A stretch of 64,000 bases of DNA from positions 19,272 to 83,271 of the forward strand of contig JASGHK010000008.1 of NCBI GenBank assembly GCA_049841135.1, in the 5' to 3' direction. A program made the position numbers and the translations under genes. The stretch's first letter is position 1; every line of letters begins with the position of its first letter. This document shows positions 1 to 64,000 of this stretch, piece after piece. This DNA is from Myxococcales bacterium (GTDB taxonomy: Bacteria; Myxococcota; Myxococcia; Myxococcales; UBA5297). The notes beneath the pieces are model-generated. The model was not told the DNA's origin, did not search any database, and saw nothing but the letters and a program-made list of their open reading frames with translations.

Positions 1-2
1 CC

Positions 3-74
3 CTCTCGCAGGCCGTGCGCCAGGCTCTGGCGAAGCTGGGCGTGGAGGGCTTGGCGGTGCCGGACCTGGACTGA
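3..74 (+). CDS. 3' end of an upstream gene (partial, ...QALAKLGVEGLAVPDLD*)
   Basis: Coding-like frame enters from the window start and ends at TGA 72-74. No family assignment possible. Confidence 0.3.
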   Translation, partial: LSQAVRQALAKLGVEGLAVPDLD

Positions 75-154
75 GGCGCATCGGAGCGGCGTTTGGGCCG
101 CGAGCCGCTGGTCCAGCCTCTGCGCCTGGTTGATGATGGCCCAGGCCAAGTGGC

Positions 155-853
155 ATGGACCCGCCAACCCGAGGAGGCCTGATGGGCTTTGCTCGCCAGT
201 ACCTGGAAGAGGCTTCCCGCGCCCTCGACGCGCTGGACGACGGGGCCATCGACGCGCTGGCGGCGCTCATCGCGGAGGTGCGCGACCGAGGCGGCCGCCT
301 CTTCGTGGTCGGGGTCGGAGGCGGCGCGGCGCACGCGGCACACGCCGTCGCGGACTTCCGCACGCTCGCCGGCATCGAGGCCTACGCGCCGACCGACAAC
401 GCGCCCGAGCTGACCGCGCGCATCAACGACGGCGGCTGGGCTGGCAGCTTCGCCGCGTGGCTCCGGGGCAGCCGGCTGGGGCGGAAGGACCTCGTGCTGG
501 TGCTCTCGGTGGGCGGCGGCGACCGCGCCCGCCAGGTGAGCCCGAACGTCGTCGAGGCGCTCGCGCTCGCGCGTAAGGTGGGCGCGCGGATCGCGGGGAT
601 CGTCGGCCGCGACGGCGGCTACACCGCCCGCGTCGCCGACGCCTGTGTGGTGGTGCCCACGGTCCACCCGGACCGAGTCACCGCGCACACCGAGGGGCTG
701 CAGTCGGTGGTGCTGCACCTGCTGGTGTCGCATCCGCGCCTGAACGTCGCCACACCGCGGTGGGAGTCTTTGACACGCGACTTCGTCGGCCGCTCCGGTT
801 CCCCTCGGACGAAGTCTCTGGCGGCGCGCGCCAAACGGGCGGGTCGTCGCTAG
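155..853 (+). CDS. SIS-domain sugar isomerase (phosphoheptose isomerase GmhA/DiaA-like)
   Basis: ORF 155-853. Motifs GGRLFVVGVGGGAAHAAHAVADF and LVLVLSVGGG are typical of the SIS fold. The start could be the internal Met at 182. Confidence 0.7.
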   Translation: MDPPTRGGLMGFARQYLEEASRALDALDDGAIDALAALIAEVRDRGGRLFVVGVGGGAAHAAHAVADFRTLAGIEAYAPTDNAPELTARINDGGWAGSFAAWLRGSRLGRKDLVLVLSVGGGDRARQVSPNVVEALALARKVGARIAGIVGRDGGYTARVADACVVVPTVHPDRVTAHTEGLQSVVLHLLVSHPRLNVATPRWESLTRDFVGRSGSPRTKSLAARAKRAGRR

Positions 854-874
854 CCACGAGCCCTTACTGCCAGC

Positions 875-1267
875 TCACTTCCCCTTCTTCGCCTTGACCG
901 CCAGTAGCTGATCGAGCGCGGCCTTGTCGGAGTCGGTGTGCCCGTCCGGACTGTTGGCGGCGCCGGCGGTGACCGGGCCGGGCGCACCCGCCGCGGCGAC
1001 GATTTCCGCGGAGGTCGCTGCGTTGGGCGTCGGGATCGGAGCCCCTGCGGCCGGGGTCGCGCTCGCCTTGCCGCGCGGCGCGGCGCGGGCCAGCGCCTTG
1101 GTGGGCGCAGGACGCTTCGGGGTCGCGGACGGTATGACTGGACCGGTCTGGTAGAGCGCAGCGATCCGCTCGGCGATGGTGTGCCCGCCGATGGGCACGG
1201 TCCCGATGACCACGCCCACGACCACCGCCACGCACGAGTAGAAGAGGAACTTGAGCAACCCGAACAT
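875..1267 (-). CDS. small membrane-anchored Ala/Pro-rich hypothetical protein
   Basis: Internal Met of ORF 875-1342 gives MFGLLKFLFYSCVAVVVGVVIGTVPIGG (a TM helix) followed by a low-complexity tail. Start chosen at 1267. Confidence 0.4.
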   Translation of the reverse strand: MFGLLKFLFYSCVAVVVGVVIGTVPIGGHTIAERIAALYQTGPVIPSATPKRPAPTKALARAAPRGKASATPAAGAPIPTPNAATSAEIVAAAGAPGPVTAGAANSPDGHTDSDKAALDQLLAVKAKKGK

Positions 1268-1630
1268 TCGACCTTTCCTCCTGCGCCCATGGGTAGCATG
1301 CAGACCTACATGGGTCGAATTTCTGGCCGCTTCTGGGGCCAAGACCTCGGAATGACGGGAGTTCCGCCAAGCGTCCCGAGCATCTCATTCGGCGCTCCGG
1401 ATTCGTCCAGTGGGCGGGCTGCTTCGCGCTGCCAGGGCTGGGCCGGCCGGATGGACGGCGATCCGCGAGCAAGGCTGCTGCGCGCTCACGGTGGTGCGCT
1501 CGGGCCGCTGTGTGCTGTCGGTGCTGAGACCGGCGTCGATATCGGCGCGCCCGACGAAAGGTGAAAGGCGTGCCACCCGAGGGCGGCTCGGGCACAATGT
1601 CGTCCTTTCTGGCTGTCGCTGGAGGCTCCC

Positions 1631-2641
1631 ATGCGCCGTCTGCTCTCTGTCGTCGTCCTCGTCGCGGGGCTTGCCGCTGCGCTGGCAGGTTGCCCCGAGC
1701 AGAACGTGGACCCGGCCAAGTACCCCGACGCGTGGTGGCTCCCGGGTGCGGACGCGAGCGTGCCTGACGGCTCGGCGGCGCCGACCGACGCGGCGACGTG
1801 GATCGCCGTGCCGCCGCCCAGCGGCGCCGCCAGCTACAAGCTCCGCGCAATCGCGGCGACCGCCGGCGCCATGCTCGCCGTGGGCGACCAGGGCACCGTC
1901 TTCTCCTACGACCCGGTGACGACGGCATGGACGAACCTGACCTCCACCGTCTCGGCAAACCTGACGGCCGTCGCCAGCGTCTCGACCACCGACTTCTGGA
2001 TCGCCGGGGACGCCAAGACCGTGCTGCACTACGACGGGTCGGGCTTCACCGCCCAGGTGCTCCCCGGCGCGACCAGCCCCGACTTCAAGGCCATCGCCGC
2101 CTCGCCGACCGAGGTCTGGGTCGCGGGGGCGGGCAACGCTCGCTTCAAGTACGACCGGGCGACGACGACCTGGACCGACGAGAGCCCCACCTCGAGCTCG
2201 GCCGACACGATCACCGGCCTGTGGTTCAGCGGCACGAAGTTCTGGCAGGTCGACACCTCCGGCGCGGTGTACAGCCTGGGGACCACGGGCTGGACGCTGG
2301 AGACCACGCTGCCCAGCTCCAAGCTCAACGCCATCTGGGGCTTCTCCGACGACGACTTCTGGCTCGTGGGCAGCCAGGTCGTCTGGCACTACACGCAGCA
2401 GGCGACCTACACGAAAGTGCCCCCCACCGACTCGGCCGTCTGGAGCTCGGTCTGGGGCAGCGGCCCCACCTCGGTCTTCGTCGGCTCGAAGGAGCAGGGC
2501 CTGCTCAAGTGGAACGGCCTCGCCTGGGAGCGCTGCGCCGGCTTCAGCCTCGCCGGCCGCGACCTGTACGGCATCGGCGGGTCGGCGCTGGTCGGGACCT
2601 GGTCGGTCGGCGACAGCATCCTTCAGCGGCTCCAGCCCTGA
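1631..2641 (+). CDS. lipoprotein with tryptophan-rich beta-propeller-like repeats
   Basis: GGAGG RBS 5 nt upstream. Signal peptide plus lipobox MRRLLSVVVLVAGLAAALAGC. Repeated xW(T/V)xG blades (TAWTNLT, DFWIAGD, EVWVAGAG, TTWTDES, DFWLVGS). Confidence 0.6.
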   Translation: MRRLLSVVVLVAGLAAALAGCPEQNVDPAKYPDAWWLPGADASVPDGSAAPTDAATWIAVPPPSGAASYKLRAIAATAGAMLAVGDQGTVFSYDPVTTAWTNLTSTVSANLTAVASVSTTDFWIAGDAKTVLHYDGSGFTAQVLPGATSPDFKAIAASPTEVWVAGAGNARFKYDRATTTWTDESPTSSSADTITGLWFSGTKFWQVDTSGAVYSLGTTGWTLETTLPSSKLNAIWGFSDDDFWLVGSQVVWHYTQQATYTKVPPTDSAVWSSVWGSGPTSVFVGSKEQGLLKWNGLAWERCAGFSLAGRDLYGIGGSALVGTWSVGDSILQRLQP

Positions 2642-2662
2642 CCCTCACCTTGGGAGCTCATC

Positions 2663-3721
2663 GTGTCGCTCGGTGACGAGCTGGTCCTTCGCGCGCGCGC
2701 CGAGGCCGAACAGCTGCAGGCGGTCATCTCGCCTGCGGGACTGGAGTCGCTGCGCGCCGAGGCGATGCAGCTCTTCGAGCAGCTGCCCGAGCCTCCCGCC
2801 TACCGCAAGGCCAACGACCCCGCGCGGGAGAAGGCGTCCCAGCTCGCCCCCAAGGCCACCGAGCTGCTCTCCCGGCTGCTCGCGGCGCGCAAGGCCGTGC
2901 CCGCCGACGCGCGGCTGCCGTCCCTCGAGCGCGCGGTCGAGGCGCACGTCCGGGCGCTCGCCGCCATCTCGGCCGGCGAGATCACGCTCGGCGACCAGCT
3001 GGCGCACGAGGCCTGGGACGCGGCGCGGGCGGCGACCAGCAGCGGCTCGTTCTTCCAGCTGCAGGGCAACGAGGCCCCGGCCGCCATCTACGACCGCGTG
3101 ACGCGCACCTCGCGCTACGACCCGCGCCCCGAGCCGATGCTGACGGTGCAGCTGTTCTGCGCCAACGAGGACTGCCGCAAGCCCGCCGCCTACTCGGTCG
3201 CGCCGCGCTACGCCACGCACCGCTTCACCTGCTCGGTCTGCCGCAAGCCCTTCACCGGCCACTTCGCCGAGCTGCGGCAAGCGGAGTCCAAGAGCACAGG
3301 CAAGGCGACGCACTACACCCTGCACGTCGAGCAGGTGGGCGGCGGCGAGAGCACGCTGGAGTTCGACGACACCTCGGGCGGCGAGCTGGCGGTCGCCCCG
3401 CGCGACCTCGTCGTCCTGCTCTACTCGGGGACCGGCTCGCTGGCCGCGGTCGAGAACCTCACCACCGGGCACGTGCTGTGGATCCTGCCCAAGGGGCCCT
3501 GCTTCCTGGCGACGGCGGTCTACGGCGAGGACGCGCCGGAGCTGGACGACTTCCGGGCCTTCCGCGACCGCGTGCTGCTCCCAAGCCTCTACGGGCGCGC
3601 CTTCGTGGCCGCGTACTACCGGGTCGGGCCGATCGTCGCCCCGGTGGTCGGACGGCGGCCCCTCTTGAGGCGCGCCACCCGCCTGGGGCTGGAGTCGATC
3701 CGCCGCAGGATCCAATCCTGA
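2663..3721 (+). CDS. hypothetical protein with zinc-ribbon (CANEDC...CSVC) and conserved C-terminal CxxATAVYG...FRAFRD...YY motif
   Basis: GTG start with GGGAG RBS 6 nt upstream. Four Cys in CxxxC...CxxC spacing. No family recognised. Confidence 0.5.
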   Translation: MSLGDELVLRARAEAEQLQAVISPAGLESLRAEAMQLFEQLPEPPAYRKANDPAREKASQLAPKATELLSRLLAARKAVPADARLPSLERAVEAHVRALAAISAGEITLGDQLAHEAWDAARAATSSGSFFQLQGNEAPAAIYDRVTRTSRYDPRPEPMLTVQLFCANEDCRKPAAYSVAPRYATHRFTCSVCRKPFTGHFAELRQAESKSTGKATHYTLHVEQVGGGESTLEFDDTSGGELAVAPRDLVVLLYSGTGSLAAVENLTTGHVLWILPKGPCFLATAVYGEDAPELDDFRAFRDRVLLPSLYGRAFVAAYYRVGPIVAPVVGRRPLLRRATRLGLESIRRRIQS

Positions 3722-3764
3722 CTCCAACGGGAGCCCGCCGGCTCTCACCTGTCTGGAGGATCAC

Positions 3765-4308
3765 GTGCAGGTCTCCGACAGAGTCTGGCGCAGCGTCCTC
3801 TATGTCGCCGCCGCGGTGGCCCTCGGCTTCGGCATGGTGGAGGCCATCAACGAGGCCAAGCTCGGCACCGCGCTGTCGGCCGGGACGCCGCCGCCCGCGT
3901 TCAGCGCCCTGCGCGCCGACGACGGCAGGCCGTTCGCGCTCACCGAGCTCAAGGGCAAGGTCACCGTCCTCTCCTTCTGGGCCAGCTGGTGCGGCCCCTG
4001 CCGGCGCGAGCTGCCGGTGCTGCAGAAGCTCGAGGCGCAGTACCGCGACCAGGGCCTGGCGCTGGTGACGGTGAACGTCGACGAGCCGGGCTCGCGTGAG
4101 GACGCGGCGGCCTTCCTCAGGGAGCTCGGCCGGCCCCCGCCGCTGGTGGTCTTCCCGAGCGAGAACACGCAGGCCGACTGGCGCGCCGGCACCCTGCCGA
4201 CGCTCTACGTGCTCGGGCGCGACGGGCAGATCCTGCTCGGGCACAGCGGGGCGTTGCCGGAGGACGCGCTGCGCCGGGAGATTCGAGGCGGCGCTCAAGG
4301 CTCTCTGA
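3765..4308 (+). CDS. TlpA/ResA-like thiol:disulfide oxidoreductase (thioredoxin fold, WCGPC), membrane-anchored; apparent +1 frameshift near 4282
   Basis: GTG start with GGAGGA RBS. N-terminal TM segment, then SFWASWCGPCRRELP. The in-frame ORF runs on to 4523 across the convergent gene. Removing one T at about 4282 restores a natural end ...ALRREIEAALKAL* at TGA 4306-4308. Confidence 0.65.
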
Positions 4309-4795
4309 GCTTGGCGCGGATCAGCTCGAGCTCGCGCAGGGCCTCGCGGTCCTTCTCGCGGTTGAGCGCTCGCTTGGCGTCGATGAGGGCGTCGAGCGAG
4401 ATGACCCGCAACGTCCTGTCCCACATCGGAAACTCGACGCTGCGAGCCTTGACCGCCTCGAAGGCGCCGATGCCGGCGATCTCCTTCAGGACGTCCAGCT
4501 CTCCAAGATCGGTCTCCAGGTAGAGGTTCCGGTATTGCGCCAGGGTCTGCGCCGACTCGGGCAGCGCCAGCCTCTGGGGCCCGTTGAACCGCGGATTCAG
4601 GCCTCGCAGTGCGTTCACCAGCCGGGCCAGGTTCGACTCGTCGAACGCCGCGCAGACGTCGAGGTCTCGGGTCATCCGCGAGGCACCGTGGGCGACGCCG
4701 GCAAACCCGCCAATGAGGACGAAGTCGAACTTCGCGTCGACGAGTCTACGGACGAGTTGCGCCAGGTCGCGCATTGCGTGCCTCCAGTGCTTCAC
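4295..4795 (-). CDS. nucleotidyltransferase-fold protein (AbiEii/MNT-like toxin-antitoxin component)
   Basis: FDFVLIGGFAGVAHGASRMTRDLDV matches the GS...D.D signature of minimal nucleotidyltransferases. Its 5' end overlaps the small upstream ORF. Confidence 0.6.
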   Translation of the reverse strand: MKHWRHAMRDLAQLVRRLVDAKFDFVLIGGFAGVAHGASRMTRDLDVCAAFDESNLARLVNALRGLNPRFNGPQRLALPESAQTLAQYRNLYLETDLGELDVLKEIAGIGAFEAVKARSVEFPMWDRTLRVISLDALIDAKRALNREKDREALRELELIRAKLREP

Positions 4796-4955
4796 GCATC
4801 TCGAGGGCCAACTTCGCGGCGTCTTCGTGCGCCCTCACTCGCTCATCGGGCGTCATGCGCAGCGATGCCTCCAGCAGCCGCAGGTCATACCCGGCTTCCA
4901 CGTACTCGCGCTCCAGGCGCTCGCGTTCGCTCTCGGTCGCCATCTCGCGCTTCAT
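4746..4955 (-). CDS. small (69 aa) helical antitoxin-like protein
   Basis: MKREMATESERERLEREYVEAGYDLRLLEASL... Its ATG overlaps the TAA of the upstream HAD gene (TAATG) and its 3' end overlaps the NTase start. The call is inferred from position only. Confidence 0.4.
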   Translation of the reverse strand: MKREMATESERERLEREYVEAGYDLRLLEASLRMTPDERVRAHEDAAKLALEMREALEARNARPGATRP

Positions 4956-5600
4956 TATAGGAGCCGGGCGCGACGGCACGCCTCCGGCAGCTCGTCCACC
5001 CGCTCGGCGAACACCTTCGCTCCCGCCGCCCCGAGCGTCTCGCGCGTGCCCATTCCCCAGAGCACGCCCACGAAGGCGTAGCCGGCGTTCACCGCCGTCT
5101 GCGCGTCGACCACGCTGTCGCCCACGAAGACGACGCGCTCGACCTCGGGCAGCCTGGTGAGTGCAAGCCGGCACGCTTCCGGGTCCGGCTTGCGGCTGGG
5201 CACGTCCCCTCCGCCAACGACCACCGGGAAGAGCGACGAGAGGCTGAGCGCCTCGACGAGCTTGCGTGCCGCCGGTCCGGGCTTGTTGGTGACCACCGCT
5301 CGCGCCCCCGAGAGCTGCGCGAGCGCCTCGACGATGCCCGGGTACGGCCGGGTGGTGTCCAGGCAGTGGGCCGCGTAGTGCTCGCGCCAGATCTCCATCG
5401 CCTTCGGGAGGAGCCTCGACGTGCTCCGGCCCGAGCGTGCGCTCGAGGAGCCGCTGCGCGCCCTCGCCGACGTACCCGAAGATTTGCTGCTCCGGAAGCT
5501 TGGAGAGCCCCAGGGCCGAGCGGGCGTGGTTCGCGCTGCGGGCGATGTCCACGAAGCTGTCGATGAGCGTGCCGTCGAGGTCGAAGAGGTAAGCGTCCAT
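4955..5600 (-). CDS. HAD-superfamily phosphatase (phosphoglycolate phosphatase Gph/MupP-like); apparent +1 frameshift near 5405-5415
   Basis: The N-terminal half reads MDAYLFDLDGTLIDS... in one frame. The C-terminal half reads ...EIWREHYAAHCLDTTRPYPGIVEAL...VVTNKP...VFVGDSVVD in the +1 frame. Removing one C in the CCC run rejoins them. Confidence 0.7.
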
Positions 5601-5649
5601 GGCAGGCGGCCTTTCTACCAGATGCGCCGATGCTATCGTTCGCTCCGCC

Positions 5650-6864
5650 ATGGACAACCTGGACAACCGCCTGCGCCCCGGCGCTCTCTGCCTGCGCAAG
5701 AACGACCCCGCCACGAGCCTGCTGCTGGTCGAGCTGGACGGGCCCCACTCCCTCGTCGCCCGACTGGCGCCCGACTTGGAGCCCCTGCGAGTCGACGCCT
5801 CGGAGCTCGAGGTGGTGGGCGAGGACGCGGCCGCGCTGCGCGTCGTTCAGCTGCGCTGGCGCACGCAGAGGGCCGCGCTCAAGGCCCCGCCGGGCAAGCC
5901 GGTGCGCACCGCGATGGTCCTGTGCGCCGGCCTGGGGACACGCCTGCGGCCGCTCACCAACGTCTACCCCAAGCCCGCCCTGCCCTTCTTCTCCGGTCCG
6001 CTCGTCCGCTACTCCTTCGCGCTGCTCAAGGGCGCCGGGGTCGAGCGCGTGGTCATCAACACCCACCACCTGCCCCAGGTGATGGAGGCGACCGCCGCGC
6101 GCGAAGCCCAGCGGCTTGGGCTGGAGCTCGCCGTCTCCCACGAGCCGATCATTCAGGGCACCGGCGGCGGCGTGCGCGACGCGCGCAAGCTCCTGGGCGA
6201 CGAGCCCTTCATCCTCCTCAACGGCGACGCCTTCATGTCGCTGGATCTCCGGTCGCTCGTTGGCGCGCACCAGTCGCGTGGCGACGCGGTCACGATGGCG
6301 GTGGTCCCCATGCCGCCGACCGAGAAGTTCCCCGCGGTCGGGGCGACGCCCGAGGGCGAGGTCCAGCGCATCGGCGAGATCGGCGACCCGAAGCTCAAGC
6401 TCGCGCCCTGGCACTTCGTCGGCGTGCACGTCCTCGAGCCCTCGGTCTTCGACTTCATCCCAGCCAACGACGAGCAGGACATCCGCCCGGTCTACCTGGC
6501 GATGGCGAAGGCCGGGCTGAAGGTCCGCGTGTGCCCGGTGGCCCTCGGTGCCTGGGCGGACCTGGGCACCCCGTCGCGCTACCTCGCGGCGTGCGAGGAG
6601 GTGTTGACCGGCCTGTGCGAGCTCTCGGCGCTGGGCGCCTCCAAGCCGGTCGAGCCCAACGCGCCGCGCCGGTTCTGGGCCCACCCGCAGGCCCGGCTCG
6701 AAAGCGCGACGCTGGACCGCAGCGCCGTCTGCGAAGGCGCGCACGTGCGCAACGTCTCGCTGACCCGATCGGCCGTGCTGCCCGGGACCCGGCTCGAAGG
6801 ACCGGCGGCGCTGCACGACGTCATCGTCAGCGGCGAGCTGCGACTTGAAGGCGCCCGAGGGTAG
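5650..6864 (+). CDS. sugar-phosphate nucleotidyltransferase (MurU/GDP-mannose pyrophosphorylase-like)
   Basis: MVLCAGLGTRLRPLT...LLNGDAF signature. The start is uncertain. It is 5650 (MDNLDNRL) if the roughly 90 aa N-terminal extension is real, otherwise 5914 (MVLCAG). Confidence 0.65.
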   Translation: MDNLDNRLRPGALCLRKNDPATSLLLVELDGPHSLVARLAPDLEPLRVDASELEVVGEDAAALRVVQLRWRTQRAALKAPPGKPVRTAMVLCAGLGTRLRPLTNVYPKPALPFFSGPLVRYSFALLKGAGVERVVINTHHLPQVMEATAAREAQRLGLELAVSHEPIIQGTGGGVRDARKLLGDEPFILLNGDAFMSLDLRSLVGAHQSRGDAVTMAVVPMPPTEKFPAVGATPEGEVQRIGEIGDPKLKLAPWHFVGVHVLEPSVFDFIPANDEQDIRPVYLAMAKAGLKVRVCPVALGAWADLGTPSRYLAACEEVLTGLCELSALGASKPVEPNAPRRFWAHPQARLESATLDRSAVCEGAHVRNVSLTRSAVLPGTRLEGPAALHDVIVSGELRLEGARG

Positions 6865-6897
6865 GTCTCGGCTGCCCGCGCGGTTACAGTCGAGCCC

Positions 6898-7680
6898 ATG
6901 AGCATCCCCCTTTTCGCGACGGCCTCCGCCTCTGCCCTCCTCCTGCTCCTCGCGGCTGCCCCGCCGCCGCAGTCCGGTCCGGAGTTTCGCCAGGACCAGA
7001 TGAAGTACGGCCGGGTGAAGCAGGCGGCGGCGAACAAGACCAAAGTCCTCAAGGCGCTCTTCGCGGAGAAGAAGGTCGCCTGGCCGCCCGCGGGGATCCT
7101 CATTCGCAGCTTCAAGGAGGACGCCACCCTCGAGCTGTGGGCGAAGGCCAAGGACGGCAGCTTCGTCCTGGTGAAGGAGTACCCGGTCTGCGCCGGCTCG
7201 GGCGACGTCGGGCCCAAGCGCCGCGAAGGCGATCTGCAGGTGCCCGAGGGCTTCTACGAGGTCAACCACTTCAATCCGTGGAGCCAGTACCACCTCGCCC
7301 TCGGCGTCAGCTACCCGAACTCCAGCGACCGCATCCTCGGCGGCGGCGGCAAGGAGGGCCCCCTGGGCGGACAGATCTACATTCATGGCAAGTGCTGCAC
7401 CATCGGCTGCATCCCCATCCAGGACGACAACATCGAGGAGGTCTACCTGGCCGCCCTCGAGTCGCGCGCCGCCACCGGCGACCCCGTCCGCATCCACGTC
7501 TTCCCCACCAAGTTGACCGACGAGGCGATGAAGCGCCTCACCCAGGACCACGCCGCCGACGAGGCCAGGCTCGCGTTCTGGGCGAACCTCAAGCAGGGCT
7601 GGGACCTCTTCGAGAAAGACCACCGCCTGCCCAAGGTCAGCGTGGACGCCAAGGGGCGCTACCAGTTCTCGGCGAAGTGA
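6898..7680 (+). CDS. L,D-transpeptidase (YkuD-family) catalytic-domain protein, secreted
   Basis: Signal peptide present. IYIHGKCCTIGCIPI resembles the His/Cys active-site block of L,D-transpeptidases. Confidence 0.65.
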   Translation: MSIPLFATASASALLLLLAAAPPPQSGPEFRQDQMKYGRVKQAAANKTKVLKALFAEKKVAWPPAGILIRSFKEDATLELWAKAKDGSFVLVKEYPVCAGSGDVGPKRREGDLQVPEGFYEVNHFNPWSQYHLALGVSYPNSSDRILGGGGKEGPLGGQIYIHGKCCTIGCIPIQDDNIEEVYLAALESRAATGDPVRIHVFPTKLTDEAMKRLTQDHAADEARLAFWANLKQGWDLFEKDHRLPKVSVDAKGRYQFSAK

Positions 7681-7760
7681 TGTCCCCCCGCTGAGGCACC
7701 GCCCGTCGCGGTAGCATGGCCGCGCTGCAACCGAAGACGACGATCGACGGAGGAGCTTCG

Positions 7761-8621
7761 ATGCTCGAGGCGCGACTGCTGGCACTGCTGACCCTGCCCC
7801 TGGCCGCGGCCTGCGCGGGAGTCCAGGTTTCAGGCCCCTCGGCCGAGCAGGAGCGCGCCGCGCTCGTTCAGGAAGCCCAGGCGGGCCTCTCGACGCTCCA
7901 GGCGATCGCCTCGGCGCTTCCGCAAGAGCTCGCTCCGCTGCGCGACCGGGCGGACCGGGGCGAGGCGAGCGTCGCGCTCCAGCACACGCTGATGAGCCTC
8001 GTCGACCGCTGCGTGGGCCTCGCCTCCGAGGCCGAGGCAGTCCTGCTGCCGCTGCGGGAGCTTCACCCGCCGCCCGCAGAGCTCGATCGTCTGGAGGTGG
8101 AGACCGACCGGACCGCAAGCAGCGCCCGCACGGCCGCGGTCCAGGCGCTGGATTTCCTCGACGCCGTGTCCGTCCGCGCCTGCAGGCTCGCTACCTCCGC
8201 TCCGGCGCTTCGAGAGGACCTCACGGCGCCGGCGGACTCGGCTAGCCTTCAGGAACAGCTCGCGGGCGCGGCGCACGAAGCGGCCAGGTCACTTGTCCGC
8301 ACGCTCGCCGGCCGCGCGGTGGCTCGGCTGGTCGTCGTGCCCGCCGCGGTGAGCCTCGAGGGGCCATCGCGGGCGGATTCTGCCGCCATCCACGGTTGGC
8401 AGTTCTCGCGCCTGCTCGCCGCCGCGCTCCGCGACGCGGGGCTTCCGGCCACCTTCAGCGCCGAGCCCACCAGCGCCCAGCAGACCGCCGCGCTGGTCTC
8501 CGCCACGCTGGCGCTGCACAGCTCGGATTCGGTCTTCACCCTCTCGGTCCTCGGCCTCCGCGACCACACCCAGCTCGCCGCCACCAGCGGCGTCTACCCG
8601 CCCTCCAAGCCCACCTTCTAG
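7761..8621 (+). CDS. hypothetical lipoprotein (paralog of the next gene)
   Basis: Internal Met MLEARLLALLTLPLAAAC gives a lipobox. The C-terminal block R..VVVPAA..L.G...FSRLLAAALRDAG.PATFS is shared with the next gene. Confidence 0.5.
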   Translation: MLEARLLALLTLPLAAACAGVQVSGPSAEQERAALVQEAQAGLSTLQAIASALPQELAPLRDRADRGEASVALQHTLMSLVDRCVGLASEAEAVLLPLRELHPPPAELDRLEVETDRTASSARTAAVQALDFLDAVSVRACRLATSAPALREDLTAPADSASLQEQLAGAAHEAARSLVRTLAGRAVARLVVVPAAVSLEGPSRADSAAIHGWQFSRLLAAALRDAGLPATFSAEPTSAQQTAALVSATLALHSSDSVFTLSVLGLRDHTQLAATSGVYPPSKPTF

Positions 8622-8653
8622 ATCAGCCGTTCTTCCTCCCAACCGAACTCTCT

Positions 8654-9586
8654 ATGCGCTCCTTCACCCTCGCCCTCCTGTTGGCCCTCGCGGCCGCAAC
8701 CGCCTGCGCCGCCGCCAAGCCTGCGCCTCCGCAGAAGACCGACTTCGACTGGTTCGACGACGAGCTCCAGCTGGGAGACATCCAGCGCGGGCGGGTCGAG
8801 CGCCTCACGCTTCGCGCGCGCGCTGGCGAATCGGAGCTGGCGCTCGCGGAGGCCCTCTTGCGAGCCGGCCAGGACTGCCAGGCACGAGCCGAAGACGTCG
8901 TCAGCCGCGCCGAGGAGCTGCGCACGAACCATCCCCGCGATGCGCGAGCGCCCGAGGCCTTCCGGCGGGCAGAGGAGGCCGCGACCAAACTGCGCCAGTC
9001 GGCGAGCGAGGCCGCTGCTGCGGCCGACGCCGTCTACCTCGCGAACTCCGCCAAGGAAGCCGAGCAGGCCACGCGCGCGGAGGAGCCCGCTCCGTCGCCA
9101 CCGCCTCCTCCGGCTCCGGCCCCCGAACCTGCGCCGGCGTCCCCCGCGCCGACGGGAGACAGCGACTTGCTCAACGCCGCGGCGGAACAGGCCGGCAGCG
9201 CGCTGGCGGCCAAGCTCGCCCGGCACAAGGCCCGGTCGGTGGTGGTCACGCCCGCAGCCACCTTGATTGGCGACGAGATGCCCAAGCTGGCGCTCGCCTA
9301 CAAGAACAAGGGCGGGCAGGCGGACGTGTATGGACGCGCCTTCGCGCGCGGGCTCGCCGCGGCGCTGGCCAAGGCAGGCTTCAAGGCCACTTTCTCCAGC
9401 GACGTCCGCGGCCAGCTGGCGTCCGCGCCGGGCAAGCCGCAAGCGGACGTGTCGGAGGTGCGCATCCTCGTCTACGGCGCGCTGGCGACCCTGCCGAACG
9501 AGTTCGCGGCGTGGGAGTTGCGCGCGGTGGACCTCAACAACGACGGAATCCTTGGCGAGACCCAGGGCGTTCGCCGCGCGCGCTGA
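8654..9586 (+). CDS. hypothetical lipoprotein with Pro-rich linker (paralog of the previous gene)
   Basis: MRSFTLALLLALAAATAC lipobox at ATG 8654. Conserved C-terminal block ...VVVTPAATLIG...FARGLAAALAKAGFKATFS. Confidence 0.5.
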   Translation: MRSFTLALLLALAAATACAAAKPAPPQKTDFDWFDDELQLGDIQRGRVERLTLRARAGESELALAEALLRAGQDCQARAEDVVSRAEELRTNHPRDARAPEAFRRAEEAATKLRQSASEAAAAADAVYLANSAKEAEQATRAEEPAPSPPPPPAPAPEPAPASPAPTGDSDLLNAAAEQAGSALAAKLARHKARSVVVTPAATLIGDEMPKLALAYKNKGGQADVYGRAFARGLAAALAKAGFKATFSSDVRGQLASAPGKPQADVSEVRILVYGALATLPNEFAAWELRAVDLNNDGILGETQGVRRAR

Positions 9587-9720
9587 GCCCCGTCACCTCG
9601 AGCCCGTCGAGGGGCCAGAGCCCGGCGAGGGGCCAGAGCTTGTCGAGGGCCGGAGTCTGGTCTTTGCTTCACCGTCGGCCAGGCCGGCGCCGACCGTCCA
9701 CGGACAGCAGGGAGGGTGCA

Positions 9721-11304
9721 ATGCGTCTGAGCCTCGTGGGAGCCGACTTCGAGGAGAACCTCGGCCTGGGGATGATCGCCGCGACCGCGCAGCAGGCGGG
9801 CCACTCGGTCGTCGTCCACCCCTTCAACGACGTGCGGCAGGCCCGTGAGGTCGCCCGGCGCATCGCCTCGGCCCGGCCCGAGCTGGTCGGGCTGAGCCTG
9901 CAGTTCCAGCACCGCGGTCACGAGTTCGTGGCCCTGGCGCGGGCGCTGCGCGAGGCGGGCTACCGCGGGCACCTGACCTGCGGCGGCATGCTCGCCTCGG
10001 CGGCCTGGCAGCAGGTCCTGGCCGAGAAGGCGTTCGACTCGGTCGTCCTCTACGAAGGCGAGCAGACGATCGTCGAGCTGGCCGGTGCGCTGGTCGCGGG
10101 GCGGCCGCTGGCGGAGGTCCCGGGCCTGGCGCTGCGCGACGAGCGGGGCGAGGCCGTGCGCACCGCCGACCGGGAGCGGCCGAGCGACCTCGACGCGCTG
10201 CCCTTCCCCACCCGCTACCGGCCGCCGACCCGGCACCTGGGCATCCCCTTCCTGCCCGTCCTCGGCTCGCGGGGCTGCTGGGGGCGCTGCACCTTCTGCT
10301 CCATCAGCTCCTTCCACCTCGAGGCGAGCGCGCACGGCGGCGGGCAGCTCTTCCGCCGGCGCAGCCCGGAGAACATCGCGCAGGAGATGGCGCTGCTCGC
10401 GGGCGACGGCCCTGCCCTCTTCTGCTTCCACGACGACAACTTCCTCCTGCCGAACCCCAAGCACTCGCTGAAGCGCGTGCAGGAGATCCGCGCGGCTTTC
10501 GACGAGCTCGCCCCTGGCCCCCTGGGCATCATCGGCAAGACGCGCCCGGAGTGCCTGACGGCCGAGCTGGCGAAGGAGCTGCGCGAGCTGGGCGTGGTGC
10601 GGCTCTACGTCGGCGTCGAGAACACCTCCGAGACCGGCGCCGAGCACCTGGCGCGCGGCACCCAGACCCGGCACGTGCACTCGGCGCTGGCCGCCTGCCG
10701 CGAGGCGGGCATCTTCGCCTGTTACAACCTGCTCGTCTTCGAGCCCAAGACGACGCTCGCCGACGTGAAACAGAACGTCGCCTTCATGCGCGAGCCTGCC
10801 GCGCCGAGGCCTACACCGGTACCCCGCTGCACCGCTCGCGTGCCTCGCGCGACGCGCTCACCGGCAGCTGGCTGGGCTGGAACTACCGGCTCGAGGACGA
10901 CCGGGCCGAGCTGCTCTTCCGCATCTGCGCGGCCGCCTTCCGCGAGCGCAACTTCGGCGCCGACGGCGTCGCCAACCGGTCGATGGGCCTGGGCTACTGC
11001 GGCCGGATCCTCGAGCACTTCTACCCGGAGGCGTCCGCCGAGGCGGCGAAGCTCTCGCGCCGCGCCGCGGACCTGACCCGGAACATCGTCCTGGAGACCG
11101 CGAGCTTCCTGGAGGAGGCCATCGCGCTCGCTGAGACGACGCCGCTCGCCGAGCGCGACGCCATCGAGCGGCAGACGGCGCTGCTGGGGCTGCGCATCGC
11201 ACAGGCGGACCAGCCCTGGCACGCGGCGATGGACGAGTTCCACGCCGACGCCGACGCGCTCGTCGCCTCACTGCAGGCGAGCCGGCCGAAGCCCGCGTCG
11301 TGGA
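9721..11304 (+). CDS. B12-binding radical SAM protein; apparent -1 frameshift near 10792-10800; stop not found before the next gene
   Basis: N-terminal cobalamin-binding domain (LVGLSLQF...). CxxxCxxC motif LGSRGCWGRCTFCSI. The reading frame changes after ...NVAFMRE and continues HARACRAEAYTGTPL... in frame 0. That frame runs without a stop into the lipoprotein-like ORF at 11305. Confidence 0.65.
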
Positions 11305-11972
11305 TGCGGGTGGCGCGGCGGGTGGCGCTGGGCGCGACCTTGGTGCTCGGCGGCACGTCCTCCTGCGAGTGCTACAGCGTCGACATGGTCCCCTACGATC
11401 CCGACGCGATGGTGGTCGACCCGGTGCCCGGCGACGCTGGGGCGACCGACGCGATGGTCGCCGACCCGCTCCCGCCCGACGCCGGCACCTCCGACGCGAT
11501 GGTTGCCGATCCGCTCCCGCCCGACGCCGGCGCCTCCGATGCGCTGGTCGCCGACCCGCTCCCGCCCGACGCTGGCAGCCCAGATGCGGGCATGGTGGCC
11601 GATCCGGCCCCGGAGGACGCAGGAATGGCGGTCGATCCACTCCCCGAGGACGGCGGCCACGCCGCCCGGGAACCGGCCGGCCAGTGGCGCGACTCCGCCA
11701 CCTACGCCTTGCGCTCGAACGACCTTCCGCTCTTCTGCCCGCCTGCGGTGCGGCTGTGCGCCGTGCGCGACGGCGAGACGGTCCGCGTCACCGTCCAGGG
11801 AGCGCCCGGCCCGCTCAGCACGCGCTGCGAGACCTCGGGCATCGTCGTCGGCGAGGGCCGGGAGCTGACCTGGACTCCGGCGTCGGCGGACGACTCGCTG
11901 CGCGTCGCCGTTCGTTCCGCGGGCGGCGTGGCGGTGGTCTCGCTGCGGGCCTGCGAGGTCAAAGCGAGCTGA
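11305..11972 (+). CDS. lipoprotein-like protein with 5 tandem 13-aa repeats (DAMVADPLPPDAG); possibly fused to the radical SAM gene
   Basis: MRVARRVALGATLVLGGTSSC signal/lipobox. Five 39-bp DNA repeats at 11392-11640. C-terminal Cys-containing domain. It is in-frame with the upstream gene and has no intervening stop. Confidence 0.4.
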
Positions 11973-12203
11973 GGCCCCAGTGCGCCACCGACATTCGGAT
12001 CGCTGAGATGCCCCAGGCGTGGAAGCCCGGCTCTACTCGTGCTATCTCCGCGCGCGACAGTACGAACTCAAGGCCGAAAAACGCAGCCCGGTTGGTAGCC
12101 CGGGCAACCGGCATCCCGCCGGCGCTGTAACCCTTCCTCCTCCGAGGACCGTCCGCGGCCGCGGCGCGCTCGCGATGCACTTCGCGAGCGACTCGGAGGA
12201 GTC

Positions 12204-12617
12204 ATGCGCGTGCGGCTGAGCGTTTTCTTCGATGGCAGTCTGTGGGTCGGCGTCTTCGAGCGTCGCGACGGCGAGTGCCTGAGCGTGGCGCGGGTGGTCT
12301 TCGGCGCGGAGCCTCGCGGCGTCGAGGTGCTGGACTTCATCCTCAAGGGCTACCCGGGTCGGGTCCGCTACGGCCTGGAGGTCGAGGACGCCAAGGGCCT
12401 GCCCGAACGGCCGAAGAATCCCAAGCGGGCACAGCGCGAGGCGCGACGGGCCATGGGCGCCGGCCTGGGCAAGAAGGCCTGGGAGGCGATGCGCATCGCG
12501 CGCGAGGCCGGCAAGGAGGAGCGCCGGGTGCGGAGCAAGGCGGAGAGAGAGGCGGAGGAGCAGCGCAAGTTCGAGCTGCGGCAGGAGAAACGAAAAGAGA
12601 AGCACCGAGGACACTGA
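12204..12617 (+). CDS. DUF2992 (YjdC-like) family protein
   Basis: RLSVFFDGSLWVGVFERRDGECLSVARVVFGAEP matches the DUF2992 N-terminus as I recall it. The C-terminal tail is KE-rich. Confidence 0.55.
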   Translation: MRVRLSVFFDGSLWVGVFERRDGECLSVARVVFGAEPRGVEVLDFILKGYPGRVRYGLEVEDAKGLPERPKNPKRAQREARRAMGAGLGKKAWEAMRIAREAGKEERRVRSKAEREAEEQRKFELRQEKRKEKHRGH

Positions 12618-12638
12618 ACGGAGCTGCCGGCCTCCGCG

Positions 12639-12920
12639 CCGGGGCATCTTTGAGATCCGAGCATCTGAGGCGCGCCGACGTGTAGTACCCGGCCTCTATG
12701 CGCCTCTATGCCGGGGACACCCTTGAGATCCGAGCATCTGAGGCGCGCGAGGACTGCCTGTCCTCGTCGTCAGCGAACCGTCTGGGTTGCTGAAGATAGA
12801 CATGCGTTTGGTGACATGAACTGAGCGCGCCACGGACGGGCAGATCGAGAGGGCGTCCGCGCGCCTCGGATGCTCGGATCTCAAAGGTGCCCCCGGCACG
12901 GAGGCCGGGTACTACACGTC
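12639..12920. repeat. composite intergenic repeat: 38-bp unit (ccggggcatctttgagatccgagcatctgaggcgcgc) in 2 direct and 1 inverted copies, plus a 21-bp inverted pair (cgacgtgtagtacccggcctc)
   Basis: Copies at 12639-12675, 12711-12749 and inverted at 12859-12896. The 21-mer lies at 12676-12696 and inverted at 12900-12920. A 110-bp AT-richer core lies at 12750-12858. Confidence 0.7.
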
Positions 12921-13056
12921 GCCGCGCAATCCATGTTGATGGGTACCGACATATCTTTAGCAGCGGGCGCGCGCGGTACTCCGCGGGTGACCGGTCACGA
13001 ACGGTATGCGACGATGCGCCTCGCATCGTTGCCCGCCCTGAAGGAGTCCAAGTCGC

Positions 13057-14538
13057 ATGGCTGACCGCTTCGACGTCGTGATCATCGGCGGCGGGGTCAT
13101 CGGCTGCGCCATCGCGCGCGAGCTGTCCCGCTACCGGCTGAAGGTCGTCCTGCTGGAGAAGAACGCCGAGGTCGGCTTCGGCACCAGCAAGACCAACAGC
13201 GGCATCATCCACCCCGGCCACGATACGCCGCTCTCCACGCTCAAGGGCCGGCTGGTCGTGCGCGGCAACGCGCTCTTCGACCAGCTCGTCTCGGAGCTGC
13301 ACTTCGGCTTCCGCCGCATCGGCGAGCTGAAGGTGGCGATGCAGCCCGAGGACCTGGAGACCTTGAAGAAGCTCAAGGCCCAGGGCGACGAGAAGGGCGT
13401 GCCGGGCCTGGAGCTGTGGGACGCGCCGCGGCTGCAGCGCGAGGAGCCCAACCTCTCCCGCGCGCTCCTCGGCGCGCTCTACGCGCCCTCGGCCGGCGTC
13501 ATCAACCCCTACGAGTTCGCCTTCGCGCTCATCGAGAACGCCCAGGACAACGGCGTCGAGCTGCGCGTCGACTCGCCCGTGACTGCCCTTGTCCCCGAGG
13601 ACGGCGGCATGGCGGTGCAGGTCGGCGGCAAGCAGGCCGGCACGGTCCACGGCCGCTTCGTCCTCAACTGCGCCGGCGTCGCCTCCGACCGGATCGCCGC
13701 GATGGTCGGCTGCGACACCTTCAAGATCACGCCGCGCAAGGGCGAGGAGTACATGCTCGACAAGCGGCTCAAGGGCCTGGTCCGCCGGCTGGTCTTCCCG
13801 GTGCCGACCAAGACCACCAAGGGCACGCTCGTCATCCCCACCTTCGACGGGACGCTGATGGTGGGGCCGACCGCGCACGACGTCGAGGACCGGGACGACT
13901 TCGCGACCACGCCGCGTGGCGCCGAGGAGGTCTTCTCCTTCGTCAAGAAGCTCTGCCCGGCCATCAGCTCGCGCGACGCCATCACCGCCTTCGCCGGCCT
14001 GCGCGCGGTCAGCGACACCGGAGACTTCGTCATCGGGCCGACCCGCGTGAAGGGCTTCTTCAACGTCGCCGGCGTGCAGTCCCCCGGGCTGACCAGCTCG
14101 CCGGCCATCGCCGAATACGTGCGCGACCTCCTGCGCGAGGCGGGCCTGTCGCTCGACTCCAAGCCGGACTTCGTCCCCACCATCGCCGGCCCGGCGCGCT
14201 TCGCCCAGCTCTCTCCCGAGGAGCAGGACAAGCTCGCCGCCAAGGACCCGGCCTTCGCCAAGGTCGTCTGCCGCTGCGAGATGGTGACCGAGGCGGAGAT
14301 CCACGAGGCCATCGACCACGGCGCGCGCACGCTGGACGGCATCAAGTTCCGCACCCGCGCCGGCATGGGGCGCTGCCAGGGCGGGTTCTGCACCTCGCGC
14401 TGCATGGAGATCCTCTCCAAGCGCCTGCTGATCCCCATCACCGAAGTGACCAAGCGCGGCGGCGACTCGTGGATCGTCCGGCCCATGGAGGACGAGGAGA
14501 CGAGCGCGGGGCAGGTCCGCTCGGCTGCCGGAGGCTGA
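13057..14538 (+). CDS. FAD-dependent oxidoreductase, GlpA-like (anaerobic glycerol-3-phosphate dehydrogenase family) with C-terminal BFD-like [2Fe-2S] domain
   Basis: N-terminal DVVIIGGGVIGCAIAREL dinucleotide-binding fold. C-terminal CRCEMVTEAEIHEAIDHGARTLDGIKFRTRAGMGRCQGGFC. Confidence 0.8.
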   Translation: MADRFDVVIIGGGVIGCAIARELSRYRLKVVLLEKNAEVGFGTSKTNSGIIHPGHDTPLSTLKGRLVVRGNALFDQLVSELHFGFRRIGELKVAMQPEDLETLKKLKAQGDEKGVPGLELWDAPRLQREEPNLSRALLGALYAPSAGVINPYEFAFALIENAQDNGVELRVDSPVTALVPEDGGMAVQVGGKQAGTVHGRFVLNCAGVASDRIAAMVGCDTFKITPRKGEEYMLDKRLKGLVRRLVFPVPTKTTKGTLVIPTFDGTLMVGPTAHDVEDRDDFATTPRGAEEVFSFVKKLCPAISSRDAITAFAGLRAVSDTGDFVIGPTRVKGFFNVAGVQSPGLTSSPAIAEYVRDLLREAGLSLDSKPDFVPTIAGPARFAQLSPEEQDKLAAKDPAFAKVVCRCEMVTEAEIHEAIDHGARTLDGIKFRTRAGMGRCQGGFCTSRCMEILSKRLLIPITEVTKRGGDSWIVRPMEDEETSAGQVRSAAGG

Positions 14539-14648
14539 AGCCTCCGGCTACTCCTGGGGTGGATTGAGCTCGGGTTAAGCCCCTTCGGGGCTGCTCGGTT
14601 CTGTGGCACCTGGAAGTCTTGACCTACGACTTCGTCGAAGAGGCATCG

Positions 14649-15932
14649 ATGCTCGGAAGAATGGAAGGCGATTACGACGTGGTGGTGGTGGGCGGCGGGC
14701 CGGCGGGGTTGGCGGCGGCACTGGGCGCGCGCGACTCGGGGGCCGAGAAGATCCTGGTCGTCGACCGCGAGAGCGAGGCCGGCGGCATCCTCCTGCAGTG
14801 CATCCACTCCGGCTTCGGGCTCCACTACTTCAAGGAGGAGCTGACCGGCCCGGAGTACGCCGAGCGGTTCCTGGAGAAGGCGGTCGACCACGACATCGAC
14901 GTCGTCAGCTCCTCCTACGCCTGCGGCGTGGGCCTGGACAGCGACGGCACCCGCCGCGTGCGCGTCATGCGCGAGGGCCACGGCATCCAGACGCTGCGCT
15001 CGCGCTCGGTGGTGCTGGCCATGGGCTGCCGCGAGCGGACCCGCGGCGCGGTGCGCATCCCCGGCACCCGGCCCTCGGGCGTGCTCACCGCCGGCCTCGC
15101 CCAGAAGTTCGTCAACATGATGGGCGTGCTGCCGGGCAAGCGCGTGGCCATCCTGGGCTCGGGCGACATCGGGCTGATCATGGCCCGCCGGCTGCGGCTG
15201 GAAGGCTGCGAGGTGGTCGGCGTCTTCGAGCTGATGCCCTACTCGAACGGCCTGACGCGCAACGTGGTCCAGTGCCTGGACGACTTCGGCATCCCGCTGC
15301 ACCTGTCGACCACGGTGGTGGAGATCCACGGCAAGGACCGCGTGGAGAAGATCACCGTCGCCCCGGTCGGCAAGGACCTGGTGCCAGACCTGTCGAAGAA
15401 GCGCGACGTGGTCTGCGACACGCTCCTGCTCTCCATCGGCCTCATCCCCGAGAACGAGCTGTCGCAGAGCCTGGGCGTGGACCTCGACGTCGTCACCAGC
15501 GGGCCGCGCGTCTCCTCGACGATGGAGACCAGCCTCCCCGGCGTGTTCGCCTGCGGCAACGTGCTGCACGTCCACGATCTCGTCGACTACGTGAGCGAGG
15601 AGGCGGCGCTCGCGGGACGGTTCGCCGGCGAGTATGCGCAGGGCATCCGCCGGCCGAAGGACAACATCCACCTCGTGCCCGGCAACAACGTGCGCTACTG
15701 CGTGCCGCACACGCTGGCCCCCGGCCGCGAGCACACCGTCTATATGCGCTGCAAGGAGCCGATGCGCCCCTGCGTCATCCAGGTGGGCGACCTGATGCAG
15801 CGCAAGCTCGGCTTCGTCGTCCCCGCCGAGATGATCATGTTCAAGATCAAGCCGGACCTGCTCGAGCGCTTCCACAAGGACACCCTGCGCATCGACATCC
15901 ACCCCGTGGAGAAGGCGGGAGGTGCGTCATGA
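14649..15932 (+). CDS. NAD(P)/FAD-dependent oxidoreductase (pyridine nucleotide-disulfide oxidoreductase family)
   Basis: [15 protein letters not shown] and a second Rossmann motif [14 protein letters not shown]. The start could be 14619 or 14649. Confidence 0.8.
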
Positions 15933-16303
15933 GCGAGCAGAAGAACTTCACCTGCATCGGCTGCCCCATCGGCTGTCCGCTCCAGCTCTCGCACGAGGGC
16001 AAAGAGATCATCGAGATCGAGGGCGCGGCCTGCAACCGCGGCGCGAAGTATGCCCAGCAGGAGTTCACCGACCCGCGGCGCGGCATGTCCACCACGGTCG
16101 CCATCGAGGGCGCGCGCTGGAAGCGGCTGCCGGTGAAGGTGACCAAGGCGATCCCGAAGGACCGCGTGCTCGAGGCCGCGCGCATCATCCACAAGCTGCA
16201 AGTCAAAGCGCCCATCCAGCGCGGCGCCGTGCTCATCGAGGACCTGCTGGGCGAGAAGGGCGTCCAGGTCGTCGCCACCCGCACCCTGCCCCGCGCATCT
16301 TGA
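15929..16303 (+). CDS. DUF1667 domain protein (partner of the two oxidoreductases)
   Basis: ATGA overlap with the upstream stop. [20 protein letters not shown]...AACNRGAKY, the conserved Cys pattern of DUF1667. Confidence 0.75.
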
Positions 16304-16314
16304 TTGGAGATTTG

Positions 16315-17013
16315 ATGAGAGCCCTCAGCGCCGCCGTCCTCACCCTTTCCCTCGCCGTCGGCTTCGTCGCCTGCGGCGGTGGCAGCGGCGCTCCCGAACC
16401 GGATGCCGGCAAGCCCCACGCCTCCGACGCCGTCGTCGCCCTGCCCGACGCGTCCCCGATTTCCGCCGACGCTGCGAGCGTCAGCGGCGACACGGGCTCG
16501 ACGTCGACTCCCGATGGCTCCACGCTCGTGACTGATGCTGGCGCACCGGCGGAGGCCGACGCGGCGACGGAGCCCACGCTCGATGCGGCGACCGTTTCGG
16601 CGGACACGGGTCTGGCGCCGGTCGACGCCTCGGCGCCTGCCACGGTTGACGCCTCAGCGCCCTCCACGACCGACGCTTCGACTCCCGTGCCGTCTGACGC
16701 CGGCACCAGCACCCTCGACCCGTGCACCTTCAACTCCGACTGCATCGCGAGCGAGCGCTGCGAGTGCACGGAGGCGGATGGCTGCATGTGCAAGATCGGC
16801 CCGCGTGGCACGGGCAAGTCGGGCGTGGATTCCTGCGTCGACGGCAACGACTGCGAGACCTCCCTCTGTCTCGAGGGCTGGCCTGCCGGCGCCATGTACT
16901 GCTCGGGCCCATGCGGAGGCGCCGATGCCGGCACCTGTACCGGGAAACTGCCGCTGTGCTCGAACGTCGCCTGGATCGGCAGGATCTGCATCCGCGACCC
17001 GAACGGAGGCTGA
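16315..17013 (+). CDS. secreted Cys-rich lipoprotein with Asp/Ala/Ser/Thr-rich linker
   Basis: MRALSAAVLTLSLAVGFVAC lipobox. Low-complexity linker. C-terminal 16-Cys domain. Confidence 0.5.
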   Translation: MRALSAAVLTLSLAVGFVACGGGSGAPEPDAGKPHASDAVVALPDASPISADAASVSGDTGSTSTPDGSTLVTDAGAPAEADAATEPTLDAATVSADTGLAPVDASAPATVDASAPSTTDASTPVPSDAGTSTLDPCTFNSDCIASERCECTEADGCMCKIGPRGTGKSGVDSCVDGNDCETSLCLEGWPAGAMYCSGPCGGADAGTCTGKLPLCSNVAWIGRICIRDPNGG

Positions 17014-17525
17014 CCCGCCCGTAGGAGCGCCCGCAGGACCCGCGCCGCCGGACTGCGACAGGGGGGTGGCCGTGTGTCACGTCTTCTTGTTCCTGAGCCT
17101 GCTTCTGCCGGCCCTGGACTCTCCGCAGGCGTGCCTGCCCAGCCTGGGTTCTCTCCTCGAGCTCGGAGAATGGGACTTCGCCCGTCACTCACGCCGCGTT
17201 TGCGCTGAACCCGTGGGGGACGCTCGTATCAAGACGATCGTCGGTCTGAATGAGTCCGGTACTCGTGTGAGCGAGGCTGTGGCGATTGAAAGCTCCATGC
17301 CGGTCGAGCAGCTCGAGGCTGCGCTATCGCACGAACTTTGCTGTCGGCTCGACCCGCCTTCGTCGCATGCTCACTTCTGCTTGGTTCCCGAGGGTGTGCT
17401 CGTCACGATCCGCGGCGACCCGTTCGCCCCTAGAGAGTCGGTTCTGGAAATCGAGTCGGCTGGCGACAATGCGATTCCATCGGGTTGCCGGCTTTGACCA
17501 CGCAGGAAGAGCAGGAGGTGCCCGC

Positions 17526-19043
17526 TTGAGCCGCCTTGGACTCGCCTTCGCCGCTGCGGCGGCCGTCCTTGTCGCATCGGCACCGGCCTTCGCTGATTCG
17601 CCGCTGACCTCGATCGACCTCGCCGCCGGGTACGACGACCTCCCGGCGGTGAAGTCGGCGCGCGGCGCGCAGAAGCTCCACGGCTCGGCGCTCGAGTTCC
17701 TGACCTCCGCCAAGGCTCCCATGGACCAGCGCATCGCCGTGGCGTGCGCCTCCGGCTGGGGACGAGGCAACGGCGAGGCGCTCATCGAGGCGCTCGCGCT
17801 CTCGCACCAGAAGGAGCCCATCGCGCTCGAGGCCAAGGACCTGACGGCCGCCGAGAAGGTGCTGCTGGGCTACGTGCTCTCGCTGGACAAGTACCTCGAC
17901 CTCCAGCCGCTGCAGCCGGGGGCGAGCGGCGTGCGCGGCCTGCTACCCAAGAAGCTCCTCGACGAAGGCGCTGCGGCCTTCCCCGACGACTTCGCGGTTC
18001 AGTACGTCCGCGCGCTGGTGAGCGTCCAGGACCTGCCGGTGGAGAAGTGGTGCGACCTCTTCAAGGTGCCGCAGAAGGTGCTCGACCGTTTCCCGGCCGC
18101 CAAGCGCAACCTGCGGCCGGCCGCCATCCAGTCGGCGACCGAGTACCTCGCGCTCTATGAGAAGGAGTGCCCGGGGTCGAAGGCGGCGCTCGACGAGAAG
18201 CGCGCGGAGCTGAACCGAATCTACACGCTCGCCCGCGTCGGGCCGCACCTGGTCGCAGGGACGCAGGGCGGCGTCGTGGTGTGGGATCCCGCCTCGCCGG
18301 CCAAGCCCGTGGCTGTCCATCCCGAGTTCATCTGCAGCGCCGTCGCTTGGGGCGGCGCGGCGTGGGCCGGCTGCGACAAGTCGGTCGTCCGCTGGGACGG
18401 CAAGACCTTCAAGAGCTACCTCGCCAACAAGGCCAACGACGCCGCGTACTACCACCCGATGCAGGGCCCCGGCGGCGCGCTCTGGGTCCGCTACGGCGCG
18501 TCGACCTTCGAGTACGTGTCCTCCTCCGACACCTTCAAGCCAGTGCAGGCGCCGTGGTCGGGCGACGTCTACGACGCGCTGGTGACCCGGCAGGGCGAAG
18601 TCTGGTGGCTCGACTTCATGACGTCGTTCTCGAACCGCCAAAAGACCTTCCAGCTCGGCAGCGACGAGTACCCCGGCAAGGACCCGCGCCGCTTCCGCGA
18701 GGACGCGGCCGGCCGGCTCTGGGTGGAGGACTTCGAGACCGGGCTCTACCGGTTCGATCCGGCGGGCGGAAAGTTCCTGCGCGAGAGCGGCCTGGCGCAG
18801 AAGGGAACGGGCGTCGCCTTCGACCTGAAGACCGAGCGCCTCTGGATGCTGCACTACACCGAGGGGCCGTACCTGATGCTCAACGGGCGCGTGCAGCAGA
18901 CCTTCGACCTGCGCCAGGACGGCTACATGCGCGACCTGCTGCTCGACGAGGACGGCACGCTCTTCGTCGGTAGCCACTCGGGCGTGGTGCGGATGCGGGA
19001 GAAGGCCGGGAACTGGGTGATGGATCGGTTCCGGGTTCGCTAG
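17526..19043 (+). CDS. secreted beta-propeller-like hypothetical protein
   Basis: AGGAGG RBS 7 nt before TTG 17526. Signal peptide MSRLGLAFAAAAAVLVASAPAFA. The C-terminal half has W/Y-rich propeller-like repeats. The long in-frame ORF starts at 17286. Confidence 0.5.
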   Translation: MSRLGLAFAAAAAVLVASAPAFADSPLTSIDLAAGYDDLPAVKSARGAQKLHGSALEFLTSAKAPMDQRIAVACASGWGRGNGEALIEALALSHQKEPIALEAKDLTAAEKVLLGYVLSLDKYLDLQPLQPGASGVRGLLPKKLLDEGAAAFPDDFAVQYVRALVSVQDLPVEKWCDLFKVPQKVLDRFPAAKRNLRPAAIQSATEYLALYEKECPGSKAALDEKRAELNRIYTLARVGPHLVAGTQGGVVVWDPASPAKPVAVHPEFICSAVAWGGAAWAGCDKSVVRWDGKTFKSYLANKANDAAYYHPMQGPGGALWVRYGASTFEYVSSSDTFKPVQAPWSGDVYDALVTRQGEVWWLDFMTSFSNRQKTFQLGSDEYPGKDPRRFREDAAGRLWVEDFETGLYRFDPAGGKFLRESGLAQKGTGVAFDLKTERLWMLHYTEGPYLMLNGRVQQTFDLRQDGYMRDLLLDEDGTLFVGSHSGVVRMREKAGNWVMDRFRVR

Positions 19044-19140
19044 GCGGGCGGGCGGGACGCCCGCAACCACAGGGCCCTCCCGCCTCCTTCACTGGAGGCA
19101 GGGCAGGACAGGAGCTCAAGCCAGGCAAGAGCCGTGGCGG

Positions 19141-19228
19141 CTGAAGAGCTCCAACGTAGATCGCAACGACCAGAGACGAACCCCCTCCCGCAGTTGGGAG
19201 AGTTGGGAGGGGGCAGGGGGGAGGGCTC
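19141..19228. repeat. dispersed intergenic repeat copy (core ccccctcccgcagttggga)
   Basis: Shares a 60-80 bp core with the copies at 38290-38355 and 58025-58120. Confidence 0.6.
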
Positions 19229-21331
19229 CTACTGCAATGCCTTCTCCGTCGCCCTCAGCAGCGCCTCCGCGCCCACCGGCGCTCCCGTGGCGTTCTCCAT
19301 CCACAGGTCGGGCACCACCGTGCCGAACTTCGCCATCCGCTCGAACTCCACGCCCAGCGCCGGCACCGTCTTCATCTTCTCTTCGATTTGGAAGGCGATG
19401 AGGTGGCCCATCGGGTAGTCGGGCGTGTACATCGGGTAGGCGATGAGGTGCGAGTAGATGCCGAGCAGGACCGTGTCCTTGCCGCCCAGCACCGGCGCGT
19501 AGAACTGGTTCCAGACGTCCTTGGAGATCTGCACCACCGCTTCGCGCATCTGCGTCGCGGTCGCGGTCGGGTGGTCGTAGAGCCAGTGCCAGGTCCGCAC
19601 GTCGACCAGCGCCACGCCGGCGATCTCCCAGGTCATCCAGAAGCTGTTGAGCGCCGCCAGCTTCTCGGCCTCGGGGTCCGGCTTGGCCAGCCCCAGCAGC
19701 TCCAGGTCGCGCGCCTGGAAGACGAAGGCGAAGGCCTCGGTGAAGGCGGTGTTGGGCACCCCCTGCAGCAGCGTGTGGTCCACCTCGTAGAGCGAGATGA
19801 CCTGCTCGACGTTGTGGCCCAGCTCGTGGATGGCGATGTTGTAGCCCTTGTAGTCCATCCCGTCCTTGCCGATGCGCGTGCGCAGCCGCGGGAAGTCGCC
19901 GCGCCGCGTCGCCTGCATGGCGTGGCCGGAGCCGCGCGCCGGGTCGACTCGAATATGGTCGGCCAGGAACTGTGCCTTCTCCTTGGGGAAGCCCAGGTCA
20001 GTGAGGATGCGCGGGAGGTCCGCGGCGAACGCCTTGGCGTCCGGGTACTTCTTCTTGGTGATGGCGTCGAGCTCGGCCTCGCTGAACTTCCCACGCGGCT
20101 GGAAGCCGTTGTACCAGAGGTCGAACGGCTCGAGCTTGCGGCCGAGCCGCTTCTCGATGCGCGCGGCGACCTTGCCGGCGAGCGGCGAGGAGGTCACCTG
20201 CGTGAGCATCCCCACCACCCGCTCCTCGGGGATCTCGCGGCCCAGGTCGAAGCGCCGGGCGATGACCGTCGGCGAGACCGGGCAGTATGGGTCCGCCGCC
20301 TTGTTGGCCTGGAACTGCGCCAGCCACTTCGCATAGCGCCGGTCGGGCTCGGGCGTGGCCTCGGCCTTGGGCGCCGCCGTCTTGGGCGCGCCGTCCTCCA
20401 CCTCCGCCGCCGGCGCGAGCGCGACGGTGTTCGCCACCGGGTCCCAGTCGACCCGCGGATCGTTCACCACCGCCGCGGGGATGGTCTGGGTCACGATGCG
20501 CTGCATGACCTGGGCGAGCAGGCGCTGCTTGGCGAGGCCGCTCTTGGCGTCGGCGTAGTCGGCCTTGAGCTGGTCGCGCAGGTTCCAGTGCGAGAGCAGC
20601 CGCAGGCCCTTGGGGAAGAGCCGCTCGCCGGCGGGGTTCACGAGGTGGTGCGCCCAGACGTTGTACTCGGCGATGTAGAGGTCGGCCTCGGCGCCGACCC
20701 GGGAGATCTGCTGCTGCACCTCGCCGGGGATGCGGAAGGCGAAGCCGGCGGTCAGCCGCGCCTCGGCCCACTGGCGGCGCGTCCAGTCCTTGCCCGCCAG
20801 CCGCTCCTTGAGCGTGGTGAGCGGGAAGTTGAGGAGGACGTGGAAGGCGATCTTCGAGTCGAAGAGGTCGTCGGTCAGGTGCGCCGCCGGGTCGAGCGCG
20901 GAGAGCATCGGGTCCACGGAGAGCAGCGGGCCCTCGTCGACGTCGGTGGCCCAGCGCAGCGAGCGGCCGATCTCGTTGAAGGCGCCGCCGACCTGCTCGA
21001 AGGTCGCCTCCAGGCGGTCGAGCGTCGCGTCGAGCTGCTGGGGGTCGGCGATGAAGTTCTCCTGCACGAACGCCTTGAAGTCGCCGTCCTTCTCGCGCCA
21101 CAGCGCCGCCACCTGCTCGACGCCGCGCTCGATGCGCACGCGCTGCGCCTCGCCGTGCTTGGCGACCAGGGCCGCCTTGAGCTCTGCGCACTCCTTCTTG
21201 AGATCCATCGGTCCCTCCACTGCCTGGGCTTGCGGCTTGGCGTCGGACTTCACGCTGGGATTAGTCGAGCAGCAGGCGCCGAGCGAGAGCGCGCACGCCG
21301 AGAGGACGGCCATTCGTCGGGTCGAAGTCAT
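19229..21331 (-). CDS. zinc metallopeptidase-like lipoprotein (HEXXH: IAIHELGHNVEQ)
   Basis: MAVLSACALSLGACC lipobox. A single HELGH motif in a roughly 700 aa protein. The peptidase family is not assigned. Confidence 0.6.
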   Translation of the reverse strand: MTSTRRMAVLSACALSLGACCSTNPSVKSDAKPQAQAVEGPMDLKKECAELKAALVAKHGEAQRVRIERGVEQVAALWREKDGDFKAFVQENFIADPQQLDATLDRLEATFEQVGGAFNEIGRSLRWATDVDEGPLLSVDPMLSALDPAAHLTDDLFDSKIAFHVLLNFPLTTLKERLAGKDWTRRQWAEARLTAGFAFRIPGEVQQQISRVGAEADLYIAEYNVWAHHLVNPAGERLFPKGLRLLSHWNLRDQLKADYADAKSGLAKQRLLAQVMQRIVTQTIPAAVVNDPRVDWDPVANTVALAPAAEVEDGAPKTAAPKAEATPEPDRRYAKWLAQFQANKAADPYCPVSPTVIARRFDLGREIPEERVVGMLTQVTSSPLAGKVAARIEKRLGRKLEPFDLWYNGFQPRGKFSEAELDAITKKKYPDAKAFAADLPRILTDLGFPKEKAQFLADHIRVDPARGSGHAMQATRRGDFPRLRTRIGKDGMDYKGYNIAIHELGHNVEQVISLYEVDHTLLQGVPNTAFTEAFAFVFQARDLELLGLAKPDPEAEKLAALNSFWMTWEIAGVALVDVRTWHWLYDHPTATATQMREAVVQISKDVWNQFYAPVLGGKDTVLLGIYSHLIAYPMYTPDYPMGHLIAFQIEEKMKTVPALGVEFERMAKFGTVVPDLWMENATGAPVGAEALLRATEKALQ

Positions 21332-21421
21332 GGTGGGGTGAGATAGCCCCGACCGTGCGCCGCGGGCAAGCCTGGTTGCGTCGGGAGGGCGCGGTCACGA
21401 TTCGGCGGGCGCGCGGTCGCT

Positions 21422-21627
21422 GCCGGCGGCTGAAGCCGCGCCTGACGTTGCCAAGCCTGCCTTCGCAGGCTGGGTGGTCAACGGATTCGAAAGCACCGGA
21501 AGGGAGACACGGCCCAAGCGCTCCAGCACACCGTTGCCGTTCATCCCGGCTGGCGCCTTCAGGTCCAACTCCCACCCAGCCCGCGAAGGCGGGCTTCGTA
21601 ATGTCAGGCGCGGCTTCAGCCGCCGGC
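21422..21627. repeat. 206-bp inverted-repeat element (56-bp arms, 51/56 identical, about 96-bp spacer), each arm with an internal hairpin
   Basis: Arm 21422-21476 is the reverse complement of arm 21573-21627 with 5 mismatches. Internal hairpins gcctgc-cttc-gcaggc and gcccgc-gaag-gcgggc. It lies about 90-300 nt upstream of the metallopeptidase start. Confidence 0.7.
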
Positions 21628-21659
21628 ACTGCGCGGACCGGGTCGCTTCTCCTCGCCCC

Positions 21660-22119
21660 TCAGAACGACACCCCGAGCCCCAGCGCCCCGCGCACTCCCG
21701 GCCGCGCGACCGTCCCCCGCCCTTCCACCTGCGGCAGGTGCAGCAGCGCCTCGACCGCCGCCGAGGCGAAGAGCGGGTCGACGATCGGGAGACGCACGCC
21801 GCCTCCCACCCCCACCACCGGCACGAGCGCGGTCCGCACGCCCTGCTTCTGCACCTGCTGCCGCCACCACTGCTCGTCGAAGCTCGCCCACGCCCGCAGG
21901 TCCAGCCGCCGCAGGGCCCACTCGGTGCCGAGCGAGGCCCCCAGCCCCACCACCGTGGTGTCGGCCACCGTGTCCACCGTGCGCATCGACTGGTGCTCCA
22001 CCTGCAGGCGCAGCCCCACCTCGACCGGCGCGAAGCGCAACCCGTAGGAGAGCCGCACCAGCGGCGTCGCGCCCATGCCGACCACCGCCGCGCTCTGCAC
22101 GCCGCCCTCCAGCATCAGC
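21660..22119 (-). CDS. small beta-strand-rich ORF ending in Phe (OMP-like C-terminus); separate gene or C-terminal domain of the caspase protein
   Basis: Its ATG overlaps the caspase-frame TGA (TGATG). Alternating hydrophobic pattern, terminal ...GLGVSF. No signal peptide. Confidence 0.3.
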
Positions 22120-23222
22120 CGGTGGCGCCGCAGCAGTCGAAGCTCTTCGCCCCCAGCCGCGCCTCGCCTCCCCAGGGCAGCTCCGCCTGCGCCGCGCCGA
22201 CGCTGGAGTCGGTGCGCAGGTAGACGACGTAGCGCCCCGGCGGCACGGCGAGCCGCAGCGGGCGGCCGGCAGCCTTGTCGGCCTCGGCGATCACCTGGCC
22301 GGCCCCACGCTCGCTCACCACCACCTGCCCCGCGACGCCGTCCTCGATCTCGATCGAGGCCATGGCCTGCGTCAGGTCGCTCACCACCACCTCGCCGCGG
22401 CCCGAGATGTCGAAGTGGAAGGCGGGGTGCTGCAGCGAGCCCGTCCACGCCGCGGTGGCCCGCTCGGTGTTGCGCGCGGCGAAGGCGTGCAGCTCGGCCA
22501 GGCTCACCCGCCGGTCGCCATCGGCGTCGGCGGCGCCGCGCAGCCCGGAGAGAAGGAAGTGCGTGAAGATCGACCCGCCGAGCGAGCCCATCTCCCTGGG
22601 CCTGCTCGGCGACGTCGGCGGAGACCAGCGCCGCGAAGCCCCGGACGCCCGCCGGCGGCTGCGCGGCGACGGCGAACCCCTTGGGCAGGGTGAGCGTCCC
22701 CGCCTGGCAGGCGTCGACGAACGCCACGCGGAGCTCGGCGGGACCCGACTCGAGGCGCGCGCGCAGCTCGTCCCAGGGCAGGCGCGTCGCGCCCAGGTGC
22801 AGCGCCTTCTCGTCCGCGTGGCCCGAGTAGAAGAACAGGAGCACCGCGGGCTCGGCGCTGGTGCGCACCCGCTCCTCGGCCTGCGCCAGGGCCGCCTTCA
22901 GCGCGGCCGCGTCGCCGCCCAGCACCAGGAAGAGGTCGTCCGCCGCCACCCCGCTCAGCTCGCGCAGCGCCTGGGCCATTCGCTGGGCGTCGGCGCGGGC
23001 GAAGCGCAGCTCCACCTCCCCGGGCGCGCCGAGGTCGTTGCCGGCCACTACCGCGACGCGGCGACCGAGCGGAGATGCCGCGGCCGTCGCGCCCCACAGC
23101 GCGACGGCGACGGCGACGGCGATGGCCGGAGCCAGCGCCTCAGCGGCTCTGGTTGCGGAGCAGGCCAAGGCGCGGGATTGCCCGGTGAGTGAGGAGGACG
23201 AGATCGTCGAGGTGGTCTCCAT
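22115..23222 (-). CDS. caspase-like (peptidase C14) domain protein; apparent +1 frameshift near 22595-22600
   Basis: His/Cys dyad contexts FFYSGHA and FVDACQAG. After ...AEQAQG the frame shifts to MGSLGGSIFTHFLLSGLRGAADADGDRRVSLAEL. The 5' end overlaps the stop of the upstream lipoprotein, so the start is uncertain. Confidence 0.6.
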
Positions 23223-25677
23223 CGAGGTCCCAGGGTACGACGGCTCTGAGGTAGCCGGCGGTGTCGGTGGAGTGCACGTCGAGGCTGGCCGCGCTCAGGA
23301 AGCGGCCCCCGCGAGCGACGAACGCCTTCACCTGCGTCCCGTCCTGCGCCCACGCCACCACGTCCCTCAGGCCGTCGCCGTCCACGTCCCCCACCTCCAT
23401 CGCCTTGCAGTCCTCGAGGTCCACCGGGCCCGACTGTCGGACGACCTCGAGCTCGTTCGCGGATGTCAGCCGGAGGGAGGCGACGCTGCCAGGACTGGCG
23501 GAGTCGACGAGGAACAGCTCGGCAGCTCCGTCGAGCCCGCGGCGGACCTTGCTGCTCCAGGGCTCCAGGTAGCTGCCGCCGAGCTGCGCGGGCAGCCGGG
23601 CAAGCAGGTGTCGCGAGGCCCCGCCCTGCCCATCGGAGAACCAGATCTCCAGCCGGCCGTGGTGATCCGCCGGGTCCTCGGTGATGGCGAAGAAGTCGTC
23701 ACGGCCGTCGCGGTCGAAGTCGAACATCCGCGGCGCCGACCACGAGTCCTTGAACACCTCGGCTGGCAGCGTGACCGGCTGGAGCTCTCCGGAGACGTCG
23801 CGATAGAGCCTGAGCTCGGCCCGGTCGAGGTGACGCAACCAGACCAGGATGGCGCAGTGTCCGGAGTCGAAGGGCCGCCCCGCCTCCAGCGCCTGGCCGA
23901 AGAAGTCCTCGGTGTCGTTCAGCACCAGGCTCGCCCGACGCTCCAGGCCGCTCTTGCCAGCCCCGAACACCATCGCGCCGTCCTTCAAGGCCCTGGTCCG
24001 ATAGTGGATCACCAGCTCGTCGACGCCGTCGCCGTCGAGGTCGCACGCCTTCGCGTCCCCGATGCCGTTCCTCGGCTCGTCCGGGCTGTTCGCGGGCCAC
24101 TCGGCCGCGTAGTTGACCGAGGCCGTCTGCCGGGCCGCGTCCTTGACCTCGAAGAATGCGACGGAGGGCCCTGCCCCCACCGCCACGGTTCCCAGGGCGC
24201 CAAAGTTCCCGGACGCCAGGTGCCAATTGCCGACCGTCTCCGGGTCCGTGCCGGGCGCGAGGGCAGGCCAGCCGGCGGAGAGCCCGTAGGAGTCGCCGAA
24301 CCTGGCGCGGAGGACGCCCGCGTCGCGCAGCACGAGGTCGCCGCCCTCGATGCCGTCGAGCTCGGCCATGCCCAGGAAGGCGGACTCGGTGCTGCCCACG
24401 AGCGTCTGGGCGCCGTTCAGCCACCGGTAGACGCAGGTGCCGGCCGCGCAGCCCCAGACGGTCTGGCCCTTCGCGCCGAACGGCGAGTAGTGGGCCGCGT
24501 ACGAGGCGGCGGACTGCAGCTGCTCCCCGAAGACGCGCCCCTGGTTCGTGTAGAGGACCGAGCCGTCGATCACCAGGTCGAGCTGCGGCGGCGCGGTCAC
24601 GGCCGCGGGCTGCAGGCCCGTCGCGTGGCCCGTGCCCACCCACTCCTCGGTGAAGGTCGGCCCGTAGCGCACGTGGACCCGGGCCTCCGGGCCGATCCAG
24701 GCGAGATCCGCGTGGCCGTCCCGGTCGAAGTCCTGGTAGGCCAGCTGCGTGCGCCACTCCGCGGTCCACTGGTCCATCAGCAGCTCGACGCCCTCCACCG
24801 GGTCCAGGACCGTCACCGCGCCCGAGTCCGAGAGGCGTGCCTCGCGCAGCGTCGGGTGGTGCTTCAGGGTCTCGGAGCAGCCAGCCCAGTCGGCCTGAAC
24901 GACCAGCACCATGAGGCGCTGCTCGTAGTGCTCGTCGAGCTCTCCTGGCAGCACGGCGAGCACGCTCTCCTCCGGTCCCACCGGCAGGTCGATGGGCGCC
25001 CCGAGCCGGCCCTGGGCGTCGCTCAGCCTGAGCATGGAGCCGAGGAGCAGGTCGGCCTGGCCGTCGCGATTGGCGTCGACGACCTGGTGCGTGCAGCTGT
25101 TCGTCTCGAAGCGCTGCGAGAAGACGAAGCGCGCCCCGCTCTCGCGGTTGAGGAAGACCACGGCTTCCCAGGTCGGGGCTGTGGAGAAGACGAGGTCGTC
25201 GAGGCCGTCGCCGTCGAGGTCGCCCAGCTGCGGGCGGTCGAGCTGGGCCAGGTCGAGGGGCTCGCCGGCGGGATCGAGGACGAGCCCGGGGCGGTTGAAG
25301 AGGACGGTGTCCGCGTAGTAGCGCAGCCCCGGGGTCCAGCGGGCCTGCTGCCCGTTGGCCGCGCGCACGACGAGATCGGCGATGCCCGGCGTCCCCTTCG
25401 GCGCGAGGAAGCTCAGCTGCTCGCTGTCGCGCCGCGCCACCAGCGAGACCGGTTGGCCTGCGACGAGCACCTCGACGCCCTCGGCGAAGTGCGTGCCCAG
25501 CACGGTCACCTCGACGCCTCCGGCCGCGGGCACCGCGTCGGGGAGCACGTCGGTGAGGGTGAGGTCGACGGACAGCGAGCCGTCGACGACCGAGTCCAGG
25601 CACCCGGTGGCACCGACGAGGAGCAGCGAGGCGAGGCAAGACGCGAGGCGGGCAGGAGCGATGCGGGGGCGACGCAT
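23140..25677 (-). CDS. large lipoprotein with N-terminal IPT/TIG-like domain and FG-GAP/VCBS (DxDGDGxxD) repeats
   Basis: MRRPRIAPARLASCLASLLLVGATGC lipobox at ATG 25677. Repeated DLDGDGLDDLV, DFDRDGHADL, DLDGDGVDELV and DVDGDGLRDVV calcium-binding-like loops. Confidence 0.7.
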   Translation of the reverse strand: MRRPRIAPARLASCLASLLLVGATGCLDSVVDGSLSVDLTLTDVLPDAVPAAGGVEVTVLGTHFAEGVEVLVAGQPVSLVARRDSEQLSFLAPKGTPGIADLVVRAANGQQARWTPGLRYYADTVLFNRPGLVLDPAGEPLDLAQLDRPQLGDLDGDGLDDLVFSTAPTWEAVVFLNRESGARFVFSQRFETNSCTHQVVDANRDGQADLLLGSMLRLSDAQGRLGAPIDLPVGPEESVLAVLPGELDEHYEQRLMVLVVQADWAGCSETLKHHPTLREARLSDSGAVTVLDPVEGVELLMDQWTAEWRTQLAYQDFDRDGHADLAWIGPEARVHVRYGPTFTEEWVGTGHATGLQPAAVTAPPQLDLVIDGSVLYTNQGRVFGEQLQSAASYAAHYSPFGAKGQTVWGCAAGTCVYRWLNGAQTLVGSTESAFLGMAELDGIEGGDLVLRDAGVLRARFGDSYGLSAGWPALAPGTDPETVGNWHLASGNFGALGTVAVGAGPSVAFFEVKDAARQTASVNYAAEWPANSPDEPRNGIGDAKACDLDGDGVDELVIHYRTRALKDGAMVFGAGKSGLERRASLVLNDTEDFFGQALEAGRPFDSGHCAILVWLRHLDRAELRLYRDVSGELQPVTLPAEVFKDSWSAPRMFDFDRDGRDDFFAITEDPADHHGRLEIWFSDGQGGASRHLLARLPAQLGGSYLEPWSSKVRRGLDGAAELFLVDSASPGSVASLRLTSANELEVVRQSGPVDLEDCKAMEVGDVDGDGLRDVVAWAQDGTQVKAFVARGGRFLSAASLDVHSTDTAGYLRAVVPWDLDGDHLDDLVLLTHRAIPRLGLLRNQSR

Positions 25678-25821
25678 GAAGGTCTCCTTTCGACCGGGTT
25701 GCCCTAAGGACGTCCGGCGCCGGAAAAGTGGGAAGGCCGGGCTTCGGGCTGCGGGCTTCGAGCTTCGCGTCAAGCACGTCGGGCTTCGGGCTTCGCCGGC
25801 CTGCCGTGTCCGAAGCCTTCC

Positions 25822-26586
25822 CTACCTCCGCTCCGCCTCGATGAGCAGGCTCGTGACCTGGGCCTGCACGCCCTTCGCCAGCGCCAGCGCGTCGACCTTC
25901 GACGGCTCCCCCCCGGCGGCGCGCAGCGCTTCTCGCAGGCGAGCCTCCAGGCTCTGGGGATTGAGGGGCTGCATGGAGGTGAAGAGCAGCAGGCGCTGCG
26001 ACGGGTTCGCCGCGTCGAGCGTGAGCCTGGGCGGCGCCGACGGAGCCTCCGGGCCGCCGGCGCCGAGAGGCTGGACGGTCTCCGGCGCGGAGAGCACCAG
26101 GAGCAGCCACTGCGCCTGCGGCCCCGAGGGCACCTTGGGATCAACCGCGTCTCCCGCCTGCAGCGCCTCCGTTCCTGCCGCGACCCAGCTCCTGTCGCCG
26201 CGATGGATGACGAAGACCCCTGCCCCGCCGCCCTTGGCCAGGACATCCGGGCGCTGCGGGTCCGCGCCGAACCTCGGCCCCAGCATCAGCACCACCAGCG
26301 CCGTCGCGGCCAGCGGCGGCAGCGCCAAGGCCGGCCACCTCCACCAACGCCTGCGAGGCTCGTTCGGGCCTTCCCTCGCCAGAGTCCGGAGCCGCGCCGC
26401 CGCGGCCGCCGGTGGATGGCGCAGCAGGAACGCCTCGCGCTCGGCGCGGGCGGTCTGGAGCTTGGACGCGCAGGCCGCACAGGCCTCCAGGTGACGGCGG
26501 GCGAGGCTCGCTTCGTCCTCGGTCACGGCCTCGGCCAGGAGGCGATCGACGAGGTGGTTGGGCAGGTGGTCGCCTAGCGGTTCCAT
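25822..26586 (-). CDS. anti-sigma factor (zf-HC2 type)
   Basis: MEPLGDHLPNHLVDRLLAEAVTEDEASLARRHLEACAACASKL, then a TM segment. Overlaps the sigma gene by 13 nt. Confidence 0.65.
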   Translation of the reverse strand: MEPLGDHLPNHLVDRLLAEAVTEDEASLARRHLEACAACASKLQTARAEREAFLLRHPPAAAAARLRTLAREGPNEPRRRWWRWPALALPPLAATALVVLMLGPRFGADPQRPDVLAKGGGAGVFVIHRGDRSWVAAGTEALQAGDAVDPKVPSGPQAQWLLLVLSAPETVQPLGAGGPEAPSAPPRLTLDAANPSQRLLLFTSMQPLNPQSLEARLREALRAAGGEPSKVDALALAKGVQAQVTSLLIEAERR

Positions 26587-27059
26587 CGTGTCAGGACCTC
26601 CCGGGCCCGCTCCTCGAGCCTGCGGAGCCGGTTGCCGATCGTCTTGCGCGAGACGCCCAGGGCGCTCGCGGCCTCCTCCTGGCTCATCTCCTCGACGTGC
26701 ACCAGCACCGCCACCTGCTGCGAGTCGAGGTCCAGCGCCGACAGCAGCCGCCCGCAGGTGTCCTGGCGCTGCAGCGCGGCTTCGAGGTCCGCCGGGGCGC
26801 CGCCTGCGGCGCGGTCGCGAAGCTCGCCTTCCCATGCCGATCCGCGCCGCGCCCGGAAGCGCAGCCGATCCAGGCTGAGGTTGACCGCGCTGGTCGTCAG
26901 CCAGTCCACCAGCGCCTTCGGGTCCGCGGGACCGCCCTTGAGGTAGCGAAGGAACACCTCCTGCACCACGTCGTCGGCCTCGGCCTCGCCCACGATGCGT
27001 CGGGCCTTGGCATGGACCAGCGGCGCGAACCTTCGGTAGAGCTCCTCGAGCGTGTCCAT
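26574..27059 (-). CDS. ECF (sigma-70 family, group 4) RNA polymerase sigma factor
   Basis: Region 2 (DDVVQEVFLRYL) and region 4 HTH (EEMSQEEAASALGVSRKTIGNRLRR). Confidence 0.85.
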   Translation of the reverse strand: MDTLEELYRRFAPLVHAKARRIVGEAEADDVVQEVFLRYLKGGPADPKALVDWLTTSAVNLSLDRLRFRARRGSAWEGELRDRAAGGAPADLEAALQRQDTCGRLLSALDLDSQQVAVLVHVEEMSQEEAASALGVSRKTIGNRLRRLEERAREVLTRWNR

Positions 27060-27179
27060 GCGGTTGTCGGGGCCGCTGACTTCAAGGACGTCCGGGCCTG
27101 CTTTTCTGGGAAGGTGGCGTGGCTCGAACTACCTTCTGGCGGGCTGGGGCGCAAGGGCAGGCCGGCGAGGGCCGCCCTC

Positions 27180-27300
27180 GGGGCCAGGTTCCGAATCCGA
27201 AAACTCGTCCGGTGGGGCGAGGCGGGGCCAGGTTCCGAATCCGAAAACTCATCCGGTGGCTCGAGGCGGGGCCAGGTTCCGAATCCGAAAACTCGTGGTC
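27180..27300. repeat. 3 x about 45-bp tandem repeat (ggggccaggttccgaatccgaaaactcRtccggtggNNcgaggc) in the divergent promoter region
   Basis: Direct visual repeat at 27180-27300, between the ECF sigma start (27059, minus) and the secreted-protein gene (27443, plus). Confidence 0.75.
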
Positions 27301-27442
27301 GAGCGCGTCCAGGCGCCCATCCCGAGCGGCCAACTGGCCGCACCTGACGGGCAGCCCCGCGCACGTTCCGGGCGCGGAACCCTTGGAGAATTTGCCCGGC
27401 ACCGACCGTGCAACGGGCGCTGGCACCTCACCGGAGCCGAAC

Positions 27443-28528
27443 ATGCGCGCCCTGACCGTCCTCGCCTTCGCCCTTCTGGCCGTCCACCCCAACGTCGCCT
27501 CCGCCGTCGACTGCGGCAAGGCCAAGACCCGCCCCGAGAAGCTCGTCTGCGCCAGCGACGAAGCCTCGAGCCTGGACCGGGAGCTGGCAGCGACGTACCG
27601 CGACGCGCTCGAGAGCCAGCACGGCAGAGCCCGCGAGCGGCTCGAGATGTTCCAGGACCGGTGGGGCGATGCCGTGTTGAAGGGATCGGGAGCCGGCGCC
27701 AACTCGATGCAGGAAGACGAGCTCGCGTCCTACTACCGCCTGCGCATCGACCTGCTCCGGGTGGTGGCGGGCCGGACCGCGCTGTCCGAGGTGCCCGGTC
27801 CCGAGCAGTTCGGCGACGACACCCTCGGCTGGCGATGGGTCGACGTCCGCTTGGGCGATCGCGAAGTCCTGCGCTACCCGCAGCTCACGCGCTCCCGCTC
27901 CGCCCACCTGGAGACCGTCAACACCCGTATCCGCGAGGATGCCCAGGAGCTGGTCGACAGCTACGTGGAGTGCTCCACCGGCAGCGGCTTCGGCACCTTC
28001 ACCTACTCCGTGAAGAAGGCGAAGCAGGGGTTCTTCGAGGTGGAGCTCGCCGACTCGTCGTGGGGCTGCTTCTGTGGCTGCGCCCACCCGTCCACGAGCG
28101 AGACCGTGACGACGCTCTTCGACCTCGAGACGGGGAACGACGCGGTGCCAGTGCTGCGCCGGCTGGTCGTGCAGAAGGAAGGCGCCCGCGAAGCGCTGCT
28201 CGAGCTCGCCTACGCCCACGAGCCCGCCAATCCCTTCGGATTTCGGGCGAACCCGGCGGACGGCTCCGAGACCGGCGGCGGCGAGCTCGGCTGGCTCTCC
28301 TTCGATCCCGCGACGGGAGCGGTCCTGATCGGGGTGATGCACTGCTACGCCATGCGCGCCTTCGACTTCGTGGCGGCAGTGAGGCCAGAGCAAGTCGTGA
28401 CGCTGGTCGAGCTCGACTCGCACGCGCTCTCGGAGGTGCCGCGCTTCCGGCGCGCGGGGTACCTCTCGGACGCGGACGTCGTCGCCGTCTCCGACCTCGC
28501 CCGCCGGCTCGGCCACCGGGCGAGATAG
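27443..28528 (+). CDS. secreted hypothetical protein with LprI/DUF1311-like N-terminal module
   Basis: Signal peptide MRALTVLAFALLAVHPNVASA. DCGKAKTRPEKLVCASDEASSLDRELAATYRDALE resembles the lysozyme-inhibitor LprI fold. Confidence 0.5.
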   Translation: MRALTVLAFALLAVHPNVASAVDCGKAKTRPEKLVCASDEASSLDRELAATYRDALESQHGRARERLEMFQDRWGDAVLKGSGAGANSMQEDELASYYRLRIDLLRVVAGRTALSEVPGPEQFGDDTLGWRWVDVRLGDREVLRYPQLTRSRSAHLETVNTRIREDAQELVDSYVECSTGSGFGTFTYSVKKAKQGFFEVELADSSWGCFCGCAHPSTSETVTTLFDLETGNDAVPVLRRLVVQKEGAREALLELAYAHEPANPFGFRANPADGSETGGGELGWLSFDPATGAVLIGVMHCYAMRAFDFVAAVRPEQVVTLVELDSHALSEVPRFRRAGYLSDADVVAVSDLARRLGHRAR

Positions 28529-28741
28529 CCAGCGCGAGGCGCCCGACACCTCGAGCTTGTCGAGGAGCCCTCTCGGTCTGCGCCGTTTGTCGGGAAGGAG
28601 CGATCCCAGTTTTAGCGAGCCGCTCCCCTTCCGACGCCGTCCGAAGTCGGCGAAGAAGCAGCTGAAGAAGAGTTCGGGGGTGAGCCGTCGACCGAGCGAG
28701 CACTGCTTGCCCGGCCCCGACGCGGTTGGTAGAGACCCGCC

Positions 28742-30427
28742 GTGGCTCCCATCACCGAACACGCCGCGGCGCACGCAGCGCCCCCGGCTGCCGACCTCGC
28801 CCAGGTAACCCACCGCCCGGGCGGCAGCACCGTCCGCCTCCCGCCCGAGTTCTCCCGAGCGACGGTGGTCGGATACTTCGAGCGGATGGGCATCCCCGGT
28901 CGCGTCGTCATGGGGCCCGCGGACATCGACGGGGTGGGCAGCATCGGCCCCGAGCAGTGGGCAGTCATTGCCGATGGCCGGTCCCCGCGCTTCCTCTCCG
29001 ACCGCGCGCCCGTCACCTTCCCCAGCGACCCGAGGCTCCGGGTCTTCGTCTTCCCCAAACACACCGTGGTGGTGCCAGCCGGGCAGGTCTGGTGGCTGCA
29101 GGTGGCCCTGGAGCGCGTCAAGCCCGAGCGGTTCGAAGCCGACGGGCGGCCCGCTTCCTGGGTGCCACCGGTCCCCCGGTCTGCCGCGCCGGCCCTGGAC
29201 CCGAATCGGGACGGCGACGCGACCATCGGCGAGGCCGGCTCGCTCCCGGAGGCCGAGCCGCTCGAGGCCGAGGCGCCGGGCACGCCCGTCCCCTCGTCCG
29301 CCATCCGGGACTGGTTCGCTGCGCTGTGCGCGAGCCTCGGCCTTCCGGAGATACCGCTGGTGGTCCGGCGTGGGCAGGAAGACGCGCGCGGCCAGGTCCG
29401 CGGGAGCGTGGTGATGACGGCGGACTTCGCGCCCCTGCGCGTCTGCGTCACCACCTGCCCCAACTCCGACCAGGCGGAGGTCCTGGCGACCCTGGTCCAC
29501 GAGCTCGCCCACCCGCTCTCCCGCTCCACCGACCACGGCTCTGCGTTCCGCAGCACGCTGGTGGATCTCGCGGCCCGCCTCTGGGGCGAGCCGCACCTCG
29601 CCGGCGCCCGGGCCCACGTCGACGGCGCCTACCCGCTGCTGGACCGCTGGGTCACCTGCGGCATCCGGGCGGCGTTGGCCGGCCGCGAGCCACCTGCCTC
29701 CAAGGTCTGCGACGACGGCCACGCCGCGAGGGTCGTCGGCAAGGTGGCCAAGCTCTGGGCGCTGGCCGCGGACCAGCTCGGAAAGCCCGAAGGCGTCGGC
29801 GCCGCGGCCATGGCCAACGACCTCGTCACCGTCTACGGCCTCGACCAGTCCCAGGTCTTCACCACCCCGAGCTTCGACGACGGGCTCGTGGACCGCTATG
29901 TCCTGCTCCAGCCGCGCAAGCCCTGGCAGCGCACGCTCGCGCACGAGGTGGCCTACTTCAGCAACGTGTACTCGCTCTCCATGGACAGCGAGGCGCGGAT
30001 GCACTTCTTCGGGCGCTACTCGGACGTCGTCGCCGCCGAGTACCTGTGTGGCGTCAGCATCGGGCGGATCGAGCGCGAGTGCGCGGCCTACCTCGAGCGA
30101 TGCCGCGCGAGCCTGGCCAAGGGCGAGCTGCGCCGGGCCGGCCTGGCCTTCTGCGAGTCGGCGGCGCACGAGTTCGGGCGCAAGCTCCACCGGATCCTGG
30201 AGGAGGAGGCGCGCGCTGCCGGCCGCGCCGTCCAGAGCGCGGCGCTGAACGAGGCCACGGACTTCGCGGAGCACCAGCTCGAGCTGCGCGGCTTCAGGGT
30301 GGGCAAGGCTCGCGCGCGCGAGGTCCGGTACAGCGCCGTCGGCGCCGAGCTGGGCAAGCGGATGGAGGTCGTGCGCGGGCTCGACTCGCAGGGCGCCGCA
30401 CCTCGCTCGCTGCCCGGGCGCAAGTAG
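28742..30427 (+). CDS. hypothetical protein with SprT-like HEXXH motif (VHELAHP) and DUF2786-like helical C-terminal region
   Basis: HELAH zinc-binding motif. VVGKVAKLWALAADQLGKPEGVGAAAMANDLVTVYGLD resembles DUF2786. Confidence 0.45.
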   Translation: MAPITEHAAAHAAPPAADLAQVTHRPGGSTVRLPPEFSRATVVGYFERMGIPGRVVMGPADIDGVGSIGPEQWAVIADGRSPRFLSDRAPVTFPSDPRLRVFVFPKHTVVVPAGQVWWLQVALERVKPERFEADGRPASWVPPVPRSAAPALDPNRDGDATIGEAGSLPEAEPLEAEAPGTPVPSSAIRDWFAALCASLGLPEIPLVVRRGQEDARGQVRGSVVMTADFAPLRVCVTTCPNSDQAEVLATLVHELAHPLSRSTDHGSAFRSTLVDLAARLWGEPHLAGARAHVDGAYPLLDRWVTCGIRAALAGREPPASKVCDDGHAARVVGKVAKLWALAADQLGKPEGVGAAAMANDLVTVYGLDQSQVFTTPSFDDGLVDRYVLLQPRKPWQRTLAHEVAYFSNVYSLSMDSEARMHFFGRYSDVVAAEYLCGVSIGRIERECAAYLERCRASLAKGELRRAGLAFCESAAHEFGRKLHRILEEEARAAGRAVQSAALNEATDFAEHQLELRGFRVGKARAREVRYSAVGAELGKRMEVVRGLDSQGAAPRSLPGRK

Positions 30428-30536
30428 GCAGCAGGCAGCAAGGCCGGCCCCTGGTCTTCGCCCTGACCACAGCGGTGAACACGGCGCTTGCCGCCCGATC
30501 CGCACGAACCTTATCCTCCGCGCCCGCCAGGAGGAC

Positions 30537-32129
30537 TTGCCCATGACCTCGTCGAACCTCGCCGCCAACGTCCCCGCCGTCGACCCCGTCACCGGCCGCT
30601 CGCCGCGCGTCTGCCCGCTCGATCTGCGACCGCTGGAGGAGGTCCCCGACGCCAAGCCGGAGGACGTCCGCCGCGCCGTCGAGCTCGCCCGCCGCGCCGC
30701 CGAGGGCTGGGCCGGCCGCTCGATCGCCGACCGTGCCGCCGCGCTGCGCAAGGCCGCCAAGGCCATGCTCGCCCGCACCGACGAGGTGCTGGCGCTGGTC
30801 AAGGACGAGATGGGCAAGCTGGAGTGCGAGGGCCTGTTCAACGAGGCCCTCGGCCACCTGGACATGCTCGAGGCCTGGGTGGGCGTCGTGGAGAAGGGCG
30901 CCGGCCGCGAGAAGATCCGGATGAACCCGCTCAAGTTCCTGGGCAAGAGCGCGCACATCGACCTCGTGCCCCGCGGCGTCATCGGAATCATCGCGCCCTG
31001 GAACTTCCCCATCGCCGGACTCTACCGCTCCATCTACCCCGCCCTGCTCACCGGCAACGGCGTCGTCCTCAAGCCCAGCGAGCACACGCCGCGCTCCTCC
31101 CAGTGGTTCGCCGACGCGCTCGCCCAGGAGCTGCCCGACGGGCTGATCTCGGTCGTCCACGGTGCCGGCGGCGTGGGCCAGGCGCTCATCGAGGCCGGCA
31201 TCGACGCCTGCGTCTTCACGGGCTCGACGACCGCCGGCAAGCTCGTGCAGGTGCGCTGCGCCGAGCGCGGCATCCCGTGCAGCGTGGAGATGGGCGGCAA
31301 GGACATGGCCATCGTCCTGGCCGACTGCGACTTGGACCGCACCTGCGCCGGCCTGACGCACTGGGCGCTGGCGAACGTCGGGCAGTCGTGTGGCGCGCTC
31401 GAGGTGGCGCTGGTCGAGGAGACCATCGCCGACGAGCTGGTCAGCCGGCTCCAGCGCGCGTGGGAGCACCTCAAGATCGGGCCCGCGGAGCACGCGGATT
31501 TGTCGCCGCTCGCCAACCGCAAGCAGTTCGAGGTGGTGGTCGCGCAGGTCGAGGACGCCCGGCAGAAGGGCGCGCGCATCCTGTGTGGCGGCAAGCCCAC
31601 CGGCGTCGGCTTCTTCTATCCAGCCACTCTCATCGACCGCTGCACCGAGGAAATGGCGGTGGTGAAGGACGAGACCTTCGGGCCGGTGCTGGCCATCGTG
31701 CGCGTCGCGTCGGCGGCGGAGGCGGTGCGGGTCATCAAGCGCTGCCGGTACGGGCTGGGCGCCTCCATCTGGACGAAGGATGTGGAGCGCGCGGCGAAGC
31801 TGGCGGAGCAGGTCGATGCGGGCGTGGTGGTGGTCAACAACCACTCGTTCACCGGAGCCGTGCCGGAGCTGCCGTGGAGCGGCACCAAGGACACGGGCTT
31901 CGGCATCGCCAACAGCCACCACGCGCTGCTGACCTTCTGCCGCCCACGCGCGGTGGTCGTCGACAAGTCCAGTGGGCCCGAGCCGTTCTGGATGCCGTTC
32001 GATCGCGACCTGGCGGAGATGGGGCGACTGCTGATTGACGCCCAGCTCTTCAAGGTCGAGCGGGCGTGGAAGCTGCCGCTGCTCATGCGGCGCCGGGCGA
32101 AGACGATCAAGGAGTTCTTCCGGCGGTAG
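30537..32129 (+). CDS. aldehyde dehydrogenase family protein
   Basis: ALDH core motifs FTGSTTAGKLV and the catalytic Cys context GQSCGALE, plus ELGGK-like MGGKD. About 60 aa C-terminal extension. Confidence 0.85.
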   Translation: MPMTSSNLAANVPAVDPVTGRSPRVCPLDLRPLEEVPDAKPEDVRRAVELARRAAEGWAGRSIADRAAALRKAAKAMLARTDEVLALVKDEMGKLECEGLFNEALGHLDMLEAWVGVVEKGAGREKIRMNPLKFLGKSAHIDLVPRGVIGIIAPWNFPIAGLYRSIYPALLTGNGVVLKPSEHTPRSSQWFADALAQELPDGLISVVHGAGGVGQALIEAGIDACVFTGSTTAGKLVQVRCAERGIPCSVEMGGKDMAIVLADCDLDRTCAGLTHWALANVGQSCGALEVALVEETIADELVSRLQRAWEHLKIGPAEHADLSPLANRKQFEVVVAQVEDARQKGARILCGGKPTGVGFFYPATLIDRCTEEMAVVKDETFGPVLAIVRVASAAEAVRVIKRCRYGLGASIWTKDVERAAKLAEQVDAGVVVVNNHSFTGAVPELPWSGTKDTGFGIANSHHALLTFCRPRAVVVDKSSGPEPFWMPFDRDLAEMGRLLIDAQLFKVERAWKLPLLMRRRAKTIKEFFRR

Positions 32130-32564
32130 GCAGAGTCCGATCGATCGGACTTGGAGTCCGCCGCGCGCGCGGGCGACCCGACACCCCGAGCTTGTCGGGG
32201 GCCAGGCTTTGTGCCTGGGAGGTCTTCTCCTACATCGCGTACTCGCACACACGGGCCGCCGCGACCACGGAGCGGCTCCCGCTAGTGGCGGTGCGATCCC
32301 TCGGCTCATCCCCGCGCCCGCGGGGAACCCGCCTGGACCGTTACGAAGAGCTGGTCGGCGTTCGGCTCATCCCTGCGCCCGCGGGGACACTGGTCGCGGA
32401 GCTGGTGGACCTTGACCGCGCACGGCTCTGCAACACACCGGGTGGAGTGCGTTCCCTCCGTTCCCGCCATCTCCATGCGAGCAGGCGCCCCCAACCAGAG
32501 TCCGCGGCCGTCGGCCATCGCCGGGCATGGCCTTCGATGGGACGCTCGTGCGAAGGTCCGGCGC

Positions 32565-34115
32565 ATGGCCCTGTTCAACTTCTTCAAGAAGAAGCCGGCA
32601 CCCTCGACGCCACGCTCCACCCCCGAGCGCGAGCCGCCTGCGGTTCCCTTCACCCCTCCTCCCGGCGTGGAGTTCGGCGGCGCCGCCGCTCCTCCGCCGG
32701 CGCCGCGCCCGCCCTTGGCGCTGCCCGAGCTGGACGAGCCGGTGCCCGAGGGCCAGCGGCGAATTCTGACGCTGCGCTTCGAGGGCGAGCGGAAGTCCGA
32801 GGTCCTCTCCCGCGAGCTGACGCTCGACGGCGGCCGGGTCCGGGTGTTCGACGCGAAGGCCGATGCTCGAGACCCGCGCAAGCCCACGGAGGTCTTCGAT
32901 GACCATCGCGAGCGCTTCGCCCGCCCCGAGGATGCCCGCAAGCACTTCCAGGAGCTGGCGAAGGAGGCCTGGCAGGGCTTCATGAAGATGACGCGCGAGG
33001 TGCGCCTGGCTCCGGCGGAGCCCTCGCCGGCCCTCGTCCCGGTCGCCGTGAACCCGGAGCTGGAGGCCGCCTTCGAGAACGCGAGCGAGTCCGAGGCGCC
33101 CAAGGTGGCCCGGGTGCTCGCCGACTGGCTGCAGGAGCGGGGCGACCCGCGCGGCGTCTGTGCGGCGCAGCTCCAGCAGGGCCAGCACGAGGCCGCGCGC
33201 GAGCTCTTCGAGGCGCGGCTCTTGGGCGAGCTGGAGACCGCGGTGGGCGTCGAACTGTACGACCTCAAGTGGCGCGAGGGGTTCCTGGTCGGCGCGAGCT
33301 TGAAGCGCCGCCGCCGCGACCCGCGCGCCCAACTCGCGGCGCTGACCCGCGACTTCCTGAAGCTGCCGGTAGCCCGCTTCGTCACGGCGCTGCGCTTCGG
33401 ACTGGCGAGCTACGACAGCGACAACTCCTGGACGGAGACGCTGCGCGCGGTGGCCGAGTCGCCGCGGGGGCCGTTCGTGCGCGAGCTGCGCTTCGACGAC
33501 TACGGCAGCAAGGACTGCGAGCTGTCGTGGACTCCCTTCGGCGATTTTTCGGCTTGCTGGAAGAAGCTGCCGTCGCTCGAGCTCGTACACCTCCGCTCCG
33601 GCGCCGGCGGGACCCTGGGCGAGCTCGACCTCCCCAACCTCAAGACGTTCGTGCGCGAATCGACCGGGCTCTCCGCGGAGGAGATCGGCAGCGTGCTCGC
33701 GGCCCGCTGGCCGAGGCTCGAGAAGCTCGAGCTGTGGCTGGGCACCGAGGAATACGGCACGGGCTGCTCGGTCGAGCTGCTTCGGCCGCTGCTCGACGGC
33801 AAGGTCCCGCCGAGCCTCAAGCACCTGGGGCTCGTCAACTGCGAGTTCGCGCCGGAGGAGCTCACGGCGCTGCTGCGCTCCAAGGTGCTCCGGCAGCTCG
33901 AGGTGCTCGACCTGTCGAAGGGCGTGCTGATGGACCAGGACGTGGAGATCCTTCTCGCGAACCAGGGCGCGGTCCGGCACCTGAGGCGCCTGGACCTTTC
34001 GGAGAACCTGCTCGACGAGTCGGTCGCGCGGCTCAAGGAAGCGCTGCCCAACCTCGAGGTGGGCGAGCAGCGCTCCGAGGAGGATGAGGGCCGGTTCACG
34101 GCCGTCGGGGAGTGA
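32565..34115 (+). CDS. TIGR02996-domain / leucine-rich-repeat protein
   Basis: VARVLADWLQERGDPRGV is the hallmark TIGR02996 motif. C-terminal LRR-like LxxLxLxxN repeats. Confidence 0.55.
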   Translation: MALFNFFKKKPAPSTPRSTPEREPPAVPFTPPPGVEFGGAAAPPPAPRPPLALPELDEPVPEGQRRILTLRFEGERKSEVLSRELTLDGGRVRVFDAKADARDPRKPTEVFDDHRERFARPEDARKHFQELAKEAWQGFMKMTREVRLAPAEPSPALVPVAVNPELEAAFENASESEAPKVARVLADWLQERGDPRGVCAAQLQQGQHEAARELFEARLLGELETAVGVELYDLKWREGFLVGASLKRRRRDPRAQLAALTRDFLKLPVARFVTALRFGLASYDSDNSWTETLRAVAESPRGPFVRELRFDDYGSKDCELSWTPFGDFSACWKKLPSLELVHLRSGAGGTLGELDLPNLKTFVRESTGLSAEEIGSVLAARWPRLEKLELWLGTEEYGTGCSVELLRPLLDGKVPPSLKHLGLVNCEFAPEELTALLRSKVLRQLEVLDLSKGVLMDQDVEILLANQGAVRHLRRLDLSENLLDESVARLKEALPNLEVGEQRSEEDEGRFTAVGE

Positions 34116-34187
34116 CCCGCATCCGTCGAGGAGCCCCACCGAGAACTGAAGTGCCGCCCGGGGCGCGCTGCTCTACAGTGCGCAGCC

Positions 34188-37100
34188 ATGGAAAACCTCC
34201 TCGACCACCTCCGGCACCACGGCCTCGGCGACGCCTTCCCTCCTGACGCCCTCGACAGCGGCGCCGCCGCCGTCGGCCAGGGCCGGGTCAGCCGCCCGCG
34301 GGTCACGGGCCCCCGCGCCGCCGCCTACGTGGCCGACGACCGCCTGGGCCGCTGCCGAGCCGAGCTTCGCGTGGGCCCGGACGGCCTCGCCGGCGAGTGC
34401 AGCTGCGGCCGGCTCCACTGCCACCACCTCGCCGCGCTCTCGCTGATGCTCACCGGCGGGGCCCTCCCGGGAGCCAACGCGGACGACGGCAGCCGCGGCG
34501 CGGCCACGGACCCCAAGCACGGGGAGCGGCAGCGCCGGGCGGAGCGCGCGCGCTCGGGGCTCTTCGAAGTGGCGCCTCTCGACCGCGACGCGGCCCCCTA
34601 CGGCCGCTACCAGGTCAGCTCTCCTTCAGGCCGCACCTACCTCGTGACGCTGCGCGCGTTCGACCAGGCCCACAACAGCTGCACCTGCCAGGACTTCGCG
34701 CTCAACCTCCTGGGCACCTGCAAGCACGTCGAGGCGGTGATCGCCTCGCTCGAGTCCCGGCGCTCGACCCGCAAGCTGCTCCTGGCGGCGCGAGAGAACG
34801 GGCCCCGCCGCAGCTACCTCTACCTGGCCCATGAGCCGACGCAGCAGGTGCGCCTGCGCAGCCGGGGCCGCTCGCTCGCCGCCGCCCGCTTCGCGCGCCG
34901 CTGGTTCGACGGCGACGGGGAGCCCAAGGTCGCCTCGCCGGACGACTGGCCCGAGGTGCTGGCCGAGGCCCGCCAGGCGCAGGTCGAGGTGCCCGACGAG
35001 GTCGACCGCCACGTCTCGCGCTCGCTGCAGCAGGCCGCGCAGCAGCGGCGAGTCACCGCGCTGGAGGCGCGGGCCCGCCGCGACGGCGCCGGGCAGCCGG
35101 GCTTCGCGGGCAAGCTCTACCCGTACCAGGTCGAGGGGACCGCCTTCCTGCTCAGCCGCGGCCGCGCGCTGCTCGCCGACGACATGGGACTCGGCAAGAC
35201 CGCGCAGGCCATCGCCGCCATGTCGCGCCTCTTCTGGTCCAAGGAGATCGCCCGGGCGCTGGTGGTCTGCCCCGCCTCGCTCAAGCACCAGTGGGCCCAG
35301 GAGATCTCCCGCTTCTGCGCCGTGCCCGGCGTGGGCACCACGGTCATCGGCGGCTCGCGCGAGCAGCGCCTGACCGCCTACGCCCAGGCCCGGGAGATCG
35401 TGGTGACGAGCTACGAGCTGATGCGCGCCGACGAGGAGGAGATCGGCAAGCTCGCCCCGGACCTGCTCGTGCTCGACGAGGCCCAGCGCATCAAGAACTG
35501 GCGCACCCGCACCTCGGACGTCGTCAAGCGCTTCCCGACACGGCTGGCCTACGTGCTCACCGGTACGCCGCTCGAGAACCGGCTCGACGACCTCTACAGC
35601 CTGATGCAGGTCGTGGACCCCCACGTCTTCGGGCCGCTGTGGCGCTTCAACCAGGACTTCACCTCGCTCGACGAGCGCGGGCGGGTGCAGGGCTACCGCA
35701 ACCTGATCGAGCTGCGCGCCCGCATCGCGCCGCACTTCCTGCGGCGCCGGAAGGAGGAGGTGCTGCTGCAGCTCCCCGAGCGCCTGGTCAGCCGGCTCAC
35801 CGTGCCGCTCGACGAGGAGCAGCGCGCCATCCACGACGAGGCCGAGTCGGTGGTGGCGCGCATCCTGGCCGTCCTCAGGCGTCGGCCGCTCTCGCCCATC
35901 GAGGAGAAGCGGCTGATGGCCGCCTTCCAGCGCATGCGCATGTCCTGCGACGCCGCGCGGCTGGTGGACGACGAGGCGCACGCCAAGGGCTCGGCCAAGC
36001 TCGACGAGCTGGAGCGGCTCTTGGAGGAGATTCTGCCTGCAGGGCGGCCACAAGGTGGTGGTCTTCAGCGAGTGGGAGAAGATGCAGGCCCTGGCGGCCC
36101 GCGTCGCCACGCGCCTGAAGGTGGGCCACGTGCGGCTGCACGGCGGGGTCCCCACCGAGCAGCGCGGCGCGCTCATCGAGCGCTTCCGCAACGACCCGGC
36201 CTGCCAGGTCTTCTTCTCCACCGACGCCGGCGGCGTGGGCCTCAACCTGCAGGCGGCCGATCACCTGATCAACCTCGACCTGCCCTGGAACCCGGCGGTG
36301 CTCGCCCAGCGCATCGGCCGCGTCCACCGGCTGGGCCAGAAGAGCACCGTGAACGTGGTGCTGCTGGTCGCCGAGGAGAGCTTCGAGAGCCGCATGGAGC
36401 TGACCCTGGAGGCCAAGCGCGGGCTCTTCGAGGCGACCGTCGGCGCGGACACCGAGACTGACTCGATGGAGCGCTCGACGCTGGCGCGGCGCATCGCCAC
36501 GCTGCTCAACGAGAGCTTCGCTGCGACGACCGCCAAGCTGCCCGTCGAGCCCGCCGAGCCGACCGCCGCAATCGCCGAGGCGGCTCCCGGCACGCCGCCC
36601 GACCCGGTCGCCGAGGCGCGCAAGCGGCTGGGCGAGCAGACGCTCGACAGGCTGATGCGGACGCGGGACGGAAGGCTCGTGGGCATCGTCGCCGAGGGTG
36701 CGGCGCTGCCGCCCCCGGAGGCGGCCGGCCCTGTGATGCTGCTGCCGGCGCAGGCGGCGACCGCGCTGGGGGCCTTCGGCGAGGCCTCCCCGCTCTCCGG
36801 CGCGGAGGTGCTCTTCGAGCGCGCCACCGCCCCGGCGCTCTCCCCCGAGCACGAGCGTCGCTCCGGCCAGCTCGCCGCCGCGCAGCGCAAGCTCGCCGGC
36901 GCCCGCGCGCTGGCGGCTCAGGATTTGGGCGGCGAGGCGCTCGGCCTGCTGCGCGATGGCCTCGCGCTCCTCTGCCGTGCAGCCGCGGCGACCGATCCCG
37001 GAGAGGCCACGCCGGCGCTGCTGGCGACGGTCTTCGGGGAGCTGGTGCCGAGCTCGGCGCTGACCGCGTCGGAGGCGGCGGCCTTGGCCCGCGCCGGCGA

Positions 37101-37233
37101 GCTGGCCCGAGCCTTCGGCTCCAGCCCGGCACGGCCTCCGGCTCCGCTCGTGGAGGATCTCGCCAAGGAAGCCAGCGCGCTCCACGCGCGGCTGAGCCAG
37201 AGCCTGGTGGCCGGCACGCAAGCGGTGGCCTGA
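34188..37233 (+). CDS. SWIM zinc-finger SNF2-family helicase; apparent +1 frameshift near 36037
   Basis: SWIM CxC...CxH (ECSCGRLHCHH, SCTCQDF...CKH). SNF2 motifs DDMGLGKT, DEAQRIKN and TGTPLENR. After ...LEEIL the frame shifts to ...QGGHKVVVFSEWEKM with helicase-C QRIGRVHRLGQ. Removing one C restores EEILLQGGHKVVVF. Confidence 0.8.
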
Positions 37234-37476
37234 GGGAGGGCTCAGGCTTTCTGCCATGCCTTCGGCGGCAGCAACCGTTTCCGTTGTGGAAACCGTTGCT
37301 GCGGCGCCCGGGGAGACGGTCGAGACCGCGCCGGTCGAGGCGCGGTCGAAGAAGGCCGCGGAGCGCGGTCCGAGAAGCTGGTCTCGATGCGGCGCGAGCG
37401 CGGGTTCCAGCAGGTCTGAAGATGGGAATCCAGGCCGCGCCCGCGTTACCCTTCCGCCACTTCACAAGGGGGCACC

Positions 37477-38214
37477 ATGGCACGGCCCGGAGAGTGGAAG
37501 CAGGTCGGCAGCGAGAACGCCTTCGCCAACACCATCGCCGCCACGACCAACGGCAAGGCGATGTACAGCGTCGAGCAGAACGGACAGCTCTTCCGGACCG
37601 ACCTGGCGACCGGTGACTGGCAGGAGCTCGGCGCGGGCGGCTTCGCCGAGACCCGCTGGATGGGCTTCTCGAACGGCCACCTCTACACCCTGGAGAAGAG
37701 CGGCTCGATCTACCGCGTCAGCCCGCAAGACGGGAGCTACGCGCAGGTGGGCGACGACTACGCCTGGAAGGAGTCCATCGCCGCCACCGCGCTCGACGGC
37801 CGCCTGTACTCCGTCGAGCGCAACGGCCAGCTCTTCCGGACCGACCTCGCCAGCGGCGCCTGGGAGGAGATCGGCAACGGCGATTTCGCCAACACCCGGT
37901 TCCTGACCGCCACGGCCGGAAAGCTCTACAGCATCGAGAGCAACGGGCAGCTCTTCGAGATCAGCCCGGCCGACGGCAGCTACCTCGAGGTCGGCGACGG
38001 CGGCTTCGCCGAGACGATGCTCGCCGAAGGCGTGGACGGGGTGCTCGTCAGCATCGAGAAGAACGGCCAGCTCTTCCGCACCAACCTCGCCAGCGGGGAG
38101 TGGCAGGAGCTGGGCGACGGCGGCTTCGCCGAGAGCCGGATCCTGCTGCCGGCCGGCAGCGGCCGCGTCTTCACGCTCGAGCGCAGCGGCGCGCTCTACG
38201 AGGTCGCCATCTGA
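37477..38214 (+). CDS. five-bladed beta-propeller lectin-like protein (tachylectin-2-like, 5 x about 47 aa repeats)
   Basis: Five repeats of ...W.E.G.GGFA......G.LYS.E.NGQLFRT.LA.G.... The 245 aa length and 47-aa period match tachylectin-2 architecture. Confidence 0.55.
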   Translation: MARPGEWKQVGSENAFANTIAATTNGKAMYSVEQNGQLFRTDLATGDWQELGAGGFAETRWMGFSNGHLYTLEKSGSIYRVSPQDGSYAQVGDDYAWKESIAATALDGRLYSVERNGQLFRTDLASGAWEEIGNGDFANTRFLTATAGKLYSIESNGQLFEISPADGSYLEVGDGGFAETMLAEGVDGVLVSIEKNGQLFRTNLASGEWQELGDGGFAESRILLPAGSGRVFTLERSGALYEVAI

Positions 38215-38289
38215 CGCCCGGCGCGGGCGTCGCGCCCGCGACCCGCCCTTGCCCCTCGCTTGGCACCCTCGGCGCTCCAGCAGCGATGG

Positions 38290-38355
38290 TGGCGGCCGAA
38301 GAGCTTCGCCCAGGGTGGCCGAAGCCGACGAACGAACCCCCTCGGGGAGGGCCCG
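38290..38355. repeat. dispersed intergenic repeat copy (ggcggccgaagagcttcgcccagggtggccgaag...accccctc)
   Basis: About 80% identical to 58025-58095. Partial match to 19141-19228. Confidence 0.6.
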
Positions 38356-38472
38356 CCGCCGCTTGCCCTGCCCTTTCGATCTTCGCTGCCCATGACGAAG
38401 CGGCCCCCCGCTCCACGGAGGGAGCGGGGGGCCGCGAAGGTCAGGCGGGCCTCGGTGGACCCGCGAGCGGGC

Positions 38473-41400
38473 CTACTGCACCCGGATGGTGAAGGACCCG
38501 GTCAGGGTCGAGGAGTAGGAGTCCACGTAGAGGTAGTACGTGGTGCCCGCCGCGCCGTTGATGGTGAGCGTCTCGGCGCCGCTGTACGAGGCATCCGAAG
38601 CGTTGACGCAGGTCGAGCCGGTGCCGCCGCAGGTGGTGGTGGTGTACCAGACGGCCACGTCCCAGGAGGCCGGCGTCACCGTCACCGTGAAGTTGCCGGC
38701 GGCGGTCGGCGTGTAGCTGTAGACGACCTCCTTACCCGGCGCGTTGTAGTCGCCCATGCCCGCGTAGCACGTGCTCGACAGGCTCGAGCCGTAGTCCGCG
38801 ACCGCCAGCGCGGTGTCTCCGGACACCGTGGTGCCCAGCGTGAGCGGGATGGCGTTGGCGCCGTCGGTGCCGCAGGCGTCGTTGGCCGGCGGGTCCATGG
38901 TCACGAGATCCAGCTTGTACGCACCGGCGGAGCTCGAGTACCCGTCGACCCACACGTAGTAGGTGGTGTTGGCCGTCGGGGCGGTGAGCGTCACGGAGGC
39001 GATGGTGCCCGCCGCGTTGCTTGTGCCGGCGCTGGAGTTGTACGTGCAGGCGACCTGCGCGGCGGCGGCAGTGTCCGAGCAGGCCGAGCGCACGTAGACC
39101 AGCGGCTTGAGCGAGCCGGTGTTCGACGCGGTCAGGGTCACCTTCACCGGCTTCGGCGTCGCGCCGGAGTTGAAGGAGTAGACGACGTCCCCGCCCGTCG
39201 TGCTCGACGTGCAGCCGCTGGTGGGCAGCGTGGTGGCGTCGGCGCCCAGCGTGTTCCCCGTCACGGAGATGGGGCCGGCGGTGACGTCGCCCAGGTCCTG
39301 GGCGCTCGTGCACGCGTCGTTGGCCGGGGCGTCGACCGGGATCAGGTCCAGCTTGTAGCCACCGATCGCCGAGCTGTAGCCGTCCACCCACACGTAGTAC
39401 GGCGTGTTGGCGGTCATCCCGGTCACGGGGATGCCCACCGTCCCGCCTGCGGTGCTCGAGTAGTCGCAGGCGACCTGGGCGGTGGCGGTCTCGTCGGCGC
39501 AGGCCTTGCGGACATACACCAGCGGCTTGAAGTCCTGCGTGGTGCTGCTGAGCAGGACCTGCACGCCCTTCGGCGTCGCTCCGGAGTTGAAGGAGTAGAC
39601 GACGTCCGCGCCGGTGGTGCTCGAGGTGCAGCTGGTGGTCGGCAGCGTCGAGGCGTTGGCGAGGTAGGTGTACCCCGACGCCGTCAGCGGCCCGGCGCTC
39701 ACGTCGCCCAGGTCCTGGGCGGTGGCGCACACGTCGTTGGTGGGCGGCAGGATTGGCGCCCCCGTCTTCAGCTCCAGCGTGAACTTGCCGTAGCTGCTGG
39801 CCAGGCCGTCGACGACCACGAAGTACTGGCCGGCGGCGAGGTTGTAGGCGGTGGCGGCGACCGCCACCGTGCTGCTGCTCTTGGCGCACGCCTTCTCGTC
39901 CGCCGAAGCCGGACTGGCGCAGTTGCTGCGCAGGTAGACCGCCGGCTGCCAGCCCGTCGCCGACGCGTCTGGCGTCACCTTGGCCACCACGGAGGCCGCC
40001 GCGGAGAGGCTGAAGGTGTAGACCACGTCGCTGCCGGTCATGGTCACGCCGGTGCCGCCGCAGGTGCCGCTGTAGTCGTCGAAGGCGGCCGAGGTGTCCC
40101 CAATCACCGTGGCCTGTCCCGAGCCGGCGGTCAGCGCCGCGGTCAGGTCGTGGACACCGCCGGAGGTGACCGCCGAGCAGAGGTCGTTGGCGGGCGGAGC
40201 CGGGGGATCGGCCAGGGTCACGGTGAGGGTGAACGGCCCCTTGGAGGTGCTGTACCCGTCGGCCCAGAGGTAGTAGGTGCCCGCGGGGAGGCGCCGGTAG
40301 CTGAAGGCCGCGGGGGTTGCCCCGCTGCTCTCCTTGCAGGCCAGCTCGTCGGCGGCGGCGACGGTGGTGCACTGGCCCTTGCGCAGGTAGACCACCGCGG
40401 TGTTGGTGGTGGTGGCGAAGGCCATGCTCACCTGCAGGTCCTTCACGGCGCTGGTCGTCAGCTCGTAGACGAGGTCGTTGCCCAGGCCGGTCCCGCAGCT
40501 GCCGACGCTGCCGCCGTTGGTCTTGGCGCTGGTGGTGTCGCCGTTGAGGACCACCGTGCCGTTGCCGGCGGCGTCAAACCCGGCGATGGCGCTGGGGTTG
40601 CTGCAGTCCTCGTTGGTGATCGTCCCCACCGCGGCGCCGGTGACCTCCAGCTTGAAGGCGCCGGTGGTGCCGCCGGTGCCGTCGACCAGCACGAAGTAGG
40701 TGCCGGCCGGCAGGTACTCGGCGGTGGCGGTGACCGCGGTCCCGGCGGTGGTGGTGGAGGCGCAGGCGCGCTCGCCGTTGCCGGTGCCCGGGCAGCTGGC
40801 GCGGATGTAGACGCCGGGGGCCAGGGTGGTCGGCGCCACCGGGGTCACCTTGGCGGTCACCTTCTGCGGCGCGGCCAGGGTGAAGGAGTAGACGAGGTCC
40901 GCCCCGGTCATCGCCGCGCAGGCGCCGGTGAGGTCGTCGGTGGCGTACCAGGTCTCGGCCTCGGCGGTGGCGGTGGTGCCGTCGACCGCGCCCAGGTCGA
41001 AGGTCCCGGAGGCGCCGGCGCAGACGTCGTTGGCCGGAGCCGCCGGGCTGTCGGTGACGGTCACCTCCAGCGCCACCGGCCCCCGGTCCGTGCTGGAGAA
41101 GGCGTCGACGTAGACGTAGTAGCGGCCGGCGGGCTGCTTGCGCGCGGTGGCCGTGGCGGTGGTGAGGCCCGTGCCGGCCAGGGCGCAGGCCACCTCGTTG
41201 GCGTTGTCCGTCACTCCGCTGTTGCAGGCCTTGCGGATGTAGACGTTGGGGCGCCAGGTGCCGCTGGCCAGGGTGACCTTGGCCGCGAGGTCCTTGTAGC
41301 CGCCGGCCGGCAGGTCCACGGCGTAGACCAGAATCCGGACCCGAGGAGGTGTTGCAGGAGCCGTTGGTGTCGCCGACGGCCAAGGCGGTGTCGGCGTTGA

Positions 41401-44400
41401 CCGTCACCGTCCCGTTGCCGTCGGGGCCGAAGCCGGTGAGGGCCTTGGCCATGGCGCAGGTCTCGGGCAGCGTGTCCTGCGCGCTCAGATCGAGCTTGAA
41501 GGCGCCGGAGGTGGCGGCGTTGCCGTCCACCACGAGGAAGTAGGTGCCGGCAGGCAGGGCCGCGGCGATGGCCGTGGCGGTGCTCGGGGTGCCCGAGCCG
41601 CTGGCGCAGGCGCGCTCCTCGGCGGCCAGGCCCGGGCAGGCGCCGCGCAGGTAGACGTTGGGCACCAGGGTGGAGCCGGTGTCGGCCGCCACCTTGGCCA
41701 CCACGAGCTGGGTCTTGGTGGTGGTGAACTGGAAGACCACGTCACCGCCGGTGCCGGTGCCGCAGCTGCCCACGGAGTCGCTGGCCGCGCCGACCGTGGT
41801 CGCCGAGACCGTCGGAACGGCCACGCCGTCCACGGTGCCCAGGTCCACGGCCGCGGTGCACTGGTCGTTGGCCGGCACGGGCGGCAGGGCCGCCGAGTCG
41901 GTCACCGTGACCACGAGGCTGAAGGGACCGGAGTGCGAGGTGCTGTAGCCGTCGACCCAGATGAAGTAGCGGCCGGCGGGCAGCCGGGTCGCCGCGGCCG
42001 TGACGTTGTAGACGCCCGTGCCGGCAACCGCGCAGGCCAGCTGGTCCGCCGCCGCCGCCGAGGCGCAGCTCTTGCGGATGTAGACGTTGGGCCGGTAGCT
42101 GCCGGTGAAGGTCATCTTCGCGGAGACGTCCTTGGTCTTGCCCGCCGGAACGTCCAGCGCGTAGACGAGGTCGTAGCCCGAGGCGGAATTGCAGGTGCCG
42201 TCGCCCGAGCCGGTGGCGGTCGCGGTGGTGTCGTTGACGGTCACCGCGCCATTGCCCTCGGCGTCGAAGCCGGTCAGCGCCAGCGGCGAGGCGCAGTCGT
42301 CGCCCGTGCGGCCCACGGCCGAGCCGGTGACGGTGAGGCTGAACTTGCCCGCGGTCTTGGAGCGGCCGTCGACGATCACGTAGTAGGTCCCGGCCGGGAG
42401 CGTCTGCAGGGTGGCCGTCGCCGCGCCGCCGCCCGTGGTGGCCGTGGCGCAGCCGAGGTCCTCGGCGGTGGTGCCGGGGCAGGCGGTCCGGACGTACACC
42501 GAGGGGTAGTACGTCGTCTGGCCGCTGTCCGGGGTGACCTTGGCCACCACCTTCTGCGCGCTGTTGAGGGTGAAGGTGTAGACCAGGTCGCCGCCGTCGT
42601 GCGGGTAGGTCGCCGTGGCGCAGCCGCCCGCGGTGTCGTTGAGGGCGTTGGTCGTGTCCTGAGCAGCCTGGGTCAGCGTCACGCCGTCGGCGATGCCCAG
42701 GTCGATGGCGCCGGCGCACGCGTCGTTCGCGGGCGGCGGGACGATCACCGTGTCGGCCAGCGTGACCGTGAGCGTGAAGGCCCCCTTGTGCGAGGTGCTG
42801 TACGAGTCGGCGTACACGTAGTAGCGGCCCGCCGGCAGCTTCTTGGGCGAGACGGTGATGGTGTTGACGCCGGAGGCCGCAGAGCCGCAGCCGACCTCGT
42901 TGGCCGAGTCGGTCACGACCGCCGTGCAGGCCTTGCGGACGTACAGGACGGGCCGGTTGGTGGTGGAGGTGAAGGCCATCACCGCCGTGACGTCCTTGGT
43001 CATCCCCGCCGGGACGTCGAAGGAGTAGACGAGGTCGGGGCCGGTGGCGCTCTCGCACGAGCCGTCGGTCTCGGTGGTGTTGCTGGTGGTGTCGCCGTTG
43101 GCGGTGGCGGTGCCGTTGCCGCTGGCGTCGAAGCCGGTCAGGGGAAGGGCTGCCATGCAGGTCTCGCCCGCGGTGAGCGTGACGGCGGTCAGGTCGAGCT
43201 TGAAGGCGCCGGCGGTGCCGGCGAAGCCGTCGACCACGGCGTAGTAGGTCCCGGCCGGCAGGACCGCCGAGGTGGTGGCGGTGCCGCCGACGGCGGTGGC
43301 GGCCTTGCAGGAGGCCTCATCGGCGGCGAGCGGGCTGGCGCACGCCTTTCGCAGGTAGACCACCGGGCGGAAGGTCGAAGTGGTGGTGCTCAGCGCCGCG
43401 GTGACGGTGGCCGGCGCGGTGAGGGTGAAGGCGTAGACGAAGTCGGGGCTCGAGTCGCCGCCGCAGCTGCCGACCGAGTCGTTGGCCGCGCCGACGAGCG
43501 TGCCGCTGACGCTGGCCGCACCGGCGGTGAAGGCCAGCTCGAGCGCGGGCGAGCAGGTGTCGGCATTGCCGCAGGCGCTGCCGGCGCCGCACACGCCGCT
43601 CTTGCAGTCGCTGGCGGCCAGGCACTCGACGCAGGCCTGGGACGGGTTGCACAGGTGCTTGGCCCCGGCCGTGCAGTCGGCGTCCGCCAGGCACTCCACG
43701 CAGGTCTGGGCGGTGTTGCACTTGGGCGCCCCGGCGGCGGTGCAGTGGGCGTCGGTGACGCAGTTCACGCAGCCGTGGGCGGCCACGTCGCAGACCGGCT
43801 TGCCGGCGACGGTGGCGCAGCCGCTGTCGGAATCGCAGCCGCTCTTGCAGGTCGACACCACCGTGTCGCAGTACTCGAGCGCGCCGCAGTCGGCGGTCGC
43901 CAGACACTGGACGCAGCTCTTGCTGGGGTTGTCGCAGCGGGTGAGCCCGGGCGTCGTGCAGTCGGTGTCGGCGAGGCAGCCCACGCAGGTGTGGACCGGC
44001 ACTTCGCACACCGGCAGGGCGGCGGTGCAGCCGGCGTTGTCGTCGCAGCCGGCGTGGCAGGTCTTGGCCGCCGTGTCGCACCAGCTGTCCGCGGCGCAGT
44101 CGGCGGTGCTCAGGCAGGCGACGCAGGCCTTGGCCGCGGTGTCGCACTTCTTGTCGGCGCCGGTGCAGTCGAGGTCGGCGAGGCAGCCCACGCAGGTGTG
44201 GGTCGGGATCTCGCAGACGGGCTTGCCGGTCACCGTGGCGCAGCCGGCGTTGGCGTCGCAGCCCGGCTGGCAGGCCTTGGCCGCCGTGTCACACCAGTTG
44301 CCCGCGCCGCAGTCGGAGGTGGCCAGGCACCCCACGCAGCTGTTGGTGGCCGAGTCGCACTTCTTCGCCGTCCCGGTGCACTGCGTGTCGTTGAGGCAGG

Positions 44401-45436
44401 CGACGCAGGCGTGGGCCGCGACGTCGCACACCGGCTTGCCGCTCACGCCGGCGCAGTCGGCGCTCTCGCCGCACCCGGGCTGGCAGAGGTGGACCGCGGT
44501 GTCGCAGTAGTGGCCCGCGGCGCAGTCGGCGGTGGCCAGGCACGCCACGCAGACCTTGTTGGCGGGGTCGCACTTCTTGTCGGCGCCGGTGCAGTTGGCG
44601 TCGGACAGGCAGGTGACGCAGGTGCCGGCGGCGGTGTCGCACAGCGGCTTGCCCGCCACGTTGGCGCAGTCGGCGTCGCCGGCGCAGCCCGCCTTGCAGC
44701 GGTGGTCGGTGCTGTCGCAGTAGGCGCCCTGGCCGCAGTCGGCCTTGGCCAGGCACTCGACGCAGACCTTGGCGGCCGCGTTGCACTTGGGCGTCGTCCC
44801 GCCGCAGTCGCCGTCGGCGAGGCAGGCCACGCAGGCGTGGGCCGCGGTGTCACAGACCGGCTTGCCGGCGACACCGGCACAGTCGTCGCTCTCGTTGCAG
44901 CCCGGCTTGCACGCCCTGGCGTCGCAGTAGTTGCCCGCGGCGCAGTCGCTGGTCGCAAGGCACGCCACGCAGGCCTTGGCGTCGGGGTCGCAGCGCTTGG
45001 TGTCGCCGGTGCAGTCGCCGTCGAGCAGGCAGCCCACGCAGGTGTTGGTGGTGGTGTCGCACAGCGGCTTGCCGGTGACCGTGGCGCAGCCGGCGTTGTC
45101 CTGGCAGCCCGCCTTGCAGTGGAAGCTCGAGTCGCAGAAGGTGCCGTCGCCGCAGGTGGCGCACGGGGTTCCGCACCCGTTGTCGCCGCACTCCTTGCCG
45201 AAGCACTGGGGAACGCAGGTGTCGGTGCAGGTGTTGTTGGTGGTGTCGCAGGTCTGGTTGGCGCCGCAGCACGTCGTGCCGCAGGGCTTGGCGCAGCCGG
45301 CGTCGGGTTTCACCGCGGCGTCGGGTTTCACCGAAGCGTCCTGCGCGACGTTGGCGTCGGGGGTGAGTTCGATCTCTTCGGGACAACCAGCGAGGAGCAA
45401 GGCGGCCAGGAGGCCGATGCGAGTCAGCAGTTTCAT
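38473..45436 (-). CDS. giant (about 2,320 aa) cell-surface lipoprotein: about 12 Cys-rich 45-aa repeats followed by about 14 repeated beta-sandwich (PPC-like) domains; apparent +1 frameshift near 41331
   Basis: GGAGG RBS. MKLLTRIGLLAALLLAGC lipobox at 45436. Repeats of ...CD.A...CV.CL...DC......CD......C..GC. The repeated module is roughly 145 aa. After ...NTSSGPD the frame shifts and continues LVYAVDLPAGGYKDL. An extra T in gatt explains the shift. Confidence 0.75.
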
Positions 45437-45960
45437 TCGTCCCCTCCAGAGGGAGACAGGTTTTAGGTTCGCGCCAGCATACGGCACTGTCGTTCCAGCA
45501 CAAACCCCAGCCGCGAACATCGGCCTGCGAGACCGGATCGGCGGCGTGGACGGGCGCCCCGAGTGGATCCCCGGCGAAGGGCTGGAAGTGGAGCTCACCT
45601 ATACGGTGACGGTCCGCCCGCGACCGCCATCACGACCCGAATGGGGAAGCAGAACGGGCGTTGCGCCCGCGAGCCGGTGGTGGTCTCACCGGCCGCCGGT
45701 ACCGCTCGCGCAACGCGGCGAAGCCGGCCCCTACGGATGAGCGTGGATGCGTTCAGCCGCACGGTTGGCCGTCGCCGCGATGGGCAGCAGCGGGTTGACG
45801 CTGTGCTGCCGTCGACGATGACTAGCCAGCCAAAGCGCCACCGACGGCATGGCGCCCATGGCCTACGGCAAACCGTCCGCCTGGGCGACCACGACGTGAA
45901 CCTCACCGCGCTCGTCCTTAAGAGCCGCTCGAAGCCGAAGCTCGCGGGCGTGGCATCGGC

Positions 45961-46300
45961 ACCCCGTCCACCATGTCCACTCCGTCCACCCGGTCCACTC
46001 CGTCCGCCCACGTGCTCTTACTCGGCCCCATTCGTGGCGTGCGTGGCGTGCGTGGCGTGCGTGGCGTGCGTGGCGGTGCGTGGCGGTGCGTGGCGTGCGT
46101 GGCGTGCGTGGCGTTGCGGTGCGGGCGGTGCGCGCGCGCGCGCGGGCGCGCGGCAGTCGCGGCAGTCGCGGCAGTCGCGAAAGGAATGTCGGCCCCAGAC
46201 GCTAGAGTGCCCGACAGTGGTGGACGGTGTGGACGGTGTGGACGGTGTGGACGGTGTCGACGGTGTGGACCTTTGACGGGGTCCCCGAGGGGATCCCACG
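45961..46300. repeat. cluster of 9-bp-period microsatellites: (tccac[tc]c[cg]g)x4, (gtggcgtgc)x9, (gc)n, (gcggcagtc)x3, (gtggacggt)x6
   Basis: Direct reading of 45971-46010, 46034-46115, 46126-46150, 46151-46178 and 46217-46270. The first and last blocks are roughly inverted relative to each other. Confidence 0.75.
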
Positions 46301-46309
46301 GGAGGGGAC

Positions 46310-46921
46310 ATGGACGAGCTGATTCAGAAGAGTGGTGGTTTCCGCAAGTTGGTAAGTTTTCGGGTGGCGGTGCTGACGTACGACGTGACGCTTCGCTTCT
46401 GCGACCAGTTCATTCGCAGGGGCAGCCGCACCCACGACCAGATGGTCCAAGCGGCACGCAGCGGCGCACAGAACATCGCCGAGGGCAGCCTGGCCTCGGC
46501 CACCTCCAAGAAGACCGAGCTCAAGCTCACCGGCGTCGCACGCGCGAGCCTGGGCGAGCTCATCCGCGACTACGAAGACTTCCTGCGGCAGAACCGCCTC
46601 TCGCTCTGGGTCGGCGAGGACGGCAGACGCCAAGGACTCCTCGACCGGCGCTTCAAGACCGTCGACCAGGTCGAGCGCTGGGCGACCGAGTTCGCCGCCA
46701 TCTCCACGCCGTCCACCCAGTCCACTCCGTCGACTCCGTCCAGCCAACCGAGCTCACTCCCCGAATGCTGGGCGAATGCAGGCCACGCGCTCTCCTGCGT
46801 CGCCTTCGGCCTACTGAGCCGCCAGCTCAAGTCGCTGGCCAGGGCCTTCCAGGAGAACGGCGGTTTCACCGAGCGCCTCTACCGCACGCGCAAGCAACAG
46901 CAACAGTCCTGGCGCAGCTGA
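46310..46921 (+). CDS. four-helix-bundle protein (TIGR02436 family) with internal STPSTQSTPSTPSS repeat
   Basis: FRKLVSFRVAVLTYDVTLRF...AQNIAEGSLASATSKKTELKLTGVARASLGEL pattern. The gene is about 55-60% GC, lower than its flanks. It contains tccacgccgtccacccagtccactccgtcgactccgtcc at about 46700-46745, related to the upstream satellite. Confidence 0.6.
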   Translation: MDELIQKSGGFRKLVSFRVAVLTYDVTLRFCDQFIRRGSRTHDQMVQAARSGAQNIAEGSLASATSKKTELKLTGVARASLGELIRDYEDFLRQNRLSLWVGEDGRRQGLLDRRFKTVDQVERWATEFAAISTPSTQSTPSTPSSQPSSLPECWANAGHALSCVAFGLLSRQLKSLARAFQENGGFTERLYRTRKQQQQSWRS

Positions 46922-46992
46922 AGCGCAGGGCGCAAGGAGGGTGGCCAGGCCCGCGACGCAGGCGAGCCTGGCAGCGCTCGGGCGCGGCACGC

Positions 46993-48882
46993 CTACAGGT
47001 GGTCGTGAATCCGCTCCGCCGCGCGGTTGGCCATCGCCATGATGGTCAGCTGCGGGTTGACGCCCAACGCGCTCGGCACGGTGCTGCCGTCGACGATGAA
47101 CAGCCTCCGGACGTCGTGCGCCTGGTGGTCCAGTCCGACCACGCTCTTCTTCGGGTCGCGGCCCATCTTGCAGGTGCCCAGCGGGTGGTAGCTGACGAGC
47201 GAGAGGTCCGCCGCGGCCGGGACGTTCTTGCGGTACTGGTCCAGGTCGGCGAGCTCGACCACCGGCGTGGAGTTGCGCGTGGGGAAGAAGCGGCGGGCGC
47301 CGGCGGCGCGCAGCATCTCCATGCAGCGCAGCATGCCGGTGTGGAGCTGCTCGCAGTCCTTGCGGGTGAACCAGTAGGTGATGACCGGCTTGCCGCCGAC
47401 CTCGCGCCACACCCGCCCGTTGGCGGTGGCGTCGTGCTCGAGCACCGCCACCGAGGCGATCTTCGGCAAGAGCTCCAGGGTCTGCATCAGGCTGCGCCCG
47501 GCCACCGGGAACAGCTCGGCGGCCACGTTCACGTCCGGCTGCGAGGCGACGATCATGATGCCGTCGCGCTGGAACTGGTCGCAGGCGTAGCCCTGCGGGA
47601 TGTAGTGGAAGCCCTTGATCTCCTCGTCGAAGAGCCCGGAGACGCCGGTCGACGGGTGCAGGGTGAGGTTCCTGCCCACCTGGCCGCTGCGGTTGCACAG
47701 GTCCTGCTGCAGCAGGAGCAGCGGGGTCGGCACCGCGCCGCCGGCGAGCACCACCACCCGCGCGCGCACCTTGAGCCGCACGCCGCCCGCCGTCGCCGCC
47801 TCCACCCCCACCGCCCGGCCGTTCTCCACGAGCACCTTGTCGACGCTCGCCCCGGTGAAGAGCTGCGCGCCCGAGTTGAGCGCCGCGGGGATGTAGCTGA
47901 GGTTCATGCTGCGCCGCGCGTCGGAGGGGCAGCCGAAGTCGCAGAAGCTCGACCCGGTGCACCCCTCGACGTTGCGGCGGATGGCGAAGTGGTGCCAGCC
48001 CAGGGCGTCGCAGCCGCGGGCCATCACGTTGCGGATGGGCCCCACCTCGGGCTGGTCCGCCGGCGCCACGCCGATGTTCCCCTCCACCTTCTGGAAGTGG
48101 GGCTCCATCGCCAGCTCGCTGAACTCGTCGGTGCCCAGGCTCTCGCACCAGCGGTCGAGGATCCACGACGGGGTGCGGAAGCAGGTGGCGCCGTTGACCG
48201 CGGTCGAGCCGCCCACCAGCTGGCCGATGTAGATGGGCATCACCGCGTTCCCGACGGACGCGGCGCCCCGGTAGAAGTTCTGGTGGGCGTGGATGGCGCT
48301 GCCGGTGAACGAGTCGCGCCGGTAGTGCTCGCCCTTCTCCAGGAAGACCACCGCGTGCCCGCGCTCCGCCAGCTCGCGGCCGACGATCGCTCCGCCGGCG
48401 CCGGTGCCCACCACCACCACGTCGCACTCGACCTCGCCCTCGGTCCACTCCGCCGCCTTGTGGATCTGCTCGAGCCAGCGGGGCTGCTCCAGCGCCTTGG
48501 GCGTCTCGCGCACCCGGGCGCCCATGCAGCGCTGCACCTCCGGGTCGTCGAAGTGCACCAGCTTGTAGACGACGGAGGGCAGGGTCAGCGGCAGGCGCAT
48601 CGCGCCCGACAGCCAGGAGCGCACGAGGTTCTCGCGCTCGAGGTCGGAGAGGTCCTGGAGCCGCTTGCCGGTGCGCGGCAGCGCCGCCAGGTCCAGCACA
48701 CGCTGCAGCAGGCCCCAGGGCTTGACCAGCAGCGGCGAGAACTCGGCCACCACCTCTTCGGCGCGCGTGACGTCGGCGGGCCCGGCGGCGGGGATGCGCG
48801 CCGTACCGGGGATGAGGGCCTGCGCCAGGGCGGCGGCGGCCTTGCGTTCGGAGGCAGTCAGGGAGGGCTGGGATGACTTCAT
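46993..48882 (-). CDS. GMC-family FAD oxidoreductase
   Basis: VVVVGTGAGGAIVGRELAERG FAD fold. GMC C-terminal motifs including HPLGTCKMG. The start is 48882 (MKSS...) or 48954. Confidence 0.8.
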   Translation of the reverse strand: MKSSQPSLTASERKAAAALAQALIPGTARIPAAGPADVTRAEEVVAEFSPLLVKPWGLLQRVLDLAALPRTGKRLQDLSDLERENLVRSWLSGAMRLPLTLPSVVYKLVHFDDPEVQRCMGARVRETPKALEQPRWLEQIHKAAEWTEGEVECDVVVVGTGAGGAIVGRELAERGHAVVFLEKGEHYRRDSFTGSAIHAHQNFYRGAASVGNAVMPIYIGQLVGGSTAVNGATCFRTPSWILDRWCESLGTDEFSELAMEPHFQKVEGNIGVAPADQPEVGPIRNVMARGCDALGWHHFAIRRNVEGCTGSSFCDFGCPSDARRSMNLSYIPAALNSGAQLFTGASVDKVLVENGRAVGVEAATAGGVRLKVRARVVVLAGGAVPTPLLLLQQDLCNRSGQVGRNLTLHPSTGVSGLFDEEIKGFHYIPQGYACDQFQRDGIMIVASQPDVNVAAELFPVAGRSLMQTLELLPKIASVAVLEHDATANGRVWREVGGKPVITYWFTRKDCEQLHTGMLRCMEMLRAAGARRFFPTRNSTPVVELADLDQYRKNVPAAADLSLVSYHPLGTCKMGRDPKKSVVGLDHQAHDVRRLFIVDGSTVPSALGVNPQLTIMAMANRAAERIHDHL

Positions 48883-49078
48883 TTGGGGGGTGCTCACTCT
48901 CGAACAATCCAGGCTGCGCGGCACCATAAGAGAGGGCCTTGGGGAATTCAACAAAGTGCTTCCGTCCCGCCCCGGGCGCGACTATCGTTCGCCCCTTCGT
49001 TTTGCCGGCCTCGTGCCGGCCTTGGATCGCCGGCCGCGTGCCGGCAGCGCTGCTCCCAGCACCGACGAGGTCGTTCGC

Positions 49079-50635
49079 GTGAAGTCCATCCCCGGTTCCA
49101 GCATCACCGGCCGCGCCCTGTGGGCCGCGGCGCAGCTTCGCGTCGCCATGTGGGACCGCCTGGCGGCCTCGCCGGACGCGGTCGAACGCGTCCAGCGCCA
49201 GACGCTGCTCGACTACTGCAACAAGGCCAAGGACACCGAGTTCGGCCGGGCCAACGGCCTGGGCGAGGTCCGCACCCCCGAGGACTTCCGCCGCAAGGTG
49301 CCGGTGCGCAACTACGGCGACTTCGAGCCCTACCTCGTCCGCATGCGCCAGGGCGAGCACAGCGTGCTCTGGCCGGGCCTCATCCCCTTCTACGGCTGCT
49401 CGTCGGGCACCTCGCACACCGCGTCGCTCAACAAGTACCTGCCCATCAGCCGCGAGCAGATCGGCTGGCAGCAGAAGGCCGGCGCCGACGTCGTCTTCCG
49501 CTACCTGTCGCTCACCGGCGACAGCAAGCTGACCGGCGGCTACCTGCTGGGCCTGTTCCCGCCCGGCACCGTCAAGCGCGAGGGCCCGGTCGGCGTGGCC
49601 AGCAACCCGGGCATCATGCAGCTGTTCCTGCCGTCGTTCTCCAAGCTGATGACGCTGCCCAAGCCGGCGGTGCGCGACATCGAGAACTACTCGCAGAAGC
49701 TGGACGCCATCGCCAGCGCCTACCTCGACTACGACGTGCGCGGCATCAGCGGCACCACCTGCTGGTTCCCCATCTTCTTCGAGCGGCTCATCAAGGCCGC
49801 CCGCGCGCGCGGCCGCGACGTCTCCACCGTCAACCAGATCTGGCCGAACCTGCACGCGCTCTTCGGCGGCGGGGTCACCGCCGAGCCGTACCGCCCGGTC
49901 ATCACCGAGCGCCTGGGCCACCCGGGCGTGGTGATGGACAACTACAACGCCACCGAGGGCGGCATCTTCGCGGCCACCTGGAGCCTCAACGACGACTCGC
50001 TGCTGATGATCCCCGACCGCGGCGTCTACTTCGAGTTCGTGCGCCGCGACCGCCCCGAGGCGGGCCGCGTGGGCCTGTGCGAGGTCGAGCGCGACGTCGA
50101 CTACTCGGTGGTCCTCACCACCTCCAGCGGCCTCTTCGCCTACGAGATCGGCGACTACATCCGCTTCACCTCGCTCTTCCCGCACCGGATGCGGTTCTCC
50201 GGGCGCAAGAGCGGCGTGCTCTCGCTGACGCAGGAGCTGATGACCCAGGGCGAGATCGAGCGGGCCGTCGGCGCCGCCGCCGCCGGGGCCCACGTGCCCA
50301 TCGTCGAGTTCGCCGCCGGCCCGGACGTGGGCGTGGGCGGGACGGCCAAGGGCCGCTACACCCTCTTCGTCGAGTTCGAGCGCTCCCCCGCCGACCTCGC
50401 CGCGTTCGCGCTCTCCTTCGACCAGAGCCTGCGCGAGCAGAACCGTGTCTACCGCGAGCATCGCGCCAACGACGTGGCGATCCTCGCCCCCGAGGTCGTC
50501 CCGCTCCCGAGGGGCGCGACCCGGCGCTTCATGGAGGAGTTGGGCCAGCACAGCGTGCAGCAGAAGTTCCCCCGCATCATCGATACGTCCCGGAGCAAGC
50601 TGCTGCGGTCCCTGGCAGCGACTTCGGACAAGTGA
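49079..50635 (+). CDS. GH3-family acyl-acid amido synthetase-like adenylating enzyme
   Basis: GH3 motifs YGCSSGTSHTAS and YNATEGG. The GTG start at 49079 with a GAGG RBS is chosen. An upstream in-frame start cannot be excluded. Confidence 0.7.
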   Translation: MKSIPGSSITGRALWAAAQLRVAMWDRLAASPDAVERVQRQTLLDYCNKAKDTEFGRANGLGEVRTPEDFRRKVPVRNYGDFEPYLVRMRQGEHSVLWPGLIPFYGCSSGTSHTASLNKYLPISREQIGWQQKAGADVVFRYLSLTGDSKLTGGYLLGLFPPGTVKREGPVGVASNPGIMQLFLPSFSKLMTLPKPAVRDIENYSQKLDAIASAYLDYDVRGISGTTCWFPIFFERLIKAARARGRDVSTVNQIWPNLHALFGGGVTAEPYRPVITERLGHPGVVMDNYNATEGGIFAATWSLNDDSLLMIPDRGVYFEFVRRDRPEAGRVGLCEVERDVDYSVVLTTSSGLFAYEIGDYIRFTSLFPHRMRFSGRKSGVLSLTQELMTQGEIERAVGAAAAGAHVPIVEFAAGPDVGVGGTAKGRYTLFVEFERSPADLAAFALSFDQSLREQNRVYREHRANDVAILAPEVVPLPRGATRRFMEELGQHSVQQKFPRIIDTSRSKLLRSLAATSDK

Positions 50636-50643
50636 GAGATACC

Positions 50644-51840
50644 GTGAGCAATCGTCTGGGCATCTGCATTGTCGGTCTGAATGGCGCCGTGGCCACCACG
50701 GTCGTTGCCGGCCAGCTTCTGATGAAGAAGAAGCTCACCGAGCGCAACGGCATGATCACCGAGACCAAGGACTTCGAGAAGCTGGGCCTGGCCCCGGTCG
50801 ACGACATCGTCTTCGGCGGCTGGGACCTGCTCCCCGGCTCCACCTACGAGTGGGCGCAGCACCACCACGTGCTCAAGCCCCACGTCGTGGACCAGGTCAA
50901 GGCCGAGCTCCAGGAGGTCAAGGCCTGGCCGGGCGTCGTGTCCGAGAAGTTCATGAACGCGATGGCCAAGGACAAGATCAAGAACGTGGTCAGCGCGCCC
51001 ACGTTCCGCAAGGAGCTGGAGATCCTCCAGGGCCACATCGAGGGCTTCAAGAAGCAGCACCAGCTCGACAACGTGGTCATCGTCAACCTGACCTCCACCG
51101 AGAAGTACACCGAGGTCAGCGACGTCCACCGCACCATCGAGGCCTTCGAGAAGGGCCTGGACGCCAACGACGAGCGGATCAGCCCGGCGATGAAGTTCCT
51201 CTACCTGGCCTGCAAGATGGGCATCCCGCACGCCAACTTCACGCCCAGCCTCTCCAAGATCCCCGCGCTCGAGAAGCTGTCCGACCAGACCATCCCCATC
51301 TGCGGCGAGGACGGCAAGACCGGCCAGACGCTGCTCAAGACCGTGCTCGCGCCGATGTTCGTCGTCCGCCAGCTCAAGGTGCGCGGCTGGTTCTCGACCA
51401 ACATCCTGGGCAACAACGACGGCCTGGTCCTCAACGACCCCGCCGCCAACAAGACCAAGGTCACCAGCAAGATGAGCGTGCTCGACAGCGTGCTCGGCTA
51501 CAAGGTGCCCTTCCACCAGGTGCACATCCACTACTACGAGCCCCGCGGCGACGACAAGGAAGCCTGGGACAACATCGACATCGAGGGCTGGGCCGGCGAG
51601 AACATGCAGCTGAAGATGAACTTCCTCTGCAAGGACTCCATCCTGGCCGCGCCGCTGGTCATCGACATGGCCCGCATCCTCGCCTTCGCCAAGGCCAAGG
51701 GCGAGAAGGGCATCCAGCGCCAGATGTCCGTCTTCTTCAAGTCGCCCTACCACACCGAGGGCGAGACCCCGGTCCACGACCTGTTCCGCCAGTACACGCT
51801 GCTCGAGAACTGGTCGGCCAAGCACGGCGGCAAGGCGTAG
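50644..51840 (+). CDS. ino1: myo-inositol-1-phosphate synthase (inositol-3-phosphate synthase)
   Basis: LGICIVGLNGAVATTVVAG NAD fold. HANFTPSLSKIPALEKL...GEDGKTGQTLLKTVLAPMF...GWFSTNILGNNDG...KSP closely parallels archaeal and bacterial MIPS. Confidence 0.85.
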   Translation: MSNRLGICIVGLNGAVATTVVAGQLLMKKKLTERNGMITETKDFEKLGLAPVDDIVFGGWDLLPGSTYEWAQHHHVLKPHVVDQVKAELQEVKAWPGVVSEKFMNAMAKDKIKNVVSAPTFRKELEILQGHIEGFKKQHQLDNVVIVNLTSTEKYTEVSDVHRTIEAFEKGLDANDERISPAMKFLYLACKMGIPHANFTPSLSKIPALEKLSDQTIPICGEDGKTGQTLLKTVLAPMFVVRQLKVRGWFSTNILGNNDGLVLNDPAANKTKVTSKMSVLDSVLGYKVPFHQVHIHYYEPRGDDKEAWDNIDIEGWAGENMQLKMNFLCKDSILAAPLVIDMARILAFAKAKGEKGIQRQMSVFFKSPYHTEGETPVHDLFRQYTLLENWSAKHGGKA

Positions 51841-52009
51841 CCGGGCTTCGGGCTTCGGGCCTCGGGCTTCGGACTATTCCTTCCCGCCTGAGGCCCCCAG
51901 CCTAGACACGCGGGATCGGCAAGGCCCGCAACAGCAACCAACACGCACCTGAGAGAGCGCGGTCCACATAGGGACCGCGCTCTTTCCCTTCACACCAGGA
52001 GAGTCGGTC

Positions 52010-53323
52010 ATGACGGAGCTCGCGATCTTTGGGGGCAAGCCTGCAGTGCGCGCAGAGGACCACGTGCGCTGGCCGGTCCTCGGTCAGGAGGATCGCGAGG
52101 CGGTCCTGCGCGTCCTCGACCGCGGCGTGCTCTCCGGCCCGTTCGCACCCGAGGTCCGCGCGCTCGAGTCCGAGTGGGCCAAGTACCTGGGCAGCAAGTG
52201 GTGCCTGGCCACCAACAGCGGCACCGCCGCCATCCACATGGCCATGGCCGCCGCCGGCATCGGCCCGGGCGACGAGGTGATCGTCCCGGCGTTCACCTTC
52301 GTGGCCACCGCCCTCGCCGTGCTCCACCAGGGCGCGGTGCCGGTCTTCGTCGACGTCGAAGAGAAGACCTTCGGCATGGACCCCGCGCAGGTCGAGAAGG
52401 CCATCACCCGGAGGACCAAGGCGGTGATGCCGGTGCACCTGCACGGCACGCCCTGCGACATCGACGCCATCGCCGCGCTCTGCAAGAAGCACAACCTGCT
52501 GCTCATCGAGGACGCGGCGCAGGCGCACGGCAGCACGCACGCCGGCAAGAAGGTGGGCACCATCGGCGCCATCGGCTGCTTCAGCGTGCAGTCGTCCAAG
52601 AGCCTCGCCGCGGGCGAAGGCGGCCTGTTGGTCACCGACAGCGAGGCTCTGTGGGAGCAGGCCAACCGCACCCGCATGTTCGGCGAGAACGTGAAGGCGG
52701 GCGACGAGTCCGGCTACAACCTCCAGCGCGCCCTCGACGGCAACCGCGCCTACGACTCGCTGGGCATGGGCTGGATGTACCGGACCACCGAGCTGTCCGC
52801 CGCCGTCTGCCGCGCGCAGCTCGGCAAGCTCGACAAGTTCAACGCCCAGGCGCAGGCCAACGCCGCGCTCCTGAACAAGCACCTGAAGGAGCTGCCCGGC
52901 GTCACCCCGCCCGAGCCGCGAGCCGGCGACACCAGCTGCTACCACAAGTACCGCGTGGTCCTGGACCCGAAGAAGGCGGGCGTCGACGCGCCGCCCAAGA
53001 AGGTCCGCGACGCGCTCAAGGCGGCGCTCGTCGCCGAGGGCTTGGAGGCGGTGCTCTGGCAGACCCAGCCCGTGCCGGGCCAGGGCCTGTTCAAGAACAA
53101 GGCGGGCTTCGGTGGCCGGGCGTTCCCGTTCGACCAGTCGCCGCAGGTCAACTACGACCTGGGCCAGTTCCCGACGACCACGCGGCTGCTCGACTCGTCG
53201 ATCGTGCTCTTCTCGCACACCTGCCCCATCGCGCCGCAGCCGACGAAGCTGGTCGAGGCCTACGCCGAGACCTTCACCCGCGTCTGGAAGCGCCTGGGCG
53301 ACGTGGTGGCCAAGGCGAAGTAG
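52010..53323 (+). CDS. DegT/DnrJ/EryC1/StrS-family PLP-dependent aminotransferase
   Basis: GPFAPEVRALESEWAKYLGSKWCLATNSGTAAIHMA...FSVQSSKSLAAGEGG with the family PLP-Lys context. Confidence 0.85.
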   Translation: MTELAIFGGKPAVRAEDHVRWPVLGQEDREAVLRVLDRGVLSGPFAPEVRALESEWAKYLGSKWCLATNSGTAAIHMAMAAAGIGPGDEVIVPAFTFVATALAVLHQGAVPVFVDVEEKTFGMDPAQVEKAITRRTKAVMPVHLHGTPCDIDAIAALCKKHNLLLIEDAAQAHGSTHAGKKVGTIGAIGCFSVQSSKSLAAGEGGLLVTDSEALWEQANRTRMFGENVKAGDESGYNLQRALDGNRAYDSLGMGWMYRTTELSAAVCRAQLGKLDKFNAQAQANAALLNKHLKELPGVTPPEPRAGDTSCYHKYRVVLDPKKAGVDAPPKKVRDALKAALVAEGLEAVLWQTQPVPGQGLFKNKAGFGGRAFPFDQSPQVNYDLGQFPTTTRLLDSSIVLFSHTCPIAPQPTKLVEAYAETFTRVWKRLGDVVAKAK

Positions 53324-53339
53324 CGGCCCTCCCCCTACT

Positions 53340-53460
53340 CCTCCCCCCTCCCCGACCTTCAACCTGCGGGAGGGGCGTTCGTCCCGCGGCTTCGGCTGTC
53401 TTGGTCGGAGCTGCTCGGACTCCTCGGATCGCCGGCCTTGTGCCGGAAAGCACTCTGAGC
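53340..53460. repeat. dispersed intergenic repeat copy (caacctgcgggaggggcgttcgtcccgcggcttcggc...ggtcggagctgctc)
   Basis: About 85% identical over about 75 bp to 57765-57840. Confidence 0.65.
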
Positions 53461-53589
53461 GACCACCGACGGGCTGTCTGTCCTGCCCTATCCAGTGGAT
53501 GGAGGAGGACCCTGTGGTTGCGGGCGTCCCGCCCGCGCGCCCGCGCACGGGGCCGCCTCGGCTCTCGCAACGCCTCGGGAGATGCACTC

Positions 53590-54385
53590 ATGACCCCCCG
53601 TCCCGCCAACTTGCTCGACAGCGCCATCGCCGCTGCCCGCGCTGCCGGCGCCATCCAGCTCGAGCGCCGCAAGGCCGGCTTCAAGGTCGAGGACAAGGGC
53701 GCGGCGGACATCGTCACCGAGGTCGATGGCGAGTGCGAGCGGGCCATCACCGAGCTCGTCGCCGCACGCCTTCCCGGGCACGCGGTGCTGGGCGAAGAAG
53801 GAACCGGAGAGGTCGACACTCAGGCCGAGTTCCTGTGGATCGTCGAATCCGCTCGACGGGACCAAGAACTACGCCCACGGGTACGCGCGCTCGGCCGTGT
53901 CCATCGCGGTCGCTCACCACGGCAAGGTCGTGGTCGGCGTCATCCTCAACCCGGCGACCGACGAGCTCTTCGCCGCCGAAGAGGGCAAGGGCGCGACGCT
54001 CAACGGCCAGGCCATCCACGTCTCGGCGACCGAGCGCATCTCGCGGGCCATGGTCGCCAGCGCGCTCGCCTACGACCCAACCCCCGGCGTGCGCCGCGCC
54101 GACCGCGCCCAGCTCGAGCGCTTGGCGCGAGTGCTCGCCGCCGCCGAGGCCGTCCGCTCCGACGGCTGCTGCGCCCTCGACCTGTGCGACGTGGCCCGCG
54201 GCCGTTTCGACGCGTACTTCGAGCACGGCCTGAAGAGCTGGGACACCGCCGCGGGCACGCTGATCGTCCGCGAAGCGGGAGGCACCGTCACCACCTATGC
54301 CGGCGGCCCGCACGATCCGAACTCGCCCGACATGGTGGCGTCCAACGGGCGCTTCCACGCGGAGCTGGTCAAGCTGATGGAGTGA
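53590..54385 (+). CDS. inositol monophosphatase family protein; apparent +1 frameshift near 53846
   Basis: EEG...EFLWIV then a shift to DPLDGTKNYAHG (the IMPase DPIDGT motif) and WDTAAG later. Removing one A in gaa restores the frame. Confidence 0.8.
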
Positions 54386-54480
54386 GGCCCGCTGGGGAGG
54401 GCCCGGGATGGCTGTCTCCGCGGCCGGTGTTGGAGCCGTGACGCGGGAGGCGGGCTGAGACCGCCTTCCTCGGCTCTCTC

Positions 54481-57027
54481 ATGACCTTGCCCCCTGGCTC
54501 CCCCTCGGCGAAGCACAGACTCTTGCGCGTCCCCGGCAGCCTCTACCGCCGCTATGTGGCCGCCGTCTGCCGCAAGCCCCGGCTCGCCGCCCTGCTGCTC
54601 GCGCTCTTCAGCCTGCCCGCCCTGGCGCTGACCGCCGCCTACTTCGCCGACGTCCGCGCCGGGCTCCAGGAGCTGCTGCCCTCCTCCGCCCCCAGCGTGA
54701 CGGCCCTGAAGGAGCTGCACGCTCGCCTGGGCGGGCAAGCGCACCTGAACGTGCTCGTGCAGTCGGACGACCCGGCGGCCAATCGACGCTTCGTCGACGA
54801 GCTCGCCGGCCGGCTGCGCGAGCGCAATCTCCCCGAAGCCAGGTCCATCCAGTCCACGGTGATGCCCGAGCGGCTCTGGGCCGAGAAGCGTGCCCCGCTC
54901 CTCTTGCCGCGCGCCGAGTTCGACCGGGCGATGGACGAGGTCGACCGGGCCATCGAAGAAGCCACCGTCCAGGCGAGCCCGTTCGCGCTGGGCCTCGAGG
55001 ACGAAGCGCCGTCGGAACAGGCCGGCTCGCAGCTCCAGGAGCGGCTCCAGGCGCGCATCGCCGAGCAGGACCGGTTCCCCACCGGCACCCTGCAGACCCG
55101 CGACGGCAAGACCGCGGTCGTCGTCATCAAGCTTCAAGGCTCGGAGGTGGACATCGAGCCCTCTTCGCGGCTGCTCGCCTCGGTGCAGCGCGAGGTCGAC
55201 GCGCTGCGGCCCGGCTTCCCGCCGGAGCTGACCGTCGCCTACAACGGCGAGGTCGCCAACCTGGTCGAGGAGCACTCCGCGATCCTCTCGGACATGTCGC
55301 TGTCGACCTTGCTCGTCTTCGCGCTGGTCACCGCGCTCATCGCCGCCTACTTCCGGTCCTGGCGCGCGATCCTCGCGGTGGGCATCGGCTTGCTGCCGGG
55401 CCTGTTCGCGACCTTCGCACTGGGCCGTCTGCTCGCCGGCAGCCTCAACTCCAACACCGCCTTCCTGGGCTCGATCATCGCGGGCAACGGCATCAACTAC
55501 CCGCTCATCCTGCTCGCCTACTTCCGGGCCACCGAGTCGCACCTGCCCCTGCCCGAGGCCATCGTCCGCGCCGCGCGCCGCGCGCTGCCGGGGACCCTGG
55601 GCGCGGCCGCCACCGCTTCGGCCGCCTATGCCGGCCTCGCCTCCTCCTCGTTCAAGGGCTTCTCGCAGTTCGGCTGGCTCGGTGGCGCCGGGATGATCTG
55701 CACCTGGGCCGTCACCTTCCTGGCCATGCCCGTGGCCATCGCGCTGCTCGATCCGCCTCGCCAGGTCGAGAGGATCACCCGCCCCCAGCGGTGGCTCGAG
55801 CGCTACTTCTCCCATCCCCGAACCCCTCGCCTCGTAGCGGCCGCGGCGCTCGTCCTGGTCCTCGGCGGATTGCTCTTCGGAGTCGTGCGCGCGGCGCGGA
55901 CGGGCCTCTACGAGTGGGACCTGCGCCACCTGCGCAACTCGGACTCGCTCGAGTCCGGCAGCGCCTCGTGGGACCCGAAGATGAACGAGATCTTCGGCGT
56001 CTGGCTCAACCCCATCGTGGCGATGGCGCCCACGGCCGACGCACGCGAAGAGGTCGCGGAGGGTCTGCGACGCGCGCTCGTGACCGGTGCCGAGCCACTG
56101 GCGGAGCGGGTTCAGACCATCCAGGACTTCGTGCCCCCGCTCGCCGACCAGCAGCAGCGCCTGCAGCGCATCGCCCGGCTGGGCGCACAGGCCCAGAAGC
56201 TGCGCGAGGTCGCGCCCGAGAAGCTCTCGGCCGACGCCTGGCGCCGGCTCGACCTGTGGACGGCCCCTGCGCAGCTCGCGCCCATCACCGTCTCCGAGGT
56301 CCCGAGCACGCTCCTCAACGGCCTCGCGGAGGTCTCCGGCCGTACCGACGCCGCGGTGCTGCTCTTCCCGTCGCTCAAGGTGGACTTCGACGACGGACGC
56401 AACGTCCTGCGGTTCGCCGATCAGCTGGCGACGGCGAAGCTCCCGCCGGGCACCGTGGTGGGCGGCGGCTTCCTCTTCATGGCGGAGATCATCCGGCGGG
56501 TGCACGACGAGGCCCCGGTGGTGGTCCTGACCGTGGCGGCGCTGGTGGCGCTGCTGCTCGTGCCGCTCTTCGGGCGCAAGCCGTCGCGCGTGCTGGTGAC
56601 GGTGGTGACGGTGGGCGCCGTGGCGCTCGCCTCGCAAGCGCTGATGGTGGCCCTGGGCGTGCGGGTGAACATGCTAAACTTCGCCGCGGTGCCCATCACC
56701 ATCGGCGTCGGCGCGGACTATGTGGTGAACCTGTTCGGCGCCATGGACGCGCTCGGCTCCGACGCGCGCCGGGCGTGCTCCCGCATGGGCGGCGCCATCC
56801 TGCTCTGCTCGCTGACCACCATCGTCGGCTACCTCTCTCTGGTGATGGCGCAGTCCGGCGCGCTGCGAAGCTTCGGCTGGGCCGCCGTGGTCGGAGAGGT
56901 CCTGGCGGTGGGCACGGTCCTGGGCGTCTTGCCGGTCGTGCTCCCACGCCGGAAGACGGCTGCGGCTCCCGAGACCCTCGCAGCACCGCCGCCGCCCACC
57001 GAGGCCGCTGAGGAGGCTGCAGCCTAA
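54481..57027 (+). CDS. MMPL/RND-superfamily exporter (HpnN-like lipid transporter)
   Basis: 848 aa. Two hydrophobic 6-TM bundles, each after a large soluble loop. Typical RND/MMPL topology. Confidence 0.75.
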   Translation: MTLPPGSPSAKHRLLRVPGSLYRRYVAAVCRKPRLAALLLALFSLPALALTAAYFADVRAGLQELLPSSAPSVTALKELHARLGGQAHLNVLVQSDDPAANRRFVDELAGRLRERNLPEARSIQSTVMPERLWAEKRAPLLLPRAEFDRAMDEVDRAIEEATVQASPFALGLEDEAPSEQAGSQLQERLQARIAEQDRFPTGTLQTRDGKTAVVVIKLQGSEVDIEPSSRLLASVQREVDALRPGFPPELTVAYNGEVANLVEEHSAILSDMSLSTLLVFALVTALIAAYFRSWRAILAVGIGLLPGLFATFALGRLLAGSLNSNTAFLGSIIAGNGINYPLILLAYFRATESHLPLPEAIVRAARRALPGTLGAAATASAAYAGLASSSFKGFSQFGWLGGAGMICTWAVTFLAMPVAIALLDPPRQVERITRPQRWLERYFSHPRTPRLVAAAALVLVLGGLLFGVVRAARTGLYEWDLRHLRNSDSLESGSASWDPKMNEIFGVWLNPIVAMAPTADAREEVAEGLRRALVTGAEPLAERVQTIQDFVPPLADQQQRLQRIARLGAQAQKLREVAPEKLSADAWRRLDLWTAPAQLAPITVSEVPSTLLNGLAEVSGRTDAAVLLFPSLKVDFDDGRNVLRFADQLATAKLPPGTVVGGGFLFMAEIIRRVHDEAPVVVLTVAALVALLLVPLFGRKPSRVLVTVVTVGAVALASQALMVALGVRVNMLNFAAVPITIGVGADYVVNLFGAMDALGSDARRACSRMGGAILLCSLTTIVGYLSLVMAQSGALRSFGWAAVVGEVLAVGTVLGVLPVVLPRRKTAAAPETLAAPPPPTEAAEEAAA

Positions 57028-57074
57028 GCGCCGGGAAGGACGCTCCTTTTCAACACGGGCTGCGAACGGGTGGC

Positions 57075-57094
57075 GCCCGCCCTTGAAGGCGGGC
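57075..57094 (+). terminator. GC-rich hairpin (gcccgcc-cttgaa-ggcgggc) 48 nt after the MMPL stop; possible terminator without a U-tract
   Basis: Perfect 7-bp stem seen directly. No T-run follows. Confidence 0.25.
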
Positions 57095-57209
57095 AGGCTT
57101 GAGGGCGTCAAAGCGCCAGCTTGATTGCCCTGCGTCACCCGAGCGTGGTAGGTCCGAGCCCGTGAACAAGCTCAGCACCCGAGACGGTCGCTTCGCTGCC
57201 CTGCGTCGG

Positions 57210-57738
57210 ATGGCGCTGGCGGGGATCGCCCTGGTGCTCTGTGGCGCGGAGGCCGCGATGGAGCCGAAGTTCGGCCCGAACGACATCGAGACGCTCTTCT
57301 TCATCAACAAGAGCGACGACAAGAACCGCGTGGACTACGGCCTTCGGCTGGACGCCAACTGCCAGCCGGTGGGCAGCGACCCGGTCTTCCCGTACTGGCG
57401 CGAGTTCGAGAACGCCCCGCCGGTGAAGACGCACACGCTCAAGTTCTTCGAGTACGCGGGCTACGGCGTGGTCGGCGTGAAGGTCACCAAGAACGAAGGC
57501 GGCGCCGACATCTCGCTCAAGCTCAAGCCGCTCTCCCGGGAGCTCGTCATCTCCACCGGCAAGGGCCCGGACGGCAAGTGCATGGCCGTGGTGCGCAGCA
57601 CCATCGCCGACGTGCAGGGGGCCGAGCTCAAGAGCGCGTACATCAAGCTCAAGTACGGCTGGACGGTCGACTACGTCGACGTGTTCGGCAAGCACCCCAT
57701 CACCGGGGCGGAGCTCGACCGAGCGGCTCAAGCAGTAG
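57210..57738 (+). CDS. secreted hypothetical protein; 3' end uncertain
   Basis: Signal peptide MALAGIALVLCGAEA. The in-frame ORF continues to 57932 through a dispersed repeat. A +1 error in gggg at 57706-57709 would end the protein ...HPITGRSSTERLKQ* at TAG 57736-57738. Confidence 0.45.
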
Positions 57739-57744
57739 GCAGCC

Positions 57745-57900
57745 CTGCCCTCGCAGCCCTCCCTCCCAACTGCGGGAGGGGTTCGTCCCGTGGCTTCGGC
57801 GATCCTGGTCGGAGCTGCTCCAACTCCCTTGGCTTCCTGCGACGCACAATTTCGGTGCGAGCAGGAGCGCTAGCGCTCCAAGGCCTCGGCGTCGCATCCC
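57745..57900. repeat. dispersed intergenic repeat copy (tcccaactgcgggaggggttcgtcccgtggcttcggc...)
   Basis: Matches 53340-53460. The core is the reverse complement of ccctcccgcagttggga. Confidence 0.65.
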
Positions 57901-58024
57901 TTCAGACCCGCACCGGTGTCGGCGAACGCTGACATACCTTGCGCGGGGTCATGTCAGCGTACCCATACCGTCTGCCCCGGGACGCCCATGCCGAGACTGG
58001 CTTCATGAGTAGTCGCCGGCCGAT

Positions 58025-58120
58025 CGCGGCGGCAGAAGAGCTCCGACCTGGGTGGCCGAAGGCAACCTACGGACCCCCTCCCGCAGTTGGGAAGGGGCAG
58101 GGGGACGGCCCGCAAACGCG
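58025..58120. repeat. dispersed intergenic repeat copy (ggcggcagaagagctccgacctgggtggccgaag...ccccctcccgcagttgggaaggggcaggggg)
   Basis: Matches 38290-38355 and 19141-19228. Confidence 0.65.
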
Positions 58121-58181
58121 AAGCCGGCGAGATCTCTCGATCGCGCCGGCCTCGTGAACTGACCTCAGCGACCCGCTCGAA

Positions 58182-59516
58182 CTAGGCGTTCGCCTCGCTC
58201 TTGCGGCTGCCCTTGGAGGGCCGCTCGGGCTTCTCGGCCTTCTCCGGAGCCTTCTCGCCGTTACCCTTGGCCTCGCCGGCCGGCTTGGCGGCCTGGCCGC
58301 CGCAGCGCGGAGCCGCGTTCAGGAAGCAGCCGTAGCGCAGGCGCTCGTCCAGGCGGCAGGACCAGACCAGCTCGCCGTTGTGCACGGTCATGTCCGGGCA
58401 GCCGTCGCACATGTTGGCTTCGCCGTCCGCCATGAAGTCGATGGGCTGGATGATGGCGATGGACTGGAAGTACTGCTTCTTGAGCGCCTTCATCGGGTTG
58501 CTGACCAGGCTCTTGGCCCAGCCCATGGCCGCCTTGCGCAGGCTGGGGTCGACCAGCGCGCCGCCGGCCAGGAGCGACCGGCCCATCTTCAGCGCCGCCG
58601 GGTCGGAGTAGGCGACGTACTTGTTGAAGAGCAGGTGGTGGCTGGACTGCATCAGCTCCATGAACTTGGGGCCGACGTAGCCGGAGATGCTCTCCTTGTC
58701 GCCCACGCGGCCGGTCACCAGCCACTTGAAGCTCTGCGGGTCCTTGGTGCCGCCCAGGTACGCGCAGGGCTCGAAGGCCGGGTCCTCTTCGCGGATCTTG
58801 GCGACGAGGTCGTTCGCGGTGAGCGGCTGGGGGAGCTTGCTCTCGTCGTAGTACACGAGCTCCTTCGGGTCCACCGGCTTGCCCTGCGCGTAGTAGTCGA
58901 AGTCGGTGGTGCGGCTGGTGCGGAAGAGGATGAGCACCATGGAGTGGACGATGTCCATGTGCTCCTTGGCCCACTTCAGCATCCCGGGGATCTGGTCCAG
59001 GGTGTGCGGGTAGACGGTGGAGTTGAACGCCACCGACATGCCGCCCACGTCCGCGACCATCTGCGCGTACTTCAGGCGCAGCTCGCACAGCTCGATCTCG
59101 CTCTTGCCGGTCCAGCCGCCCGGGCGGTGCTGGCCGGAGTCGATGTGGAAGGTGAAGCCGAAGACGCCGGCCTTCTTCAGGTCGCGCACCAGCTCGGGGG
59201 TCAGCGCCAACGCGTTGGAGTTGACGATCGGCTTGAGGCCGTACTCCTGCTTGATGATGCGGACGATCTCGACGATGTCCGGGTGGATCAGCGGGTCGCC
59301 GCCGGTGATGGACACGGAGTCGAAGCGGCGGTTCTTGCGGAACACCTCGAGATCCGCGCGGATCTGGTCGAGCGTCTTGTCGGAGTTCTTCTCGTTCCGG
59401 CTGTAGCAGCCCTCGCAGTACAGGTTGCAGCGCTTGGTCGGCTCGAGCCACACCAGCACGTTGTCGTTGAGGGACCAGGGAAGTCGGTAATAGCGGCTGG
59501 GGTCAAGCGTAGCCAT
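58182..59516 (-). CDS. radical SAM protein, HpnH-like (CNLYCEGC cluster plus C-terminal Cys-rich DUF3463-like region)
   Basis: GGAG RBS. LVWLEPTKRCNLYCEGCY CxxxCxxC motif. GGDPLIH. C-terminal MCDGCPDMTVHNGELVWSCRLDERLRYGC. It is the 3' part of an antisense-spanning 1,882-aa artefact ORF. Confidence 0.7.
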   Translation of the reverse strand: MATLDPSRYYRLPWSLNDNVLVWLEPTKRCNLYCEGCYSRNEKNSDKTLDQIRADLEVFRKNRRFDSVSITGGDPLIHPDIVEIVRIIKQEYGLKPIVNSNALALTPELVRDLKKAGVFGFTFHIDSGQHRPGGWTGKSEIELCELRLKYAQMVADVGGMSVAFNSTVYPHTLDQIPGMLKWAKEHMDIVHSMVLILFRTSRTTDFDYYAQGKPVDPKELVYYDESKLPQPLTANDLVAKIREEDPAFEPCAYLGGTKDPQSFKWLVTGRVGDKESISGYVGPKFMELMQSSHHLLFNKYVAYSDPAALKMGRSLLAGGALVDPSLRKAAMGWAKSLVSNPMKALKKQYFQSIAIIQPIDFMADGEANMCDGCPDMTVHNGELVWSCRLDERLRYGCFLNAAPRCGGQAAKPAGEAKGNGEKAPEKAEKPERPSKGSRKSEANA

Positions 59517-59675
59517 TGCGTGTTCTCTCCATCCAGGGTTAAGCGAGCCCGGCACCATAGCCGAAAACCAGACGTTCGGCACCTCCCCCGGTGGGCCCCC
59601 AGGTTCAAAGGGCTTCCCCGGGCGCGCGTCAACGGCTAGAAAGTGCCTTTTCGTCCGAGAGTCCGAGAGGTTGCG

Positions 59676-60420
59676 ATGTCTTCCATCGTCGCGGTTCGCA
59701 GCGTCGTCAAGGAGTACCGGCTGGGCAAGGTGGTGGTCCCGGCCCTGCGCGAGGTCAGCCTGGAGGTCCCGGCCGGCGAGTTCCTGTCCATCGCCGGCCC
59801 CTCGGGCAGCGGCAAGACCACGCTGCTCAACCTCATCGGCTGCGTCGACACGCCCACCGCCGGCACCGTGGAGGTCGCCGGCAAGAACACCTCCAGCCTC
59901 TCCGAGCGCGAGCTGACCGATCTGCGCCTTCACCACCTGGGCTTCATCTTCCAGAGCTTCAACCTGGTGAACGTGCTGACGGTCTTCCAGAACGTCGAGT
60001 TCCCGCTGCTGCTCCAGGGCAAGACCACCGCCGCCGAGCGCAGCGCCCGGGTCCACGAGCTGCTCGAGGCGGTGGGCCTGAAGGACTACGTCCGGCACCG
60101 GCCCAACGAGCTTCTCCGGCGGCCAGCGGCAGCGTGTGGCGGTGGCCCGCGCCCTGGTCACCCGCCCGCAGATCGTCCTCGCCGACGAGCCGACGGCGAA
60201 CCTCGACTCGCAGACCGGAAGCAACATCATCGACCTGATGCGCGAGATGAACCGCAAGCAGGGCACCACCTTCATCTTCTCCACCCACGACGCCAAGGTC
60301 ATGGCCCACGCCAGCGCCGTGGTGAAGCTCGCCGACGGCCGGATCGTCGAAAGGGCCTCAGGGGTGGGCAGCGGCGTGGCGGTGGCCCCGGTGGCCGCCG
60401 TCTCGGCGGGAGCACACTGA
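59676..60420 (+). CDS. ABC transporter ATP-binding protein (MacB/LolD-type); apparent +1 frameshift near 60120
   Basis: Walker A GPSGSGKTT and Q-loop. After ...RPNEL the frame shifts to give SGGQRQRVAVARAL...LADEPTANLD...STHD. Removing one T restores ELSGGQRQRV. Confidence 0.8.
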
Positions 60421-62525
60421 TGCGCCGTTGGCTCGAGATGCTGGGGATCCTCGTCCAGATCGCCCTGCGCAACCTGTTCGCCAGCCGCCTCAAGACGCTC
60501 ATCGTCGGCGGCATCGTCGGCTCGCTGGCCTTCTTCGCCGTGCTGCTCACCAGCCTGCTCTTCTCCATCGTCGACGGCATGAGCCAGTCCATCGTCGGCT
60601 CCATCGCTGGCGACCTGCACGTCTACAACTCCGAGTCCAAGGACGACGTCGCGCTCTACGGCGGCATGGCGCGCGAGGCCGACCTGCGGCCCTGGGAGGA
60701 CTTCTCCAAGATCAAGCAGTCGCTGCTCACCGTGCCCAACGTGAAGTCGGTGGTGCCCATGGGCGTCGAGCAGGCCATGCCCTCCAGCGGCAACGCCCTG
60801 GACCTGGCGCTGGAGCGGCTGCGCGGCGCGGTGAAGAAGCGAGCCTCGGGCGAGGCGGTCTCCGACGAGGAGTACGCGGCGCTCAAGGACCACGTGCGCG
60901 CCAACATCGCGCTCCTCAAGAAGGACCTCTCCAGCCTGACCGTCATGGTCGACGAGAAGACGCTCGACCCGGCCATGCTCGAGGGGCTGCAGACCGCCGC
61001 GACCGACGCCTTCTGGGCCGACTTCGAGAAGGACCCGCTCTCCTCGCTCGAGTTCCTGGAGAACAAGATCGCCCCGCTCTCCGTGGACGGCGACTTCATC
61101 TTCGTGCGCTACGTCGCCACCGACCTCGACGCCTACCAGCAGGCCTTCGGCCGCATGCAGATCCTCGAGGGCCAGAGGGTGCCCAAGGGCCAGCGCGGCA
61201 TCCTCTTCCCCAAGCTCTATTACGAGGAGTGGGTGAAGCTGAAGACCGCCCTGCGCCTGGACAAGATCAAGGAGGCGCGCGAGGTCAACCACCGGCTCAT
61301 CGCGACCGACGAGGAGCTGGGCCGCTTCGTGAAGGAGAACGTCAAGCAGGTCCGCGAGATCGTCGTCCAGCTCGACTCGCTCAAGACCCGCGAGATGGTC
61401 GCGCGGCTGCAGAAGGGCCTGGGCTCCGCGGAGACCGACGTCAGCAAGCTGCTCGAGCAGCTGCTCTCGACCACCGACGAGAACTTCGACGCGCGCTACC
61501 AGCTCTACTACGAGCAGGTGGCGCCGCTGGTGAAGCTCTACCTGATGCGCCCCGGCGACACGATCAACATCAAGGCCTTCTCCAAGTCCGGCTACCTCAA
61601 GTCGGTCAACGTGAAGCTCTACGGCATCTACGCCTTCAAGGGCCTGGAGAAGTCCGGCTTCGCGGGGATGGTCAGCCTGCTCGACCTGATGACCTTCCGC
61701 GACCTGTACGGCTACCTGGGCGCCGACCAGCGCGCCGAGATCAAGAAGCTGCAGGAGGCCGCGGGCTCCAAGGCCATCGACCGCGACCGCGCCGAGGAGG
61801 AGCTGTTCGGGGGCGGCGGCGGCCTGGTCCAGGAGGCCAAGCTGGTCGGCTCCGACGACCCTGCCGCGGCGCTCGCCGGCACCGTGGCCCGCCAGGACAA
61901 CGAGAGGCGCGTCTATTCCAAGGAGGAGATCGAGCAGGGCGTCGCCATCAGCGCCGCCGTGCAGCTCGTGGATCCGTCCCAGGCGCCGGCGACGATGCTC
62001 GAGATCCGGAAGGCGGCCGAGCGCGACGGGCTCAAGCTCAAGGTGGTCGGCTGGAAGCAGGCCGCGGGCATGGTCGGGCAGATCATCACCATGCTCACCT
62101 GGGCGGTCGCGGCCATCCTCGGCATCATCTTCATCATCGCCGTCATCATCATCGCCAACGCGATGGTCATGGCCACGCTCCAGCGCGTGAAGGAAGTGGG
62201 CACGATGCGCGCCATCGGCGGGCAGAAGCGGTTCGTGCTGGGCATGGTCGCGGTGGAGACCCTGGCCATCGGCCTGTTCTTCGGGCTCATCGGCGCGGTG
62301 CTCGGCTCGCTGGGCGTGCTGCTCCTGGGCGTCCTGGGCATCCCCGCCATCGGGCAGGAGATGCAGTTCGTCTTCTCCGGGCCGCGGCTGTTCCCCTCCC
62401 TCTCCGGCATCGCGCTCCTGGTCGCCCTGGGGACCGTGCTCCTCGTCAGCTTCCTCGCCTGCCTCTACCCCGCCCTCGTCGCCACCCGCATCACGCCGCT
62501 CGAGGCGATGCAGTCGGAGGACTGA
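60420..62525 (+). CDS. ABC transporter permease, FtsX/MacB-type with large periplasmic domain
   Basis: TGATG coupling to the ATPase. N-terminal TM segment, a soluble domain of roughly 400 aa, and C-terminal 3-TM FtsX-like bundle (TMRAIGGQKRFV). Confidence 0.75.
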   Translation: MRRWLEMLGILVQIALRNLFASRLKTLIVGGIVGSLAFFAVLLTSLLFSIVDGMSQSIVGSIAGDLHVYNSESKDDVALYGGMAREADLRPWEDFSKIKQSLLTVPNVKSVVPMGVEQAMPSSGNALDLALERLRGAVKKRASGEAVSDEEYAALKDHVRANIALLKKDLSSLTVMVDEKTLDPAMLEGLQTAATDAFWADFEKDPLSSLEFLENKIAPLSVDGDFIFVRYVATDLDAYQQAFGRMQILEGQRVPKGQRGILFPKLYYEEWVKLKTALRLDKIKEAREVNHRLIATDEELGRFVKENVKQVREIVVQLDSLKTREMVARLQKGLGSAETDVSKLLEQLLSTTDENFDARYQLYYEQVAPLVKLYLMRPGDTINIKAFSKSGYLKSVNVKLYGIYAFKGLEKSGFAGMVSLLDLMTFRDLYGYLGADQRAEIKKLQEAAGSKAIDRDRAEEELFGGGGGLVQEAKLVGSDDPAAALAGTVARQDNERRVYSKEEIEQGVAISAAVQLVDPSQAPATMLEIRKAAERDGLKLKVVGWKQAAGMVGQIITMLTWAVAAILGIIFIIAVIIIANAMVMATLQRVKEVGTMRAIGGQKRFVLGMVAVETLAIGLFFGLIGAVLGSLGVLLLGVLGIPAIGQEMQFVFSGPRLFPSLSGIALLVALGTVLLVSFLACLYPALVATRITPLEAMQSED

Positions 62526-62531
62526 CGCTCC

Positions 62532-63839
62532 ATGGCCCTCATCGACTTCCAGATCGCCGCGCGCAACCTGGCCCAGCACCGCAAGCGCACCCTGCTGCTG
62601 GGCGGCGCCACCGCGCTCATCACCATGCTCATGGTGCAGCTGATGGCGCTCACCGACGGCATGCAGGAGACCATCCTCCACGCCGGCGCGACGCTGATGA
62701 CCGGGCACGTCAACGTCGGCGGGTTCTACAAGATCACCGCCGGCTCGGCGGCGCCGCTGGTCACCGAGTACCAGAAGGTGGTCGACGCGGTGCGCGCCGA
62801 CCTGCCCGACGCCGACCTCATCGTCGGGCGCGGGCGGGGCTACGCCACCGTCGTCTCCCCCACCTCCTCGATGAAGCTGGTGCTCGGCGGCCTGGACTTC
62901 GACAAGGACCGCCGCTTCAGCGACGTGGTGGCCCTCGAGGACGGCTCGTTCGAGGAGCTGAAGAAGCCCAACACCATCCTCGTCTTCCACACCGTGGCCC
63001 AGCGGATGGGCGTCAAGGTCGGCGACACGCTGACCCTCTCGGCGCCCACCTTCAAGGGCATGGCCAACACCGCCGACGTGCGCGTCGCCGCCGTCGCCAA
63101 GGACATGGGTGCGATGAGCTTCTTCAACGCCTACCTGCCCTTCGGCACCCTGGCCACGCTCTACCAGATGCGCCCGGACGCCACCGGCGCCGTCCACATC
63201 TACCTCAAGGACCCGTACCAGGCGCCGGCCGTCGCCGAGAAGCTGCGCACGAGCCTGGCCGCAAAGGGCTGGCGCGTGATGGAGCCCGACGCCTCGCCCT
63301 ACTACCTCAAGCTCTACACCAAGGTGACCAAGGAGGACTGGACCGGCCAGAAGCTGGACGTCAGCACCTGGGCCGACGAGATGGCCATCATGAACCAGAT
63401 CGTCATGACCATCCGCGGGCTCAACCTCATGATGCTGGTCATCCTCTCGCTCATCGTCGGCGCCGGCGTCATGAGCACCCTGTGGATCGCCATCCGCGAG
63501 CGCACCCGGGAGATCGGCACCCTGCGCGCCATCGGCATGCACCGCCGGCGCGTGATGGCGATGTTCCTCGTCGAGGCGTTCCTGCTCGGCCTGAGCGGCA
63601 CCACCGTGGGCGCGCTCCTGGGCGCAGGCTCGGCGCTCTTCGTCAACGCCCTGAGCATCCCCACCCCCGAGGCCATCCACGCCATCCTCATGGCCGACAA
63701 GGTGGTCCTCGCCCCGCACCTCTCCGCGGCGCTGGCCTCCATCGCCGGCATCACGCTGTGGACGACCCTCGTCGCGCTGATCCCCGCCTTCTTCGCGGCC
63801 CGCCTCAAGCCGGTGACCGCCATGCACCACATCGGATGA
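62532..63839 (+). CDS. ABC transporter permease, FtsX-type (second permease)
   Basis: FtsX-like C-terminal motif LRAIGMHRRRV. Four predicted TM segments. Confidence 0.75.
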   Translation: MALIDFQIAARNLAQHRKRTLLLGGATALITMLMVQLMALTDGMQETILHAGATLMTGHVNVGGFYKITAGSAAPLVTEYQKVVDAVRADLPDADLIVGRGRGYATVVSPTSSMKLVLGGLDFDKDRRFSDVVALEDGSFEELKKPNTILVFHTVAQRMGVKVGDTLTLSAPTFKGMANTADVRVAAVAKDMGAMSFFNAYLPFGTLATLYQMRPDATGAVHIYLKDPYQAPAVAEKLRTSLAAKGWRVMEPDASPYYLKLYTKVTKEDWTGQKLDVSTWADEMAIMNQIVMTIRGLNLMMLVILSLIVGAGVMSTLWIAIRERTREIGTLRAIGMHRRRVMAMFLVEAFLLGLSGTTVGALLGAGSALFVNALSIPTPEAIHAILMADKVVLAPHLSAALASIAGITLWTTLVALIPAFFAARLKPVTAMHHIG

Positions 63840-64000
63840 CCGCCATGCGCCTGCTCACCGCCCTGACCGTCCTCGCTCTCGCCGTCCCGGCCGCCGCTGC
63901 CGAGCCGGCGCCGTCCGCTGCCGCCCCTGGAGTCCCCGCCGCCGCAGCTCCCGCTCCCGCTCCCGCGGCTGCCGGGGGCCTGACGCAGGAGCAGTCGGTG
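63836..64000 (+). CDS. secreted Ala/Pro-rich protein, N-terminus only (partial)
   Basis: ATGA overlap with the permease stop. MTAMRLLTALTVLALAVPAAAA signal peptide. Truncated by the window end. Confidence 0.35.
   Translation, partial: MTAMRLLTALTVLALAVPAAAAEPAPSAAAPGVPAAAAPAPAPAAAGGLTQEQSV

Follow-up and report, generated by a model that had tools for sequence, protein, structure and literature searches.

A widespread bacterial cluster of genes for a stress sigma factor, its membrane anti-sigma factor and a predicted outer-membrane-anchored caspase-like protease

Bacteria rely heavily on ECF sigma factors for envelope signalling. We know of no protease identified for the first anti-sigma cut in most ECF groups, and of no substrates for most bacterial caspase homologues. 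Genes of these two kinds have been known to lie together since 2012, when Asplund-Samuelsson et al. reported that four of the five metacaspases of Myxococcus xanthus are found in operons with sigma factors, and that the same arrangement occurs in Anaeromyxobacter, Haliangium, Sorangium, Ralstonia and Fibrobacter (PMC3501461). The locus described here, which lies in a 64-kb stretch of DNA from a Myxococcales bacterium (the window), is an operon of the same kind as these sigma-70-family/metacaspase operons. That survey reported the co-occurrence together with a cell-death reading, and did not describe an anti-sigma partner, an outer-membrane barrel, a promoter motif, a motif shared between the proteins or an FG-GAP variant; a literature search for functional studies of sigma/metacaspase operons found none. 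The cluster is widespread in bacteria and functionally uncharacterised.

Several better-described systems share parts of its logic. In type III-E Craspase (Csx29 TPR-CHAT, Csx30, Csx31, RpoE), the Csx29 protease cleaves the anti-sigma-like Csx30 in a linker, and one group of Csx30 proteins ends in a DUF4384 domain (bioRxiv 10.1101/2022.08.17.504292). There, as we infer for the window locus, a caspase-fold protease governs an ECF-type sigma factor by cutting the flexible linker of an anti-sigma-like protein. Craspase, however, is cytoplasmic, guide RNA/target RNA-activated and of CHAT type, whereas the window protease is predicted to be periplasmic, anchored in the outer membrane and of the C14 type, with no CRISPR link. 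The anti-sigma factor DdvA of Myxococcus xanthus carries a periplasmic CHAT domain that has been proposed to make the first cleavage, and the DdvS/DdvA pair resembles the window locus in joining a myxobacterial ECF sigma factor and a zinc-motif transmembrane anti-sigma factor to a caspase-fold periplasmic protease (PMC11506125). In DdvA, though, a TPR-CHAT region of about 900 residues is part of the anti-sigma polypeptide itself, and within a dimer it works in trans (PMC11506125). The window anti-sigma factor has only 254 aa; its periplasmic part is a DUF4384-type beta domain of about 130 aa, neither CHAT nor TPR occurs in it, and the C14 protease is encoded separately and predicted to lie in the outer membrane. 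For ECF54, control by neighbouring proteases (carboxypeptidase, subtilase and the caspase-fold CHAT) has been proposed from gene context; this group was described without an anti-sigma factor (PMC8999054), unlike the window locus, which has a clear one. DUF4384 is also found fused to 23 cyanobacterial orthocaspases (PMC8283722). Finally, the locus resembles RseA-DegS/RseP (sigma-E) and FecA-FecR-FecI in that an outer-membrane or periplasmic event would be relayed to a single-pass anti-sigma factor, whose removal would free the ECF sigma factor to drive its own operon. It encodes, however, neither a PDZ serine protease nor a TonB-dependent transducer: none of the domains of FecIRA-type cell-surface signalling was found in the four proteins, the barrel has 8 strands rather than 22, and the candidate site-1 protease, in contrast to DegS, is a caspase-fold cysteine protease encoded within the operon.

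The window locus consists of four genes, encoding an ECF sigma factor, an anti-sigma factor, a TIG/FG-GAP lipoprotein and a caspase-barrel protein. An earlier note, made from the sequence alone, had counted five; alignment with homologues reveals that its caspase gene and its small tail ORF are pieces of one gene. The features, in the order of transcription, are as follows.

27084 to 27114, minus strand: promoter-like motif, copy 1, CCTTCCCA-N11-CCGGACGTCCTT, ending 25 nt upstream of the sigma ATG (27059)
26574 to 27059, minus strand: ECF (group 4) sigma factor, 161 aa (Pfam and TIGR02937)
25822 to 26586, minus strand: single-pass anti-sigma factor, 254 aa (zinc motif, one transmembrane helix, AF2)
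25706 to 25736, minus strand: promoter-like motif, copy 2, exact, between the anti-sigma and FG-GAP genes (144-nt gap)
23140 to 25677, minus strand: TIG/IPT and FG-GAP beta-propeller lipoprotein, 845 aa (Pfam, lipobox)
22597 to 23168, minus strand: caspase-barrel gene, piece 1, first frame, signal peptide and N-terminal half of the metacaspase-like domain (homology to P0001)
22594 to 22596, minus strand: lesion 1, GGG run against GG in two relatives, a +1 frameshift (DNA alignment, frame translations)
22115 to 22593, minus strand: piece 2, second frame, C-terminal half of the caspase domain and beta-sandwich (homology to P0001)
22134 to 22135, minus strand: lesion 2, junction of a 43-nt deletion relative to loci L003 and L004 (DNA alignment, protein comparison)
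21660 to 22134, minus strand: piece 3, first frame, 8-stranded OmpA/OmpX-like outer-membrane barrel, ending ...GVSF (homology to P0001)

The first three genes are what the earlier note took them for, and the NCBI annotation agrees on all of them (sigma MGC4121989, protein MGC4121989.1; anti-sigma MGC4121988; TIG gene MGC4121987). The sigma factor has the small size and the sigma-2 and sigma-4 regions of ECF (group 4) sigma-70 proteins, with Pfam Sigma70_r2 (46.3 bits) and r4_2 (31.1 bits) both above their cut-offs, no region 3 in the Pfam search, and a score of 69.9 bits against the ECF profile TIGR02937 (cut-off 42.9); its NCBIfam matches are to generic profiles only. The anti-sigma gene overlaps it by 13 nt. 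The product has the marks of a class I zinc-binding (ZAS, zf-HC2) anti-sigma factor, namely a helical N-terminal domain with the zinc motif H32-x3-C36-x2-C39 (encoded at 26470-26493) and a gene lying directly after that of the sigma factor, although Pfam zf-HC2 itself scores below threshold here (13.4 against 22.2 bits) and above it in the L085 orthologue (23.5 bits). One transmembrane helix (residues ~85-102) is followed by a flexible linker containing K118-G119 (within 26227-26241) and by a periplasmic Ig-like/DUF4384-type beta domain (residues 124-251). The AF2 model (pLDDT 86 overall) has a helical bundle at residues 10-71 (pLDDT ~97), while linker residues 103-123 are unstructured, with pLDDT below 50 at 104-111. 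The Ig-like sandwich has no significant neighbour in the PDB and the DUF4384 profile (PF14326) gave no match in the window protein itself; it does match 8 of 20 aligned family members (E <= 0.01), including that of L086 at 30.8 bits against a cut-off of 27. Anti-sigma homologues came from an exhaustive HMMER search, a word search having returned the query protein alone, and in 42 of them the zinc-motif His and two Cys, K118 and G119 are each kept in at least 90%.

The lipoprotein combines FG-GAP repeats (FG-GAP_3, 86.2 bits; FG-GAP, 53.3 bits) and a TIG domain (31.8 bits) with an ATGC lipobox, whose Cys at residue 26 is kept in four orthologues, and its ATG is preceded by an AAAGGAG ribosome-binding site. 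The earlier description of the genes as separated by short gaps or overlaps thus holds for the 13-nt sigma/anti-sigma overlap and fails at the 144-nt anti-sigma/lipoprotein interval, which is not merely a short gap, since it carries a promoter-like motif.

The fourth gene changes frame twice, at an extra G (22594-22596) and at a 43-nt deletion near 22135 that costs the sandwich-barrel linker about 14 codons and shifts the frame. The stretch from 23168 to about 22597 matches the family in the first frame, 22591 to 22115 in the second, and 22134 to 21660 in the first once more; the GC3 signal (GC at third codon positions) also changes frame at lesion 1. Piece 1, which likely starts at a TTG at 23168, overlapping the lipoprotein gene by 29 nt, is 71% identical to residues 14-169 of the homologue P0001 and holds the catalytic His (SGHAD, 22812-22826), the catalytic Cys (DACQAG, 22698-22715) and an LPKGF loop (22674-22688). 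Piece 2 (72% identity to residues 172-322) ends at a TGA stop at 22115-22117 and is listed by NCBI as a separate 158-aa hypothetical protein, MGC4121985.1; piece 3 is 62% identical to residues 345-495. The profile check bears out the Peptidase_C14 assignment of the earlier note (26.1 bits, cut-off 21.4), with one frame covering only profile positions 1-137 of 233; the continuous ORF from the lipoprotein stop to the TGATG that the note assumed does not exist. Its beta-strand-rich tail ORF (ATG 22115 to 21660; 153 aa in the note, 151 aa here) does have the TGATG (22113-22117) and the C-terminal Phe ascribed to it, and is the detached C-terminal barrel domain rather than a gene of its own. We consider it highly improbable that the locus comprises five genes in their own right, joined by translational coupling, the last of them for a small outer-membrane protein, as the TGATG overlap and final Phe might suggest: the tail region is fused to the caspase in most of 107 homologues (about 480-560 aa), the tail ORF taken alone lacks a signal peptide for export as an outer-membrane barrel, the upstream caspase frame is itself broken, and the junction is the very site of the 43-nt deletion. 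Two other accounts of the sequence were discarded. Programmed frameshifting at CAGGGAG finds no slippery sequence, the two relatives being simply one G shorter. A 520-codon open frame (21660-23222) is off the frame of the homologues and of GC3 in its middle 160 codons, and an alternative frame of this kind is expected to be open in a genome of 72% GC with GC3 near 0.97.

In this assembly, then, the caspase-barrel gene is either a recent pseudogene or mis-assembled. Genuine recent loss, with the module decaying in this organism, has close to an even chance of being right. Two lesions fall within one gene, a 43-nt deletion is atypical of base-calling error, the barrel stands as a separate ORF lacking a signal peptide, and the Archangiaceae relative L085 has itself lost barrel strands 1-4 (410 aa); with two independent lesions in the protease, the locus would no longer work as a unit. 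All three pieces, however, keep a GC3 of about 0.95-1.0 and 62-72% identity to P0001, so that any decay must be very recent, and elsewhere in the 64 kb an unrelated gene carries a frame-breaking deletion of about 22 nt, which, in a metagenome-assembled genome with a 1.65-Mb contig, suggests an indel-prone assembly. That the breaks are assembly or consensus errors, and that the gene in the organism itself is whole, at about 500 aa, is an explanation to which we give just under even weight: it accounts for the three indels that break frames in two genes of this 64-kb piece of a very long metagenomic contig and for the full coding signal of every piece, and the anti-sigma gene is likewise split in another long-read MAG (L086, 'ont.bin'). 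Against it, deletions of 43 and about 22 nt exceed the usual homopolymer errors, and in the NCBI record the pieces are deposited and annotated as proteins of their own. Frameshifts can mislead operon readings that are based on domains in high-GC MAGs; one gene was here read as two, and in the NCBI annotation as three.

What the intact protein looks like can be taken from its relatives. All 107 homologues found are caspase family proteins, most of them laid out over about 480-560 aa as a signal peptide, a metacaspase-like domain, a beta-sandwich and an 8-stranded OmpA-like barrel, and 63 of them end in Phe. The AF2 model of P0001 (pLDDT 89.6) contains all three folded domains, with the eight barrel strands at residues 342-494. 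In Foldseek searches it matched caspases, MALT1 and legumain, and its barrel matched OmpA, NspA, OmpX and Ail (target-normalised TM-score of 0.72 for the OmpA transmembrane domain), so that the intact family protein has an outer-membrane barrel of the OmpA TM/OmpX/NspA type. The closest solved sequences in the PDB are metacaspases, Pfam Peptidase C14 scores 43 bits in P0001, and the family has both the caspase-hemoglobinase fold and the His-Cys dyad of C14 peptidases. Across 35 homologues His96 and Cys133 never vary, nor do Asp39 and Asp131. These two Asp align with D25 and D137 of AtMC4, which we take to be S1-pocket residues of metacaspases, and predict a basic P1 specificity, i.e. cutting after Lys or Arg. 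A common origin of the beta-sandwich and the anti-sigma periplasmic domain was considered and rejected (hhalign probability 0.3%).

The caspase-barrel family occurs in at least 566 species-level genomes, and the module is present in most of the loci examined, which included Myxococcus, Anaeromyxobacter, Archangium and Fibrobacterota MAGs. Among the 76 related loci with upstream sequence, 54 have the order sigma, anti-sigma, caspase, an order that gene calls from four further genomes confirm; the same-strand module joining an ECF sigma/anti-sigma pair to a C14 protease, as the earlier note proposed it, is thus conserved. An anti-sigma family gene lies immediately 5' of the caspase gene in 62 of the 76 and a sigma gene is found in 54, the loci with both numbering 54. 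The anti-sigma-like gene is absent from 14 of the 76, and in some paralogues the anti-sigma-like/caspase pair is kept without an adjoining sigma gene. The core consists of the sigma, anti-sigma and caspase-barrel genes and extends across several phyla. The FG-GAP lipoprotein, which the note had made part of the system, is instead a clade-specific insertion between the anti-sigma and protease genes, outside the general core: a homologue stands 5' of the caspase gene in L001/L002, L003, L085 and L087/L088, that is, in every clade member seen, and L004 has a weak C-terminal trace of one. The gene downstream of the cluster (19229-21331) is not kept beside the module in relatives. Nor is there support for the death-related role suggested in the note, since the predicted topology is periplasmic and outer-membrane and the linkage is strongest to the anti-sigma factor. 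Identity as a defence system was dropped after PADLOC models gave no match among the four proteins.

A second link between the genes is a bipartite promoter-like motif, CCTTCCCA-N14-GACGTCCTT, present in identical copies 5' of the sigma and FG-GAP genes. A search of the 64 kb at up to 3 mismatches returned these two exact copies and nothing else, where 0.01 matches are expected. The orthologous site in L087/L088 (8731-8761) has the same boxes and the same spacing with a different spacer sequence; the motif was not found 5' of the L087 sigma gene. Across related loci, GTTCCCA-N17/18-GTC lies 5' of the sigma gene in 12 of 46, against 1.5% of control windows, and is confined to the closer sigma relatives. 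The motif may be the sigma factor's own promoter, in which case the sigma factor would drive its own expression and co-induce the FG-GAP and protease genes. Independent promoters had been named in the earlier note as evidence that would tell against a co-regulated module; the internal site, being an exact copy of the pre-sigma site, argues for co-regulation. Neither the cluster end, searched for a terminator, nor the 144-nt gap, searched for structured RNA, folds better than shuffled sequence (RNA-structure z-scores of 0.36 and 0.57), and a sigma-70 promoter/terminator scan yielded nothing useful.

The third link is a short motif of the type [TV]R[ILM]KG, common to the anti-sigma linker and to the loop that follows the catalytic Cys of the caspase. 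In the anti-sigma factor, K118-G119 is at least 90% conserved in two independent alignments. Among 87 caspases with an intact DxCx[SA]G, the post-cysteine loop, which is of low confidence in the P0001 AF2 model, carries KG in 85 and RG in 2, exactly 9 residues past the catalytic Cys in 86. The three residues preceding the Lys also vary together: P4-P2 are identical between the anti-sigma factor and the caspase of one locus at 29 of 78 positions, compared with 16.7 in shuffled pairings and with 0 of 20,000 shuffles reaching 29, a statistic that ignores phylogeny and could be inflated by conservative lineages. Examples of such within-locus agreement are LSK/LSK in L001 and NRTK/NRTK in L081.

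These observations suggest a model in which an orthocaspase-like protease, held in the periplasm and tethered to the outer membrane through its own C-terminal 8-stranded barrel, would act as a site-1 protease, cutting the juxtamembrane linker of the anti-sigma factor after the conserved Lys ([TV]R[ILM]K|G), much as Craspase cuts Csx30; the sigma factor would next be set free by intramembrane proteolysis. The protease carries such a motif itself, 9 residues past its catalytic Cys, where caspases self-process. We propose only tentatively that the outer-membrane metacaspase-like protein is the dedicated site-1 protease of the DUF4384 anti-sigma factor, recognising a motif present in both proteins and turning an outer-membrane or periplasmic cue into sigma release; we regard this as possible rather than probable.

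Several points weigh against this. The Lys-Gly pair could simply cap the opening strand of the periplasmic domain, 5 residues further on; adjacency is equally expected of a protease that is a plain sigma output; of the four genes in the window, the protease gene alone is broken; and the anti-sigma gene is missing from a share of the loci, as counted above.

It is also conceivable, if less likely than not, that the protease, with the clade's FG-GAP lipoprotein, serves only as sigma output, as an envelope-remodelling, quality-control or death effector, and leaves untouched an anti-sigma factor that senses another signal through its DUF4384 domain. ECF operons commonly hold members of their own regulon, the duplicated promoter motif is equally compatible with co-induction, the 2012 survey gave such operons a cell-death reading (PMC3501461), and the Lys-Gly pair does lie near the start of a folded domain. 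Against an output role, the anti-sigma gene accompanies the caspase in more loci (62 of 76) than the sigma gene does (54 of 76), and the pair persists without a sigma gene; the co-varying motif shared by the two proteins is left unexplained, and the precedent of Craspase and Csx30-DUF4384 points the opposite way. The broader reading, of a conserved envelope-signalling module made up of a sigma factor, an anti-sigma factor, an outer-membrane-tethered orthocaspase and, in this clade, a lipoprotein, with its own promoter and with cleavage of the anti-sigma factor, comes somewhat short of an even chance in our judgement.

The sigma/anti-sigma pair and the caspase are thus linked in three ways, by gene order across phyla, by a shared promoter motif and by a shared short motif, which together supply a concrete candidate substrate, cleavage site and read-out. 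Myxococcus xanthus, reported to carry four such operons, would allow all three to be tested. If the cleavage model is true, the family would be a periplasmic, CRISPR-independent counterpart of Craspase-Csx30, to which the FG-GAP lipoprotein of this clade would be an added sensor or tether.

The cluster at 21660-27059 on the minus strand, which an earlier note had read as five genes, is real and conserved, but it comprises four genes. It lies in DNA of about 72% GC that forms part of a 1.65-Mb contig from a metagenome-assembled 'Myxococcales bacterium' (NCBI locus tags QM765_468xx), and all of its genes are on the minus strand. For the sigma, anti-sigma and lipoprotein genes, the three NCBI gene calls are identical to ours.

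Features of the cluster. Identities, and the residue ranges given with them, refer to P0001, a homologue of the caspase-barrel protein.
26574-27059, minus: ECF sigma factor, 161 aa; Pfam r2 and r4_2 over their cut-offs, TIGR02937 at 69.9 bits against a cut-off of 42.9
25822-26586, minus: anti-sigma factor, 254 aa; 13-nt overlap with the sigma gene; H32xxxC36xxC39; one TM helix; periplasmic beta domain
144-nt gap between anti-sigma and lipoprotein genes, minus: next ATG at 25677, preceded by an AAAGGAG ribosome-binding site
23140-25677, minus: TIG and FG-GAP lipoprotein, 845 aa, with a lipobox Cys
23168 to about 22597, minus: caspase-barrel segment, first frame; 71% identity to residues 14-169
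22591 to 22115, minus: caspase-barrel segment, second frame; 72% identity to residues 172-322
22134 to 21660, minus: caspase-barrel segment, first frame; 62% identity to residues 345-495

Downstream of the cluster by 328 nt, a predicted 700-aa lipoprotein (19229-21331, minus) carries a metallopeptidase motif, HELGH (HExxH), and matches nothing in Pfam or NCBIfam; its gene is not conserved beside the module in relatives. Elsewhere in the window (38473-45598, minus), the profile of GC at third codon positions (GC3) shows two coding stretches of great length on one strand that differ in frame and meet near 41,330-41,350; they may be two genes or a further frameshift.

A homologue search using the caspase gene with its reading frame repaired returned 107 proteins, the top one at 70% identity. 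Most of these are about 480-560 aa long, many are annotated 'caspase family protein', and they run on through the region that had been proposed as a separate 153-aa 'tail ORF', most of them ending in Phe. Because this region is continuous with the caspase protein in homologues, the separate tail gene does not stand; caspase and tail are a single gene that is broken in the window. The GC3 signal, at 0.95-1.0 all along, changes frame at the same two points as the homology. DNA alignment with the two nearest relatives places the first lesion at 22594-22596, where the window has GGG and the relatives GG, and the second near 22135, where 43 nt are missing, taking away about 14 codons of the linker preceding the barrel. 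The frame switches in homology and GC3 therefore make the 520-codon ORF at 21660-23222 a composite, and we rejected it as a real product, its middle third being out of frame. Taken as a separate ORF, the 151-aa tail lacks a signal peptide and therefore could not reach the outer membrane.

These frame breaks may be an assembly artefact, the source being a metagenome-assembled genome (MAG) with a very long contig in which an unrelated gene of the same 64 kb also carries a frame-breaking deletion. In this gene, which encodes a B12-binding radical-SAM protein (ORFs 9511-11076 and 10551-11972, plus strand), the frame changes without a stop codon at about 10,790-10,812; homologues have FMREHATHPINFCRAEAY where the window has FMRE and then, in the other frame, CRAEAY, a switch that implies a deletion of about 22 nt. 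In the NCBI annotation the gene is represented only by a C-terminal piece of 329 aa (MGC4121975.1). An anti-sigma gene is likewise split in another long-read assembly, an Anaeromyxobacter 'ont' MAG (L086 5255-6004, the same as L009), where gene calling gives a zf-HC2-like ORF of 71 aa and a DUF4384 ORF of 162 aa, probably through a frameshift. The breaks may equally be a true lesion that has left a pseudogene: base-calling errors do not typically delete as many as 43 or about 22 nt, and half of the barrel is gone in an Archangiaceae MAG (L085 8001-9233), whose orthologous caspase protein has just 410 aa following an in-frame internal deletion of roughly barrel strands 1-4, so that the barrel is damaged in a second member of the FG-GAP clade.

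The architecture of the intact protein was taken from an AlphaFold2 model of P0001, built with 35 homologues (pLDDT 89.6).

Domains in the AlphaFold2 model of P0001.
Residues 15-235: caspase-type alpha/beta domain
Residues 240-325: beta-sandwich, then a short linker
Residues 342-494: eight long strands (barrel)

Foldseek searches against the PDB matched the barrel to the OmpA transmembrane domain (target-normalised TM-score 0.72), NspA, OmpX and Ail, and the caspase part to caspases 1/7/9, MALT1 and legumain; by sequence, metacaspases are the closest solved proteins. His96, Cys133, Asp39 and Asp131 are invariant, the two Asp residues aligning with metacaspase positions that, we assume, form the basic-specificity pocket. 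Since the protein begins with a signal peptide and ends in a barrel, the caspase domain is predicted to be periplasmic and tethered to the outer membrane.

In a scan of one genome per species, at least 566 loci encode a caspase-barrel protein, mostly in Myxococcota, with some in Fibrobacterota, Acidobacteriota and Gemmatimonadota MAGs. Neighbours were counted, with profile HMMs built from the loci themselves, wherever the upstream sequence reached 1.8 kb or more, which was so in 76 loci. The anti-sigma family lies directly upstream on the same strand in 62 of these, an ECF sigma is present in 54, and both occur together in 54. Called-gene tables repeat the gene order in a Deltaproteobacteria MAG, an Archangiaceae MAG, a Myxococcus isolate and an Anaeromyxobacter MAG. 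An FG-GAP/TIG gene separating the anti-sigma gene from the caspase gene is confined to the clade of the window, where every member seen has it. Some paralogues retain the anti-sigma-like and caspase genes alone. Such a pair in Myxococcus sp. CA023 (L010 9024-12163), with no adjacent sigma gene, encodes a 296-aa anti-sigma-like protein (TVRIKG) followed by a 750-aa caspase protein in which a far longer, repeat-rich C-terminal region replaces the 8-strand barrel; loci L014, L016, L020 and L044 are arranged similarly. In one protein (P0146, 421 aa) the anti-sigma family region comes after sigma-70 r2/r4 regions; this protein is either a true fusion or a read-through call over the usual overlap.

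A 31-nt pattern, CCTTCCCA-N11-CCGGACGTCCTT, has exactly two copies in the 64 kb, one ending 25 nt ahead of the start codon (ATG) of the sigma gene and the other 29 nt ahead of that of the FG-GAP gene; no further copy was found there at 3 mismatches (0.01 expected). In the nearest relative with an intergenic gap (L087/L088), both boxes precede the FG-GAP gene at equal spacing with a different spacer sequence, and no such motif was found before the sigma gene of L087. Of 46 related sigma genes, 12 are preceded by GTTCCCA-N17/18-GTC, which is present in 1.5% of control windows. The 31-nt motif looks like the sigma factor's own promoter, of which one copy would serve autoregulation and the other the FG-GAP and caspase pair. 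Upstream of the internal copy, GAAGCCC repeats are abundant in the anti-sigma/FG-GAP gap (25737-25821, minus), whose RNA fold is not better than that of shuffled sequence (z-score 0.57). The divergent intergenic region holds a 44-nt tandem repeat (27179-27296; 2.7 copies, 94% matches, TTCGGAACC in each copy) 65 nt upstream of the sigma promoter-like motif; the 28-nt core of the repeat is found three times there and, within the window, at no other place.

Members of the anti-sigma family consist of an anti-sigma domain at the N-terminus, a TM helix and then a DUF4384-type domain; the DUF4384 profile matches 8 of 20 members, and zf-HC2 exceeds threshold in one orthologue. In two independent alignments, a Lys-Gly located 7-35 residues past the TM helix is kept in at least 90% of sequences, usually within [TV]R[ILM]KG. 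In the AlphaFold2 model of the window protein (pLDDT 86) this is K118-G119, located in the unstructured part that connects the TM helix to the first strand. The protease carries a KG as well, in the loop past the catalytic Cys, which is where caspases cut themselves: among the 87 homologues with an intact DxCx[SA]G, 85 have KG and two RG, exactly 9 residues past the Cys in 86 and mostly as [TA]R[RLV]KG, in a part of the AlphaFold2 model with low confidence. The three residues preceding the Lys (P4 to P2) are identical between the protease and anti-sigma factor of one locus at 29 of 78 positions, against 16.7 in shuffled pairings, with examples such as LSK/LSK and NRTK/NRTK and a Leu shared in position by the two window proteins. 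In 20,000 shuffles the value of 29 was never attained; since the shuffle ignores shared ancestry, the matching is only suggestive of a link between the two proteins.

With the architectures, the topology that they imply, the gene linkage and the duplicated motif established, we infer that the protease would cleave the anti-sigma linker after the conserved Lys, that intramembrane proteolysis would then release the sigma factor, and that the freed sigma factor would raise expression of the whole gene set. The main rival explanation makes the protease merely an output of the sigma factor. Three precedents make the inferred mechanism plausible: Csx29, the protease of Craspase, cuts Csx30, an anti-sigma-like protein, within a linker, and DUF4384 is the C-terminal domain of some Csx30 proteins (10.1101/2022.08.17.504292); in myxobacteria, the anti-sigma factor DdvA has a periplasmic caspase-fold domain that has been proposed to initiate cleavage (PMC11506125); and DUF4384 is fused to 23 cyanobacterial orthocaspases (PMC8283722).

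Operons of a sigma factor and a metacaspase were reported in 2012 from Myxococcus, Anaeromyxobacter, Haliangium, Sorangium, Ralstonia and Fibrobacter, with no mechanism proposed (PMC3501461); M. xanthus DK1622 reportedly has four paralogous ones. We found no later functional work on these operons in the searchable literature. As far as we could find, anchoring by an outer-membrane barrel, the promoter motif, the motif shared by protease and anti-sigma factor and the FG-GAP-containing variant are new, as is the finding that the tightest neighbour is a DUF4384 anti-sigma partner. The window locus has no PADLOC match and differs from FecIRA, DegS/RseA and DdvA, belonging to none of these systems. 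We regard it as an ECF regulated-proteolysis variant within an operon family noticed before but never characterised, of which the window holds a copy whose protease gene, as assembled, is frame-disrupted; the cleavage hypothesis can be put to a direct test in M. xanthus.

Follow-up and report, generated by a model that had tools for sequence, protein, structure and literature searches.

What might a GH3-family amido synthetase do when its gene stands beside genes for inositol synthesis and transamination? The locus that raises this question lies in a 64,000-nucleotide stretch (the window) from the genome of an uncultured Myxococcales bacterium, in which six genes had been read as an undescribed route to an N-acylated inosamine. 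All six are in place (Table 1) and belong to the predicted families, with scores far above the curated Pfam gathering scores that we used as the standard, and our literature search found no account of a pathway combining GH3, MIPS and DegT. Since the window has a GC content of about 71%, we chose real genes by third-position GC, which is 0.93–0.99 in every cluster gene. We tentatively propose, with a probability of roughly 0.45, that the genes work like an operon whose product is an amine derived from inositol, amide-bonded to a carboxylic acid. This product would probably be amphiphilic and be transported into or through the cell envelope.

Table 1. Positions of the cluster genes and associated features in the window
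Feature	Position	Strand	Remarks
ALDH (aldehyde dehydrogenase)	30249..32129	+	Longest ORF; real start lies more downstream; Aldedh domain aa 118-569
GMC-family FAD oxidoreductase	46993..48882	-	Likely start ATG at 48882; longest ORF to 48954
GMC/GH3 divergent intergenic region	48883..49078	.	196 bp, from gene starts
GH3-family ATP-dependent acyl-acid amido synthetase	49079..50635	+	Pfam GH3, GH3_M, GH3_C
MIPS (myo-inositol-1-phosphate synthase)	50632..51840	+	NAD_binding_5, Inos-1-P_synth
DegT/DnrJ/EryC1/StrS-family PLP aminotransferase	52010..53323	+	PF01041
Inositol monophosphatase-family gene (IMPase)	53590..54385	+	PF00459 after repair; 1-nt insertion at 53848
MMPL/RND (HAE3-type) inner-membrane transporter	54481..57027	+	PF03176
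DUF4833 protein, probably secreted	57099..57932	+	Domain ~57255-57710; hydrophobic N-terminal stretch judged by eye

The cluster is more than a chance grouping. Using the GH3 protein as the only query, we recovered 45 related loci, all from MAGs; about 40 genomes of relatives carry the cluster. In 33 of the 39 loci with at least 3 kb of downstream sequence, to which our contiguity counts apply, GH3 is followed directly by MIPS and DegT. The contiguous trio is also found in MAGs labelled Chlamydiae (L030, 40% GC) and Bdellovibrionota (L039). Given this conserved linkage, a shared pathway is likely. It is improbable, in our estimation, that GH3 instead makes an N-acyl amino acid lipid from an ordinary amino acid while MIPS, IMPase and DegT belong to a different envelope pathway (an inositol lipid or amino-sugar modification), with shared regulation and no shared product. 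Such a division is at odds with the translational coupling of GH3 and MIPS, whose GTG start overlaps the GH3 stop (GTGA), with the joint travel of the trio across phyla and with minimal loci that contain GH3, MIPS and DegT alone.

By sequence, the window GH3 is a relative of the lyso-ornithine-lipid synthetase OlsH, not an equivalog: it scores 253 bits against the NCBIfam model OlsH_GH3_orni, for which the cutoff is 620. It matches PF03321 (1.7e-27), GH3_M (1.6e-12) and GH3_C (1.9e-15) and retains all adenylation motifs; across 41 orthologues, SSG(T/S)S..K, YNATEGG, Y.IGD and Q.KFPR do not vary. Its closest PDB relative is JAR1 (77 bits), and a 518-aa protein of a Myxococcales MAG is 100% identical to it. 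Its operon partners, MIPS and an aminotransferase, suggest a cyclitol amine in place of ornithine, although an aminocyclitol acceptor would, to our knowledge, be unprecedented for GH3. OlsH is the only characterised bacterial GH3 relative, and couples fatty acid and amine in an ATP-dependent reaction that yields an aminolipid (PMC12493201). The OlsH/OlsI pathway of Singulisphaera acidiphila (PMC12493201) resembles the proposed system in the three Pfam domains and adenylation motifs, in the amide formed with ATP and in the phosphorus-free aminolipid made by OlsH, but no OlsI alpha/beta-hydrolase lies near the window GH3. Without an OlsI-type second acyltransferase, only one acyl chain would be attached, which we count against our interpretation. 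A further weakness is that the amine is an amino acid in all characterised GH3 enzymes (PMC12493201), which also speaks for a separate amino acid lipid. Myxococcales is not among the orders named with OlsH homologues in a 2026 review.

The MIPS protein (NAD_binding_5, 1.1e-64; Inos-1-P_synth, 1.7e-34; LGNNDG motif in the translation) has as its closest solved relative 7NWR (304 bits), which is the biochemically verified Bacteroides MIPS BT_1526 (PMC9246714). BT_1526 belongs to a lipid-biosynthesis cluster, BT_1522–BT_1526, with a lysyl-PG-synthase-like membrane protein nearby. A similar gene occurs here in orthologous loci, and its association with the Bacteroides inositol-lipid clusters (PMC9246714) favours our interpretation. 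Unlike the Bacteroides system, the window cluster lacks a CDP-alcohol phosphatidyltransferase, a PIP phosphatase and an IPC synthase; their place is taken by an aminotransferase and an adenylating ligase, which would give an amide instead of a phosphodiester linkage. A separate inositol-lipid pathway would agree with ceramide phosphoinositol from Myxococcus, a report cited in PMC9246714, but a scan of neighbouring ORFs that covered the window and seven further loci found neither a CDP-alcohol phosphatidyltransferase nor a nucleotidyl-sugar gene.

The DegT protein falls, as originally stated, in the family that includes inosamine-making enzymes (PF01041, 8.6e-96), but these are not its nearest relatives. 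Its top PDB match, over the full length, is 8GYH (325 bits), versus 190–196 bits for inosose and 2-deoxy-inosose aminotransferases. The lysine in its SSKS stretch, which from knowledge of the DegT family we take to be the PLP-binding residue, aligns with that in the ATKN stretch of 8GYH. The proximity to 8GYH, whose family is located in LysW amino-carrier-protein clusters, weakens our interpretation, as does an identity of only about 30% to the aminotransferase of the variant loci described below. The window DegT matches ArnB and, at 186 bits, perosamine synthases almost as well as the inosose enzymes, which would suit amino-sugar modification in a pathway apart from GH3, and an ArnT-like PMT_2 glycosyltransferase in one subclade points the same way.

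The known route to scyllo-inosamine combines an inositol dehydrogenase with a DegT-family aminotransferase, as in the streptomycin (StsC), butirosin (BtrS) and rhizopine systems (PDB 7B0D, 2C7T and 5W70/5W71). The window is similar in that a DegT-family PLP enzyme lies beside inositol-supplying genes. However, its DegT belongs to another clade, and it has a GH3 ligase where the known systems continue with glycosylation, guanidination or methylation. In addition, an inositol dehydrogenase of the IolG type is absent from the window, and inositol dehydrogenase is likewise absent beside the trio in three other loci (L032, L035 and L044), a further point against our interpretation.

The inosamine idea is best supported by variant clusters that lack MIPS. 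In three of these (L014, L016 and L036), IolG is followed by a DOI/inosose-type aminotransferase and then GH3, which repeats the classical dehydrogenase and aminotransferase pair, and a fourth (L007) has the aminotransferase and GH3 without IolG. The variant IolG scores 430 bits on the inositol 2-dehydrogenase model TIGR04380 (cutoff 355), and the aminotransferase of the four loci scores 386 bits versus L-glutamine:2-deoxy-scyllo-inosose aminotransferases (5W70). The four GH3 proteins are 57–61% identical to that of the window and are nested within the MIPS-linked clade. The predicted action of GH3 on an inositol-derived amine thereby gains independent support. The same loci argue against an unrelated amino acid lipid, in that the genes that take the place of lost MIPS, those for IolG and an inosose aminotransferase, once more directly adjoin GH3.

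The GMC oxidoreductase had been proposed to supply the inosose, and this is only one of two readings. The protein matches GMC_oxred_N (2.5e-47) and GMC_oxred_C (1.1e-21) and has an additional N-terminal region of about 150 aa. No NCBIfam equivalog was found for it (the top match, choline dehydrogenase, reaches 89 bits with a cutoff of 605), and in the PDB it matches chloramphenicol oxidase (65 bits) and FAD-glucose dehydrogenase (62 bits) only weakly. The spacer that separates it from the divergent GH3 gene presumably holds the promoters; neither a sigma-70-like site nor an Rfam match was detected there. An ALDH gene (Aldedh, 2.2e-116), overlooked in the original prediction, lies 15 kb upstream, behind an insertion. 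In the related locus L001, ALDH directly abuts GMC, and positions 6263–7906 are 87% nucleotide-identical to window positions 30484–32129; judged from this alignment, the window ALDH is the displaced partner of GMC. Its best NCBIfam and PDB matches are all sub-equivalog (succinic semialdehyde DH, 332 bits with a cutoff of 521; GapN-like 3PRL, 218 bits; AldA).

ALDH accompanies GMC in 32 of 33 GMC-bearing loci. Both genes are missing in 12 loci, and neither stands alone where flanking sequence exists. The two look like an alcohol-to-aldehyde-to-acid pair, and their constant association suggests that they may make the acid for GH3 rather than an inosose. The alk (AlkJ/AlkH/AlkK) and BetA/BetB systems follow such an alcohol-to-acyl-adenylate logic, with a GMC flavoprotein alcohol dehydrogenase and an aldehyde dehydrogenase ahead of an adenylate-forming enzyme, but the window GMC is only weakly similar to AlkJ/BetA, and the acceptor here would be an amine and not CoA. 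We consider it unlikely that DegT receives scyllo-inosose made by GMC from free myo-inositol, with ALDH outside the pathway. That route would explain why GMC vanishes from variant loci exactly where IolG appears. It also fits the PDB relatives of GMC, which include sugar dehydrogenases and 6'''-hydroxyparomomycin oxidase, an enzyme that feeds an aminotransferase in aminoglycoside biosynthesis, and the N-terminal part of the L018 orthologue, which matches Gluconate_2-dh3 (PF13618, 23.8 bits, cutoff 23.4; no match in the window copy). Yet the variant loci lose ALDH together with GMC, some trio loci have no oxidoreductase nearby and no ALDH, the pair is often co-oriented about 12 bp apart (L030), and GMC shows only weak similarity to any characterised enzyme.

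The IMPase gene is frameshifted by an extra base within its catalytic DPxDGT motif (WIVDPLDGT), where the window reads GTCGAATCC versus GTCGAC/T-CC in four intact orthologues. With the base removed, the family assignment holds (PF00459, 7e-71), and the repaired protein scores 169 bits against the inositol-1-monophosphatase model PRK10757 (cutoff 332). Compared with L001, which is 91% identical, the window has two more isolated 1-nt insertions, at 57713 and 60112, which suggest assembly indels and not decay; the IMPase insertion is probably an assembly error, and the C-terminal tail of the DUF4833 protein is probably an artefact of that at 57713. This protein is a possible accessory component, although its linkage to the cluster is loose. 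The MMPL protein (PF03176, 2.3e-19), an orthologue of which (at least 49% identity) adjoins the cluster in 17 other loci, is closest in sequence to the hopanoid transporter HpnN. Its best NCBIfam matches, HpnN (TIGR03480, 127 bits) and HAE3 (TIGR00921, 123 bits), are both under cutoff. It shares MMPL/HAE3-type RND architecture with HpnN and the sterol transporter BstA, but scores 127 and 66 bits where the cutoffs are 752 and 1400, and the window contains no hopanoid or sterol genes. The frameshift, these low scores and the loosely linked DUF4833 gene all weaken our interpretation. An LPG_synthase_TM flippase-like gene, lacking in the window and thus beyond the view of the original prediction, is present in 32 loci (most orthologous clusters), and MlaC and an OEP outer-membrane protein occur in L044 and L006.

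The same chemistry might instead give a soluble small molecule for RND/OEP export (an osmolyte, for instance, a signal of the rhizopine kind, a cofactor similar to mycothiol or a conjugate of the siderophore type), and we regard this as rather doubtful. In its favour, plant GH3 enzymes work on small acids, and MMPL proteins export siderophores too. The ALDH is similar to enzymes that act on small polar aldehydes, and the N-terminal region of the GMC orthologue is similar to the small subunit of flavoprotein dehydrogenases for sugars and polyols. No acyltransferase or fatty-acid gene is present in the cluster. However, LPG_synthase_TM, MlaC and the HpnN-like transporter are then hard to account for, and the nearest characterised bacterial GH3 takes fatty acids (PMC12493201). 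Because OlsH makes an aminolipid and the accessory genes are of lipid-trafficking types, the product is probably amphiphilic.

An amide of an inositol-derived amine is favoured by the confirmed families, the GH3/MIPS overlap, the conserved trio, the variant loci and the lipid-handling accessories. In the proposed pathway, MIPS would convert glucose-6-phosphate to inositol-1-phosphate, and the IMPase-type phosphatase would take off the phosphate. A hydroxyl would then be oxidised to a ketone, by either GMC or an unlinked dehydrogenase, and DegT would transaminate it to an inosamine. GH3, given its family mechanism and intact nucleotide motifs, would use ATP to adenylate a carboxylic acid and transfer the acyl group to the amine; the acid could be a fatty acid, as with OlsH, or be made on site from an alcohol by GMC and ALDH. 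The HpnN-like MMPL protein would remove the product from the inner membrane, a step to which DUF4833 and, in sister genomes, LPG_synthase_TM, MlaC and OEP may contribute. The simplest such product, an N-acyl inosamine, would be a cyclitol lipid or surfactant without phosphorus.

We found all six genes of the original prediction in the window, with Pfam matches that exceed the gathering thresholds by wide margins (see table). Reading frames were picked using third-position GC, in a stretch whose GC content is roughly 71%. The observation behind the prediction is confirmed, with the caveat of one frameshift, and its interpretation, a pathway leading from inositol to an exported N-acyl aminocyclitol conjugate, is partly supported. 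The divergent GMC oxidoreductase and GH3 genes are separated by 196 bp. The GH3 stop codon is overlapped by the start codon of the MIPS (myo-inositol-1-phosphate synthase) gene in the sequence GTGA, suggesting that the two are translated together. Searches for an Rfam family and a sigma-70-like promoter found neither, and terminator-like sites occur at no more than chance level. A horizontal origin of the MIPS gene, suspected from its low GC content (0.635), was rejected, as its GC3 of 0.98 is like that of neighbouring genes.

Coordinates of the cluster and of other features in the window
Feature	Position	Strand	Basis
Aldehyde dehydrogenase	30249-32129	+	Pfam
Inserted block	32130-46990
SNF2/SWIM helicase	34116-37233
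Giant cysteine-rich repeat protein	38473-45598
9-bp tandem-repeat arrays	45960-46270 and 46703-46742
Four-helix-bundle protein	46310-46921
GMC oxidoreductase	46993-48882 (longest ORF to 48954)	-	Pfam
GH3 amido synthetase	49079-50635	+	Pfam
myo-Inositol-1-phosphate synthase	50632-51840	+	Pfam
DegT-family aminotransferase	52010-53323	+	Pfam
Inositol-monophosphatase-family gene	53590-54385	+	Pfam, after one-base repair
MMPL transporter	54481-57027	+	Pfam
Radical SAM protein	58182-59516	-
ABC ATPase and two FtsX/MacB-type permeases	59640-63839

The predicted inositol monophosphatase holds as a family assignment, but not as an intact gene. As sequenced, one surplus base at 53848, within the catalytic WIVDPLDGT motif, shifts its frame, and only with one base removed there does a Pfam Inositol_P match (239 bits) appear, along with DPxDGT and WDxAAG in a single reading frame. 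Four orthologues are intact at the equivalent site. Relative to L001, a 91%-identical related locus, isolated 1-nt insertions occur at 53848, 57713 and 60112, where they hit the phosphatase gene, the C-terminus of a DUF4833 gene and an ABC ATPase, respectively. Given the intact orthologues and the two further lone insertions, the evidence suggests (long-read) assembly indels in a 1.65-Mb MAG contig, not gene decay or pseudogenes.

The GH3 protein of the window is 100% identical to one from a "Myxococcales bacterium" MAG, and hundreds of relatives with about 60% identity occur in Myxococcota MAGs. We recovered 43 loci from species-representative genomes by a search with GH3 only, plus one from a contig look-up, and scored their gene content by mapping the window's proteins onto each. 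All of these related loci come from uncultured organisms. Judging from record names, the carriers are uncultured Myxococcota, represented by about 40 genomes at species level that stem from various metagenome projects. GH3 is directly followed by MIPS and then DegT in 33 of the 39 loci with at least 3 kb of downstream sequence. Therefore, the grouping of these three genes, first noticed in a single stretch of DNA, is a conserved unit across related loci. The order is kept in a 40%-GC MAG labelled as Chlamydiae (L030) and in one labelled as Bdellovibrionota (L039). Six loci depart from it: four variant loci that have GH3 without MIPS (L007, L014, L016 and L036), L043, whose GH3 is truncated, and L041, where DegT matches poorly. 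In L032 and L035, little beyond the trio is shared. Two genes come after DegT in both, one for a P-loop (kinase-like) protein of the AAA_28 family and one for an unannotated product of roughly 280-300 amino acids (13781-14410 in L032, 13787-14416 in L035).

The N-terminal, middle and C-terminal domains of the window's GH3 match PF03321, PF23571 and PF23572 with 96.9, 47.8 and 58.0 bits, respectively (each cutoff 23.6). The ANL-type nucleotide-binding motifs and the C-terminal catalytic lysine are present: SSG(T/S)S..K, YNATEGG, Y.IGD and Q.KFPR show little or no variation among 41 orthologues. The sole NCBIfam model that it matches is that of the lyso-ornithine-lipid synthetase OlsH (NF052613), with 253 bits versus an equivalog cutoff of 620. 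Moreover, scans of neighbouring genes in the window and seven other loci revealed no alpha/beta-hydrolase of the type of OlsI, the partner of OlsH. We rejected orthology to OlsH on this score and for lack of OlsI among those neighbours. Ornithine-lipid synthesis was reported in 2025 to begin with OlsH, which uses ATP to ligate a fatty acid to ornithine (PMC12493201); only since then have bacterial GH3 proteins been tied to membrane-lipid synthesis, and for ornithine only. The same authors consider that the many other bacterial homologues probably use other amines (PMC12493201). Myxococcales are not listed in a 2026 review of OlsH homologues. Judged from sequence, the nearest mechanism to the cluster would combine OlsH-type aminolipid synthesis with the inosamine-forming steps of aminocyclitol pathways.

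The identity of the MIPS was borne out by matches to both MIPS Pfam families (219 and 119 bits) and by close similarity to a biochemically verified enzyme. It is nearest to Bacteroides BT_1526 (7NWR; 304 bits), whose activity has been reported (PMC9246714), and scores 223 bits against the A. fulgidus MIPS. A Bacteroides-type synthesis of inositol phospholipids or sphingolipids was considered as an alternative. The inositol-lipid clusters of Bacteroides are likewise bordered by a gene resembling lysyl-PG synthase (PMC9246714). Clusters of that type have a CDP-alcohol phosphatidyltransferase (PIP synthase) and a PIP phosphatase next to MIPS, but scans of the ORFs around the cluster and in related loci revealed neither. 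We rejected the Bacteroides-type route given the lack of the phosphatidyltransferase among these ORFs.

The aminotransferase matches PF01041 with 322 bits. It was predicted to be of the inosose type, but its closest solved relative is another protein, 8GYH (325 bits versus 190-196 for the inosose-type enzymes 7B0D, 5W71 and 2C7T, and 186 for perosamine synthase). The lysine of its SSKS sequence, which we take from knowledge of the DegT family to be the PLP-binding residue, aligns with the lysine of ATKN in 8GYH. A literature search found no publication on 8GYH, and we read the role of its family from the genomic context of actinobacterial homologues with 80-90% identity. The family is 80-90% conserved across actinomycetes, and its loci, exemplified by Catenulispora acidiphila (L045) and Streptomyces roseoviridis (L046), contain the amino-carrier protein LysW, a LysX-type ATP-grasp protein, a split transketolase, an amino-acid kinase and an NRPS. 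Their context points to a carrier-protein-mediated amino acid pathway. The two exemplars also hold a BtrH_N protein and a sulfotransferase. On present evidence, the window's DegT cannot be grouped with the inosose aminotransferases.

The four variant loci give the strongest support for an inositol-derived amine. Their GH3 proteins are 57-61% identical to that of the window and form one clade nested among the MIPS-linked GH3s, but the loci lack MIPS, the phosphatase, GMC and the aldehyde dehydrogenase. Instead, an aminotransferase directly precedes GH3. Unlike the window's DegT, to which it is only about 30% identical, this enzyme has inosose aminotransferases as its nearest relatives, with 386 bits to L-glutamine:2-deoxy-scyllo-inosose aminotransferases. 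In three of the four (L014, L016 and L036), the aminotransferase is in turn preceded by a protein that scores above the NCBIfam equivalog cutoff for the inositol 2-dehydrogenase IolG (430 bits versus 355). An inositol dehydrogenase and an inosose aminotransferase make up the classical route to scyllo-inosamine. The occurrence of this pair beside an orthologous GH3 argues that the GH3 clade accepts an inosamine-type amine, and that clusters of the MIPS and IolG types would differ only in amine supply. Comparative genomics gives good support to the part of the original prediction that ties together inositol, an amine and the GH3 ligase, and the role assigned to GMC is one of two candidates. In the variant loci, a FAD enzyme of the CrtI/phytoene-desaturase family lies directly 3′ of GH3 (11549-13288 in L014). 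GMC and the aldehyde dehydrogenase are missing there, and this enzyme may fill a corresponding oxidative role.

Speculatively, the clade of the window's DegT might aminate a phosphorylated inosose derived straight from the MIPS reaction, with the phosphatase acting next. Amination of a phosphorylated inosose followed by dephosphorylation has no precedent to our knowledge. Nevertheless, it would explain why an inositol dehydrogenase is not linked to the trio, why a phosphatase is linked and why the IolG-linked aminotransferase is not orthologous. The 64-kb window has no IolG homologue.

The original prediction had the GMC oxidoreductase supply the inosose. The protein matches GMC_oxred_N and GMC_oxred_C with 162 and 78 bits and has the FAD-binding GxGxxG motif as VVVGTGAGG, but neither NCBIfam nor PDB yielded an equivalog model or a close characterised relative. 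The N-terminus of one orthologue barely reaches the threshold for Gluconate_2-dh3, the small subunit of sugar-oxidising flavoproteins. In favour of the predicted role, GMC is gone exactly where IolG appears. On the other hand, GMC is inseparable from the aldehyde dehydrogenase, and the trio-only loci have no oxidoreductase among the scanned neighbours. Most related clusters carry the dehydrogenase, usually adjoining GMC; 32 loci have both genes and 12 have neither, and the lone locus with only GMC (L034) lacks upstream flank. By appearance, the pair would oxidise an alcohol in two steps, and the resulting acid could be supplied to GH3. Similarity of both proteins to characterised enzymes is weak throughout, and the nearest solved structures of the dehydrogenase, GapN-like and AldA, match with about 210-218 bits, which does not identify its substrate. 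An ECF-type sigma-70 factor just upstream of GMC in L018 (4971-5486) hints at envelope-stress regulation.

In L001, the aldehyde dehydrogenase directly abuts GMC. The two are split in the window by a 14.9-kb block that is absent from L001 and holds unrelated genes. Their products are an SNF2/SWIM helicase, a giant protein of cysteine-rich repeats, a lectin-like protein with repeats and a four-helix-bundle protein that carries a suffix domain. The first two genes seem to be frameshifted, that of the helicase being split over two frames. Several 9-bp tandem-repeat arrays, e.g. CGTGGCGTG (8.9 copies) and GTGGACGGT (5.7 copies), lie upstream of the four-helix-bundle gene and reach into it.

The predicted exporter is a member of the MMPL family according to Pfam. 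It is an RND/MMPL protein most like the hopanoid transporter HpnN but far below the cutoffs (127 bits versus 752 for TIGR03480, and 97 versus 1100 for NF052374), so by sequence it classifies as a generic MMPL/HAE3 member only. Accessory genes differ between lineages: such an HpnN-like transporter occurs in 18 loci including the window, the phosphatase in 15, DUF4833 in eight, and MlaC with OEP in two. Between DegT and the phosphatase, most related clusters encode a "flippase-like" membrane protein, LPG_synthase_TM, which the window lacks. LPG_synthase_TM, MlaC and OEP are lipid-trafficking or outer-membrane families. Eleven loci have an ArnT-like PMT_2 glycosyltransferase with DUF3047 (L017, L019, L022, L024, L026-L029, L037, L038 and L042). 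The phosphatase is missing from this subclade, which has two further additions: a second MMPL that is only distantly related (about 30% identity), and one or two more GMC paralogues, each about 860 amino acids long. Beside the window's cluster lies a radical SAM protein that among NCBIfam models matches the tetraether lipid synthase Tes best, but with only 65 bits (cutoff 450); next to the cluster it is kept only in L001 (90% identity), and the ABC ATPase and permeases follow it.

Given the OlsH match, the adenylation motifs, the HpnN-like transporter, the flippase-like protein, MlaC, OEP and the lysyl-PG-synthase-like neighbour of the Bacteroides clusters, the product is probably amphiphilic and dealt with by the lipid machinery of the envelope. 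The best explanation of the cluster, to which we give a probability of a little under one half, is a GH3-dependent synthesis of an amide lipid or conjugate with an aminocyclitol partner. An inosamine head group would be built from glucose 6-phosphate, and the GH3 ligase would attach an acid to it, either a fatty acid or one made from an alcohol by GMC and the aldehyde dehydrogenase. A more specific proposal, which we consider rather doubtful, is that uncultured Myxococcota and a few transfer recipients make new phosphorus-free N-acyl aminocyclitol envelope lipids or surfactants, with GMC and the dehydrogenase as the source of the acid. As the original prediction supposed, the pathway appears to lack a prior description: our literature search found none of a GH3-MIPS-DegT pathway, and nothing on GH3 together with MIPS or inosamine turned up in full-text searches.

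The cluster gives one GH3 clade a concrete, testable assignment, namely an amine partner that is not an amino acid. If true, this would extend what GH3 enzymes are known to catalyse, and the aminocyclitol would be a new type of head group for bacterial membrane lipids or biosurfactants. With the cluster kept in about 40 species-level genomes from varied metagenomes, its product could be a lipid that is common in the environment and to which lipidomic surveys have so far given no assignment.

Follow-up and report, generated by a model that had tools for sequence, protein, structure and literature searches.

The gap between the DUF4833 gene and the radical SAM gene contains two sequences that recur in further gaps of the window—the whole 64-kb stretch of DNA analysed here, which comes from an uncultured myxobacterium—and the question that arises is what kind of element they represent and what such an element might do beside genes. 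An earlier note had described a dispersed family occurring at five or more intergenic loci. A covariance model (R1), run with filters off and on both strands, recovers five copies in four intergenic gaps; the figure thus stands for copies but not for gaps, since two of them, termed D and E, occupy one. The positions proposed previously agree with those of the model to within ~10–60 nt. The statement that D and E lie before the radical SAM gene has to be turned round: this gene is encoded on the minus strand (58182 to ~59450), and the gap lies downstream of its 3′ end. The five copies score 52.7–90.7 bits and the best match outside the family 12.5 bits (E 0.59), which leaves a gap of ~40 bits, and an nhmmer profile yields five matches in the window at E 1e-14 to 1e-19 with none further under E=1. 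Both models were trained on these copies, the informative part being the absence of a sixth or intermediate match. The 17-mer core CCCTCCCGCAGTTGGGA has three exact sites (19183, plus strand; 57764, minus strand; 58076, plus strand) and a fourth with 3 mismatches at 53358 on the minus strand; allowing up to 3 mismatches, 0.54 sites are expected from shuffled sequence versus 4 observed, and 0 of 100 shuffles reach 4. A 26-nt gapped pattern matches 4 copies in the window as against 0.00 expected. Because the G+C content of the window is 66–74% and GC hairpins abound in it, GC-rich look-alikes are a concern; the shuffle and model controls are nonetheless clear and agree on a real dispersed intergenic repeat family whose similarities are significant.

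Together with an inverted pair, L022a and L022b, found in the Myxococcales MAG DASXVQ010000114.1 (L022/L051), the copies define a unit of ~85–105 nt, typically ~100 nt, which comprises a C-rich leader and two hairpins that differ from each other. In the orientation of the adjoining gene, a C-rich tract (CCCTCCCCCCTGCCCCCTCCC) is followed by hairpin 1, the linker UUCGUCC, hairpin 2, and a CUUC-GCCGCC end. Hairpin 1 (consensus CCCUCCC, loop AACUGC, GGGAGGG) has a stem of 7–10 bp and a 6-nt loop; hairpin 2 pairs GGCUUCGGC with GGUCGGAGCU across a loop of 5–7 nt. GGAGCU, GUUCG, and GGGAGGGG are near-invariant across copies. The conserved hairpins that the earlier note proposed to look for are indeed found when the copies are folded. 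Hairpin 1 is stable on both strands, with z-scores of −2.3 to −5.2 relative to shuffles in six of the seven copies, the exception being the short variant B (z ~−1.5). Hairpin 2 behaves differently: in B, C, D, and E the sense strand reaches z −2.1 to −4.3 versus −1.4 to +0.6 for the antisense strand, a preference which arises because three of its pairs—present in at least five of the seven copies—are G·U; in A, L022a, and L022b this hairpin is degenerate. RNAalifold recovers both hairpins, and covariation is absent (covariation term +3.12, a double change at 1 of 19 pairs). The support for the hairpins accordingly comes from shared ancestry, and the structure is inherited rather than demonstrably selected. 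Single units, whose two ends differ (the C-rich leader versus CUUC-GCCGCC), lack terminal inverted repeats, and no target-site duplication was seen in the flanks of A, C, D–E, or the L022 pair. In C and D, the C-rich tract opens with ~18 nt that look similar to the orthologous flanks in relatives, so that the 5′ boundary of the unit, and with it the distance to the stop codon, is uncertain.

The strand assigned to each copy is the one on which the neighbouring gene would transcribe it. Copy A (19124–19232, minus strand, 87.9 bits) has its C-rich end 3 nt past the TAG of the minus-strand gene 19229–21331; the loop of its hairpin 1 is enlarged. Copy B (38279–38359, minus strand, 52.7 bits) has hairpin 1 reduced to CCCUCCCCGAGGGGG and hairpin 2 kept. 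Copy C (53320–53436, plus strand, 74.7 bits) starts at the TAG (53321–53323) of a DegT-family aminotransferase gene and has hairpin 2 at 53386–53414. Copy D (57736–57840, plus strand, 85.7 bits) starts at the ancestral TAG (57736–57738) of the DUF4833 gene, with hairpin 1 at 57760–57781 and hairpin 2 at 57790–57818. Its inverted partner E (58016–58116, minus strand, 90.7 bits) has hairpin 1 at 58073–58098 and hairpin 2 at 58041–58061. C and D are 87% identical and the remaining pairs in the window 60–78%, which amounts to a mild sequence sub-grouping; the two sub-types in opposite orientations that had been distinguished before turn out, on alignment, to be one element on either strand.

The window also contains repetitive and inserted sequences of other kinds. 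Copy B lies inside a segment of ~15 kb (32130–46992) that the syntenic contig L034 does not have, its aldehyde dehydrogenase gene being directly followed by the one for the GMC oxidoreductase; the segment encodes an unknown 567-residue protein, an SNF2/SWIM helicase, a DUF6923 protein, and a protein of ~2,300 residues with 213-nt Cys-rich tandem repeats, and upstream of this giant repeat protein there are 9-nt tandem repeats (GTGCGTGGC- and CCGTCCAC-type units) at 45954–46132 and 46690–46742. Upstream of the minus-strand gene 19229–21331, an imperfect palindrome at 21421–21628 has 93-nt arms that are 77% complementary and 22 nt apart. An intergenic block of ~290 nt (12640–12930), located upstream of an FAD-dependent (DAO/BFD) oxidoreductase gene, consists of a ~48-nt unit, GCCTCTATGCCGGGGACACCCTTGAGATCCGAGCATCTGAGGCGCGCG, repeated directly, plus an inverted copy that is 90–93% complementary, with an AT-richer centre; it is unrelated to the present family.

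All five copies of the window are intergenic by their GC3 profile, as are both L022 copies. Four of the five, and six of the seven known, lie in convergent gaps, and C lies in a co-directional gap directly after a stop codon; the association with gene 3′ ends that the earlier note proposed to look for is thus borne out, by convergent or stop-adjacent placement, in every copy. A and an accessory module fill the entire 185-nt convergent gap 19044–19228; B lies mid-gap between the convergent genes 37477–38214 (plus strand) and 38473 onward (minus strand); C and its module fill most of the ~266-nt gap up to the start of the inositol monophosphatase (IMPase) gene at ~53590; and D and E lie at opposite ends of the convergent DUF4833/radical SAM gap. 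Of the seven known copies, six are informative as to orientation (A, C, D, E, L022a, and L022b), and all six turn hairpin 1 toward the closest stop codon, a bias with a two-sided binomial p=0.03 that assumes pair members to be independent, although they may not be, and that is weakened by the fact that in convergent gaps both sides are gene 3′ ends. Five of the seven copies start within ~0–20 nt of the stop codon; B and E are parted from it by another hairpin which possibly already terminates transcription. The 30 nt past the stop codon in A, C, and D contain 60–73% C and 7–17% G, compared with at most 53% C past other genes. The flanking genes are functionally unrelated. A consensus scan of 57500–58400 gave 0 U-tract terminator sites, the tail of hairpin 1 being UUCGUC with no U-run. 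The same interval holds no sigma-70-like promoter, and the idea that the element is an sRNA gene is therefore without support.

Several copies are accompanied by further structures. The accessory module at copy C (53470–53541, minus strand) consists of a hairpin, GCGGGCGGGACGCCCGC, followed by AACCACAGGG, and is shared with copy A only, where the equivalent module (19044–19120, plus strand) starts directly past the TAG of the plus-strand gene 17286–19043. Over 75 nt, the two modules show a 45-nt inverted match at 89% identity and an exact 27-mer occurring twice. Since A and C have both core and module in common, a composite of ~190 nt must have been copied as one piece at least once. Between the radical SAM stop codon (58182–58184) and copy E, a GC-rich hairpin (58119–58154, minus strand; GCCGGCG.GATC-GAGA-GATC.CGCCGGC, then UUCG) of 36 nt is also conserved in L034, in the orthologous gap; it probably serves the radical SAM gene as its own terminator and lies outside the repeat. 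A perfect 15-bp GC hairpin followed by UUCGUCAU (38400–38435, minus strand), likewise terminator-like and outside the repeat, separates copy B from the stop codon of the minus-strand gene. Further terminator-like hairpins in the window also have a UUCG tail rather than a U-run.

Copy D appears to be part of a protein-coding gene, as had been pointed out before, and this requires an explanation. The DUF4833 gene (57099–57738, plus strand) belongs to an ORF that extends to 57932, through copy D, after a +1 frameshift at ~57716. The Pfam DUF4833 match of the ORF 57099–57932 ends at residue 205 of 277, 169 DUF4833 homologues are ~160–220 residues long, and the five closest aligned ones end in ...TERLKQ*. 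In the window, ERLKQ-TAG is encoded at 57721–57738, one base out of frame; relative to the L034 ortholog there is one extra base near 57716, seven codons upstream of the ancestral TAG, and the GC3 coding signal of the gene ends at ~57720. From the frameshift and the end of the coding signal it follows that copy D stands directly after the ancestral stop codon and that the 65-residue extension is an artefact. The ORF does span D, then, but by virtue of a frameshift artefact or lesion, and the element is not inside the gene. Copy D may serve as an annotation flag, a 1-nt frameshift at this position yielding a false 65-residue protein extension. A comparable case is found in the JGI annotation of a related MAG contig (L052), where a spurious 61-residue ORF covers the repeat copy L022b at 12715–12900. 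Other genes of the window are disrupted as well: the inositol monophosphatase gene has one additional nucleotide near ~53800, at its WIVDPLDG motif; overlapping ORFs (34188–36461 and 36055–37233) divide the SNF2/SWIM helicase between them, and the giant Cys-rich repeat protein is likewise split (38473–41403 and 40574–45598). Four frameshifted or split genes suggest assembly indel errors as the likeliest cause, and otherwise pseudogenes. Elsewhere in the window, a short minus-strand ORF at 4295–4795 with a weak match to AbiEii/nucleotidyltransferase toxins (E 1e-4) overlaps the 3′ end of the opposite-strand peroxiredoxin-like gene 3765–4523.

No GC3 coding signal extends across any copy. The 11-residue peptide AAEELRPGWPK is encoded identically by B and E only, and indels of 0, 1, or 2 nt shift the frame elsewhere; the similar peptides that had been dismissed as translation artefacts are just that, with neither GC3 signal nor conserved frame, and coding of a small peptide was rejected on the same grounds. 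Searches against Rfam gave 0 matches at the gathering threshold over the window and chance-level matches only (E≥2.7) in 57600–58300; no tRNAs were found. A six-frame-translation chimera of 1212 residues, compared with proteins in search of ORFs over the repeats, gave no match at E≤1, its candidates being saturated by low-complexity proteins.

The inverted pair D/E bears on the family's history. Its arms (57761–57816 and 58039–58095) are 77–92% complementary, and folding of the entire gap from D to E yields a single extended hairpin in which the two copies pair (plus strand, z −8.05; minus strand, z −5.2). The closest DUF4833 homologues, at 82–85% identity, reside on syntenic contigs, and in one of these, L034, the DUF4833/radical SAM gap aligns with the window at both ends, having the radical SAM-side hairpin and the C-rich starts in common. 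The existence of this diverged ortholog indicates that the pair has been in the gap since before the two lineages split. The same 20–26 nt are missing from both L034 arms: hairpin 1 is without its loop and 3′ arm, and UUCG is gone too. The two arms are 91% identical to each other over a 34-nt common core. By inspection of a four-way alignment, the L034 arms are closer to their partner than to their positional ortholog in the window, and the same is true for D and E. The arms therefore appear, from sequence comparison, to evolve in concert by gene conversion or by selection for complementarity, since loss of the same 20–26-nt segment from both arms points to either continual gene conversion or selection of this kind.

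Outside this lineage, the family is documented in one further genome. The L022a/b pair lies between convergent genes, with its hairpin-1 ends 5–7 nt from the stop codons, at a non-homologous locus that has nothing else in common with the window. Together with the diverged orthologous pair in L034, these two copies show that the element is not genome-specific, contrary to what had been suggested. A scan of genome contigs with the 26-nt gapped pattern returned 33 loci, about the number expected by chance, the family being present in L022 only; the known copies number 5 in the 64-kb window and 2 in 15.5 kb of the L022 MAG. The pair is absent from the orthologous gap in a relative with 76% protein identity, and the family from a contig of different synteny that carries a more distant DUF4833 homologue (P0026/L055). 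Among metagenome contigs, the hairpin-1 pattern gave 13 loci, all of them coding or chance matches (PKLREGF) and none with the family flanks; neither pattern scans of viral contigs nor blastn against plasmids revealed copies. Copies from the two genomes are 65–80% identical, compared with 60–87% within the window, and this similarity of the two ranges implies that the family is old and has undergone no recent burst. The relatives have an intergenic repeat of their own, GCCAAGACGCCAAG...GCCAAGGACTTCGGG (L035 3530–3653, L037 4268–4395, and L054 3165–3324), which occupies gaps where other genomes carry either the present family or nothing; it would seem that every lineage fills its gaps with repeats of its own.

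Taken together, it seems likely, although only moderately so, that these sequences constitute an old, lineage-restricted family of REP/BIME-like extragenic palindromes that act as 3′-end hairpins in transcription termination, mRNA protection, or both. The REP-like character proposed earlier is supported by their nature as GC-rich extragenic palindromes, by placement in convergent or 3′ gaps, and by inverted pairs. The note had placed MITE-like elements alongside REPs, and a MITE origin would cast the pairs D–E and L022a–b as the terminal inverted repeats of a single mobile element ~200–370 nt in length, with A, B, and C as its decayed halves. Inverted pairs with 60–90-nt complementary ends in two genomes would fit this scheme, as would the variable presence of the element among relatives and the ~190-nt composite of core and module copied as one piece in A and C. 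Yet the interiors of the pairs are unrelated and measure ~180 nt in the window versus ~40 nt in L022, and the orthology of D/E to the diverged L034 pair bespeaks long stability at one site. With no transposase or IS in the window, no terminal inverted repeats on single units, no target-site duplication seen at A, C, D–E, or L022, and copies that at 60–87% identity show no recent burst, the MITE-like character is not upheld and a mobile element of this design is improbable. It is more improbable by far that the copies represent chance GC-rich hairpins or short unannotated coding sequences: a genome of 71% G+C is full of GC hairpins, and B and E do encode an identical 11-residue peptide (AAEELRPGWPK), but 0.00–0.54 matches expected against 4 observed in the shuffle controls, the ~40-bit distance between the fifth copy and background, the lack of GC3 signal, and the 1–2-nt indels that break the frame between copies leave this explanation next to no room.

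A different proposition holds that the unit is a selected cis-acting motif with a specific partner—a protein-binding 3′-UTR element, a rut-like Rho loader, or an antisense G-quadruplex—kept in place by its function and not by spread. It would account for the fact that identity across genomes (65–80%) nearly equals that within the genome (60–87%) when ordinary intergenic DNA of relatives with ~82% protein identity no longer aligns, and for the near-invariance of GGAGCU, GUUCG, and GGGAGGGG; the C-rich, G-poor 30 nt after the stop codons of A, C, and D, the strand-specific G·U pairs, and the joint change of both arms of a pair point the same way. Selection on a defined structure is, however, difficult to reconcile with the absence of compensatory changes and with the loss of hairpin 2 in three copies, and neither an Rfam family nor a functional relationship among the flanking genes lends it substance. 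As for G-quadruplexes, the window contains 10 motifs where 8.3 are expected, and among the copies only A, C, and D carry one; being neither enriched nor universal, they were dropped as a candidate. A selected motif of this type is accordingly regarded as doubtful, if somewhat less so than a MITE.

For a REP/BIME-like family of 3′-end hairpins, the following mode of action may be envisaged. The unit may have spread by means of an RAYT-type transposase encoded elsewhere or by recombination; the divergence of the copies implies that this spread is old. It would come to sit shortly past a stop codon, hairpin 1 turned toward the gene, and one unit for each of two convergent genes would make an inverted pair. 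In the transcript of the upstream gene it would make up the 3′ untranslated tail, an RNA that starts with a leader rich in C and poor in G, continues with a highly stable GC hairpin and UUCG, and ends, on that strand only, in a second hairpin held by G·U pairs. By analogy with what has been demonstrated for E. coli REPs, such hairpins may stop or pause RNA polymerase, block 3′-to-5′ exonucleases, or do both. In convergent gaps, the inverted units could pair within a read-through transcript, and the long duplex so formed would curb transcription running on into the opposite gene. A more elaborate version, in which the unit would be a portable 3′-end module composed of a Rho-loading tract, a pause hairpin, and a strand-specific hairpin, and in which a co-evolving inverted pair would insulate convergent transcription units, is a speculative extension that we consider unlikely. 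Transcription termination in very GC-rich bacteria is poorly understood, U-rich intrinsic terminators being scarce there, and a defined, recurring 3′-end module would provide a handle for mapping transcript ends in the large genomes of Myxococcota.

REPs have been reported to terminate transcription in a partially Rho-dependent manner and to stabilise the mRNA upstream of them, and their presence between convergent genes is correlated with increased expression of the two (bioRxiv 10.64898/2026.03.23.713779); they are also known to occur as inverted pairs, termed REPINs (PMC3337134). Like the REP/BIME sequences of Enterobacteria and the REPINs of Pseudomonas, the present elements are GC-rich imperfect palindromes at gene 3′ ends or between convergent genes, occurring singly (A, B, and C) or in inverted pairs, each able to form a single long hairpin; the density is similar, with one locus per ~13–16 kb, and presence or absence likewise differs between relatives. 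Several differences exist nevertheless. REPs measure 20–40 nt and typically number hundreds per genome; the present unit, with its C-rich leader and its two unlike hairpins, is ~100 nt long, and the spacing of the pairs is irregular here (40 and 180 nt). There is no sequence similarity to any described REP, and a Pfam scan of 30 window proteins brought up neither an RAYT nor any other transposase, although an RAYT is normally single-copy and could lie elsewhere in the genome. The GTAG head of enterobacterial REPs was considered too: GTAG is present at A, C, D, and L022b, but its TAG is the neighbouring stop codon, and E, B, and L022a lack the motif. Since TAG is a common stop codon here (15 of 33 in the window), the idea of a GTAG head or TAG target was abandoned. 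A role as terminator or stabiliser has been shown experimentally in E. coli and is proposed for the present family by analogy; with seven known copies, the family is likened to REPs by way of working and is not a proven member of the RAYT-mobilised class. No description of REP, RAYT, or MITE sequences in myxobacteria or Myxococcota was found in the literature.

Other bacteria harbour non-coding repeats of similar size. ERIC/IRU in Enterobacteria, Correia/NEMIS in Neisseria, and BOX/RUP in Streptococcus are elements of 100–150 nt with stable RNA folds which are transcribed together with neighbouring genes and influence how mRNA is processed or how stable it is. ERIC, Correia, and RUP have terminal inverted repeats, BOX is built from boxA-B-C modules, and Correia elements generate TA target duplications; these features are absent from the family described here, which shares no sequence similarity with any of them and has no Rfam match. 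Intrinsic terminators, too, place a stable GC hairpin shortly past the stop codon, and an inverted pair offers such structure on both strands. Their U-run, however, is replaced here by a UUCGUC tail, and ordinary terminators do not form a dispersed family with conserved loop and flanks. The sequences at this locus thus add a new family to a familiar kind of repeat, in a lineage that has been little studied, and do not amount to a new kind of system.
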